DNA of 64,000 nt, taken from positions 243,418-307,417 of the forward strand of contig JAQGDQ010000086.1 in the NCBI GenBank assembly GCA_030141605.1, in the 5' to 3' direction. Made by a program: the position numbers and the translations under genes. The notes under the pieces are model-generated. The model was not told the origin of the DNA and ran no database searches. It saw only the letters and a program-made list of their open reading frames with translations. Shown one piece after another: positions 1-64,000 of the stretch. Source of the DNA: Tubiluchus corallicola (taxonomy: Eukaryota; Animalia; Priapulida). The stretch's first letter is position 1. Every line of letters begins with the position of its first letter.

Positions 1-133
1 CACACTTTCTTTCCTTTACATCCTGGTGACTTGCCTAGAACTTGTTAACCATGTAAATCATCATTTTGTGTCATAACTGTAATTCTGTATTCAGTACGTC
101 TCATAAATTATTTTTAGAGCTACGTCATCAGCC

Positions 134-3100
134 ATGGCAACCGGAGGTGGCGATGCTTCTGCTGTTCCTGTTCCCACTTTTAAAGTATTAAAAGGAACAA
201 AAGTAAATGCAAGATATGCTAGTCGACGAAACGTGAGTTGTTAATTTAACATTACGAGTGATTTTATTAAATTTAGAAAAGCTAGTAAATAGATTAGTAA
301 TGTTAATTCATTTTTTGTTACTAAACGTGAAGGATAGGAAATGTGAAAAAGCTGAAATACTGTCTGGATTTGAACTAGGACCTTCTGCTTGTAGGTCTAA
401 GGCATTTGCTTGCAACTTGCAAGGCAGATACCTTTAGACCACTAGGCCACTATGTTCTCCAGTAACTAAGATTGTCCAAAGTTCAACCTTATATATAGTT
501 AGTCAACCAAATGCATTTCTAATGTTTAAATTAATCAAAATGAAAATTTATTATTAGCTAGAATGTATGAGCAATCTAACATTGGGAATGCTGAATTTGG
601 TTGGCCATTTATAAGAGATGGGCTTTGGATAACCTTGATCAGTGAGAAATATGGTGGTTTAAGGCGTCTGCCTTATAATAATAAGGTCTATGGTTCAGAT
701 CCAGATGTACTCCAACACTTTCACGTTTGCTGTCTTTCAATCAAATGTTTGGCATCAAAATTAATTGTGGATGTGTATTGGTGTAATGGGTAATGGTTAA
801 CCTGTTAATTAATGACCATGTAATTCTGGGTGTTAGTTTGCGTAGAGGTGTTTTTTTAAAAATGGTCTGCCTTCCATCACAATTATATGTTCAATATCAC
901 TTGATAAAGTACCTCAGTCAAGCCTGTTTGAAAATTTAAAAAAAGGCATCCTGTGAGAGACAGTAAAGATAATACTGATGTACTGATGTTCCACAGGCCT
1001 GTATTTGGCAACCAAGCTTGACATGCTTCTGGAGTGCTGATTTAAACTATTTGAACAAAAAGGCCCATTGATCAGGGGTAAAAATATTAGGTGGCTGAAA
1101 TAGTATTAGTATTTTATTGACCTTGATCTGAACAAAATTACCACTTTTAAACCGACTTGCATGTTCCTGCTAAATATGTACATTACAAACACAGTGTGTG
1201 GTGCCAAATCATTTGGACATTTCAAATCCACATTTTGTGTGCTGCCTATGTTGCCACCGAATCTTACCATTCCAAAGCCATGTAACTGTGCCACATAATC
1301 TGCGCATTCCTTTTACCTGCAGTTTGTATGTTGTCATGTAACCTGCAAATTCCAAACCCGTAGTTTGTGTGCTGTCACATTGCCTCCACATTCCCAATCC
1401 ACTGTATATGTGCTAGCACATTCCGACTCTAAGCCCACAGATTATATGTTGCTACATAATTCACACATAGAACCCCGCACTATGTGTGCTGCCACATAAT
1501 TTGTATAATCTGAACCCACAGCATGCGTGCTGCCACATAATTTGCACATTCCGAACCCCAGTATGTGTGCTGCCATTTAATCTGCACATTCCGAACCCAC
1601 AGCTTTTATGCTGCCACATAAACTGCACATTTCTGACTTGCAATTCGTGTGTTATATCTGCACATTCTGAACTTTGTGTGTGCAATGTAACTGCACGTTC
1701 CAAATTCAAATTGCATTAATCGCTTTGATTTACCACCTCGTAAGCAGTACAATAGTTTGTGTACCCTTAACCATTTAGTGTGACACTTTGGGCACAAAAA
1801 ATGCACTAGACTAATCATGCTGTTAATAAATTAATTTTTAAGCTCACATCGCATGTTACGATACTACAAATCATTAATAATGTTGTTATTATTGAATGTT
1901 GTTAGGTGTATCCGATGGATTCTACACCACGTGGCTACTGCATGATTATTAATAATGTGGAGTTTGATACAAGAGAGGGTACAGACGAGATTGGCAACAA
2001 TATCGAATTCACACCAGAAACTAGATATGGTTCCGATGTGGACGAAGTAAAGTTGAAGAGTCTCTTTGACCAACTGGGATATGTTGTTCACCCAACAGAG
2101 TCAAATTTGACGTCTGAGGTATATAAGTTTTGTGTAGGACAAATACTGGCCAAGTAATGTTTTGTTTGTTCAAACTAGGCTATACCTGAGGTATATAAGT
2201 TTATGTGGAACACGTGCAAATGCTATCAAATAACTTTTTGTTTGTTCAAGCTAGGCCACGTGCAAAGTCTGCATATGAGTAAATGCAGAAAATTTATGGC
2301 AACATTAGCTATCAACAAATGTTACTTATTACTGTAATTCCTTCAGTTACTGTAATTTCTGGTTTGTGATGCAGCAAGAACAGATGTTGTGTCTTGGCTG
2401 GCAGCATAGTAAGCACTGGTATGAAGCAGTGCATAAATTGTAGGGAAACTGAGCATAGTTCCTTGGCAATTGGCTGAATGGCAAGAGATATTATTGCTCT
2501 GCCACCATATCTCTTATTTCTAAAAATATTGTAAGTTCTCAAAAATTGACCACAAGATGTAGCTTTCAGTGATCCATGTCAAAGACTAAGAAATGAATGA
2601 CAGCTTCAAGTGCAAAGCATTTACACATAATGTTTTTTTCAATGCACAAAAAACATTATGTTACAAACCTGAGTTTGGAGCTCAGTTAACAAAAGTTTTG
2701 TTTTGCAAAGCATATTCGTTTACCGTATTTATTATAGTCAGTTCAAGAAATTGGACAGCGCTGGAGCTCTTTGTAAGCAAATACAATTGTATAATCCTAT
2801 TTTTAGAATTATGCTCATTTTTGCTTCCAGCAAATGATGTCTGTCCTTGAAAAGTTTGCAAAAGATACAAGGCATGTTGATGTTGATTCATGTGTTGTGA
2901 TAATACTGACCCATGGTAACAAAGGTGACCTGTTATTCACTAGAGATGGCCATTTGGACTTTGTTGAGCATATTTTGCCTTTATTCAGTGGTATGCCATT
3001 ACTTATTTTAAAAATTGTAATTAAGTATTTTAACCAGATGTAACACAGTCAAGACATGACTGTAACATGCCTAACTTTTGTGTTTGACAAGACAAGTTTA

Positions 3101-6100
3101 TGACCAGGCGCTCCCACTTGCAACACCGGTAACTGACAGGACCATTTAATCCTTGCCTAGGTATGGTTTAAGCCTTACTTTCTTTCAAAGTCTTTTAAGA
3201 TTTCACCAAAAGCTTAAATGCTTTCCCCGTGAAAGTGATTTTGACGTTTTTGCAACTCTAATGTCTTTATTGCAAATAATATAGTCATAGCTTCTTGCTT
3301 AAGCTATAGTGATATAACTGATAATTAACAAGTTATGCCACTTTGCATAAAGTCTTGGGTTTTGTATAAAAATAGCATTTGAATGGACCTTTTGTCTTGT
3401 CCTTTTCCTGGTTATGGTAAGTCAAAAAGCAAAAGTTTGATGTATGCTTTCACTATGTAGTTTTCTAACACACGCATATCTTTAAGAAAGTATTTTAATG
3501 GTAGAATAAATTCTATATAATGACAAAATTAATTCATGTTTCTAGGGCGCAGTGCTGTTCATTTGTCAGGAAAGCCAAAAATATTTATCATTCAAGCTTG
3601 TCGTGGAGGTAGGTAACCAGTGAAATTGTTTTCATTTTGGTATCTTTTATCACTAAAGCCTTTGCAGCAACTGTGTAATAACACAATTCCCCAATTCATA
3701 AAATGACAGCCTTTAACAAATTTTACAACTTTAATTTGGCATTATTAATAATTGTGAGTTTCACATTCAGAGTTTCAGTCAAGTAATTTTGACATAGGTA
3801 TAGGTGCGGACCCAATGATTGCAGTGTAGTGCTTGATGACTGAGTTTGAGAATATTAATGATATCTAATTAATGAATATTAAATGAATATTAATGCTAGT
3901 TAGCGAACAGATGAGTGAACTGCTTCAGTTCTTACTCTGGGCAATTTTATGCTGAACATGGCCTCTCAAGCGAAGAACGTATTCATATTTGAATGTAACT
4001 TAGATACTTCTGCCAGTTCAGTGCATGATAGATGATGAGTTATGCCAGTTTGCTACAACCACGTAATTTTAGTATTAAGCGCCTGTCGCTGAATTGTGGT
4101 TTCTGGCTTGCAGGATTCCGAATCGTATAAAAAGGGACATACCTGAGAGTTGAGCTTCATCCTTTTGGCTACGAAAAATAACTTATGAGCCTTAAGAGAG
4201 ATATAATTTACTAAAATAAGTTTCTGCATATAGTCTTAAAATCTTTTGTTAAAATTCATTTTGTCTATTGTTAACAGTGAAAATTAGCTGCCCTTTTTGG
4301 CAAATTAGTTGTATCACCATTTCTGTGAACAATTACCAGATTCAGGTCCTGCACTGTACACGCACAAGCCATTTATTTCTCTCTCTGGCTCTTGTAGTAT
4401 TATACATTCATGGGCGTATTATCTGCCGCTGTACATTACTATGTGCTGTACGTACATGGGCACATCTTTGCTGCTGCGCATACTTATTATGTACTGTACA
4501 TACATGGGCACGTCTTTGCTGCTGGGCATACTTATTATGTACTGTACGTACATGGGCACATCTTTGCTGCTGCGCATACTTATTATGTACTGTACGTACA
4601 TGGGCACATCTTTGCTGCTGTACATACTTACTAACCAGAAAGAACTCAGAAGTCGATTCTTTTTTTTCTACACAGATAAGAGCCAGCAGCCAAATGAAAC
4701 ATCTGCGTCATCAGAAAAAGGTTTACCTAAAGATGGTGCTGGACACGGAGACGACAGACTAACGCAAGATGCAGCTTTTAGCTTTGTTACAAAACAAAGG
4801 TTACCACAGAAGAAGAAGCGGCCAAATGTTGGAGATATAATTGTGTGTAGAGCATCTGTGCCAGGTAGATTATTACTTTTTCTTGAAAACTTGAGCAGTT
4901 TGTTTAGGTAAGACTTGTCAAATTCGCAATATTTAACCCTGAGTGAATCTTGCATTTGGAAACGTTGAATTCAATGATGCACTGTTAGAATTGAAATAGA
5001 AATTGTGTAGCCTGCTAATGTAGCATATTTGAATTAATAAGCTGAAGGTATATGACTCAGTATTAGTGTGAGATATTTCAAATTTCCGTGTTGTTCATTC
5101 AAGAGATTTTGAAAATTTAAAATCTGTGTTCAATCATAGTTAGTTTACTAAACTTATCTGTTTGCAGTTAGATGCTTGCTTCTCATTGTTATTTAATACT
5201 GTTTAATGATCTGCAAGCTAATATCCAGGATTCAGTAACAACCAAAAGAACTACAACTTGTATCAAGACAACTAGAAGTCTCTTTTAGCCAGTTCAGTTT
5301 CTTTGTATACTGTATTTCCAAAATAATGGAAAAAATTGATTTTCATGTTACCAAATATTCATTATATTATATTTCATCATATCTTGTCGTATAGGGTAAC
5401 GAAAAAGAGGCGAATAAAAGAAAAGAATTACAAGAATTAATTTCCAAACTAAATTTTAGCACGTGGTATTTGGAAATGTTGTGCTCTTTCTTTTTTTTTC
5501 TTCGTGTTTTGATTGTGGGTCTTTTTTATTCATTTTTGCTAATATTCTCTGTTGTTAAGAATTAATCCGTGTTATCATGTAGGCTATGCTTCAATGAGAT
5601 CTCCAAAGAAGGGTACATGGTTCATAAGAAAACTAGTGAATGAATTTGCTCAAAATGCTAGCTGTCTGCATATTCATGAATTAATGACTAGGGTAAGTTT
5701 GTGTTGTGTTTTTGATCTGTTTTAACTAACATGAACGTGTGATCCTGATTACTTTGAAGAATGTAAGCTTAAAGGAAAACAGGATGATATTTCACTTCCT
5801 TCCCAGTTCGTAATATGGTAGAAACACATTTTAACACCTATAAGAATGCCAAAGTTTGTCTGATAATTAAATAATAGATTAGAAACTGAGTTAACAGTCG
5901 ATGAGTCAATTAATGATGACATCACGACTGAACGTAATTTTTAACAACACAGACATTCCTTGATCATGTTCCACGTGTTTGCAAAAAAGAAAGTTGAAGT
6001 ACTATGCTACTGTGTACAACATTCAGTGTGATGTACAATAGCTTCAAGTTTACGTTGTGCTCCCGCTTGAGCTCTTGAACATGTGCACTATGTCATCACC

Positions 6101-9100
6101 GAATACCTCTGAACTGAGAGTTACTGTATCTGTTTTTGTGCAAACACGTTTGCGAGACGCAGGTCCTAGTGCCCATCGGAGTAACGAAAGGCAAAATGCA
6201 TGGAACTAGCCGCGTGAACGCAAAATTACCATTATGTGGTAATAATTCTTTCACATAAGTCATTCTTGAAAAAAACTAGTGTGTTCCCTTTCAATATTAT
6301 ACAGGGTAGATTATTTTGATCTACAGTTTAAGATTGGATCCGGATTTGCTTTAAACCAACAACTGAAACGTGGTAAAAGTAAAACCTTGCATTTGAGATG
6401 AAATGGTCTATAGCTGTATACAATCTATCTGTTTCATTTTATAGGTAATAGGTCCCTCTAGATAAAACTGTATGTTAGTTTATCACGTATGAAAAATTCT
6501 GATTTTGCAACATGCATCGATCTTCCTGCAGTTACTTTGGTACGATTTGTAAGGAGAGTGACATCCTCCTGAAGTTGACCGGCTCACTCAGTACACATTT
6601 ACTAAATTAAACAAATTATTTTAATGTATAACTATTGTGCAACGTGCAGGAGTGGAGCATAATATTTGCCTCCCTTTGTTATCAGTGCGCTAGTAATGTG
6701 CACTGGCCAGTGCCACACAGTAGATACTAACAGAACTGTAGTGTTGTTAAAATTCAGTGGCAATGAAGAAATTGTATGATTTGTGTTCACAAACAAAAAC
6801 AACCACTGGTGCATTTTGAATAACTACTCTGTTATGTTAATAACAAGCATTCATTTATTACACCCTGAAAGCCTGAAAAAAGAAGTTTTATTACACTCTG
6901 AGAGCCTAAACAAACAAGTTATGTGGCAAAATTTAGTGTTTTCCCCACAAGGCAATTTGACTGAGTTGTTATATACCAGACTTCTTAATTACTTAACTGC
7001 AAGCTTTATCAGTGAATCAGTTACCGCAGCCAGCTCAGCTAGTACAGCGCTGAGCACTATTAATACAGCGTAGGGATTTGGGGAACTAAAATGATCTATG
7101 TTATCCTTTTTGTGTTTATTTGTATCTTCGTTAGTGGCCTGAAACAGCTTTTCAAGGTTAATTGTTACTAGTATAATAACCTTTTTGCATAATTAGCCTC
7201 CTCTTAAAGAAATGATAGTTTCTTGTTTGTAAGTCACCTCTAAGTCAAAAATGGTTTGGTCTGCCATCTCCCTACTGTCTGTTAGCCTGACAGACTTTCA
7301 AGACAGTGGTTAGTAGTCTGCTAGTATGTACCTACTGACTATTGTCGAAGTGCAAAGCAGAAGATGACATTTAAATTTTAAATTCTCTAATATTAGATAT
7401 CGCATTACAAATAATGTCTGCATTTTCATTATTGGAACCAGGTAGCCATATTAGGTCGAGTACCTAGGTATCGATGGAAACAGTACAGAACTGCACAAAC
7501 TTTTCCTCTTGTAGTCTATCTGAAACCTCTATAAAGATTTCTGAGCTGTACTTCATTATAAAATTTAAGTAATGTGTGTGCGTGCGGTGTGTGTGTGCGT
7601 GCGTGCGTGCATGCGTCTACCTCAAACCTCTGTAAAGATTTCTGAGCTGCACTTCATTATAAAATATGAGTAATATGTGTTTGTGTGTGTGTGTGTGTGT
7701 GGTGTGTGTGCATGCTTGTTAATAGTGACTTGTTGTTGTGTTGTACAAATGATAAACTCTGTACAAGTAATGCTTTGTAAAACCTTTTTTAGGAATCATG
7801 TATTTAGCACATTTCTATGTCATCCAAAAAGTGGTTTTGCGTCGACAGTAGTCAAAATAACCAGTTCCATGTTTTTGGCGAGTGAAATGGAACACAGAAA
7901 AAAGACAGCGATTAAGGCACATTAGCATATCTTTCTTAATCCTTAACATAGATATACTGCTGCTTTTGTTAGAGCAGCCTAGGCCTCAGTTTTAAATATT
8001 TATGGAATTGTACTGTTTTAGGTGCACCGTCAAGTGTTTGAATTGAAAGGCCGTCAAGAGAGGATGCGTGCAGATGGTGTTGGTTTTGAAAAGTTTCTTG
8101 TTGCTCAAGTTCCTGAATTGGAGTCTTCATTGATGACTCGACTGTTCTTCAATCCCCCACTTGTAAGTGCCTAATTTGCTGCCGTAAGCATATATATATA
8201 TCTTCCCAGGAATTTTTCATTACAATTATTATTTGATGAACATTAAGCAAACTCTTTGGCATGTACTTACTCGTAGTGAGTAAAGATGTTAATACTGAAT
8301 AATTCTGTTGTGATTTTATTACAAGCTTCATTCATAGTTATATCTTCACTGCCTTGCCACTTGCCAGCCTGCCAGTCCAAATTCAGTAACCTATTTTAAT
8401 CACAGGATAAAATTTTGAATCAGATACAATTTTAAATTTACCAAAAAAGTTTTGGCTAGTGAGTACTGCATATTTTTAACTTTCACTTATTCCAGTGTAA
8501 AACAGTTTTAACCCAGACTTTGTCTCCAGGACTGTGAATAGCAAGTTTGATTTCATTTTTACAGTCCACCACAAAAAATGTAGTGTACTTTCGTTTTTGA
8601 GTTGGTTTTTCTACTAAGTCACAAAAGTGTCCATGCTTTAGCATTTTTATTATGCAAACAATGATATTGACAACAATGATGATGATGTGATGATCCATTT
8701 TCTTTTTGTAGCAAATATCTTTTTATAAACAGCAGAAATTTTTCAAATATTGTTTAGTTTAGTTTAGTTTAGTTTAGCTTAGCTTAGCTTAGCTTAGCTT
8801 AGCTTAGCATAGCTTAGCTTAGCTTAGCTTAGCTTAGCTTAGCTTAGCTTAGCTTGGTTTAGTTTAGTTTAGTTTAGTTTATTCTATTTTCCATAACAAA
8901 TTATGTGATTTTTGACATCCAATGTAAGTTGTTAAAATGTTATTAGAAAATTTTTTTCCATTTCAGGAAACTGGTCCAGTTGGATTGGGTACAGCACTTG
9001 CTTACTGGCACTGGATTGGTTATCCTGCAGTTATCAAAAATGATTTTGTAAGTGAAATATCAAAGTGGAAGGAAGAGAACAGTTTAGAGCATGTTATCTT

Positions 9101-12100
9101 GAAACAGATTATTGTCTATTCGCAAAGTTGTCTAGGAACACTGCCGGGAAATAAGCATGTCTCTGACGAATTTGAAAAGTTTAAAAAAGTTGCTCATGCA
9201 TTTAAAATCACGAAAGACATGGCCGGGATGAAAGGTCGGAAATACGGAGTTACTGTTTGGCCTGTCAAGTCAGACAAGAAGAAATTCAATGTTGCAGTGG
9301 ACTACCCAACTGCTATACAAGCTATTCCGGCCAACACTAATAATATACGACAGCAGCTAGGAGAAGTAGCTGCATTTCACAAGGCCTTGCAATGCATTTT
9401 GGTACAAGAAAGTGTTGATTCACCTGACAGTGTTCCATTTGTATTGCTACCATACGACGACGAATGGGAATCACTTCGGGCCGTCCTGAGAGAAGCCTGC
9501 AGACAGTTTAAAAAGCCTAACTTTGCCTTCAGTTCCTGTTTAAGGAGTCCAGGTACTGACTGGGATTTTCCTGCCTGGGTGAATGAGTCAGACACTAGTT
9601 ATTTTAATCTCACTGCTGAGATGCCAGTCGGATTTCTAATAGCTGAAAGGTTTGTATGGTTTTCTAGCTTTAGGTCCCCTGCTAGCTAGTGAAATTTCTG
9701 AAAAAAACTGTCAAATAATAATTGCAAATCTGCTTCTTACAATAGTTTAATTTCTTAACGATGTACAATTTGTTAACAGGTTTCTTTGCACTTATATTTT
9801 TTTGGTATAGGTATGCTGGACTCTACTTCCACCACTATTCAATAAATCTTCAGCAGCGCTTGAGTCGGTTTAAACGACCAGGTGCACAGCAAAACATTGA
9901 TTCGGATAGTGATGATGACGACGATGACGGAGATGATGAACTGGTGGAAAAAGACAGTGAGGCATGTAAAATATTTACATATTGTTCTGCCGTCAGGTTC
10001 TCGTAGTCGGGTAGTTGTGATAGCCCCTGGATGGTTTAAACTAGAGCTATTGGTTGCAGGGATGAGAATTTTCCGCAGATACGCGGAATTCCGAGTTCTT
10101 GGAAGATCAATAGTGCCATTTTGGTAAATTGCGTAAATTCGTTGAGCAAATCTTTCGGGGTTGAACCTCGTTTTCGTCGAAATCGTAACTGAAACATTCA
10201 GTAGCATTTTTCGAGTATTTATCCAGCTTACCTTTTATCTCCTATATGTTAAAAATCACTGAAACAGTTTGGCTAAAATAGTTAAAATAAAGCGTAAATA
10301 TCGTTTATTTGATAATCTGTACGATTTGTAGTATTTCTTTTACAGCAATGCGGCATATCTTCATTGCTGACAAATGTGAAGCTTTGAGACCTCCAGACAC
10401 AAACAACCGAAATACCAAAGCATAATTTGAATAAAACCAAGTTTAGTTTTATAATTTATGAAATATAGGCAACAAAATATATACAAAATAAAATTTGTTA
10501 ATTTTTTGACGCTTCACGATCATATGTATCATGTATCCTTGATAGTTGGGTATTTTAAATTATGCATGAAACAAGGTACAGTAATTGATGTTTTAAGTCC
10601 ACTTAGAGGCTCTCTGAGGTCACAAAATTGCAATTTGTTGCTGGCTCCAAGGGGGCTTCACCCCCTTTAACCCTATGGGGGCTTTGCCCCTCAACCCCAC
10701 TGGGGCCCCCAAACCTCCGGCCTGTTTCAGAGTTTTTTGCAATTTGTCATTCTCATTCCTGCGGTTAGCGATAGGCCTCGGTTCGAATACCATATCCTGA
10801 AACGAGTTTAGTGAACCAAACGACTGAGAGACATTTACCAGCTTTCAAAGAGCAGCATAAGTCCTTTCCAAAATCTTGACCAAAGTAGTAATTTTATATA
10901 ATTAAAATTTTAATGTTTGAAGTAATCGAAATGAACAAATAGTTGGCTAAACATAAAGCATAAGAAAGAGAATCTACCCTTGAGGGTTCACCACTCCGTT
11001 ATATTAGTGCTGAAACAGTTTAAAGATTGGTCTTGGGAGAGTGGAAGCAGGCTTGTCCTGTTTGGTACTCAAACCAGCCAGCAACCACTGAACTCAAGGA
11101 AACAGAATATGCACTTATATTTATAGACTTTGCACAGGTGAAGCAGAGTACTAATTTAAATTTAAGCCAATCAGAAAGTATGATGTGTGAATTTTATGCA
11201 GGTAAAATTATTACCTTATTATCTACAAGGGTGTTTTATTTTAAAGTGACTTTGAAATAACATACATGCCATATATCTGCATCCGTGAGTGAGTGAAAGT
11301 TTGAACTCAAAACAGGGTGAAGTCAGCCCTGCAACAATATGTTTGTGTCACACACAGAATGGGTTGTTTGTGAGCTCATCTTTTTCTTGCGGTGCGAAAC
11401 AATATAAGCTAATAAATGTAAAATTATTTGTGTCTGAACTGTCTCGCTCAATTTAAAATCGTTAAACGGTAAGCACCGCATAATTAATTTGTCAAAATAA
11501 AATTGTAAACCAAGTAAGGTTTGACACAACATCTCATGAAATGCTTGTGATGTGCTTTGTCATCTTGTGTTTAAGCTTTGCTGGGTAATCCTTTCTGGCA
11601 AAAAGAGAGATAGTTAATCATATTCAATAATCTCACTTTTAATTTAAAAAGACAAATGTTAAGAAAATTGTCTTTATAGAAAATTTACCAATTTATGTGT
11701 TTTGGCTTTAATTTCATTTATTATTTTTTTGCAACAGCGTGTTAAATTTACAATCAACAAACTGCTTGTTCTGCTTCCATCTTCCTGCTATGTTCTTGAT
11801 TCACTGGAAAGCGTAGTTGGTATAGAAGTTATAGGTAACACAGACGACTTACAGGGAGACTCTGCCAAGATCTTTCTTTCAGACAAGCAGCGATACGTTG
11901 GGCATAGTACAGTTTACAAGCTGGATGATGACTACTTTATCGCTGAATTTGCTACGCCATTACGTTGCCTCAAGTTCATGAGAGACCGTGGTGTGCTAGG
12001 TGAAGATAGCAATTTGCTCAGCACATTTTATGAACAGTTCCGTATTAGGCTGGAAAGTTTGCTAGATGAGAACACCATTTGGGAGAAAAATTTTCATGTA

Positions 12101-12190
12101 GTTAGTTATGATGACACACATACGACTCTTGTGGCCGAGTTGCGTAGTATTTTTGCAGCCCAACGCTCTTGCATGGGTGATGAGGAGTGA
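134..12190 (+). CDS. Caspase-STING-STING fusion protein (about 753 aa, 10 coding exons)
   Basis: Exons 134-232, 1906-2118, 2831-2990, 3546-3608, 4676-4864, 5583-5692, 8022-8162, 8967-9649, 9811-9961, 11738-12190 total 2262 nt. All phases are compatible and all introns are GT-AG except the last, which needs GAG|gcatgt or the weaker CTG|gtggaa. Caspase motifs: YPMDSTPRGYCMIINN, RYGSDVD, IILTHG, GKPKIFIIQACRG, SMRSPKKGTWFI, QVPELESSLMTRLFFNP. STING motifs: LAYWHWIGY, DMAGMKGRKY, VDYPTAI, then KLLVLLPSSC, KQRYVGHSTVY, IAEFATPLRCL. An acceptor at 116-117 is open in frame, so coding exons upstream of the window cannot be excluded. Confidence 0.85.
355..455 (-). mobile_element. Degenerate tRNA-derived SINE-like fragment
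   Basis: Reverse complement reads gtggcctagtggtctaaagg (A-box-like) ... ggtcctagttcaaatccagac (B-box-like). No intact cloverleaf. Confidence 0.45.
1150..1720. repeat. Degenerate minisatellite, unit about 39-40 bp, in caspase intron 1
   Basis: Repeated core ctgcacattccgaacccacagtatgtgtgctgccacataa with divergence. Accounts for the spurious ORFs at 1106-1818. Confidence 0.8.
4405..4632. repeat. 48-bp tandem repeat, about 4.5 copies, intronic
   Basis: catgggcac recurs at 4455, 4503, 4551 and 4599, with a degenerate copy at 4409. Confidence 0.95.
7521..7712. repeat. About 100-bp local duplication with (GT)n/(GCGT)n microsatellite
   Basis: aaacctct(a/g)taaagatttctgagctg(t/c)acttcattataaaat occurs at about 7523 and 7624, each followed by TG repeats. 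Confidence 0.85.
8753..8880. repeat. Compound pentanucleotide microsatellite (TTTAG)n(CTTAG)n(TTTAG)n
   Basis: Seen directly, in the intron that joins the caspase and STING exons. Confidence 0.95.
8967..9510 (+). other. STING-like ligand-binding domain 1
   Basis: Colinear by-eye alignment to human STING CBD: ALAYWHWIGY~GLAWSYYIGY; KQIIVYSQSC~RLYILLPLDC; DMAGMKGRKYGVTVW~D(R/H)AGIKDRVYSNSIY; AVDYPTAIQAI~VLEYATPLQTL; AFHKALQCIL~LFCRTLEDIL; LLPYDD..SLRAVLREACRQ~LIAYQE..SLSQEVLRHLRQ. Confidence 0.85.
9621..12190 (+). other. STING-like ligand-binding domain 2 (split over three exons, with an acidic insertion)
   Basis: IAERYAGLYFHHY..NLQQRL~VAHGLAWSYYIGY..ELQARI; KLLVLLPSSCYVLDSL~RLYILLPLDCGVPDNL; KQRYVGHSTVYKL~KDRVYSNSIYEL; IAEFATPLRCL~VLEYATPLQTL; QFRIRLESLL~LFCRTLEDIL; VVSYDD..TLVAELR~LIAYQE..SLSQEVLR. 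Confidence 0.88.
10057..10761. mobile_element. Non-autonomous TIR element (hAT-like ends), apparently inserted in a tRNA-derived SINE
   Basis: Left end cagggatgagaat; right end attctcattcctg (reverse complement caggaatgagaat). Joining the flanks gives tagcccctggatgg...gctattggttg/cggttagcgataggcctcggttcgaatacc with A- and B-box-like parts. No clean TSD. Confidence 0.55.
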
Positions 12191-14514
12191 CGTGTCACCT
12201 AAGCTTTTGTTAGCACAGTTAGTGATAGCTACAAAAATGTTTAGTAGTTGTTTAGCTATGTTTTTGCTTTCTGATATTTTTGAATAGTTTTTCAAGAATA
12301 GTTTTATACCGATGAGCAAGATTTGCATTAAAATTCTGCATATCAACAGGTGCTGTGAATATAAATCGACGTTAAGTGCTGGACTTTATGTTTATATTAA
12401 GCATGTTATATTGCAGTATAAATATGCAGTAATGTTAATATTATAACGTTTGACATAGTGCAAAAGAAACACATAACTATTTATACTGCAAAAAATATTG
12501 TAGTATGTTGAATTTTGTATTAGTTTTACTACTGTTTAGTATTGTATCCATGTTAAGTTTTACGCCTATAAACATAGAGTATGTAATGTCGGCACATTCT
12601 CCATCAATTTGCACATGATGCTGATTGGTGAACTTTATAATGCTTATAGAAAAACTGTGCACTATGCCAAAATGATTTTTGTCCAAATAAATTAATTTAT
12701 GTATTTACATTTAGAGAGATAAGTGGATGGATGGATGGATGGATGGATGGATGAAGAGATGGATAGATAGAAAGATTTATTTGCACACAAATTATGTAGA
12801 AAAAAAAATTGTTTAATAAAGCTGATACCAAGTGAACCTTAGATTTGATTCATGTGTGTTTATGTGGGTGTCTACTTTCAATTGCAACAAGTGAGAAATG
12901 TCGCAGAGTAGAGGGATTTATTGACATGACAGGTTGGTGTGACCAGATTCTCCTGGAGATAATAGGGAATGAATGCTTGAAAAAGAAATATGAAATGTAA
13001 GAAGAGGCAACCAGAATGACACTAAAAGGCTAAATTGTAAATATTGTTGCTGTGATGAGTGTTCATTATCAATTATTTTTTCCAGTATTAGCTTTTTTGA
13101 TATCACAAATTGATGATTACTTTTTTGTCCATATTATAGTCTTGCTCAGAACTTATGTACACTGTGATTGTTGAGTATTTAATAAATCTAAGAATTTGTA
13201 CCTTTTTGTTTAAGAAATTTTTATCTCAAAAAAAGATTATTTTCTGTGTCGACGTATGTATGTTATTGAAGTAATGACTACAATTATCACTAGACAAAAA
13301 TATAGAAGTGCTGCAAAGTAAAATGCGACTTTTTAATATTTTATATGCCATTAAAAGTATAGAAACATTATAATTGTAGGCTTTTTGTTAATTGTGTAGG
13401 TCACAATGCAAAATCGATTCCTAGCATACAGAAAAAAGCAGAAGACAAAAAATGATTCCTTCTTATTCACTATTTCATTGCTCAGCAGTTCATTTGCTTC
13501 AGACATTAATGTCCATTTTTGGAGAAGCGTTAAAATTTTACAGATGCAGATATATGAAGACAAAGCAGGTCTCGAAAATTTCTTAAAATATAAAATTTTC
13601 TTATCCCCATTACTCATTAACATCGTAATTGGGCAATGCTGTATGTTGTCAGTCAATGAAGACATTCTTACATGTCGTGTGTTTCCCGATGTGTTTTGAC
13701 TCGCGCTTTTCCTGGTGGAAAAAGAAGCTCGGCAACAAAATTCGGGTCTCTGGGCAAATCTCATCGGTTAAGCATACGAATTAAGCAAGCGTATACCAGA
13801 CATACGGAATGCGTTAATGCATAAAATCACTTTACATTCTTTGCAATGAACCCGCTCATCAGACCTGTGTTATTGCGTTATTTTTATACAACTATTTCTA
13901 TGGGATTTTTTTATGCTGGAGATCTTGGTATTGGTATTTTTTACGTATTGATATTTGTATTGGTATTTGTACTTCCGTATTGGTATTTTTCACCATTTTG
14001 TACCTATTAATCATGTGCCCCAGTAAATATGTTTTACCAAATAAATTATAATAAAGCAGAATTACAGTTATAAGATACAGAGCGCCATTTGACATTAAAG
14101 TATAAAGCACTGACCAAGTGTATTAAACAATGTAAACGTATTTTTGTACGGTGTAGGAATATTATATTAACGAATTAATATTCATATTTTTTCAACATTT
14201 CCTTCTAGTTATTGTGTTGTTAATTAAATGCATTAACAAACTTGAGAAAAACTTCATACATTTCGTTCTAGAATTTAAAAACTTTTTTTATTTTCTAGTA
14301 TGCAATAAAAATAATTATACAATATTTTTATAATATGTACATTACACACAAATTGGCCTTCATGTTGACACAATTGCTTAACTAGTGTAATTTAGAGATC
14401 ATTTAACTTCGTTTCGTACAGTTTAATAAGTTCGCAATAAGTAGTGTTATTATTTTTGTGGTCTGTGATTCTGTGAAGAACGTAAAGTTGTCTGTGACGT
14501 CATTTGTTGGCACT

Positions 14515-15300
14515 TTAGTTACCATATCCGTTTCGCCTGGCACTAGCTGGAAGTTGGCTCCTGCTACCGGCGTGCACGGGAAGGTCATCAAGTTTGACAG
14601 CTTGGAACTGCAGGTTGGGCGTCCTCTGGTACCCGTAAGCAGCACCTTGTTCGGTTTTGCCTTCTCCAGATGCGGTCTGGCTGTACTGTTGAGTTGCATC
14701 CTGTGAGGCTTGACGAGAAGCGCTGAGTTCAATACCGGCTTCACCGGAACCACTGCCAGTACGTTCGGATGAGCTTTGCTCTTGTTGGCGAGCATAGCCT
14801 GACCTGTACCGAGAACCGATGACGATTTGTTCTGTCTGGGCAGCGTTTACGGCTTGTCTTGGTGCCTGAGCTGCTGCGTCGTTCCTCCATCTGTTGAAGT
14901 CAAAAGCCTCAACGTTGATGTACAAGTTACCAAAAGAGTCGATGCCGAAAGCACTGGTGTCGATGTTGCCAAAGTTGTTGACATCAATGGCTCCACCACC
15001 AAATCCTTGCAGACCTGCAGCACGGAAAGCGCTGGTGGCACTAGAAGCGCCTCCTCCTGATACTGCGCCACCACCTCCGGAAACTCTGAACCCTCCACCA
15101 CCTCCAGATACTGCAGCACCACCTCCGGAAACTCTAAAGCCGCCACCACCTCCAGATACTGCAGCACCACCTCCGGACACCCTTACGCCACCTCCACCAT
15201 GTGCACCTCCTCCCATGTTGCCATAGCCTGCCATACCATATCCTTGGCAGAGCGCGCTGCTAATGCAGCCTAACAGCAGAAGGGCAACCACAGACTTCAT
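14515..15300 (-). CDS. Secreted glycine-rich repeat protein (261 aa), single coding exon
   Basis: Signal peptide MKSVVALLLLGCISSALC, about 3 repeats of VSGGGAAVSGGGGGFR, an Asp/Phe/Asn segment and a Gln/Ser/Ala-rich C-half. Splice acceptor ttttgcag lies just before the ATG (15302-15303) and a donor at about 16247 marks a non-coding first exon. AATAAA on the minus strand at about 14287-14292. Confidence 0.85.
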   Translation of the reverse strand: MKSVVALLLLGCISSALCQGYGMAGYGNMGGGAHGGGGVRVSGGGAAVSGGGGGFRVSGGGAAVSGGGGGFRVSGGGGAVSGGGASSATSAFRAAGLQGFGGGAIDVNNFGNIDTSAFGIDSFGNLYINVEAFDFNRWRNDAAAQAPRQAVNAAQTEQIVIGSRYRSGYARQQEQSSSERTGSGSGEAGIELSASRQASQDATQQYSQTASGEGKTEQGAAYGYQRTPNLQFQAVKLDDLPVHAGSRSQLPASARRNGYGN

Positions 15301-16324
15301 CCTGCAAAAATGTATTTTAATAACAAAAGGAAAAATCTTGAATTTCTGTTTAAACGAACTTTTAAATTTGCAAATAGCTGAATCTGAATATTAACACATA
15401 GTTACACTGTGTGCTAATATAGAGTAACATTGATATTGATCTTCTCAGTGTGCCATCAATATATCTAGCTATAATTTAATTTTGCAAGTGTCGGTGCTTC
15501 TCACTAGACATACACTGGGTACTTTTTTCGTGTTGTACGACATGAGTTTTGAACGGTTTATATCTGGTTTGTTTTACAATATACTCAAGAATAGCATTAT
15601 TAATTTTGGAAACATTAATGCTATAGCTAGAGTTAACGAGCTAGAATTTATATTAAACATCTGAGGCATGAATTTTGTTAGACTATTTTACTTATATCAG
15701 GCTCGACAATAATGGAATTACCTAAAAATAACTTAGCAGTAAAAAAAGCAATAACCAAACTGAGATTTGAACTTGAAGCCTTAGGCTCAGTATAACAATT
15801 AGTCTTTGGAACTGAGGTAGTTAAATTTACCTACACTGATAGCGGCAGCTACTGTGTCAGATTTCAGATCTAAAGTGGCATTTACCCAGAGTCAGGTAAG
15901 CCACTTTAGTATTTGTTATTTGCCAACTGTTTGTGTATACAGTAAGATTAAGCGATTCTAAGTTATTGTAAATCAGTGCTTCGCAAAAGTTTCTTTTTAT
16001 GTTTAGGCTTCTAATATTATTTTACTTGCGTAGGCCCCATCGCACAGCCTTTATAGTAACTGATTTCGTATAAAAAATAAAAAAAGAAAAATTATAAGTC
16101 TAAGTCTTATAATCATCATTTTCTGTAAAACTACAACGTATAGTTTATTAAGGCATCGAACAGCTAAAACTAATAACTACAGTGACTGCCTAATTATTAA
16201 TCATTCATTGAGTTATAAAAGTTAAATATAATGAAAGTAACACTTACGTGCAGCGAGACAAATGGGAGTTCCACTGAACTCTAGTATTACACAGTTAAGC
16301 AAAAAGTGAACAACGAACGAATCG

Positions 16325-16365
16325 TGGTCGCTTATATACATTCATCACGTGTCCATTGGCCCAAT
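16325..16365 (-). promoter_or_regulatory. Candidate core promoter of the Gly-rich gene (TATA, E-box, CCAAT)
   Basis: Minus-strand tgtatataag at 16331-16340, CACGTG at about 16346 and ccattggcccaat next to it, about 85 nt above the exon-1 donor. Confidence 0.5.
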
Positions 16366-17599
16366 TTTGACCATGAACGTGTAATCTTCATCTTTTTGTT
16401 GTCCGTTTGTAAGGGGGAAATTGTACCGAATCCCCCTACAGGGACTGAGTCTATTCATCGCTGAAATCAACCAACAAATAAACATGTGTACTTCGGAAAA
16501 AACGAGGCGATTTTAAATTAGAGGAGACGGTCAGAAAGGACACGGTTTTGAAAAGGGGTGGCTTAGAGTCGTGTAACTTGAGCGCAACTTTACAACACCA
16601 ACAACTTTTCAGTGACTTACTCTAATCTTAAATCCTACTCGAAAAACAAAAGACATTTTCAACCTAAACCAACAAAAATTAAGAAAACAACATTTCACGA
16701 TTATGTTTCTGATATAACTGACACCTTTTCAATTTAGAAAATTTTCGATTCTGTTACAACCGCTCGTGGCTATTTTAAAGCGGAGCTTTTCGCATATTTC
16801 GTGCTAAAACTACAAAATGGTTGCGTGCAAATGTAGTTTCTCCCGTGTTTCTCACGTTTTCCATAATCTGGGGCTCTGGGCTCCAGATTATATGTTTAGC
16901 TCGAAAGCCATCCTCTCGTACCTTTACGTTAACAAAGGTGAACAGACCTAGTTTAATCTGTTAAGCGTTAAAACATCGCTGAAGTCAGTTGTATTAATGC
17001 TACTGAGACTGGCTTATACCTAGAAACTCGATTAAAACTAGTCAAACATCGTGACCCAAGTGTGACATCAAGAGAAGTTGCCACCTATTTTGCTAGTGGC
17101 CAGTTTCTTTTCATAATTTTACTTTACAGTACCGCCAAAATTCTAATAATTAAGTTACATTTGAAGATATTCTTTCCATAATTGTGTGAGTAAATGTGAG
17201 TATTGTGTTGTGTGTGTGCGTGCGTGCGTGCGTGCGAGCGCGCGCGCGTGTGTGTATTGCTTTTTATACCATTCGGCTCTACCAGTGATGCTCATTAAGG
17301 ATAATCATCTATTCATCTAAAGGAAAACACTGAGAAGACGGAGGTGTCTTAGTAGCAGATGCGTGTATATCTTGCCTCAACTGACTGAGTAGTATGATAG
17401 ATCAACTCAGTAGTATAGATAGCCCAAAAATCAAAAGTTTTTCGGCTACTCACCCAGCCATTTATTGACCGGAAATGACGTTGTTTAAGTATCTACCATG
17501 ATTATTCATCTATTCCGTTGCTTCGTGTGTTGATCGACCTCTTCTTGAAACACCAAACACCAGCTCATTGTTTAGAATTAGTCTGGTACACTGTCCCAC

Positions 17600-18130
17600 T
17601 GCTGTTCATGTTCCTGTTAATATTGCTGCAGCTGTTGCGGTCAGTACTAAAGATAAAGATACTGTTGCTGCCGCTACAACTGTAGCTGCAGCTGCAGCTG
17701 CAGCGGCTAATAGTTTTGATTCTGTTGCTTTTGCTGTTTTTGTTGATATTGCAGGTACCACTGGTTCTGCTGCTGCTCTTACTGTTCTTTTTATTACTGT
17801 TGCTGTTGCTGCTGTTGTTGTCTATGCTTCTGTTACTACTGCTGTTGTTGTTACAGTTGCTGCTGACTGCTGATACTATTACCATTGATTGAAATACTAC
17901 AGTTGTAGTTATGTTATTTTATATTTTGCAGCTGTTTTAGTTACTGTTAGCTGACTCGGTTTCTGTTACTGTTACTGGTGCAGCTGATTTAGTGACCGCT
18001 GCTACTGTGATTCAGTCGCTTCTACATTGCTGTTGCTGTTGCATTAAGCGCAACTGCTGGTGTTAATGCAGCTGGCGTTATTTCTGTCGTTGTTGTTGCT
18101 GCTGTAATGCAACTGCTGTTACTTTCACTA
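17600..18130. repeat. Low-complexity (GCT/GTT/ACT)n region
   Basis: Degenerate trinucleotide array that produces Ala/Val/Thr-rich and Ser/Asn-rich pseudo-ORFs. Confidence 0.8.
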
Positions 18131-20446
18131 TTGTTAGTCTTAACTAGCAGTTTGCATTGCAATTTAGCGCTTGTCTACGTCTTTTATTTCTGCTAATAAG
18201 AACATTTTTCTTTTTTCATTCAAATTTTTTAAAGCAACAAACGTCTGTTAAACGTTAAACACCCCTTCCCAGTCAAATAAAATTTTGTCATACAGTGACG
18301 TCATCATGTCCTCATTCCAAAGATCTGCGCAAATAGAAGGTCGTTACGCCAAAGTGTACTATATAACCATTTTTTCAGAGATTATTCAGATAAGATCGTG
18401 CTACATTTTTCTCACTACGAGCAGGGACGCAGAAGTAAAAGTAACCCTTGTCTGCGAGAAAGGAAGGGATTAAGATTATAGCATACCTTTGCATTGTGCA
18501 CTTTTAATTACAAACACACTAAAATGCCTTTCCTCCAGGTGCTTATAATTACAATTTGTAAGGAAAAAATGTCTGTTGACTCACTTATGAATAGGTAAAT
18601 GTGTTATTTTAAACTGATTGTTTACAGATAAAAAAGGGTTGTCACAATTAGCAGCTAATTGGAACGCTGTCGACTGTTTGTTTTTAATTGAAAAATTATT
18701 TATTCCGTAATTAAGCAGAAAGGTTTAAGAATGTTGAAGAGCAGAGAAAAAAATCACTAGTCTTAAACGTTTCTTGAATTAAGAGGCGTTCGCTCGTCAA
18801 TTATGCAGAAATCACATTTTTCCTCAATTTTAATTGATAACTGAGTTAAGAACAAAGAAAATTTGTCTCTAAGGTGTATAAGTTTTTGTCTTACTGTTCT
18901 TATTTTTGCTCGCTCTTTATAGTGAATGAAGCGTATTATTAATTCTGTATCCGGTCAAAAAAATCTGCGTTGTAACCTAAATTTTACTTTTCAAGTTCTC
19001 TAAAAATTTTCAGCATTTGTACTTCCAGTATGTCATGGTTTTCCATGGTTTAGAATCACATTGAAATGGTATTTCAGTGAAGATAATACAATCGGGCGAG
19101 CAAAGTTGGTTTAACGAAAATCTCAGCGATACATGGTGATGCCGATCTTTTGTTCTATATTTTCCTAGTGTCACGAATTATGCATAATCTTCTATAATAA
19201 CCAAAGCCGTCTCTAAGTTTACCCTGGAGAGATTATTGCTTGCGCAGAGCGTATTTGGCTTAGCCGCAGACTGACAATTTTCTGTCGAAAACAAGATCCA
19301 AGGTACGCGTAGATCAGTAATGGCTTTGACCTGCTTATCCAGGGTTGCCTTGCGATTATAACAATAAGTGTCCTTTTCTGACCAGCAGGGCACGAAATAA
19401 ATAACAGATGAATTAAATTAAAATAGTAAAAAGTCAGAAACACCCACGAAAGTGTTTAATCATCATCAAGTACGTAATAATTAGGATAGGTTCGTTATAC
19501 GTAAATAACCGCGTAGTTTTCGTTTCCTAACGAAAATAATGAATAAGGCTATAACGACGACGTGGCCAATATCTGTTGTACCAGTCGGGGATGGCCTGTG
19601 AGAAAACTTTGCTAACTTTGGTGGCTTAAAGCTAAGTTTAATGACCTTAACAATTAATTTTATACTCTTTTGAGATATAGCACTCCTAAAGACTTGGATG
19701 CTTGCCCAAAATTAATAAACAGATCGAAAATTGCTAGAGACCTGTCAGTAATTTTTCGCCGAGTATTTTCGTTGAATGAAAGCACCTAAGAAACACATGC
19801 ACTGCGCGCAAGTTAAAAATACCCACGAAAGTGTTCCTGGTGTTGAAAAAATCGAATTGTGCCCGTACATCATATAACTCATTGGAATTTAGGTTTCGCT
19901 CTGTCTGCTATCAGTCCATTTAGGCTGCGTCTCAGCAGCAACATTATGAGAGACGTGGTTACGTGTCAGTGAGTTGTTAAGCAATTTTTATTGTGTCAAT
20001 TCAGTAATCATTTTTAGGAGTTTTGAAATTTGTAATAGTTGGCATTTAAAAAAACAACCTACATTTCTTGTTTGGAGAATCTGCGTATGGTTTTCAAAGT
20101 TTTAAACTTCCAGAGGCGAAAAAACTAAAAACTGACAAAACCTGGTACATATTAGAGAATAATTTAGTTCTGCTAGAAATCAGTAAAGAATATTGAGCTT
20201 GGTAACTTTTAATTTACAGTACATGTAACTTCGCTTCGATTTTCAACTTCTTTTTCATCTTCGTTTGCATAAAAAGAATTGCTTTGTACAGTAGGTTGCT
20301 TGAATCAAGTCACGCTGTCACACTGCCTTCTGTTGTACACAACATTCCGTTAGCACAATATTTCAGGCAGTTTTTATAGATTAAAACTTTGTCAATAATT
20401 AGCATGGTTTTCTCTTTATCTTAAGCAGCTCACTTTACATCATGTT

Positions 20447-23194
20447 TCACGGATCATATTGGTCAGTTTCGTCGTCTCCGTCCTGGTCCATAAGCGAAGA
20501 TTCGTAGTAACAATAATAAATTTTAATGTCTCCTTTGTCTAGCTCCAATGAGGGAACACTGCCCCAATACGTACTGCTAGTGAATGAATCTTCACAATCC
20601 CATTTGAACCACTCCACGCTATCTCTCATTCCCAAAACCTGGAAGGATACAAAACTATAATGAAGTCACTGAATTTTTTCCATGCACTAGCTATCATTTA
20701 CTCAACCGAAGAAAGAGTTTTTTCATTTATTGCAGTTTGACTTGCTGAATATGGATGGTTACTGGTTTTGTCATTTGTTTATTATTATATAAGTTACTAA
20801 TGTTTTTATTTTTTTGGCATAATTGATGTTAAGGTTCATCTTATAGAAAGGCTTTTTCAATATTCTGGCTTTCGTCGCGGTTTAAGAACACTTTGGCTCC
20901 AGATATTTAGGTCCGGGATATTTGAGCTCCAGCATTTGAATCCTGGATACCAGGGCACTAGACAATTTGGGCCCCAGATATTTGAACCCTGGATATTTGG
21001 ACCCCAATCAATTGTGCACAGACATTTGAGCCCCAGGCATTTGGACCAAAGGCTTTTGATGTCTTTTCATTGGACATTTAGAAAAATAGATGGATAAACA
21101 GACAGACAGACAGGCAGACAGACAGAGACACAGACAGGCAGACAGAAATGAATCTCGGGCGTGGCATGGTGGGGATGAAGCAGACGGGTTTTCACTTACC
21201 CTTTGACAAGCGCTTCCATGTCTGAACAGGTAAAACGGCTTGTTGGTTGGCAATCGTATAGGTTTACTAGCGTCTCCGTCATTTCTGCAGCAGTAGTATA
21301 TCTTCGTGTTATGATCATATTCACCGTGTGGCACGCTGGGAGAATACTAACAAATAAAAAATTAAAAAGCTTTTAATCAGATTTATTACAGGCACAGGTC
21401 TATCCTTAGGTCTATCCTGTTTCTGTAAGTTCTATATCGCACAAATACTGCTTTTTTACTTGCAAAATATGTTCGGTCTTACTCCGACTGTTAAAGTTTA
21501 TTTGGAACATGGTATGCAGAAATGTAGTCAGTCAGTCAGTCAGTCAGTCAGTCAGTCAGTCAGTCAGTCAGTCAGTCAGTCAGTCAGTCAGTCACTCCGT
21601 CAATCAGCTTATAAGTCTACAGTTTAAATTACTATGAACAGAGTTTTCATGTAAACACCTCATTCATACCGCGTTCTGGTTAAACAGATCTTCGTCGTCC
21701 CAGAAAACCCATCCGTCTTGAAAACCAACTGGACAAGCTTGATGGTAAGCGCGGAAAACGCAATATTCTCCTTCAGGCCACAACTCTGGTCTCTCGTTGG
21801 TATCCTGTTCATCCTCATTTTTGCTCACGTCTTCCTTCATACAAAAATGTTGCTCCATGTTGTTTTTTCTTAAAGACACATAATCGCCGTAGCATTTAAT
21901 TAGTTCCATGGCACGCCACAATACTTTTAAAGAATAGTGAATGATGTTGTGTGTTTACGTTACAATGAAGAGACGATGTAATCACAACATGCCTATAAAA
22001 ATATGCTACTTTTCTGAACTACGGTATTTTTAGGTACTGACACTGTTAAAATGGCAAATGTTACTGTGTTTTTCGAAGCTGAGCAGGTGTCAGGATTGAA
22101 AAGAAAAATGAAATATCATATAATCGTGTTTGTGTTTTTTTCGTAAAGTGCAATACTGTATTCTAAAAAAACTCATTATTTCGAAGTACTGTGGACTTCA
22201 AATATTCGTAATTCGTGTGATGCTGACGTTAGCATTTATTTTAACCTTACATTCATTAGATACGGCAATATTTTTGGATCAGTGGGCTCTTGAAGACAAA
22301 CTGCAAAGATTCATAGCTTGTGCTTGAATCATCTATAGTCGTCAACGTACTTGTATCAGTGCATATAGTTTCTAATTTAATACAATCATTTAACATCAAA
22401 TAATTTCGAACAATTTTAAGTCAAACAATTTAACGTAAAGGTGCACTACACCTTTTCTATTTTTTATTTTTTCCTTTTTTCCCCTTCGTTTCTTTTTCTT
22501 CTGCATAGTTGATGAACGTTCTAGTTATTAATCCGCTTTAAAATTCGGACTGAAAATGTAGTGCTTAATTTTTATGGACAAAATTTTTATGGATAAAGTT
22601 ATGTAACTGATTTTACTTATACTAATACGTACATTGATATTGAATGAACTATAGCCTGGGCTGAAATACAGAAGATATATAATTGTGCTTATAGCCTACT
22701 CGTATTTTCCAAAAAAATGTAGGGGATTGCTCCATTCATTATTAGGAAACCAATCCTCTGTGTCGTGATACCGCCATCCACTGTTCCATCCTGCAAATCC
22801 ATCGCTGGTGGAACACCCACTTAGAGGTTTGGCCAATCCATAAGCTCCTTTAGGCCACTGCGCTGTCTCCAGGTCCAGTTGTGAAACCCTGTCTGCTCCA
22901 GCTGTGGAAAAAGTAATGCCAAAATTGAGGTACTGGATAAAATTTTGATTTTTCTGATTTTACAAAACAGATTAATTCCCGCTTTCATCCAATAATTTCA
23001 TCAAGTTCAACTTTGCAAGTTTCGTTGCTTGCACAGCAATAGCCATCGATGTCCAAATACATATCAATACTTCATTTAATATATAATTGGAAAAAACATA
23101 TGTATAAAGGACTGTACATATCGTATTTACCTGGTGCCAAGACGAACAACTGGAAAACGCTGACGAACAATGATAGCGCCCAAAACAAAGCCAT
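20447..23194 (-). CDS. Secreted apextrin-like (ApeC domain) protein A, 267 aa
   Basis: Exons 23194-23131 (signal peptide MALFWALSLFVSVFQLFVLAP), 22901-22700, 21868-21670, 21346-21200, 20638-20447; phases 1,2,0,0; 804 nt. ApeC motifs WPKGAYGL..GC, WRYHDTED, FCMK, WPEGEYC, CPVGFQDGWVFWDDED, YYCCRNDG, LPTNKPFYL, WDCED, IYYCYY. Confidence 0.9.
20893..21060. repeat. Array of about 15-bp degenerate subrepeats (dispersed repeat family)
   Basis: Units like ccagatatttgggcc / ctggatatttggacc. A related array occurs in the opposite orientation at about 56540-56700. Confidence 0.6.
21526..21594. repeat. (CAGT)n microsatellite
   Basis: Seen directly. Confidence 0.97.
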
Positions 23195-24145
23195 CGTCCT
23201 TCCCTTTAAATTTTCTTACCACTAATGTTAATTTTACCATCGCAGTCAGCTGCTGGATACGTTTTTCCAAGGCCACGAAGTAAATAAAATATGCGTGAGT
23301 AAATTTGAGATAGACGTGAGAATTCAACCACCTGGTGATGTTGCTGATGTCTAGTTTTTCGACAGCTAGTCAGCCAGTATTTAAAATAAACCCTTTGGAG
23401 AATTTCCCCTGGTCTGCAGAGTAGTCCACTTTCTAAAATGTAAGGACCCCAAAATGCGCTAGTACACGAATTCTATTATTTCTGTAAAAGAAAGGCCGAT
23501 CTTATAGTTCATACTAATTCTCTGTTGCTGTTGTTTATTTTGAATTAATTGACGAGGTTCTTAAGCACAGCACAATGATAGATCTCACAGTTGGGCCTGC
23601 AACTGCAAGATCCAGTCAGGTATTTTTAACTGGTTAATTGGTGTTTCTGACTAGCTTTTGGGTTTGTTTCCACTGTAACGGTAAAATATTAATATTAATT
23701 ATTGATTAATTATTGATCTTCTATGCACATGCTTTGCGACTGTAAACTCTTTCGCTTTTGAGTCGATGAGGCTTCGCGTATATTGATACTTCACAACAAA
23801 TATGATATCAAGTGGTTATTGAACTTCTCATAATGACGGCTATATTGAACTGCACCCGCGGCCAAAATTTATGTTTCTTTGTAGTCTAACATAAAATATC
23901 CCTGTGCAACACTGTTCTGCCCCATGATATAAAATTTTAGCAAAATATATATCGACTTTAAAGTTAAATAATGATAGCTGATGTAATAACAGTGTTTTAA
24001 AGAACCAATTGAATTAAAGGATAGATTCAAACACGACGAATGGAAGGAATCAATCAAGGGAACACTGATCAAATAAAACATCGGGTAGAGTGATTTAATG
24101 AGTTTCAGACGCAAATGAATCGAGTTTTTAATGGGTCAAGGATCA

Positions 24146-24727
24146 AATGATCAATGAATTCGAGAAACATAACAGCAGACTTCTCATGATTCACACAAAC
24201 ACAATAACAAAAATGTTTGAAAATGGAAGATTTGTTATTTAAAAATTTATTAAAACATTTTATAACTCCACGTCAATACAATTCTTCATTTTAGGTTTTT
24301 TAGTCTTTCTTGTGGTTGGCTCATAGTAACAATAATATATCTTGATATCACCCTTTTCATTTAATTCCATCTGAGGCACATTTCTCCAGTACGTGCTTGT
24401 ATTTATGGACTCTTCACAATCTCATTTGAACCGTTCGACTGAATCACGCACGCCCAATACCTACAAAGAGAATACCAAATAATTATGTCAACAATAAAAA
24501 AAACATGCTCACTGTTGTATTGTTAGTGTTGTAGTCGTGTCTGTTAAGGTCGAATTTTGACGAAATGGTTCTGCACTTTTGTCCTTTGGAGGTTTTAAAC
24601 GTTCACAGATAGCCACTTGGGTACTTTTCGCAGGCACGAGTAGTAAGTTACCTGAGCTTTCTTCTGGTGGTACGATTAGTGGAACACATATGTGGTAATA
24701 GCACCCAAGTTTCTATCCGTGAACGTT
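24146..24727 (-). pseudogene. Duplicated, disabled copy of the ApeC gene B terminal exon with 3' UTR and intron flank
   Basis: Closely matches 31447-31993. The exon starts at 24460 and reads VLGVRDSVERFK*DCEE (W>R and W>TGA relative to gene B). I found no matching upstream exons nearby. Confidence 0.9.
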
Positions 24728-25176
24728 GTATCTGTAATGCATGTAAAGCAATAAGTCTAGAGTTTGATTTGACAATTTGTCTGCTATGCTACTTTTATTG
24801 ATAGCAGTCGCAGACAAATTAAAGTTACCTAAGTTTATAAAAATGCTGTTGAGAGCATTTCCAATGTCTTTTAGGGTTGTTATTACAGTACTATTAACTA
24901 GACTCTCTTTTATATTCGATTGATAATTTTCAAGCTATTTAGAACATTTTTAATGATATTCCATTTGTGTTTGGCTGATTATGCATTATTATACTGTTCT
25001 AAAACATCTATTTTTCAAACGACGATTGAGATTATTAAATTTATTTCGAGCTGTCTTGTAATTTTCATAATTGGGTTTACTTTTCAACTTTTCCCATGTT
25101 TTATATAAATCGTTTTTAGCTTTTCTAATTTTGCATTACTACACGCGCTCAGAGATTTTTGTCTATAATTAATTAA

Positions 25177-25580
25177 CGTTCTAGCGGCGCCCGGTGGGAC
25201 TCACGGAAGGAGATATACGGCTCATCAGAAAGAGGAAGAACAGGGCTACACGATGGTGTGGGCTATATTTTAGGGCAGGTCCACCGAGAGGAGTACTGGC
25301 GAGTTAATTAGATGTTCTATTTTCGGCGATTTTCGCTTAGAAAACTGTTGTGACGAATTCCATTGTGCTGACGTCATCCATTATTGCTTATAGCTTTAAT
25401 TCAGCAAAAAGCTGCTTTGCGTTAGTTAAACATACAGTAGGCACGAGTACAGGTTTTGCGTTAGGTAAGTAGGCAGGATGTTACGGGCTTTGCGTTATAC
25501 ATGAGGACTGTGTAGGATGTTCGCGTGTTATTGATTATACGTGGTTTTTTACGCAAAATCTTTTGCGGGGCCTTTGCTAG
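25177..25580. mobile_element. Possible non-autonomous Helitron-like insertion
   Basis: GC-richer island from ctagcggcgcccg to gcggggcctttgctag, flanked on both sides by taattaatta. Confidence 0.35.
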
Positions 25581-25699
25581 TAATTAATTATTCCAGATTT
25601 TGTTTTGATAGTTTTGTAAGGAGCGTGTAGGTTCAGACAGTATTCTATATTGTTTAGTAAGATTTCGACTTGCTTGAGCAATATGTGTTTTTAAAGTTC

Positions 25700-26060
25700 A
25701 TTTTACTTAAATCTCTTACAAAGGAGTCCTTGTTATAGTGGCTATAGTCTCTGATGGTGTGCCATTTAGGCTCCAAGTTAAGATCTGCAAACGGGTAATA
25801 TCTACTATTATAGTGAAGTTGTGGTCTGAATAATTACAAGAGAAGCTGTCTTCAGATATGAAATTATTGCAGTTAGCATTTGAGATGAAGTGGTGGATTA
25901 TAGTTTTGGTATTTTTCCTTATTCTTGTTGATTTACAATTCTTTAGTATTTTTAAATTGTATTTAGCCAATAGGTCTTTGTAATTTTTACATGTCGATGT
26001 TGAGGTTTTCCATTATTAAAACTTGTTTATTTCCATATATTGCTCGTTCTACTTCTAATT
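25700..26060 (-). mobile_element. Decayed LINE AP-endonuclease fragment
   Basis: Minus-strand peptides KQVLIMENLNIDM (~GDFNID) and TRIRKNTKTIIHHFISN...SDHNFTI (~PTR..T.IDH..SDH), the C-terminal motifs of non-LTR retroelement endonucleases. Confidence 0.6.
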
Positions 26061-27510
26061 CAAAATTACACTCTTACCTATAGCGTTTGGAAAGTTTGCT
26101 TGCAAACGTATTACTTGTACGTGGGCTCCTTAAGAATTTTGGTTATGACTATAATGACTAAAGTAGGCAACAATTTCAAACAAATTCTGATTTTTCAAAC
26201 GGATTCTATTTTCCATAATTTCCATTATTCGCAGAAAGTGAGAATGATCGTCTTGGCGAACATCCATAATTTGCTGTACGTGGCTAAAAACTGCAAGATT
26301 ATTCTTACGCCTGAATTCGAATAAAGCCACTGTCATAAATACATTTTTTTGTTCTGCCACATTGCATTTACATTTGTTTCGCTTCATAGATGAAATGCTT
26401 GTCAGCTTCATTGATTTTTAGTTTTTGTAGTTACTGTGGCTCGTACCGGGATAAGATTAATAATTAAGTTTAGAACTGAAGGATGTTTGAAATGAGCTTA
26501 TACTCGGCTCTTTGCATGCCCTATCTGCATTTTTGTCTGTAGTTTTATCCTGCTTTCAAATTTCATACGTGTTTGCAAATACCATTTTAATCAAGATTAC
26601 GTAATAAATTAACTGCATCAATAAATAAATAAACTTGTGCTGTCATGTCAATAGTTGTTGAAGACCAAGTAAAGAGAGATGTCGTGCTGAATGTGTATGA
26701 CTATAACATGCAGCCATGTCGTGTTTGTAATTTACTATCTAGTTCCATCATGATCTAGCGCAAAGAGGGCGCAAAAACAGGATACATGATTGAAATTGTC
26801 AAAGTACACAAAAAAGTTACTCAATGCTGTTTGATATTCTTAGGTGTAAATAGCTCGTGTTTAAGTGACACAAAATTTACAAACCACAGTTCTATATGTT
26901 TTTCTTTCTGCATGTCGAAAATAATGTCACCCATTTGTAAGTTTGTAGTTTGTAGAAACTGCGAATTATATAAAGGGCTTGGCAGTTATCAGGGCGATCG
27001 TTCAAGACTCTAAGAAGCAATGAAAAATAAAAAAGACGATGAATACTTTTTTCTTAATTTAATTTGTATTTAAATTAATGAAATTGATTTTTACGAGTGA
27101 AAATTTTGCATCAATGTACGCAAAATTGCGGAGTACAAATTTTTTTAGTGGGCATTACATTTCCTTTTCTAAAACAAATCGCCAAAGCAGAACAAATACG
27201 GAAAAGTTCATTGAATATCAAAAATAAAATTTAAGTATTATTTTTTATTAGTCCTTTGAATTTTTCTATACTAACAATTATCAACAATGTGGCGTTAACA
27301 ATGCTACGTTGTTAATTACCGCATTACAGAGGTTTGGTGTCTTACCAACAATATTATCATCAAGGGCAAATAAGCCGCAAAATTAATTACCATTAAATAA
27401 ATGATTTGATTGCCCCCAACAATTAAACAATTTTACAACAAGGCCAAGGGCTGCGGAGGAAGACAAAGAGGAGGAAAACAGTCTTCTTCTCCCTTTTCCT
27501 GCTCCTCTTC

Positions 27511-27586
27511 CTACGAAGTTCCCACAACCTCTTCCTCTTCTTCTTCCTCTTCCTCTTCCTCTTCCTCTTCTTCTTCCTCTTCCTCT

Positions 27587-27621
<35 letters not shown>

Positions 27622-28500
27622 TTCCTCTTCCTCTTCTTCTTGCACGTCGCAAAGAGATCCAATGTAGCCATCGACGCATCGGCAAATAACTTCGCCTACA
27701 CCATCGTCATCATCAAAACAGCAATCTCCTTTCAAGCATTGACACTCGCAGCCGTCATCCGTCAGTTCCACTTGACCAGAATCTGCCATGCAGGTACAAG
27801 ATCCATCATCCCTCATCAAGGCTGGGAACTGACAAATACACGTTCCATCAGTAGCCGTGTCCCAAGGTGCATCTGGGCATCGACATCCATAACCGTCCGT
27901 TTCTGCTATCATCGGTGGAGGACAAACACAATACTCTCCGTCAAACACCATCCCACCTGGGCAAGGAGGAATCACTCCATACGCATGCGTAAACCCGCTG
28001 TACAACTCTCTAACGGTTGAACATGTTTCCGGTTCGTTTGATGCTCGCCTGGAAGAAGAACACTTAAGGATATATCTTAGAAAATAATAGTGCTTCCGTG
28101 TCCACGGAAACTCGATAGAGATGATAGTACTATACTGAGTACCAGATGGTTTCTTGCGTGATCTGACCATGCAGTCGTTGAAGTCAATAACAAAATAAAC
28201 GGTGCGTTTACCATTTCCGTAAACTGTGCACGTTTTGTAACCGCCTTTGTAGTCCAATGCAGTGTTGATAGTCCCAAAAAATGGCTTCCTGAATATTATT
28301 CTGGCAACCATAAAGTCGCACCCGTCATAACACCGAACTCTGATGCGTCTAATTGCGGGCCTGTCGTCGCCGAATATTCTTCTCACACTTCCTTTGTACT
28401 CAATATCCTCAGCAACGGGAGCGTAACACATCATAATAAAGCAGTGCAAGCACAATAAAATGCTGCAGAATGTGGCAATCCAACTATTGCGCAGACTCAT
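27511..28500 (-). CDS. Secreted ZP-N-like + Cys-rich/EGF-like protein with a 37-Glu tail (329 aa), uninterrupted CDS
   Basis: ATG at 28500 follows an acceptor-like tattttacgtag; hydrophobic N-terminus. VRC..FMVARIIFRKPFFGTI..CTVYGNG..IDFNDC..YSTIISIEF..YILKC fits the ZP-N/cuticlin pattern. CxC repeats end in EGF-like CRCVDGYIGSLCD. Poly-Glu at 27529-27639. Confidence 0.8.
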
Positions 28501-31059
28501 GCTACGTAAAATACCAAATGGCAACAACGACTTACAAAACCACCACCACCACCACCTACTTGACTAAAATCTTGTCATATCTGTATATGCTCGTTTACCA
28601 TGCATGAGAAAACATGCAGTATCCTTGGCTTCTGTCCTTGTTGATTTTGAAACGAGTGTACAAATGAATAAATGCGCTGTATAAGTTCCTTTGACCACAT
28701 GCGTGTATATTAACCAACTGTCTACATGACAAAGTACAGAACAAAATAGGAAGGAATTTTTCCTCCAGTTCTCTAAACCACGATTTTTTATAGTACCATT
28801 TCGGTACCACTTTGACTCAAGGCTATGTGAGAAGTCAAGAATATGAACAGAAAGCGAACATGAAAATATTCTGGAAAAAATAAAATACCAATTGATAAAA
28901 TGGGCGATTACTGCGTTATTATTCAATACGGGATATTAATGGTTTCAGCCTCCCTGTACGATATAGCAATTTTTATTGCGATTTCTTATTATGGTAATTT
29001 AGTTAATGCACCTTTATGCGCAGGTTGTGCAGGTGTTCTTGGTGAAAAACTCAACAAATTGTTTGTCAACGTGAAATGTTTTATTATTGGGAGAGAATTT
29101 TATTAAATAGCCAAAGTGTAATTAATAAAGCAAGGAATGTTAATGTCAGGAGATAAGCTGCGCTGGATTTGGTAAACAAGTAGATAAGTAACTTCAGGGA
29201 GATCGTTTATTGGTGGTTTCACCTATCATCATCCTCAGGCTATTTCTTTCATCGCGTGAACGCATACCTTTGTCAATAATGAACAAAGTTTCCGTCCTGC
29301 CACAATTACCAACATCATTGGTGCTGGATTCTGCCCTCAGTCTGCCAAACTGTATAGAAAGGCTCATATAGTACTTGTTTTCCAACGTATGGTTTACTTT
29401 ACTTAAAGTAAAAACTGGACCCAATCTTAAACTATACACTAGTACGCTCAAAACAATCGACCCTGTAAAATATTGAAAGGGAACATACTATTTTTTCAAG
29501 AATGACTTATGTAAAAGAATTATTATTATAAAAATGTAATTTCGCTTTCACTATATATATATATATATATATAGTTAGGTAGGCACTACTAGCATATGCA
29601 TCTTGGAAACGCATTTTACAAAAAAGAAGTGCTGTACCTCTCACTTCACGGTTGTTTAGTTTGTGATGTAGTACAGACCTCAGGCGTGAACACAGCGAAA
29701 AAGTTGAAATTTAAATTCAAAACTTAAAATTTGCCGAATTTCTGTATACATAACACTGAATGTTGTACAGTACAATTGTACCTCAATTTTTCGCTTTTGT
29801 AAACACGTGCAACACACTCGCATAATGTTTTTGCTGTTGAAAATTATTTTCAATTGTGGTGACATTGCTAGTTGGGCTCGCCCGCTATTAATTAAGTTTT
29901 TAACCTATTATTTATTTATCAGAAACGCCTGGTTTTATTATAAGCATTAAAATGTGTACTTTTTACCATACTTCATAATGGGGCAGGATGTAAAAGGTCT
30001 TCCTGTTTTCCTTTAAGTCTCGGAAATATTATAACACTCAAAAAGGATATTAGCATTGTTTAACAGTCATAGCAATTCGCCTCGAATTTGCATCTTCTCG
30101 CCTAAGAACTAACAGATTTACTATGATGGCTCAAACTGATAGTTTACAGACTGCAACTGTTTTTTTTGCAAATTTGCAAAATCGTTGCGTTGGTCTAGGT
30201 TTTTGCAGCCATTTAAAAAACAGAACAACGAACTGGAGAACAAAATAACAAATTTAATGTTTACCAAACAATATGAATGGGCCAGTTGATGGTTTTTATT
30301 CAAGTGCAAGTATTTAGAGCACCAATTACGCAAGGCCTCATCAAACACAATTAATGCAAATTATAACATGGAATTCTGGGATTCAAAATTTAACGTTTAT
30401 CCCATCTAGGTAAATTTTTATTTTGGTAAGTAAAAATATTGAGTCCATTAGTGGACATTTTAAAATCCTTGGTCGAATTGCAGGAATGATTCCTGACAAT
30501 CTCATTAGCAGTTGTTGCTGTTTCGATATTCCTGTAAAATAATGGGGACCTCTTGAAACACCCGATATTTTATTATGGTATTTTTCAATGTTATATATAA
30601 GCATATGTTGAGAATATATGGGAACCTTTAATAGGTGACCATTAATTGTATGGGGATCCAATTGTTAATCTATCTCGGCAATTATCTTATAAGCCAACCA
30701 AAATAGCGTTATGTTCTACGTGGTCGTATATATGTAAAAAGTTTCTAATAATTTCACAAGAGGCAACATTTTCTAAAATTAGACTGTATAAAGAAAGCAA
30801 GAAAAACTGATTGACATTTTTGCAGAAACTGAAGATTTTGCAACAATAGCTATAAAATTGAGCCTTTAAAATGAAGAGATGACAGTTTTCTTGAAAGTGC
30901 TTAATGAATTCACCTTGCTTGAATACATGGGAAGTGCATTTCACAATGAATCCTCAGCATTTAACTATTATACAACAAGCTACTTTTGGTAGACCCTGGA
31001 AGGCATTTGTTTCATGGACCACCATTTTGCCCCCTAATGGGGCCACAGGCTACCGTTCA

Positions 31060-31330
31060 CACTGTAACCTATACCATTCGATTCGCCTTATCGAGACGTT
31101 TCATTTGGCGTGCTACATGGTACTATTCGTAGACACTCGATGCATTTCTATTCCCAACCCCAATTTTTCGGTTTTTCCCCCTAGCAGGGTCGCGGGTTAG
31201 CTATTCTCGTTGTAACCTATGCCATTCGACCCGCCTCATCGAGACCTTCCATTTGATGTCGTACAATGCACCATTGCTCGGTGCACGTCAGTTCCCAACA
31301 TCCATTTTTTGGTTTTTGCCCCCTAGTGGA
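31060..31330. repeat. About 148-bp internal duplication within a probable non-autonomous element
   Basis: gtaacctat(a/g)ccattcga..cgcct.atcgagac.tt.catttg occurs at about 31064 and 31212, each followed by ggttttt.cccctag. Confidence 0.6.
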
Positions 31331-31591
31331 AAATTTTGCTAGGTACGCACATCCTATATTTTGTGACGTGAAAGGCCACGACGCCACCTAGCAACATACA
31401 GAATATTATGTCCCTAGCTCAAAAACTAAGGGAGCAGATGGTTTTTAATGATCAATGAATTAGAGAAATATAGCAGCAAACTTCTCATGATTCACACAAA
31501 CACAACAACAAAAATGTTTGAAAATGGAAGATTTGCTATTTGAAAATTTATTGAAACATTTTATAACTCCACGTCAATACAATTCTTCATT

Positions 31592-34500
31592 TTAGGCGCC
31601 AGGTTTTTTAGTATTTCTTGTGGTCGGCTCATAGTAACAATAATATATCTTGATATCACCCTTTTCATTTAGTTCCATCTGAGGCACACTTCCCCAGTAC
31701 GTGCTTGTATTTATTGAATCTTCACAGTCCCATTTGAACCATTCGACTGAATCACGCATGCCCAATACCTATAGAGAAAACACCAAATAATTATGTCAAC
31801 AATACAAAAACAGAATCTCTGTTGCGGTCCTGCACTTTGGCCCTTTGGAGGTTTTAAACGTTCACTGATAGACATTAGGTACAATTTGCAGGGACGAATA
31901 GCAAGTTATATCTGAGCCTTCTTCTGGTGGTACGATTAGTGACCTTGGAATACACAAGTGGCAATAGCACCCAAGTGTCTATCTGTGAACGTTTTGAAGT
32001 TATGAGCCTCCAATGTGCAGGAAAATTTCTCGACCTTTTAGTGTTCCGAAGCAGCGGGCCAAAATAAAAATGTCCAAAACGCTGTTAAAATAGCCTAAAG
32101 AATCATTCCTGAAAGTTTGGCAGCTGTATTCAGTCAGTACCCTTTTTGGCTAAGAGACTGGACTAGTGGAGGGTTACATTTGCCTTCATTTTGTCTGTAT
32201 TTTAACATCATTAATGGCTGTTCATCATGATACACCAAGATTGATATAATTTTTATTAATTATGTCGTCCTTTAACGTTGTCCTTGTCACTGCAGTGGTT
32301 TGACCAATAAACATCAAAGAAGATTAAGAATGTGATAAAAATGTTTGTTTGAATTCTTGCCTTTTGGGACCATTTATAGCAAAGTTCCTTCACGTATTCG
32401 TTCCGTGTATTCGTAGCGCATAGAACTTTGTCATATTTTATTGCATGACCACTACCTTATGTTTACCCAATCTTCATTTTTACTGTTCCCGCCATCGTCG
32501 TTCTCATCGTCACCATCTTGGTCGTTTTTTATGAAGCTGTTCATGTGTTAGTTTGTAGAAATTTCATCTACTGCACGTTTTGCCATTGTATTTCAAATTG
32601 TTTGTTCAGTAAATCAATTACGTCTACTAGTACTCGTTGCCACTACCAAAATTAAAACGCTTTATTTCTTTTCCACTTCTAATTAAAAAAATTAATAAAA
32701 ATTTTATGATTCAAGATGTGTACTACCTAACGTGAAAAACCTGCAAATATTCATGTTCTAGAAAAAAGTACGTAATTGGTATTGCCAATTTGCTAACTCT
32801 TACTCTTTGGCAGTTAGACTTATATTTGAACATGTAGAAAGGCTTGTCGGCTGGTAGTCTCATAAATTTGTTGGCGTCTCCATCGTTCCGGCAGCAGTAC
32901 CACATTTGTGTGTTTATGTCATACTCTCCATGTGGTACACTTGGCATATACTGCAAAATAAAAACGTAACTTATAATCATAATGGCCTGATGTGACAACA
33001 AATTGGTGATCGTTCTAGCCAATAAGATTACAGGTTCCATTCAACAACTAAACATATTCTTCTTTTTTAATGTAGATGTACTTGCTTACCTACCAGTGTA
33101 TTCAGTGATGCTGAATTAAGTTACATTACATTGTGTAAGGCCACTGAGTGTAATGCTTGTAGGTTAATTAATCTTAATTAAAGGATGCTAATTTATTGAC
33201 AACAATTTATACTGCAAATCACCGCATTACAGAGTAATGAAAGAGCAAGCATAATGCAAAATCTGTTTGCAAGAACTTGACTGACTGGCAGAATTGTTCG
33301 CGTGTGGGCTAATTAACGCTGTTTTGCCAACGGCGTTAAATACTACGTAGCGCGCACACCAGAGCAGACGAGACAGAAAATTAAATACGTCTAATGAAAA
33401 TATTTGTGACAAAGTTGATAAAGCTGCGTTTATCGAGTTCCCTGACGAGCAAAAATCTGTTCCAGACAGATTTGGCATTGTGTGCGCCCTGTAAAATGTG
33501 CTGAATTTTCTGTCTCAGACAAGCTCCTAATACTCCCGTGTGCAGGTTAGATACAAGGCCGCATCAGACAAAACTAGACCAGATCCCTAAAAGCAATTAT
33601 TTTGTTACACGTGAATAGCTCGCGTCATACAAAAATTGCCATATGCAGGCAAATTTTGTCTGACACGGTTTGCCTGCGATAGTTTGTGGCAAAAAAGCAA
33701 GTTTTTCACAATGTGCTAGTAGTAGTATTACAATTAAGTGGTTTAGTACAATGAAATGATGCAAAAAAGAAATAAAAAATCCACAACGCAACTTGAGTTC
33801 AAGTTTTTAAATTTGTACCATTGCTGCATAGTTAAACATGAACACAGCTCTGTACTCACAGCGTTAGCGTTGAACGCGTCTTCATCGTCCCAGAAAATCC
33901 AGCCCTGTTCAAAGCCTACAGGACATGCTTGGTGATACGCCCTGTACAAGCAATAGTCTCCTGCTGGCCACAAATCTGGACTATCACTGCCTCCGCTGAC
34001 ATCTTCCTTCATGCAAAAATGGTGCTCCATATTCTGGTCCCTGCAGATGGTTTTTTAATGAAAACTGAGAGTGTTAAGTGGTGCTAACCAGACATCTGGA
34101 GTGTGTGTGCGGAATAGATAAAATCGGTTTAAATTGTTTTCAATGCACCTGTTTATCAGACCTGCAGGTGGATAAGGCATAACGCATTCCAATGCATTCA
34201 TAACCAAATTAAAAGCATTTATGATGTCAAGATTTGAATATTCAGCTTACTAACATGATAACTTACACACTAATTCACCCCAGGTTATAGTAAACTACTT
34301 AATTTTGCTGATAGCCATTTTGTAAATATGTAAAATATATAAAGTTTAAGTTTAAAGTTCTATTTTACTTTTGCACCTGTAGTTCGGATTTTGCACTGTC
34401 GCATTCACCTCCAACAGTGTATGTTTTTTAACATTCACTGGCTGAGTATTTTGTTATGATTCCCAACATTATGATGGCCAATAAAGATGTTGCTTAGTTA

Positions 34501-36668
34501 CTGCAATTTATTCAACAAAATTGTCACATATGAGAAAGAATTTAAACAGTGTTTAGTATCTTGACTAATGATACTCCTGCAAGCTTTCCAGAATCTGAAA
34601 GAACACCTAAATTGTTTAATTGCTGCAACTTGTGTAAGTTATGTCGTTCTGTGTTTAATATTTTAAATGTTCCAATGTTCTCATGCGTCTAACACGCACT
34701 GCAGGTATTTTTTATTTGTTTAATATGGCTTCATAACTTGAGAAACACGTGAGAAGCTTTCATATAGGTTCTTTTTATAAACCTGTTAGCCAATCACTTA
34801 GTACCGTTATAAGATTTCAGCTGTTCACGTGTTGATGGATCTCTATGCTTTTTCTTGTTCAAGTTCAGTCAAGTTACTAGGGTTTTTTAAGTTTATTGTT
34901 TTTTAAACGACTGCTGAAATGTCAAATAAGAGGACAGTGATTTAAGTTTGATAGGATGTTAAACATTAAAGATGAATGTGTTTACATCATAAATGGATAA
35001 TATTGTGCGAACATAGCAACACTTACGAATAGCTTCCTTCAAAATGCAACGGGTTACTCCACTCATTCGATGGAAATACATCAGCAGTGTCATGAAATCT
35101 CCAGCCGCTGTTCCAGCCGCTGAAACCCTCGTTTGATGGACAACCAGACAGCGGCTTCGGTAGACCGTACGCTCCCTTTGGCCACTGCGCTGGGGTTGGT
35201 GTTACTTCCTGGGCAGCTGAAGAAGGAAATTACAGTGGTTTATTTATTGTGGCTGTATTAACTCTAGTGTTTTTTATTGTGGCTGTATTAAGTATTACCG
35301 GCTGTATTAAGTATCGCTTAAGCATTTATGAGTATCGCTCAAAACTACACCTATGGGAAATTAAATACATCAACACTACTATTGTAGTTATTAGTCCCAC
35401 ACGTTGATGTTCTTTTTTTGGATACACGCTGGAGACATCCCGAGAGTTACTGAGTAGTTGAAATCTGTGCGTCTTTATAAAACTAAAATTACATTACTCA
35501 ACTCAGTTTCATTAATAAAAAACAATCATGCTGATTTGTATGGTTTCACTTGGTTTTTGTACCGTAAACTGTGTATTTTGAACGGTAACCATTTAGTAAC
35601 TTTTACCATAAAGTAACCTTCACCTTTGCCATAATGCCAAAAACCTAAGTCTCGCATTATTATTACTATTTCTTTGTTTTGTATATAAACTATACGGCAA
35701 AAGTAAAATAATTTCTTTCTTTGAAACACCATTTATTGAGAATTAAGCTAGGAAACATTGAATACGTTTAAAATGTTCAATAAAGTGTAGACTTTACAAT
35801 CTACAATGTAAAATACACTAAAATCTGCCTAGTCACAGGAGAAATGCAGCAAACCTGAAATAGTGAAGTTTAAGCATAAGCTACCCTGACGAGTCGATAA
35901 TATTTCAATCTACAGTGAATTATTAGAAAAATTTGTTAGTTACATATAGGAAGGCAGAATTTCAAAATCATACCAAAATATCAGTTTTTTCCAAAATACT
36001 GGGCCACACATCAATTGCGAAACATTGTAGGTTAGAACCATAAGAAGTAAATGATTTCTATAGCAATGCCAAGACTATAATTATGAATGGTATCAAGAGT
36101 ATTAACACATTTACCAATATAAAATTCACGCCGCTTTTTGCTGCAACCCCATGACTATTTAGTAAACACTGAATAAATTTTCTTTTTAAATTTTGGCAAA
36201 TGTAGGAAAAAAAGAATGGATGACTATTATTTCTCCAAAAGCTACAATGTTATTATTGACTTCGCGGCGGAAAACATATTTTACAAACGTCCACCGAAAA
36301 TAAGAAAAGCCAACGAAGCAACTAACTTGGCCTTTTGGTCTGCAGAATGCTAAACGATAACTTGCCTATTATTTTACAAATTAGTTTAGTTGTAATAACA
36401 TTATAACAGGCTTATATTGGCAACAACGTTCAGCCTAATCTTTCCGCCATTCGCTTATTTCTGTAAACGTTTTCTTTAGGTATGCCATTAATAGCGGCTT
36501 CACAAGAATTTGGCTCTAATGCCTAAGAAACCTAAAGCGTCAGACTGGCTATGCCGTTTCTTTTTCCTTTTCCTCTTTTTTTTTGTAAAGACACGGCGCA
36601 TATAATTACATACCTGCAAAGAAAACAGCAACACCAGCAATTACAAACAAAATTTTCAAAGACTCCAT
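31592..36668 (-). CDS. Secreted apextrin-like (ApeC domain) protein B, 249 aa
   Basis: Exons 36668-36614 (MESLKILFVIAGVAVFFA), 35216-35027, 34040-33860, 32950-32804, 31768-31592; 750 nt. Same phases and motifs as gene A. TATAAA on the minus strand at about 36723-36728. Confidence 0.9.
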
Positions 36669-37903
36669 TGATTCGATATCGGCACTGCTCCGAGCGGAAA
36701 GTTTTGCCTTGGCAACACGGATTTTATACGTCGTAAAAGTTTGAGAAACTGGCACCTGAGAATTTGGTATAGATAAGTCTTACTTAGTTGAAGGTCTGTA
36801 CCCTACATGAAATATCAAATACGCCAGGTACCTAGTAACTTTTGGCTATTGACCAGCCATATATTTGACCATATATTTGACCTCAGTTTGACCAAGGCGT
36901 TAGAAGCGAAAGTCTTTAGCGAGTATTTGCCAATTTTCGTTCTTTTTTCCTTTGGTAACTCTTAAAATTTTCGTTTGCATCTGGCTGGTACTGCATAGCG
37001 TACATTGCTGTTTACACTTCAGAACGACGTTGGTCTCTAATGATTCTACATTTTTCTGTTCCAGGATAAGGAAGCAGGCATGCATGCAATGAAACTAGGT
37101 AGAAATAGAGGGATTCAATTTGAATCTCAGTCTCTTCAAGTAATCTTCTCGACCAAAATGCCCATATTCTTTAAATATCAGTAAAATGCAAACATCAATT
37201 GCTCGATAGAAAATAAATGTAATTTAGTTGTTGATTTCGATTATTCTATGTAATTATGCATAATATATACAAATTAATATATTTAAAAACGGCAAAGATA
37301 ATAAGCAAATAGTTATCTGAAGTAGCACAGGTCCTGCAAAATATTTTACACATAATCGGGGCTAAATTGGAACGATCATGCTCAACGATGCTTGAGCATT
37401 TCCAGTTTTTCCACTGACACTTTTAACTGTACATAATTGTAGCAAAAATTGTAGTACATGTAGTAAAAGATACTTGGCAGGGAGAAAATAATAGTTCACG
37501 TAATCAGTATATTATAGAACAGCTAGCTTGGTGCTAGGCGACCTATGCAGTTCTCCTAAATAAAATGTACTAGAAACCTACTGAAAATAGTTCATAATTT
37601 CCACCCTGTTTTGTTTCATTTTAGCACGTACGTCTTATGTCTTAAACGGGTATGTTGTTCTTCAAGTTGTAGTTCTGGGACTAGGTACAACAGATAGAGA
37701 ATCGAAAGTCGTGTAGAGAAACCAAACAGGTGACGATTTCTCAGGACAGCTGATATTTCCTGTTTACGTTTGCTATCCAAAAGCTGCTCTATAAGCTAGT
37801 AAACAAGATGCCATGGTAAACAGATGGGAAAATAATATTTATTGTTCTAATAAGACATAGCAGTAGTTTTGATCATAAAGGTGCACTGTGCTGACGATCA
37901 GAC

Positions 37904-40507
37904 ATGTTACGCTTCTTAGCTTTTGGGTTCCTTTTGTGGAATTTATTCTCATTTTCTGGCAAGTTCATCTTTCGCAATGATCTAGTTGTGGTCTATATTA
38001 ATTACATCACTTGCATAGTGTTTTGCCAAATCAATAAGTGTTGATATTCCTTAAATACTAGTTAAGAAATTTTAGAAAAAAGTTCTTTTCCGCGAAAAAA
38101 GCAGATATAATAGATACTAACACAAACGAAAGTTAGTCAGCTTGAATTAAGCCTGTGTTATGATTATCATTCTAACTTAATTGACTAGGCCTATGTAACG
38201 TCTATTCACCTTGAATCATTTTTACACGTATTTTCTTTTTCAAATTCATTGGCGTAGCGCCTCAAGCAAGTGAAAGTCCTAAACGGCACTTTTCCAGTAA
38301 CTATTTCAGTGAAGTGTAGTTGAGCATGTGTCACCACCTGATACGGATCGTTTTTTCGTGAAATTTTTCTTTCAGCGGCTGAATATAAATGCGACATTAT
38401 CCCGCCTAGACCAGCGGCTTGGCCTAAAGGAGCATATGGAATACCCAAGTCCAATACTGGCTGTCCGGCAACGCATGGATTTAGTTGGAAAGAGGGATAC
38501 CGCTACCAAGACACCGAGGATTGGTTTCCAGACAGCGACTGGAGTAGCTCCCTTTATGGTCAAAACTCGTAAGTCTCTGCTTTTACGCTCTTTATAATAT
38601 TTCCTTGATAGTAAGTAGATAATTTTACTACGAGTACTGTAGGGGGAGTTAATGGTGACTAACTTTATGAGTCCCGCATTTTGAAATAAGACCGGTGGGC
38701 TACATAATTATAAAGATATATATTTGCACCTAGCAATACACCTCAGCAAACGGTACATTTTTATCAATTAGTACACTACGTGGGAATTGTGCGCATCACT
38801 GATCATTTATGGGTCGGTAGCATTAGCAGTTGATAGCTCAGCAGTTAGGCGACACACTTAAATGTCTCATGTGTTCGACCCTTTAACCGAGATCACAATA
38901 AGAAATCATTGTATGGGATCTCCAGGGTCACGTTGCTCGCGGATAAAAATTACACCAAGTCTCTCTTTTTCTCGTTACTCAACAAGGAGCACTGTTCTGA
39001 AGCTGGGATTGTGTATAGGCGATAGTTAACGATCAGTTATTTATGGGTAGGTCTTCGCCTTAAAGGAATATTTTAACTATTCATATTAATTCACAAGTAG
39101 AAAAATTACCTTCATTGCACATGTATGCCTATGTAGAAGATAGTAATCTACCTGACAACACAACAACAGACTAATAATGGAGAACCTGAGCCCTGCTCAA
39201 CTAAATCAATAATGTTTTTCAATAGCAAGCATTGACTATTGTGAAAAAGTCGGGACGTCCTGATTTAATCCTTGTAATTCACCAAAGAAAATTTGGACCC
39301 GGAATGAAGCAGAAAAGTTGTTTAAATATAAAGCCTTCTGTATTAAGATGCGATAACTTCAAGGTGACCAAAGTTTGTATCCTACTTTCACTAAAAGTCC
39401 AAAAAAATTCGTCTATAATCATTTATAGTCATCTACAATTATGTTAAAATATATTGCGCGCACACAACTTTTTTTCGCACTAATTCCGCAACTTTCGGTA
39501 AAGTTGCGGATCATGAATATTGAAAGTTCGCCAAACGACATCGATTCTAATTATCCCGTAACATAATTCTTATAATGCAAGATTCGATGTTAGATAAGCA
39601 GCTCCAGTAAGGGCTGTCTCCATATTTAAATTTTGTATTTCTTCTTTGTTTTCCTTAAATACTTCAATTCTTAATTTTCTTCTTTTTTCAAGAATTCTCG
39701 CTCTTTTATGTTTCTATTTCCCCTCTCTTCTTCCTTTTCTTCCGTTCACTTCACTCTTCATCGGTTTCGCTTTTGTCTTTAGTATGTAAAACACTTTCAG
39801 TTAACGTCGTACCAAATTTTCTAGTAAAATTCTACCGTGAAATAACAGGAACAACAATAAGATAAAACCTAACAAGACAACACAATGGAGCTGCATGCTT
39901 AATTTATGGACAGAAATTTCTTTTATTTTTATTTTTATTTTACTGGACTTCAACAGTTTTTTTCTGGTAGACACTTTACGCTTAATTTACATTTGTTAGT
40001 TAAATGTTAGTGTATTACTTCAGTTCTGTTATTCTTTTCCAGAGTTTCACATATAGAACAGTATTTCTGCATGAAAACAGACACAGACAGCAGTGTTGAT
40101 AATGACGACAGCCGGGACCCGTGGCCTGCGGGACAATATTGCATTTTCAGAGCTGCAAACCTAGATTGTCCGGCCGGGTTCAGTGACGGGTGGATATACT
40201 GGGACGACGAAGATTACAGAAATGAAAACTCGGTAAATGAAAAACGAGTTTAAGTTTAACCAAGTACCGACACTAAAACTATAAAACTTTTTTTCATTGT
40301 ATAAGGAGTAAAACAAATACAATTAAACAAATACAAATACAACTTTTTAAACAATTAAAAAGTAGACAGTGCAAAAGTTTAGAAACTACGACGCGATTAT
40401 CAGGAAAATTTGTATCAGCTTCCGTTTTAAACATCGGCGCATGAATACATTGCGGTTAAATGAGATAAAGGAGTGTAGGTGAAATCTTTTAAGAAAATCT
40501 GAGAGAG

Positions 40508-40576
<69 letters not shown>

Positions 40577-41977
40577 GGGTCAGAGAAGAGGGAAAGGAAC
40601 AGAGGGATCCCGGAGGGAGAGGCAGTAGCGTGTGTAACAGCATTTCAGTCCGTGTTAATTATAGTCTATTTTGCAGCATTCAGGGAGCGTTCCACACGGA
40701 GACTACGGCGCAAACACAAAAATCTGGTATTGTTGTAGGGGCGATGGTGACCCCAACGTGGCCGTCCACTTGCCAAAGTCACAACCTTTTCATCTGCTTA
40801 AATATGGTAGCCAGTGCCAAAAAGTATGCAAATTAAAATGTAGTAGGGCTGTTGTGTGATCCTAAGAATTTTGCTTGCTCATTGACTACTTATTATTAAA
40901 TGCAAGAGAAAAACATAGTACATATGTATGTGTAGTGTAGTATAGTACTGTAGTATGTACTGGGTGTTTCATAAGTCACTCACAAATTTGATTTTTAATT
41001 TTCTTTGATGCTAATCAACGAATGACGTTTACTTTGTGGGTAAACTTTTACTAAGTACACTGTAATTGAAATTTGTTGAAAGTGAGCTGTTTTCTTCTAT
41101 TATCGTGCTGATCTACAGTAGAGGTGTAAAATCGCGTGACAAGCTCACTCGCCATAGCATACACTATGCTATGTCTTTTTGGGTGTACGTTAATAGCAAA
41201 GCGTACGCCAACCAAGCTGCGAGATCTCCCCAAATAGAAAAACGGGTGAGGAATGCATATGCTCTCTTACTGCCGAAATGTTGTCCCTGCCGATTAGTCA
41301 AGAATGTGTGTAAAAGTAATTCGGTTTGTGTCAAAAAGGTTGGCACTCACTTTCAGGTGTATTAGTGATTTTCTACTATACTTATGAAGCCAAGTTTGAG
41401 AGCTTCAATTTTTTATGAATCGTAGAGTCTGCAACCAAATTTCATCTTGGTTGATTTTGTACCTGCTCTTTTAGCGAACATTTTAGAATGTAGATGTTGA
41501 ATGAACATTTTACGCCCTAAGAAAGCACTGTTACCAAAACAAGGCTTTGTCCTATAAGCATGTGCTTCGCTGTTTCTGGAATATGTTGAATTATTTTCAC
41601 ACTGCAACAAAATACCTAATCTCGTCATACACAGATTGATAGTTTTTGTCATAGTGAGACAAGTAAGTTTTGAACTTCATTTATCAAGAACAGGAGTCGC
41701 ATCCGGATAATAGAACAGGAAGAAACACTCTTGTTAAGTTTCAGTTCTCAATGGAAAGTTCTTGAAAAAATGAACTAAATCCATTTTCAATTTGTAGTAA
41801 GCCTAACTCCCAGCTGCTTGTGATATTTTGCAGGTATGGGGCATGAAGAGCAGTGATGAGTGGGTTCTGTGGGACACTGAATGGTTCTGGAACGACAATG
41901 CAGCGGGCGGAGCATGTCCATCTGGCGAAGTCAATCAACAAATTATAAGAGTTGATTACTGCTATTACACTGCATGA
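37904..41977 (+). CDS. Secreted apextrin-like (ApeC domain) protein C, 242 aa
   Basis: Exons 37904-37958 (MLRFLAFGFLLWNLFSFS; GC donor G|gcaagt), 38376-38568, 40043-40232, 40677-40823, 41834-41977; 729 nt. Motifs WPKGAYG, RYQDTED, WPAGQYC, GWIYWDDED, WYCCRGDG, WDTE, DYCYY. Confidence 0.88.
40511..40566. repeat. (GA)n microsatellite
   Basis: Seen directly. Confidence 0.97.
40959..41400 (+). mobile_element. Tc1/mariner-superfamily transposon remnant
   Basis: SFWVYVNSKAYANQ...LVKNVCKSNSVCVKKVGTHFQ resembles the transposase C-terminus (FLWGYVKSKVY...C....GGHFE). Starts at TA-ctgggtgtttcataag. Right end uncertain. Confidence 0.6.
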
Positions 41978-43379
41978 TTTTACAAATCCGGTTTAAAATT
42001 GAACTATTCTTTTGATCTTCTAAAAATCGTCAATGAAATTTGATGTGTATACAAAACACGTTAAATTTATTATTCTTCAACATTTTTTTACAAACAAAGT
42101 TAATATAATTCCCGTATAATGTCACGTTTTAAAGGAGTACATAAAGTGTGATCGATTTTTATCATGGTCTTAATAAAAATAAAGTTTTGTTGTTGTGCAT
42201 AAGGGTAACCTCTATCTTACGTGTTATGTATGAGTGCATTATCATTATACGAAGGGTTTTTGTATCATAAAGCCCAAATCAGCTATCTGTATCTGTCTAC
42301 CACAGAATAAAGACCTGAAATTCTCAAAAGTGGAAGCTTGTGCTACTACACAGCTGCTTACATGTGAAATGCTTACGTGAGGTACAGAGTAGGTATAAAT
42401 AAACGTTTGTATCAGCTAACATCATCTATTAATATGGAATGAATTTAAGTAAGATGGAATCATGGCTGACAAGAACATAAAATGATAGGCTTTAAATATC
42501 GTGCCAGATCGTATCTCATCATTATCAAAACCATATCCTAAAAGTATAGAGACATCAAACCAAGAAAGGGACAGCCACATCTGGACGAATATGGATCCCC
42601 TCTCAGAATTATGGCAGATAAAACAGTCGTCGAAGTAGTTTTCTTGACGGTCACTCATTCATTTGCAAACTAGGTTCATCAATGTTTAACTTCAATAGCT
42701 AAACACGTGCTTCTACCACTCATCCTATACAAACTATTTACAAGGCGTAACTCGCGTGCGCTCTCTAAGTACATAGAATGTACATAAGTTGTTAGTCTGT
42801 TCAGCACTACTCCTTGACAGCTAAAACAAAACAAAAGGATAATATTAAAATCTGTATTATGTAGCACTCTAGCACATGCTGTGTTCTTGTCTGAATTTTG
42901 TTCACAACAACATCAGAAAAGGAAAGTTTTGCACAATTTTCCCCTGTTGCTCTGCACTGTCTGGTCCTTCTTAATTTTGTAGTAATTTTCGCTGTTAATT
43001 TTGTTACAAGTAATAAATGCATGCGCTATGTACGTATGTTAAAAAGTACAGTAAAAACCGTAGTAACGGAAGTGCAAAATCAGCCTAGCTGCTAGTTAAC
43101 GTTTGTAGCCTGACATATCACAGATGATTTTTCAACTGTTATAAATATATCTGTTATTGTCTGTCAATTTCAAACTTAAAGTGCATGTACAGAAATCGGC
43201 TGGATGCGCCTGGAGACAATGAAACCGACAGTACGCCGGAAACAAAATAAAATTATTTCCGGTTCCGCTGTTCTAGTACTAGTTTTTTGTCGTCGACTCG
43301 TCGTGGTTTTTAACAAAAGTGAAAGTAAAATCAGCAGTCATCTATAATAATGTTTTGTCTTATTTTTAAAAAATAAGTT

Positions 43380-46300
43380 ATGACACAGAATGTAAACAAA
43401 TGCGGAACATTCTTGGAGTATTGGATATGGGTCGCCAGATTATGGGGTATTATTACTGGCATAGGTTAGTATCATTTTTTTCGATTATTTCTGAGTTCGA
43501 ACGCCTTTATCGAGACAACGAAATCTCAGAGATCAGTTCAAGTGTCTTTAACTCTAAGTCCTTCAAAAGCATTGACGAACGACAATTTTAATTTAAGGGA
43601 ATGATACGATTTGTGTGAAAGAAAGTTTGCAAAAATTAAAGGGAGAATTCAATTCCATTCATTTATTAACTCCTGAAGAATTACAAAATACAGTATTAGG
43701 AATACATGCAATTACGTAACAAAGGAGAAGGGCAGCGAAGAATACGTAGGTTATCTAGTCAGCCACCCTTGGCACTGGCTCTATCATGACACTGAGTACA
43801 GAGTAGTCTTAATTTGGTACGAAAAGGAGATGGAGCAGCATAAAAATCATATCTCATTTCACACAGAGAAGGTGCAACCAGAGCTGGCAGAGATTACATA
43901 GAAACCTTAATTCTAGTTTATCAATTATTGTTAAATGTACCAATGAGGATCTGACGGCATACTTAAAAGAAAAGATGCCACTAGTGCTAGTAGTGGCTTT
44001 TCATTGTAAAATATATCTTGAAAGCTGTCTGTACCTTTATTAGCAATTCGAATAAAAACAATTGCACAAGACAACATGAGACAATATGCACAGTAAAAAC
44101 AGTTCGCTAAAACAATGACATAGGGGAGAATTCCGGTTGGGTACTCATGGTATACGATATATAATTATTATTTTTTATCAAGTAATTTTATTTATTTCAG
44201 GTTTATGGGGCATCGGAGTGGAAACTTGTTATGACGGAAATCTTCTGGGCGGCTATCTTTTGTGAGTTAATACAATTGTGTATTCATTTTATCATGTATC
44301 ATTTTATCATGTTTTATGCCCCATAATAAAAATTGGTGTAAGGTCACGATGTTACATGTACATTCATTGGATAGAAACACATTAGACAGAATCTGTTGAT
44401 GAGTAAGTGTTCAGTTAAGTGGCAGTACTGCAGAGGCTGTCATATTTGTATAAATTTATAAAAGGAGAGGTCTGAAACAAGCAAAATGTGTCCAAAAATG
44501 AAGTAATCCCAGGATTACAGCTTCTCAGGTCTGACCATATCTCACCCCAAATGGGAAGCTGCTTTACTGTTAATGACTTAAGTGCATCTTACAATTCATT
44601 GGTCTGAATTCTGGAGACAGAAAATGAAACTATAATCTATAGTCACACTTGCATTTTTTTTGCAGATTTGCCGCCATTGTCGTTACTTTTCTTGAGACGA
44701 CATTTTTGCTAAATATATTTATTACTGTATGTGTCAGGTAAGTTTCTGAAACTAATTCTTAGGATTGCAATGTATGTGTTGAAATTTCCTAGATCTAATT
44801 AGCCTTTTTTAGAAAGAAACAAGAATATCAATACTAAAAGTGGCACAAATTATCTGGACCTCGAAAGATTGAAATTGATAGTAGATACTAGAACATAGGG
44901 CATTCTTTATTCACTTCGTTGCATTTGTGGTATTTGTGTACATTCTAGGAGTTTTTTAAAAAACCTTAAGTGCAATTAAAATAGTCATGTTTTGTTTTCT
45001 CAAAGTCTTCAGAAACAAAGTCACAAAGTCGAAATTTCAAGCACTAGGAAGATTTTCAAGCCAGATAAAACCTATATTCTAAGCATTTTGCCTTTACCTT
45101 CTACTGCATTTTACTTTATTTTTTATTTTGCTGTAACTAATTTTGTAACTAACTTTCTTTAGCACTGTACACTACATTGTACTGCAGTAAAATTGAATAA
45201 ATGCAATACTTATAAATTCGACATTTACAAGCGACTACGAATTACCTACCAAAACTGGTGTAGCGTGCTGTATGTGAAATGGCACTCAAATTGGTTATGC
45301 AAGGTAGTTTGAACATTCATAGAAGTAATGCGTGTTTATAGTAATTAATGGTTTTTGTAGAATATGTATATGGTAACAGTTCACCAGTTTTCCCCAACAC
45401 TGGTAGTTGTGCAAAACAGTTAGGCCCAAGTTACAATTTTAAGCTCTAGCGTATTCAGTTACACTGGTCCCAGTTTTAATAACACAAATCTTATATTTCA
45501 TCATGATTGCAAAGTGCGACCTCTATGCTTCATATAACATAATGATTAATAATTATGTTCATGACATTGGTGTGCTCATCAGTGCCTTACTATAAACAGG
45601 CCTACATAAAGAAAAATATTATTTTAAATGCCATACTAATCTCTTAATAATGGTATTTGATCTTTTTCAAAGCAAAAAATAATTTTTGCTTAATAATAGA
45701 ACAAAAACTCAAATTGTGTCAAAATAACTTCAAGCTCTACTGCTTTTTAATAGTGTTCAGTCAAGAGTTGAGTTGTCAGTTAAAGGCAAGAACAAGTCAC
45801 TCAGTATGTTGGGTTTATTTTGCTGTTATCACTTAAACTTAAAAAAACAGCAAAGAAATTTGCAAAAAACTGTTTGTAAAGCATAAATTTAAATATACTA
45901 CCTCTGAATAGAAATTTTCAGGCGTGATGGTTGCCGCCCATTCACTTGAAAATTATGACGTAACTGGGAGACATCGTGACTTTTCGTAAATGCATCACGG
46001 CTTTCCGTAAGCACGCACTGCTTAAACTAATTCAAACTTCGGCAACTTACCTAAAGTTCACACAAAAACATTACAAAATTAGCTATCTAATTTTTTTGTA
46101 AAGACTTATTTTACTTTTGGCGAAGATTGATAGTGCGCTACTTTTCTTTAAAATGAATGACGTCATAGGAAGAATAATGGGCGTTGAAAATGGGAGCGGT
46201 CAGGCATGAAGTGACCGCAACTTCAAAGTAATTTTACTAGTTACACGAGGCGCTATTGCAATTTTATTACTGATCCTTCTAACATTTTTCATGTACATTG

Positions 46301-48407
46301 AAATAAGCCTAACTTTACAGAAGACTTGGCCTTTCCTTTAAGATTCTTATTTTCATTTATACGTAATGCGATCATACTTTTTTTACTCATTTATGTTTAT
46401 GCTGGTTAATACTTGTTTAGTGACACACATATCGATGAAGATAACGATCGCTCACGACCATGTTCGTGTGCTCATTGTTGGGAAGCTGTGTTGAGGTTTG
46501 AGTACTGGAAGAAAGGTGTCTTGTACACATGTCTTGGCGCTCTATGCTTTGTACAACCTCATGTAGTGTGGAAAGCTTTAATTAACGGTACGTGGACTAG
46601 ATTTTGGTACGGAAATTCACGTTTATATTAGAAGGGAAGTAGATGACTGCTACGGAAGTTAACGAAACAGTGGGCCTGATTAGTAAATGGATGAATGACT
46701 GCCATAGAAAATGCTTTTGTTTTGTCTGCCTTACCACTTTTGGTTATATCTTGTTGAGATATGTATATTCATCTGGATGTGGCTAAGTCATCTGTAATGG
46801 TTCAGCATTTTGTCCAGAGGGGATTAAGCATAGTGAGCTAGTTTAGGTTCCTACCACAACAATCTACATTTAGTAGCACCTGATGTTGAGTGCTGAAACC
46901 TAGTTTGCAGTGGTTGTGTACTGGTCATGGCACTACGAATGTCCTTAGTTCAAAATCATGTTCAGTTCTGCCTGTTTTTGATGAAGTTTGATTTAAAACA
47001 TTAATTATCTACTATTACATATTAATTGCATGTTCTTTTTGTTATTACAGTAGGTGCCGCTTAATAGACTCACTTTGGGACCGACTGAATCTATTAACCA
47101 ATGGGTGTAGTATTACAGGTATAGAAGTATGACTCATCAGCTTACTATGTACTGCAAATATTTTTAATGAATTTTAGAAATGAAATAATGCCTAAATTCC
47201 TTTGTGCAGTTAAAAATTAGAAAAGATATTTTGAAATAATAATTTATATAAGTGAATTAGCAATAAATTAAAAAGTATACTTTTCTAAATCACTGACTTT
47301 TCTAAGTCTGCTTATTTACAAAAGTTACAAAAATTCCTTCAAAGTCGGCTGCTTCATTTTCTCGCGAAGAAGTTGGCCCACAAAGTTCTCGTAATTATAA
47401 AAACGTTGAAAATTGTTGTTGTGTGTGACTAAAACAGTTCTGAATCGTCTGCTCAGTTACATTGCCCTTATTTGCTGTACGATGTTTACTCGTGTAAGTC
47501 ACAAGGAATACCGGCTGATTATGTACCTGCATCTTAAACTGTTAATTCATTAAGCCTGAAAGCGTGATTTGCAATGAGAGCATGAAAAGGAAACCGCTAG
47601 GCAAGTGATTAAATGTTTAACTTCCAAAATTTCTTTGGGTAATAGTGGGCGAGCGGGTAAGAGATTCAAAGCAAAACAGCTACGTTAGCGTATTAGTGCC
47701 TGATAAACGTACCTGCTTATAAACAAAACGGTACTTAACATGCAAAAAAGCGAAGTAAAGATGACATAAAAGTAGGAAAGGCTCTTTTGACACATACAAA
47801 TATCTTATTTTAAGTAGGTGAAGGAAAAATATTGAGTCAATTATGCAGAGTTATTTGAGTCAATTAACGATAGTTTTTATGTATATTTGAATAGAAGCAG
47901 CCCGTTGCATGCGTTTTTGAGTCACTTAAGCGATTGAGTCTATTAACTGTGAGTCTGTTAAGTGGCACCTACTGTAATATTAAGCTTACTTAAGACTAAT
48001 CAAGTTTTGTGTTCTTTTAGGTATTATGTTATTGATACTGGCAATTATACATTTTATACGCACATTTGAACTCAGGTACTTCAATGAAGCCTTGATTTTG
48101 CTAGAAAAGCCTTCTTATGATCGGTAAGCTAGTCACTTGCACTTTCTGCATGTTAGTTGTTGTACATACTAAGTACAATAAATGGTTAATACTAAGTAGA
48201 ATAAATAGTAAATACTAAATACGATAAATACTAATTAGTTAAATAGTTAAGTGAATAATTGCTTTCTTTTTTTATTATTATTTTAGATTTGCAGATGTAG
48301 AAGACATAGATTTGGAAATAAATGGCGAGATGCATATCGATATTCCAAGTCTACCAGCAACGGAAACGGAAACTCTGGCTGAACAAGCTGAAATATTAGA
48401 TGTATGA
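43380..48407 (+). CDS. TMEM72: TMEM72-like multi-pass membrane protein, 202 aa
   Basis: Exons 43380-43464, 44201-44261, 44666-44737, 46421-46587, 48021-48123, 48287-48407; 609 nt, all GT-AG and in phase. EYWIWVARLWGIITGIGLWGIGVET..GYLLFAAIVVTFLE..WKKGVLYTCLGALCFVQPHVVWKALINGIMLLI parallels human TMEM72 (EYTCRLLGITT..GVGTET..YLLF..FQKFLAY..CFLHPVLVWHVTIPGSML). Confidence 0.85.
47048..47974. mobile_element. pogo/Tigger-type non-autonomous DNA transposon (927 bp)
   Basis: 26-bp TIRs cagtaggtgccgcttaatagactcac / gtgagtctgttaagtggcacctactg (2 mismatches) with TA duplications at 47046-47047 and 47975-47976. Minus-strand remnant KMKQPTLKEFL*. Confidence 0.9.
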
Positions 48408-51119
48408 TGAATAACTGACATTTTTTATGGTTATATTGACATGGAGCCAGTCCGGTTTTCTTAACTTTGCAATTTCTGTGGTTTATTGGCGTTTGGTGTG
48501 AGCGTGCTCAGTTGCTCATCTGGCAATGTGGTTACGTTTTGAATGTGACTAAAGCAATCTTTTCCAAAGTAAAAGTCGAAAACAGTGAAAATGTGGTTGT
48601 GATTCATATCAAGTGTGATAGGAATTTTTGATTAACTGGCGTTGAGAGCATATTTCATATTTTGCTAAACCATTTTTTCATGTGCTGTGGGCCTTCCACC
48701 TCAACTTTCTCAATGATGTTTTTTCATGAACTAGGTTTTGATATTACATTATCAAAGTCTCGTGTCACAGTACTGATTACGGTACAGCTTCTTTATAAGC
48801 TTTTCTTTTCTGGATAATTTTTTATTACATTAGTGTTTTAAGTTTTCCATTAAAACTACTGTGAAACTAACTTTATTGGAAAAATAGCTAAAATTTGGCT
48901 CTCATAAGATTAGACTCTATTTAAAATTTGTTGTCAAAGATTAACCAGGTATTTTTTCATTGGTTGGAAAAATTACTGTTAGTGCCTTACTGGCTTGAAT
49001 TTTTTAAGTAACTTTTTTCCAAAATTTGTACTGATGCTTTAAAATCTCAATTTTGAAAGTATATATTTTTGGAAGTTTAGAAGATTATGATATTTATTTA
49101 TTTTCTATTGAACGTAGTTTTGTTTTAGTGCTAGCTTAGTATGATGTATAGTTACTTGAGCGATATTATCTTTATTATTGGCGACTGGAGTTTGATCTCT
49201 GAGACTACACACTTTTGTTCAGATATAATAACAGACTGCCTTTACCTTCTATAAATGTGCTTAGTTGGAATCTAGTCTTAACATACTGGTCTGAAATGCG
49301 TAGTATTGGCATAAATATCGACGGTGATTTTTTTCGTTAGATGTGATTTTAACATGTACTATGTCAGCACTGCCCTGTTTGATTTTGTAATTGTGGGGAG
49401 AAATGGTTATGTTCTTTTCAATCTTCGTATTAAAATGCTTTTTTGTATTAGTGGAACACTGTAAACACAGAATTTTTCTTAAGTTGATTGTGGCATTTAA
49501 TTTGAATGTGTCTCAGTTTGGTGTCTTAAATCTGCAAACATGCATAAGATTATTGATATGTCATTTCCAAAGTCTTGAAAGATAAAAGCTACTACCATAA
49601 ATTTGAAAGATATTTGAAACAATGTCTATGATAATGCTTCCTTTAACATTTTGTACATATTCAATGAATTTATGTTGATGTGTTGCGTAGTTGGCTTACA
49701 TTGAATTTTTAATATGCGACAATAATATTTGCTGGTACTTCTTCCTCTGAAGTATCTGATTTATAAATATTGTTCCAGTTTGTTCAAATTTAAATTTACT
49801 TGTTCACATTGTGAGTATTATAAATTGTTGTACGGTATCACTTTTGGTAGTATCTCTCATGGTTTGTGGAGTAAAGCTTGTATTTAGCATGTTTTTTCAG
49901 AAGAACTAATAAATGTGTGAATGAAGGTTAAAAAACCTGCCTTTGCAGATTATACAACCATTATATTCTATACAACTGTAGTTGTTCTTGATTCATTAAA
50001 ATGATTAGAATATTAAGTAGCTGTCAATTTTCACTCACTTTGAAATATTGGCATTTTAGTGTTTACTGTAGTATACAGTTTTGTTTCTGAATTGATTTAG
50101 AAAAAGAAGTCATCACAGAGCTTGCACTGCTTAATTGGTGATAAATATTTGGCTTGGATTTTTTGCCCATAATTATTTTCGGTAAATAAGTATTAGTGAT
50201 ACCTAGCCTAAAAGTGAACTTAACGTCAAACTGCACTTTGTATAATGCATGCAGTATTTACAAGCTTGGTTAGAGGCCATGTTTGATACATTCCTACTAA
50301 ATTTGTTTTGGATTTCAGTTTAGGGAATGGCATGTCATTTAGCTCTAGCAATTTGTGGTTATAATAACATGATTATAATTATAGTCTCATTTGAAAAAAA
50401 AATCTTGGTTCGTTATAATAATTTATTTAATCATTTAGTGTTAACTACTTCTAGCAGTATTAACATAACGTCACGGTGACAAAAAATCTCACAGCAAACT
50501 GATTTTCAGGCTACATGCCTAACATTTATGGAGTTATCCTCGCTGTCCTGTAGTTATTACACTTATTTAAACTGCAAAATTAGCGTGTCAATGATAGGCG
50601 ATAATATCGAACAATTGATATAAATAAAAAGAGATGTTTTTGTAATTAAGTTCAATATTCGAATATATCCAATTTAGATTACATGTGTTGATGGTAAAAA
50701 AAATACGCATTTTTTTAATTAGGTTTAAGAATTTCTGTAGAATATTTCGTCAGGCAAATTTTAGCTAATCTGCAAGACTGCAACAGAGAATCCTACAGTT
50801 TACATGATGATTTTTCTTTCTCAGAGAGGGCGCAATTATTGCGATAGCTACCTACTATCTATGCATTATTTATTTTTTTTGCTACAGATGGCGCCAGACT
50901 AAAACTCCGTCACGCCTACAAGCCACGGTGCACGTTGTGCTTCAATGAATTTTTTATACGACGGCACATTCTACAGCATTATTCATGTTGTTTGTTGCCA
51001 GTTAATAGGTGCTTACTGTACTAGCGTTGAACCTAGATCTTGTAGCAGATTAAAGCTGAAAGAGGAAGACCTCGACGTTTTCTGATTCGCACAAGTAATT
51101 CCATACTAGGAAACTCGAC

Positions 51120-54100
51120 ATGTGTGGTGAGTTAGTTTCATGGTAAAATGGTTGCATTTGTCAGAACTCGTAATCATATTTGGAAACTAAACTGATTTGT
51201 ATTAATTATTCTTACAAGTTTCAAGTTTGTAATACAGATATTAGTCTTATTTCCGCAGACCCGGATTAAATGACACTATGTAATTATTGCTTATACGTTT
51301 GATAGGGCTAGTCAGATTGAGCCGATGTAGTTTTAGTAATTAGTTTTGCTTGACCGGTAAGTTTCTAGTTTAACCAAGACGTTATAAATGAGATTAAATG
51401 GAAAACTCGACTCAGAAATATTTCTTAAGATTACTTTGAATACTGATAAAGTTGCTTAGCAAGCTGCGTGCATCAGTTTGCCAGATGTTTTTTTATTCAA
51501 TGACATTTTCATTTGACATTTTTAGGTAATAAGCCAGTTCTTTCACACTTTGGCGAAATGCTTGAATGGTTTTAATTAATTATGCGAAGCATCTTTACTT
51601 ATTCTTAAACAGCTGTACCTCTCAAAAAGGAACACTTAATGTTTACATGGCTTCATTATGAAAAGTTGGGCCAATTTTCTAAGCTTGAACGGTTTCTGTT
51701 TTCTAAATACATTTGTTTACTTCATTACTATGTACAGCACATTTTATCTGTAATTTCTTTTTTTTAAATTCTCAATTCTTTAAAATTTGCGAAAACGTTA
51801 AGTCAAATTCTGCTAGTACTACCTTGTAAAAATAACAGGCAATTTGTGGAAACTTAGATGAGCAATGTTGGTAGTTTAGTAACTGCAGAGTGTTAACCCA
51901 GTTTCAGTAAATTTTATTTATGTATTACTTGTCCCACAAGTATGAGTAGTAGCAACACATTTGGTTAGGTAGATTGTGTAATTTCTTTAACGAGCCATTA
52001 GCCAATAGTCCCTGCAGTTGTCCAGATTGCTTGGGGTATTTATCATGTACAGCAGTTAGGCACCTTTCTGAGCACTCCTGGACATTTGTGAGTATTTATA
52101 GAAATTTTTAATTTTAGTTTCTGGGAATTTTTGTGGGAGTGGTCTCACTTTTCCTGTTTACTAATGACAAAACCAGGATGGGCGTAATACAAAAACTGTG
52201 TATCATTCAATGCACAATTGCAGATGCACCATGAGGTTTCGACATTTAAAGTTTGTGGCTCTGAATTTGACCCTAAAATGATGTAGGTAACATGACGTTA
52301 CCAATGCAGTTGTAGTTCATTCATATCATATGTATGCTCAATACAAGTTATTTGTGTCATGTGTATAATGTGATTGAATCTTTCAATCATGGAATTGAGT
52401 TTGCACTATGCCTTAATACAGTTTGAACTACACTGCTCAGTGATTCCTCGTTAATAGACCTCTAGTGGCGTATCAAGTAGATTTCCGAATCTGAAAAGTC
52501 AAGCATCTCTGTGCTAGCATAGTTGTCCGGAAAGCAGACACCCCGGGGTTCGAATCCCAGAGGAGTTGCAAAATTTTTCACTCTTTGTTTTGAACTTAGT
52601 ATTGCTTTGACCTCTATCAGATCTTTTATGCAAGCTATGTACATTAGAGATTGTTGACAGATGATCACACAGACACAGATGCAACCATAATAATCTGATT
52701 ACTAATCTATATAGCTGCCTTTACTAATCTATATAGTTGCCTTTTTCCTGGCAGTAATAATTATTGCATTCTGTATTTTATTATTATACATAATTGATGG
52801 GTAACTGATAGATTGTGGTACTTCTAGCATATCTATGATGAGTCTGGTGACCTAGCAAATGTTGAATTATTAACTGGATCCTAAGCTTATCTTTGGCAGT
52901 TACTAGCAAGGCCAAATTGTATTATATGCTCAAATATATAAGTGTCTTTTCTAGCAATATGTCACCTAGTTCATATTTGTGTAGAGAATCTTTTGTCTTC
53001 AATGAATTATATTTATACTGATACCCAGTTTGGTTCAATTCAACATTAAGTTGCATGTCACATTTTGCATACATGTCTTGCATGCAGACGTTGTAATGTC
53101 ACAATTTTTTATCTGAACATTTTTCTTTTGTCGACGTAAATAAAAGAAATCGCACAAAGTGATGATCGAGCCAAAATTTATAATTATACCAACATTTGCT
53201 ATTTCCATATATATCCAGAAGCACTTGTAATTTAGCTCGAAAAAGTCCCAAGTATTATTTGCAAAAGACAGCGTTAGCTAGTCTGCTCAGTGCTTTTGTA
53301 ATTACACTTGGTAAGAAACTTTCTAATGAAGAGCAGGCTTGTTGCACTTTTGCACTTGTTGACCTTACTTGAACATGTAACTGGTTATCCCGCCATGTTT
53401 TGCTGCAGTGTTTTTACCACTTAGTCACAAAAATTTACTGGCTTCTATGATGAATATCAAATCTACTGTAAAACCGTTATAATAAATGGGAAATGATCAG
53501 TTCTGTCATTTAGTGATATAATAAGTTTTTTTTAGAAAATTTCATTTTAACTAATTTTATTTATATTTGTTTTATCGCTGGTCTTGTAAACTGTCTACAA
53601 CAGTCTATGGCACTCAACTGGGATTGGAGATAATTTTGTAGTAACTTGAGCACCTTCTATATTCGTGGCATTTATTCATTCAAAGTGTGGTATGTTAGTT
53701 AACCCTACCGTTGGCTACTCTTTACAGGTATTTTCTGTGGCTGATAGTTGGTCTGCTGTACCAGCTTCTGTGAATAATTAACTTTGAATGAAACGGTAGG
53801 CCATTGTGTACAGAACTGCAACTGATTCTTTGGTGATTAAGCATGATGGCTGTGTAAACCACTTTTTTAAGTGGCAAATTTTATTGTAATGCTTGACAGT
53901 TTTTGCATTCAGCTTTTGCTTGATATAAAATTATGTGAATAAATCAAGAAAAATTTTTACGGAAAAATAATTTCACATTATTATTATTATTAAAGAAGTT
54001 ATATTTATATTATTCGCTTAATAATTATGGCATTAACGACTTGATTAAATACTGTAATTGTAATGTTAAATTCTTGACTCCTAAATGACATTCCAATTCC

Positions 54101-57100
54101 AAACTCAGAGACTTTTTACTTAATGGCCAACGTGGGCCAACTTTTGCTCTTTCATCTTCCCAATAAAACAAGCCGTTGTTTAAGGACATTACAGTTTAAT
54201 TAGTTTGTAAAGATACTTATGACTATTTAACAGTACTATTGATTAGTTGCGTTTTAAGACGGCATTACAGTGTATCATCTCAGTTTATACAGCAGCAAAA
54301 ACACTACCTATTTGAGGCATTATACTTTTATAAAGCATTTTTATTTGTTATATGATAAAGCCTAAAGTGAACAGTCAGTAAAGCAATGAATATTGACTAA
54401 TTTCTACGGCGGAATCTTTTGGCCGTCTTAATGTTTCTTTGTGCACACTAACTGAAATATAAGAACATTTTGATCGTAGCTTAGCTACGGATTACCATAT
54501 AAGCGAGTTGATATTTTGTACCGTTGAACTGAGATTATTGAAATTAAAGGTGTGGTATTAGAAGTAAATAAATCATAGAGTTTTTGATGGAGTTGGCATA
54601 ATATATATAGGGGTAGTCCATCTATATCTCATGGAGTTTTTGATATAAATAGACATTATAATTTATGGAGTACCAAAACACACTTATTCTGGATACAAGT
54701 TTATCAGTGACACATTGATGATATATTGACTAGAATCTGCCAAACTTTTAGTGTATTATAAATCTTCTCATTACTGAACTGTTTACTAACATGTTTACTA
54801 AACATGATTATAAACTGTTGATAATGAGTGTGCTGGCACAGACAGCAAAGGCCAGTAGTAGTTAGCCAAAAGTACTAACCTACATTCTTGTTTAATTTCA
54901 TTGTGTGATAGACAAGTGTCTTTGGTAGGCCTATGTATATATAAGCAATAAAAATGTTCAACAAGCACATCATGCTATTTAGAGAAATTAGAGGCTGCCA
55001 CTGAGAATTAGAATTTTAAATAGCATTTGGTATTTTGACCTAGCATGGTCAGAAGCATGGTGACTTGAGTAAATAGATAAAAGCAAAAAAAGTTTATAAC
55101 ATAGAAGAATACCATCTGTAAGGTAGACATACATGTTCAGCTTAAAATGAAAAAAAAGAAAACAAACATTTGTTGATATTTGTTAGTAATAAATTACTGT
55201 TATAAAAGAAATAAGCATTTACGGAAAATGAAAGGCCAATCTCTTTGCCCATTTGACATCTTGAAAAACGTGTGTGTATAAACTGAATGAAATTTGTGGG
55301 AGCGTGGGTTTTGTCTTCATTTTTTCCAATTGACTGTACATGTGCATGTATTTCTAAACATTATACTTGTAGTCTTGGTCTGTATATAGACGTATTTATA
55401 ACTGTATTGTCTTCATTTTTTCCAATTGACTGTACATGTGCATGTATTTCTAAACATTACACTTGTAGCCTTGGTTTTGTATAGACGTATTTATAACTGT
55501 ATTGTCTTCATTTTTCCCAAGTGTCTGCCCATGTACATCTATTTCTAAACATTGCACTTGTAGCCTTGGTTTGTATAGACGTATTTGTGACTGTATTGCC
55601 TTCATTTTTCCCAAGTGTCTGCCCATGTGCATCCATTTCTAAATATTATACATGTAGCCTTGGTTTGTATAGACACGTATTTATAATTGTATGACAAGTT
55701 TATGACACCCTTTTGACAGTTATCTGAAGTTTTTAGTATTTCCAATGAACTTACCACATCATAAAAGCAGTGAGTATGATTTTCAGGAACTAGTACCTGT
55801 AATAATCCTGTTAATAATAATGCTTTGAGCCGTAAGTTCAACTTCATTGTTTTTATTCCAGGAATTTTTGCTTACCTCAATTACTTGGTACCAAAGACTC
55901 GCAAAGAGATCCTTGACGTGCTGATCGCTGGCTTGAAACGACTTGAGTACAGAGGATATGACTCTGCAGGTGTGTCTGATTTGTCATTCGGTTTTCTTTT
56001 ACTCCCCTCTCTCTCTCCCTCTCTCCCGCTCCCTCTCCTTTTTCTTTTTTACACGTTTTATTTGTTGTGCCTATCTTTTATTGAAAACTTCCCTTTTACT
56101 AAAATATCCTCACGTAAGATTAACGTTATGAGTCATATGTCATGACTATTATCAGCAACTTCAGTTCCTTGTTGTCTTTATGCTATTTACTTTGTCATTT
56201 TTACCAAGTCTTATCAGTTTGCGCAAGATTATTATAGCTGTGAGTAGTAATAGCTTTTTCGTTTGCTTTTATCTATTTAACATTAGAGCAAATCTACTTG
56301 GCCTAGTGAGTAATTACCATAATAAGCAACTAATTCCATTAGTTGCCTGACTGAGTTTATGTAATTAAATAGTTTTAGTATTTTTGCCATGGCACTTTCA
56401 TTTTCAGGAGTTAGTACTACAGTTATTTAGATGCACGATCTTCGTTGTGATCAATTTTAGTTTGGTCGTAATCAAATAATTATGTTGGAAATGCGTTGAA
56501 TATTTTCGCACTTTGGCCTAGGGGTCAATGAAAATGCAGACAAAATGTTGTGGCCAAATTGTTTGGGGTCCAAATACTTGAGACTCGAGTGTCTGGCACT
56601 TGGTTGGGTCTAAGTATCCACCGAGGAGCCAAATGTCGGGACCCAAGTATCCAGGACACAAATATCAGAGGCCTAACTGTCTGGGCACAAGTATCTGTGC
56701 AGCCATGACAGACTGTCTGTTTTTCTTACTAACTGTGCCATTTTCGACTACGTGTTATGGCTGTAAACTGTTTGTATTAAGGTTGCTTTCTAAAGATGTC
56801 ACTGTTTTGTGTGGACTTTGTTGAAACAACAGAGGAACAGGGGAATTTCCCAGTGTGATTTTTGGTCTGTTTTAGCCTAGCACACATAGTAGTGTACTCC
56901 AGACATTTTTAATCTTTTATTTGATTAACGCACGTTTCTTATCATATCAACTTGTAGCTAGTAAATTACCAATGAAGCTAGTAAATTACCTATCATTATT
57001 TCACTGACATAAAATAGTGGTGACGCTTATCTCGTGTTTAGTTAGTTTGTAGTGTCAGAGTGGTGTACGTGATATATGTAAACGAACTACAGATTTAATT

Positions 57101-60100
57101 AGTAAAAGCCACCATTGTAAAGCTACTGAAGTTGTGTGGTCAGTCAAGATGAAAAATGATTCAAATGAGTCTACTCCTAGTCAGAATACGGGTATTATAC
57201 GCTATTAAGCATTTCCAATTGTTGTTTTCACTTTTCGGCGGACTTGTGTACTCTTGTGCTTATGAACTGAATTAAGTTTTTATTTTACCAGAAAAAATAT
57301 TTATTGTGTTTGTTACTAAATAAATTTTTTTTCAGTGCTGGAACTTATTTTGTTTTCAGTAGTTGATAGATCTAGAGAGCCTACTGGTAGTGCTCAATAC
57401 ATTTGTTAGTTTATATTACTTGAAAATTTTAACTAAAATATTGTTAGAAAACTTAGACAGCAAAGTTCAAAAAAGATAATTCGCAACCATTTTCGTTTTT
57501 TTTTTTGTAAAATCTAGTAGTACTCCTCTTGTAATAATTTTGTCATTTCTTGTGAGTGGAGAATTGCATTTACTTTGCAGATAATGTGTTATTTATTGTT
57601 TGCTAGAAACGAATTTGCTTTCTGATTTATTGCAACATTAAATAGACATCTAATTTAACTTATTTTATTCATTTTCGCCCCTGAACATGCCTTGCCATGT
57701 AAAATCTAATATCTGAGCTGTTTTTATAGTTATTGTAACCTGGTGCTTCTCTATTACCTTGTTATTGTGCAGTTCATCCACGTGTGTGTAATATGCTCCT
57801 CTGTAGCTAGGTTGTACATGGCGTCCTGGTTCACTAGCTCGTATACCGCAAGTTATTTCTCTGCTCATTGAAATGGTTGATAATTATAAGTGTATGTGGG
57901 TCAAGCTGTCTCACTGGTTGAACGAGAAATGTTTACTTGCCGCTGACGATTGCGTGTGTTATGAAAACTCTTATTATCACTAAAAGGCAAACAAGGGCGC
58001 ATCTTATGAAATTAAGCCTAAGATTAAAAATTGCTAACCAACGCTTAATTCAGACGGTATATAGTTTAGTGGTGGCGCGTACAGTTCCGTCTGGGTAGGT
58101 AGTTAATTCGATACTGCGGCCGGGTCATACCAAAGGCTTTAAAAATGGTACCTGCTGTTGCCCTGCCTGGCGCCTGGTATTTAGGGTGAAAGTGGGGTGA
58201 TAATAATCTCTGTTATGTAGATGTAGCTTGTTATTTACAGTCGGCGATAAAAGCCTCACTGCAGGCTTGTGTTGTCTGTTGAACGCCGACTTTAAATAAA
58301 GGTTATTATTATTATTATTTATTTATCGAGTAAAATTAAAAATAAGCATTTTTGTTTTATATCTCAACAATATGAACAGCACACGCGTAAATGGATTATC
58401 TAGATTATAATAACAGGATCTGGAACATCTGTTCCAACGCCTGTGATGTATTTAAGTTGCAGATGTACATAAGCATTAATTGATGCTTCATTCATAAGCA
58501 TAGAACTTACTATTGATCTATGTATCTGGTTTAAAAATTCAACAGGTGATCGTTTATTTTTATACAAGTTTATCATTGCATCTTAAATAATGTGAGCAAG
58601 CGGTTTGAACTACTTGTGAAGAATGTCCTGTTAAATGATAAGGTATACTGATGGAAGTATTTAATATATAGTAGTGTATGCTCAGACTTCTGTCATGGCC
58701 GTCATCATAGTCATAGCTGTTACTCATGAAGTGATGCAATATGTTACTGGAATTGTGTGCTGGAATTTACAATGAATACTCATGTCGTTATATTTTAGAA
58801 ATCGATGACTTGTTTGTTTTTGAATAACAGAGACTGTGTAGATATTTGTAATCGTTATTTAACTGCAAAAAATTAACTTTTGCTTCTGCTTTAACAGAGA
58901 TTTTTTGTATTATACATTTGTAAATATAAAGCAGTGCAAATAAGGAACTAACAGATGTATTAGCTTTATTATAAAAAACTATTTTACTACTTTATGTTGT
59001 AAAGATAAGAAAGTTAACTATTATGGTCAGAAACAGTTTTTTAATTTTACCTTGTACAAATGAGAAAATATTAGTCAGCTGGATCTTGCTCTCACTATTT
59101 TTTCTACGAAAGCTATCATTTGACTGCCTTGGTAGCTACTGAAATACACTGTTTGTATATTTGTTCATGTTGGTGGCCGGAGTTGGCTTAACTAAGAAAT
59201 TACAGCAAAACTGTGAATTTGTAAATCACAAAAAGAAACTCATTGTGAATGTAAAACAATCTTCTAGCAAAGCAGTGAAAGTTTTTGGTTTGTGTTTGCA
59301 GGCGTTGGCATAGAAGGTACTAACGAGTTTGGTGACACACCTATTATTACCTTGATTAAGAAGCGGGGCAAGGTCCGTATGCTAGATGAGGAAATACATA
59401 GTAAGTAAAAACCATTCACTAATGAAAGTATAATCAAAGAAAAGAGAGGAGGTATTTTAGTTAATAACAGCAAAAGAAGAGTATAATTACTATGCCAAAT
59501 ACTCGAATAATACAATAGATACAATCTGCGAATGTTAGGTAAAAAAATCTCAAAGCTTGACTACATATGCTATTAATCGCATGGATGTGCTTGATGCCAT
59601 GCTTGGCTTCCAATTTAAAATGCTAGCTAAAACTTGATCGTATGTGGTAGGAATTTTTAATCTGTCACACTGTTAGTTTACCAATATTTTAGGTTTATAT
59701 ACGTCTTGCGGAATTACTCCTGCTCCAGAAGCAGAAAGAAACACTTTTTTCCTCTAAGCTGTGGATGACAGATATATTTCTGTATTTAATTATTTATTTT
59801 TTTGCTTACAATACAGTTTGTTCACTGACTGTCAGATGTAGGTGTTCTGCAATTTGCATGGCATGTTATAACTTTACATCATAACTCACTGTTTTAGCTA
59901 CTGAGAGAATGACACTTTGTGCCTGTGAAGAACCATAAAAAGGGTTACAGTTTTGGTGATAAACAAAAAAAGTTTACAGCATTCAAAAGAGTTTTTTTGT
60001 AACTTAGTAAACATTTATTCTAATGCAGTTTTTATCTGATTCACATATGATGTCTTGTTCATCGGATTCAGTAAATCATCTATTTACATTTTTAATGTCA

Positions 60101-63100
60101 TGAACGTTTAATAAATTCGTTAACTTTTCAAATTGATTACAAAAACAAAAGCGATTACCGATTAGTGACCTGTACAATAAAAAAGGTGTGCCACATAGAG
60201 TATAAAAGGTGTTTATATGCTTACTTATTTATCTTTGCCTGTTACACACAGTTTGGATAAGCTCATTTGTTTACTGATACCAAAATAATTTCCCCACTTT
60301 TTATAGTTGACTGTGGTTTTGTTTTCGCTTATTAGAAACTGATAAGTTGGACTTTGATCGCGAGTTTGACATTCACTGCGGCATTTCACATACACGATGG
60401 GCAACTCATGGAGAGCCAAACTGGGTGAATTCCCACCCGCAAAGGAGTGGAAAAGACAATGGTGTGTTATATATTTGCTTGGTTAATATTCTCATGTTCA
60501 GTTTATTATTTAATAAATATGTTGTTAAACTTATTAATGCTCTTTTAAATACCATTCATCAGAAATTGTCTTCAAAGGAATTGCTATTAAATTCCCACCA
60601 GAGAGAAGCATTTCACCATTATTTTTACTCCTTTGTTCTTGAGTGACCTTCAGTCTTCGGTCAATTGACAATTAAATTTCCTGTTTTTGCTGCTGTTGAT
60701 ATAATGTGCTGGAAGCCATATATGTAGTTTATTTTGTCTACCAAAAGCAGTTTAAATTTCTAGCCCTTCACTGTCCTGTAGTCCCAAACATTTCTGCATT
60801 AAATTTTGTGTGTGAAAGAGAAAGCATTAAGGTGAGGGAACTGGCAGAGGCTTTCTGAGTTTTAAGACAAACATGCAAAAATAAACCTGTAGTTATGGAA
60901 ATAATCACAGTAGACAGATTTAATTAGCACCTGTATGTATTTAGACTTCTTTGGGTGTACATTTCTCTCTCAGACTTTTTTGTAAACTTGTAGAACTGCT
61001 TTCTCCAGATTAGAATATGCCAAATGAAGTAATTTTCATTTTCTTTGAATTTTTAAAAAATATGTTTAAAAAACTTTTTACTGGTGAAGATCGTACCTGT
61101 TTTTCCCAAAAAAATAGTTTTTGAAAACTAGTGCTTACTTGTCACTTGTCTTTCCAGCTTTCATTGTCGTACATAATGGCATCATCACGAATTACAAGGA
61201 CATCAAGAAATTCCTGGTTTGTACTGAAATTTTTGTTAGCTGTCAATTCGTAAGGTCGTAGTAGCTTATATCGTTCTTAGTTTTTTTAAAGTTAATGGTG
61301 AATAATCACCGGTTGCAAAAGTATTTGTGTTTTGAAGATGTTGCACATTTACACAATTAGAGCAGCTAGTTTAGGTTTGATATGTAATTTGCGAAATACG
61401 TGATGTACATCATTTGAAGATAATTCGGGCAAGTTGATATTGTGTTTTAGTGTCTTTTAGCAATAAGAACTGCTATTATAATTACAGAAAAACAATTGCG
61501 TCACTATTTACCATCTCGATAAATTACATGTGCGCTTATTTAAGATCCTGTACATTATAAGATATGTATGAAAAGGCTCCGTGATGCTGTGTAAATTTGT
61601 CCCCATATTGCATTGACTTGTTTTATTGTGTAGCAAATGAAAGGCTACGAATTCGAGTCAGAAACTGACACAGAAACTATTGCTAAGCTAATGCATCACA
61701 TGTTCAAAGAGCATCCGAAGTACGACTTCCGTCAACTCTGCGAAAAGGTGGTACAGGAGCTGGTAAGTCCTTTACTTACAGTTTCAAATATGTAATAAAA
61801 AATCACGTATCATGAATCGAGAAATACAGGAATAAGTATGTGAGATATGCACTGATATATCATATAAACAATTTTGTAACAGTGGTTATGAAATGAAATG
61901 AACTTTTGCCTTATTTATACTCCATTCTCCAATGTTAACTGCATTTACACGAATGTCGTTCAGTGATGCATTATTGATTTTTTCAGGAAGGCGCATTTGC
62001 TCTGTGCTTCATCAGCAGTTATTTTCCCGGAGAGATGGTTTCAACCAGGTAAAAGCTTTGTGATATGCCTCTTCTAAAAAATTTATGCTACTGTTGCTAA
62101 TTTTGTACAGAATGTTTTCTGATTTTTGTTTTTCATTTTCAAAGCACCCTTGTCTATTGTAGTTTTGGTCAGGGATGTTACCGAAACTGAATTCATAAAG
62201 TGAAACCGAAACCGATATCTATGGGGTATAGGAAACCGATGTCGAAACATTTTTGCAAAATCACCTACTATTTAAACTGAAAAAAGAAAATTCTAAAATA
62301 AGTAAAAATTTTGTTTTTTCGTTTGATTTTGTTTGCTGTGGTGCGAAATTACTCATAGAAAATTCTAATACAAAATGGACAAGGAAGTTTTATAGTATAG
62401 AACCTCAAGTTTAATGGAGTGGCTTACCTTAGAAAATGTGTTAATAATGTTTTTGGATTTAAGAATCCTTAATGATTAATGTTTAAAGATCATACAGCAT
62501 AATTAAAAATGAACAAATTTTATTGTAGATATTTTGTTGCCTAGATTTCAAACGTGGTTTAATATTTCGGCTGATTGGCTTAATAGACCCTAGAACTTCA
62601 CAGTCGTCAGTACTGAAGATACGCCGCATTGCCGGTAAAAGCATGTCACAAACTGTTATGTAAACAAAATTTTCGCTTCACTTGAACTAATTTTAGCCAA
62701 TAATTTCAGCAGTTTTTGCCATCTAGGTAAAAGGTAAATTAGATAAATAATGCTCACTTAAGTGAAACTTCGTAAAAATCCTACAGAAAATTATCCAAAA
62801 TTTCCTCTACAAATTTAATAAATTCTGCCAAAACCGAAACGAAAATTTCATTTCGGTAACAGCCCTGGTCTTGGTTAATAATGCTCTTTCTGAGTAAATA
62901 CTTGACATTGTAGTGTGATATACTTTTTAGGAGAGGCAGTCCACTTTTAGTGGGCATCAAGAGTAAGACGAAACTGACCACTGACCACATTCCTGTTATG
63001 TACAGCAAAGGTAAGTTATCAAATTTAACCGGAACGAGCCTTTGCTTAACTGACATCTGCTTTTTTTATTAGTAATAACTGCATGAGTTGCCTAGTTTAG

Positions 63101-63248
63101 TAACTGTAATCACTGACTTAGTGAATTTTATATGTTGTTACTTGTGCAATGTAAAATAAGTATCTTTAATAGTCTATGCTGCCATTAATGTGCTATAAAA
63201 TTGTTTCTTTTTTATGTCGATTGCTGTTCACAGAGAGAAGTAGATCAG
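51120..63248 (+). CDS. GFPT: Glutamine:fructose-6-phosphate amidotransferase, 5' part (continues beyond the window)
   Basis: Exons 51120-51126 (ATGTGTG), 55862-55969, 59302-59400, 60336-60461, 61158-61216, 61634-61762, 61987-62048, 62931-63010 and a candidate 63234-63248. Motifs [74 protein letters not shown]. Confidence 0.96.
52460..52620 (+). mobile_element. tRNA-derived SINE-like fragment
   Basis: Strong B-box ggttcgaatccc at about 52547 after gctagcatagttgtccggaaagc. No complete cloverleaf. Confidence 0.5.
55310..55692. repeat. About 95-bp tandem repeat, 4 copies, in GFPT intron 1
   Basis: ttg(t/c)cttcatttt recurs at about 55311, 55407, 55502 and 55596. Confidence 0.95.
58050..58325 (+). 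mobile_element. Full-length-looking tRNA-derived SINE with conserved central domain and (TTA)n tail
   Basis: A-box tagtttagtgg, B-box-like ttcgatact, central gggtcataccaaaggctttaaaaatggtacctgctg (resembles the MetaSINE core from memory, unverified), then aataaa and ttattattatt. Confidence 0.65.
62170..62867. mobile_element. hAT-type MITE (698 bp) in a GFPT intron
   Basis: TIRs cagggatgttaccgaaa / tttcggtaacagccctg, 8-bp TSD gttttggt / gtcttggt (7 of 8 match) and subterminal accgaaac repeats. Confidence 0.88.
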
Positions 63249-64000
63249 GTAATTAATACTGTGACTTTGTTGGGAATGGCTGAAAAGTTATGGGTACTTC
63301 TTGAGCATAATACTATGCTGTGGATATTTGGTTTTATGTTCACAATTTAAGCATTATGCTTGTGCACTGTGGTTTTTGCCTTCAACCCTCGGTCTCCCAG
63401 AAACCTATAATTTTCGTAATTCATAATAATATGTAGCGAGGTGATTTTTGTGACCTCAGTGATTTGTCTTCTGTTTTGGATTTCCAGCATTGATCGTGAT
63501 TGTAGATTTAAACATCTTTCTTACTACTCTTATTGTGTACGCGGGCAAAAATCTGATGGTAAATTTTATTTAGCATGTTTTTCATAATTGATTTGTTCTT
63601 GATCGAGGGTTGTGGTCAAACTGGTCAATACTAGTTCACATTGTTGCAGTTACTTCATTCGCACTTGGTTAATTGGGGTTTAGTGGTCACTAGTTAACTT
63701 TAACATCTGCATTACTGCTTTGCATTCAGTTTTATTATATCTTTAGTGAATTTGTTTATTTAATATTGTGATTTTTGATACCGATAACTCTTCCTGAGAT
63801 TTTGCCTGTATCTTGTATTTATTTATTTGCCAAATGTTATGCATGTTTAGATAATTTTTTCAAACTAGTGTATTTTTTAAATGCCTTTTACAACTGCAAT
63901 ATTTGAGGTGTTATTTTCTTAATTATAAGACATGCCATGTTATCTGTATTTTCTCTTTCTTTAAAGATTTCTGAAAGCATGATGTTACTGTACTAATTTT

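What the first reader, a model, noticed from the sequence alone, without database searches (positions are those of the whole stretch)
134..12190. Caspase fused in frame to two tandem STING domains: a candidate one-protein cyclic-dinucleotide-activated protease in an animal
Seen in sequence: the last caspase exon ends at a canonical phase-0 donor right after the p10 terminus (LFFNPPL|gtaagt, 8162). The next strong acceptor (tttttttccatttcag|, 8967) opens in phase 0 directly on the first helix of a STING ligand-binding domain, and a second STING domain follows to the stop at 12190. The catalytic dyad and Asp-specificity residues are intact. Established: canonical animal STING is TM4+CBD; TIR-STING fusions are known in bacterial CBASS and some lophotrochozoans (oyster, Capitella); STING CBDs oligomerise on ligand binding; initiator caspases activate by induced proximity; bacteria couple cyclic-nucleotide sensors to caspase-like proteases (SAVED-CHAT). 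Inference: this is a soluble receptor-effector in which cGLR-made or bacterial cyclic dinucleotides cluster the protein and activate the caspase, bypassing TBK1/IRF3/NF-kB. I know of no described animal caspase-STING-STING architecture, but cannot check the literature here.
Basis: partly seen in the sequence, partly recalled or inferred. Interest (0 to 1): 0.95.

Follow-up and report, generated by a model that had tools for sequence, protein, structure and literature searches.

The report
Caspase fused to two STING sensors
This animal gene is predicted to splice an intact caspase protease directly onto two STING-type nucleotide-sensing domains, a fusion that recurs in distant animals such as a priapulid worm, and it likely works as a one-protein immune switch in which a nucleotide signal would turn the protease on.

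Summary
The architecture is real. Ten exons (134-12190) give one open 753-aa frame: a caspase with catalytic His132/Cys176 and Asp-pocket residues, then two STING ligand-binding domains (both above Pfam's cut-off; the first folds like STING). No RNA of this species was available, so the 8162/8967 splice is inferred. However, an uninterrupted 655-aa relative on a 2.2-kb contig and three Priapulus caudatus RefSeq loci carry the same fusion with an identical linker length. The fused caspases form one clade (96/94), and each STING position forms its own (100/99), pointing to one old fusion. The two STING domains are only 19% alike and keep the ligand-contact residues in complementary halves, with Trp and Arg where human STING has Ser162. 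Best reading (about 0.5): a soluble single-chain STING pseudo-dimer binds a possibly non-standard nucleotide, oligomerises and activates the caspase. Binding, pairing and activation are untested. Ten paper searches found no description, but the key survey (Burroughs & Aravind 2020) was unreadable. The scan had not noted this before. New variant of STING-effector fusions; interest 0.85.

The parts
134..232 (+). Exon 1 coding part (ATG, 33 aa, no CARD/DED prodomain). An acceptor at 117/118 shows a further exon upstream, outside the window
1906..2118 (+). Exon 2: start of caspase large subunit, S1-pocket Arg73
   Evidence: Pfam Peptidase_C14 E 4e-6
2831..2990 (+). Exon 3: catalytic His132 (codon 2912-2914)
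   Evidence: Pfam Peptidase_C14
3546..3608 (+). Exon 4 (63 nt): QACRG with catalytic Cys176 (codon 3599-3601). The matching 21 aa are missing from Priapulus isoform X2
4676..4864 (+). Exon 5: intersubunit linker with candidate self-cleavage Asp210 (LTQD/A), aligned with an Asp in the Priapulus proteins
   Evidence: alignment; cleavage inferred
5583..5692 (+). Exon 6: small subunit, S1-pocket Arg247
8022..8162 (+). Exon 7: end of caspase small subunit (LFFNPPL), phase-0 donor GTAAGT
8163..8966 (+). Intron 7 (804 nt), the fusion intron. Read-through stops after 3 codons (VSA*); no AATAAA/ATTAAA found in it
8967..9649 (+). Exon 8: STING domain 1 (about 8967-9530), P-x-W linker, and start of helix 1 of STING domain 2 (from 9621)
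   Evidence: Pfam STING_LBD 32 bits; PDB 6wt6 E 1.7e-5; Foldseek STING prob 1.00
9811..9961 (+). Exon 9: rest of helix 1 of STING domain 2 and an acidic insertion; GC donor
11738..12190 (+). Exon 10: core of STING domain 2 (R655, E673, T676, P677) and the stop; no long C-terminal tail
   Evidence: Pfam STING_LBD 38.7 bits

Best explanation
The gene is predicted to make one soluble 753-aa protein in which an intact, prodomain-less caspase is joined to two unlike STING domains, and it likely acts as a nucleotide-gated protease: the two STING domains would fold onto each other as a single-chain asymmetric dimer, bind a (possibly non-standard) cyclic nucleotide, stack side by side, and so bring the caspases together. 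Shown here: the domains, the catalytic residues, the absence of a membrane segment, the fixed linker length, and the recurrence and single origin of the fusion in other animals. Inferred: the splice in this species, S1:S2 pairing, ligand binding, oligomerisation, self-cleavage at Asp210, and an immune or cell-death output.
For: Fusion: P0001, 655 aa on one 2,188-nt contig, runs through the same junction (FNPPV-ETGPLG) at 55-58% identity in the STING parts. Priapulus LOC106811066, LOC106806925 and LOC106806933 carry caspase plus two STING domains. The caspase-end to STING-helix spacing is 18 residues in 8 of 8 proteins. One origin: fused caspases plus one caspase-only Priapulus model form a clade at 96/94 among 47 rows; S1 and S2 form separate clades at 100/99 among 18 rows. 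Constraint: 24 of 38 listed exon differences in run X1 are synonymous, against 0.21 expected. Protease: His and Cys kept in 4 of the 5 full caspase domains; closest solved structures are caspase-2, CED-3 and caspase-9. Pocket: window S1 keeps the equivalents of Y167, R238, Y240 and T263. S2 keeps R238 (one-residue shift), E260, T263 and P264 in 8 of 8, and Y167 in 7 of 8. These are the residues named as CDN contacts in PMC4117786 and 10.1101/2023.02.22.529553. Precedent: TIR-STING filaments on ligand binding (PMC8204762) and SAVED-CHAT filaments that activate a caspase-like protease.
Against: Neither domain has a canonical pocket floor: the S162 equivalent is Trp in S1 and Arg in S2 in 8 of 8. 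S2 has Leu at G158, Leu/Phe at G166, Glu/Gln at W161 and no Y240. In Priapulus, S1 has Lys for R238 (6 of 6) and Leu for Y167 (5 of 6). Li et al. call the aromatic pair and lid Arg universally conserved. P0001 has lost the catalytic His and both S1-pocket Arg while keeping both STING domains, and 3 Priapulus models lack most or all of the caspase, so proteolysis is not needed in every member. In the 137-row FastTree the caspase clade has only 85 support. No RNA of this species shows the splice.
Confidence: 0.5

Rival explanations
1. The fusion is real, but the STING pair is a pseudo-receptor: the Trp and Arg fill the pocket. The tandem then acts as a ligand-independent scaffold, or as a decoy that holds the caspase off until a pathogen protein binds or cuts it.
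For: Bulky invariant residues at the pocket floor and dimer-crossing positions, and loss of Y167/R238 in most Priapulus S1 copies. Multi-copy families in Priapulus (6 loci) and paralog-like contigs of about 86% identity in X1 fit an arms race.
Against: R238, E260, T263 and P264 equivalents are invariant in S2, and Y240 in S1, across proteins only 26-58% alike. That is more than a scaffold would obviously need.
Confidence: 0.25
2. The protein is nucleotide-gated, but it pairs between chains (S1 with S1', S2 with S2'). The S1 homodimer binds ligand and sets the two caspases on their two-fold axis, while S2 is accessory.
For: Window S1 alone keeps the Y167/R238/Y240/T263 set and Gly166, and sits directly on the caspase by a fixed-length linker.
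Against: Two Trp at the S162 position would meet on the two-fold axis (inferred from STING geometry, recalled). The 47-59-residue S1-S2 linker with an invariant P-x-W motif suggests docking within the chain.
Confidence: 0.17
3. In this species the region holds a stand-alone caspase ending at LFFNPPLVSA* and a separate STING-STING gene starting at an ATG in intron 7, or makes these as its main isoforms.
For: Read-through gives a complete caspase three codons past the donor, and an in-frame ATG lies just upstream of exon 8. Priapulus has caspase-only (P0014) and STING-only models. No RNA of this species was seen.
Against: Strong phase-matched splice sites and no poly(A) hexamer in intron 7. P0001 is continuous across the same junction, and so are three Priapulus loci. 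The Priapulus STING-only models begin inside the caspase small subunit, as truncated models would.
Confidence: 0.06

Closest known systems
Metazoan TIR-STING (Crassostrea gigas; PDB 6wt6/6wt7) and bacterial Cap12 TIR-STING
   Same: Soluble effector domain placed N-terminal to STING helix 1 in place of the membrane segments. It is the top sequence and fold match for S1.
   Different: The effector is a caspase, not a TIR. There are two STING domains back to back, 19% alike, with no effector between them. The scallop protein P0106 repeats TIR-STING four times instead.
Canonical animal TM-STING (human, Nematostella, coral)
   Same: STING ligand-binding fold (TM about 0.65) and part of the CDN contact set.
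   Different: No transmembrane segment (highest 19-residue hydropathy 1.5), only 27 residues after the last YDD, altered pocket floor, and a built-in enzyme.
SAVED-CHAT of type III-B CRISPR/CBASS (10.1101/2023.06.23.546230)
   Same: A cyclic-nucleotide sensor fused to a caspase-like protease; there, ligand-induced filaments switch the protease on (abstract). This is the best functional analogue.
   Different: Bacterial, with a SAVED sensor and CHAT protease and cA3 as ligand. Here it is a true animal caspase with STING domains.
Bacterial STING-trypsin peptidase and STING-hydrolase fusions (cited in PMC10732462 from Burroughs & Aravind 2020)
   Same: STING domain fused to a protease.
   Different: Bacterial serine protease with a single STING; seen only as one sentence in the citing paper.
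Initiator caspases (caspase-2, caspase-9, CED-3)
   Same: Closest solved caspases; His/Cys dyad and Asp pocket intact.
   Different: No CARD/DED. The candidate clustering module is C-terminal and is a STING tandem.

Membership tests
Caspase (Peptidase C14A) | Profile match | tested here: met
   Exons 2 and 3 pass the Pfam cut-off; whole relatives score 102-163 bits
Caspase (Peptidase C14A) | His-Cys dyad with QACxG | tested here: met
   H132 and QACRG 174-178
Caspase (Peptidase C14A) | Arg/Gln/Arg S1 pocket for Asp | tested here: met
   R73, Q174, R247; residue roles recalled from caspase structures
Caspase (Peptidase C14A) | Proteolytic activity | not testable with these tools
   needs recombinant protein
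Death-fold initiator caspases | N-terminal CARD or DED prodomain | tested here: not met
   About 35 residues before the catalytic domain; P0001 and P0003 have equally short starts and no CARD/DED hit. An upstream exon outside the window is not excluded
STING ligand-binding domain (PF15009) | Profile match for both domains | tested here: met
   32 and 38.7 bits against cut-off 27; two stretches in P0001, P0003 and P0005
STING ligand-binding domain (PF15009) | STING fold | tested here: met
   S1 model pLDDT 65; all 40 listed Foldseek rows are STING. S2 was not folded on its own
STING ligand-binding domain (PF15009) | Full CDN contact set (Y167, R238, Y240, E260, T263, small residue at 162) in each protomer | tested here: inconclusive
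   Split between S1 and S2, with Trp/Arg at 162; mapping read by eye
STING ligand-binding domain (PF15009) | Dimer pocket and CDN binding | not testable with these tools
Canonical TM-STING | Four N-terminal transmembrane helices | tested here: not met
   No hydrophobic segment above 1.55 in the window model, P0001 or P0003
TIR-STING | TIR domain | tested here: not met
   No TIR hit in P0001, P0003 or P0005

The most novel reading that the evidence does not exclude
An old, overlooked animal immune family in which a nucleotide second messenger switches on a caspase within one polypeptide, through a single-chain asymmetric STING pseudo-dimer tuned to a non-standard ligand. It would be the animal counterpart of bacterial SAVED-CHAT, giving a direct second-messenger-to-caspase route with no membrane, adaptor or kinase.
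Probability: 0.45. Interest if true: 0.95.

Novelty: new variant of a known kind. Interest (0 to 1): 0.85.

Why it matters
Animal STING is known as a membrane adaptor, with rare TIR fusions of unclear role. A conserved caspase-STING-STING protein would show that animals also wire nucleotide sensing straight to an enzyme, as bacteria do. It would add a caspase activation route without death-fold domains. It also offers a soluble one-protein system in which ligand can be found by a simple fluorogenic assay, including new cGLR products. The fixed Trp/Arg asymmetry makes a sharp prediction about how two unlike STING halves could read an asymmetric ligand.

Tried and rejected
RNA evidence: no RNA holder listed. 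Run X1 behaves as DNA (contigs cross introns, repeats at high depth) and X2 covers only a repeat. The single X1 joint 8177->8965 (one contig, 26 letters on the short side, letters between not known) keeps the first 15 intron bases, so I do not count it as a splice; it may be a paralog with a shorter intron. No whole genome is held, so cGLR genes and paralog number in this species are unchecked. AlphaFold of full-length P0003 failed (pLDDT 33, 4 sequences) and was not used. Complex prediction of S1 with S2 was not available: no verdict. The wide VIA fold search was busy. ESM Atlas gave only generic caspase clusters for P0003 and no usable hit for the STING tandem. The metagenome scan found 0 relatives among 120 pattern matches; a second query had no usable pattern. 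The first caspase tree run failed on a motif filter and was redone. The organism could not be placed: two window ORFs were not in the protein collection. Four look-ups of earlier scan notes gave nothing on this architecture. Not held: Burroughs & Aravind 2020, the Cell version of Li 2023 and Morehouse 2020. The weak grouping of S1 and S2 with alternate scallop STING repeats (69/45) is not relied on.

Full report
Observation. Introns 1-8 are GT-AG. Intron 9 needs a GC donor at 9961, the only open solution among 20 donor pairs tested, and it aligns the model with relatives. At the fusion intron, CTT|GTAAGT (8162) and TTTCCATTTCAG|GAA (8967) are both phase 0. Eight nearby donor/acceptor pairs keep both frames open, and only this one has a full-consensus donor. 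Pfam finds Peptidase_C14 in exons 2 and 3, and STING_LBD above its cut-off in exons 8 and 10. An AlphaFold model of the first STING domain (pLDDT 65) matches only STING structures in the 40 listed Foldseek rows, led by oyster TIR-STING 6wt7 (E 6e-8). The caspase has H132, QACRG (C176), R73 and R247, and a linker Asp210 that aligns with an Asp in the Priapulus proteins. No segment looks transmembrane.

Is it one gene? No RNA run of this species was listed, and run X1 is DNA-like, so the splice is inferred. Independent support comes from relatives. A search with exon 8 for longer proteins returned 1 of 666 candidates: P0001, 655 aa on a 2,188-nt contig, with caspase and two STING domains in one frame through the same junction. 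A continuous frame of that size, where the window has nine introns, is best read as a transcript, but its source could not be viewed. Searches with the STING region returned Priapulus caudatus RefSeq models (3 of 4,993 and 5 of 6,629 candidates), and a full HMMER scan of 1.84 billion representatives added one more. Three Priapulus loci have caspase plus two STING domains (LOC106811066, LOC106806925, LOC106806933). Three more start inside the caspase small subunit (LOC106817462, LOC106810332, LOC106813086), and one related model is caspase-only. These are predicted models named 'uncharacterized protein'. Of 40 mostly long hits scanned (out of 150 listed, 1,656 found), 2 had a STING domain: the Priapulus fusion P0005 and a scallop (TIR-STING)x4 protein. 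The family therefore looks rare in current databases, within the limits of these searches.

One origin and constraint. The distance from the caspase's final FNPP to the first STING helix is 18 residues in 8 of 8 proteins. The window model is 40% identical to both P0001 and P0003 in the caspase, 55% and 26% in S1, and 58% and 37% in the S2 core. The fused caspases, with the caspase-only Priapulus model, form one clade at 96/94 in a 47-row IQ-TREE (the 45 best of 137 caspase domains plus the family). Support is weaker, 85, in a 137-row FastTree. S1 and S2 each form a clade at 100/99 (18 rows) and are 19% identical within the window protein. Priapulus isoform X2 lacks exactly the 21 residues that match the window's 63-nt exon 4, implying shared intron positions there; this exon boundary may be common among caspases (recalled), so it is modest support. 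Among exon differences listed for X1, 24 of 38 are synonymous against 0.21 expected. I left out intronic sites and one repeat-derived site, and the tables were cut (40 and 16 rows not shown). Some X1 contigs are about 86% identical, suggesting paralogs. The organism is unidentified; neighbouring ApeC genes fit an invertebrate (recalled). I cannot say whether it lies outside Priapulida.

The STING pockets. I mapped positions by eye to human STING from the alignments and tabulated them. The CDN-contact residues are those named in PMC4117786 (passages: Y167, R238, Y240, N242, E260, T263) and in the Li et al. preprint (passages: aromatic pair and lid Arg universal, position 162 sets specificity). 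Window S1 keeps Y167, R238, Y240 and T263, with Asp at 260, Val at 242 and Met at 232. S2 keeps Y167, R238 (one-residue shift), E260, T263 and P264, but lacks Y240 and has Leu at 158 and 166 and Glu at 161. Position 162 is Trp in every S1 and Arg in every S2. In Priapulus, S1 has Lys at 238 and mostly Leu at 167. This position-specific, complementary pattern is what an asymmetric S1:S2 pair would leave, but it also means a standard CDN may not fit. Pairing could not be modelled.

Mechanism. The caspase sits where the membrane segment or TIR domain sits in other STINGs, on a fixed short linker, and has no death-fold prodomain. STING domains oligomerise on ligand binding (PMC8204762, passages), and SAVED-CHAT shows that ligand-induced filaments can activate a caspase-like protease (abstract). 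Activation of initiator caspases by dimerisation is recalled knowledge. The likeliest reading (0.5) is single-chain pseudo-dimer, ligand, oligomer, caspase activation. Rivals are a ligand-blind scaffold or decoy (0.25), inter-chain S1:S1 pairing (0.17), and separate genes (0.06). Against a purely proteolytic role, P0001 has lost the catalytic His and both pocket Arg yet keeps both STING domains.

Literature. Ten full-text searches found no description of this architecture: 'caspase-STING' 0 papers; 'STING-caspase' 5, whose listings concern mammalian disease; Priapulus+STING+caspase 1 unrelated listing; 'tandem STING' 1 cancer review listing; and combined-term searches. I read passages only of PMC10732462 (0 occurrences of 'caspase' or 'Priapul'; it lists TIR, hydrolase and trypsin fusions), PMC9127187, PMC8204762, PMC13572491, PMC4117786, PMC8195603 and the Li preprint. 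I read no supplements; Table S5 of the Li preprint could bear on novelty. Burroughs & Aravind 2020 and Morehouse 2020 were not held, and Margolis 2017 was not tried. An earlier listing of the architecture there is possible.

Verdict. Observation confirmed, interpretation partly supported. This is a conserved, apparently undescribed caspase-STING-STING family: a new variant of STING-effector fusions, with an untested but easily testable mechanism. Interest 0.85.

Noticed in passing
window 21008-22959 (-), 32723-34054 (-), 40011-40253 (+): Exons of at least three ApeC (apextrin C-terminal) domain genes (Pfam PF16977): a small cluster of a domain linked to invertebrate pattern recognition (recalled), 9-28 kb from the fusion gene.
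   Followed up: partly
window 55780-56145 and 60311-60646 (+): Exons of a glutamine-fructose-6-phosphate aminotransferase (GFAT) gene; the second matches human GFAT1 at E 6e-15, the first was assigned by recalled motif.
   Followed up: partly
window 14515-15300 (-): A 261-aa Gly/Ala-rich ORF with a signal-peptide-like start and GGGGxRVS repeats; no Pfam hit and not in the protein collection. Possibly a structural secreted protein.
   Followed up: partly
window 27511-28500 (-): A 329-aa Cys-rich, signal-peptide-like ORF with EGF-like repeats ending in a long poly-Glu run; no significant Pfam hit.
   Followed up: partly
P0106 (Ylistrum balloti LOC132559766): Scallop protein with four STING domains among TIR domains. 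Repeats 1/3 keep the lid motif and 2/4 have lost it, a second case of alternating unlike STING domains in one chain.
   Followed up: partly
P0167 versus P0169 (Priapulus LOC106806933): Isoform X2 skips the 21-aa catalytic-Cys segment, which would give a protease-dead form with both STING domains, a possible built-in inhibitor.
   Followed up: partly
window 95-133: A splice acceptor 16 nt before the ATG with an open frame back to it: a further exon lies upstream of the window and could be coding.
   Followed up: partly
window 6038-6275 and 10055-10770: High-copy repeats inside introns 6 and 9 (depth in the thousands in run X1); also short tandem repeats at about 4400-4630 and 8743-8894.
   Followed up: no
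P0007, P0009, P0018 (decapod crustaceans): Proteins of about 800 aa made of three tandem caspase-like domains; not examined further.
   Followed up: no
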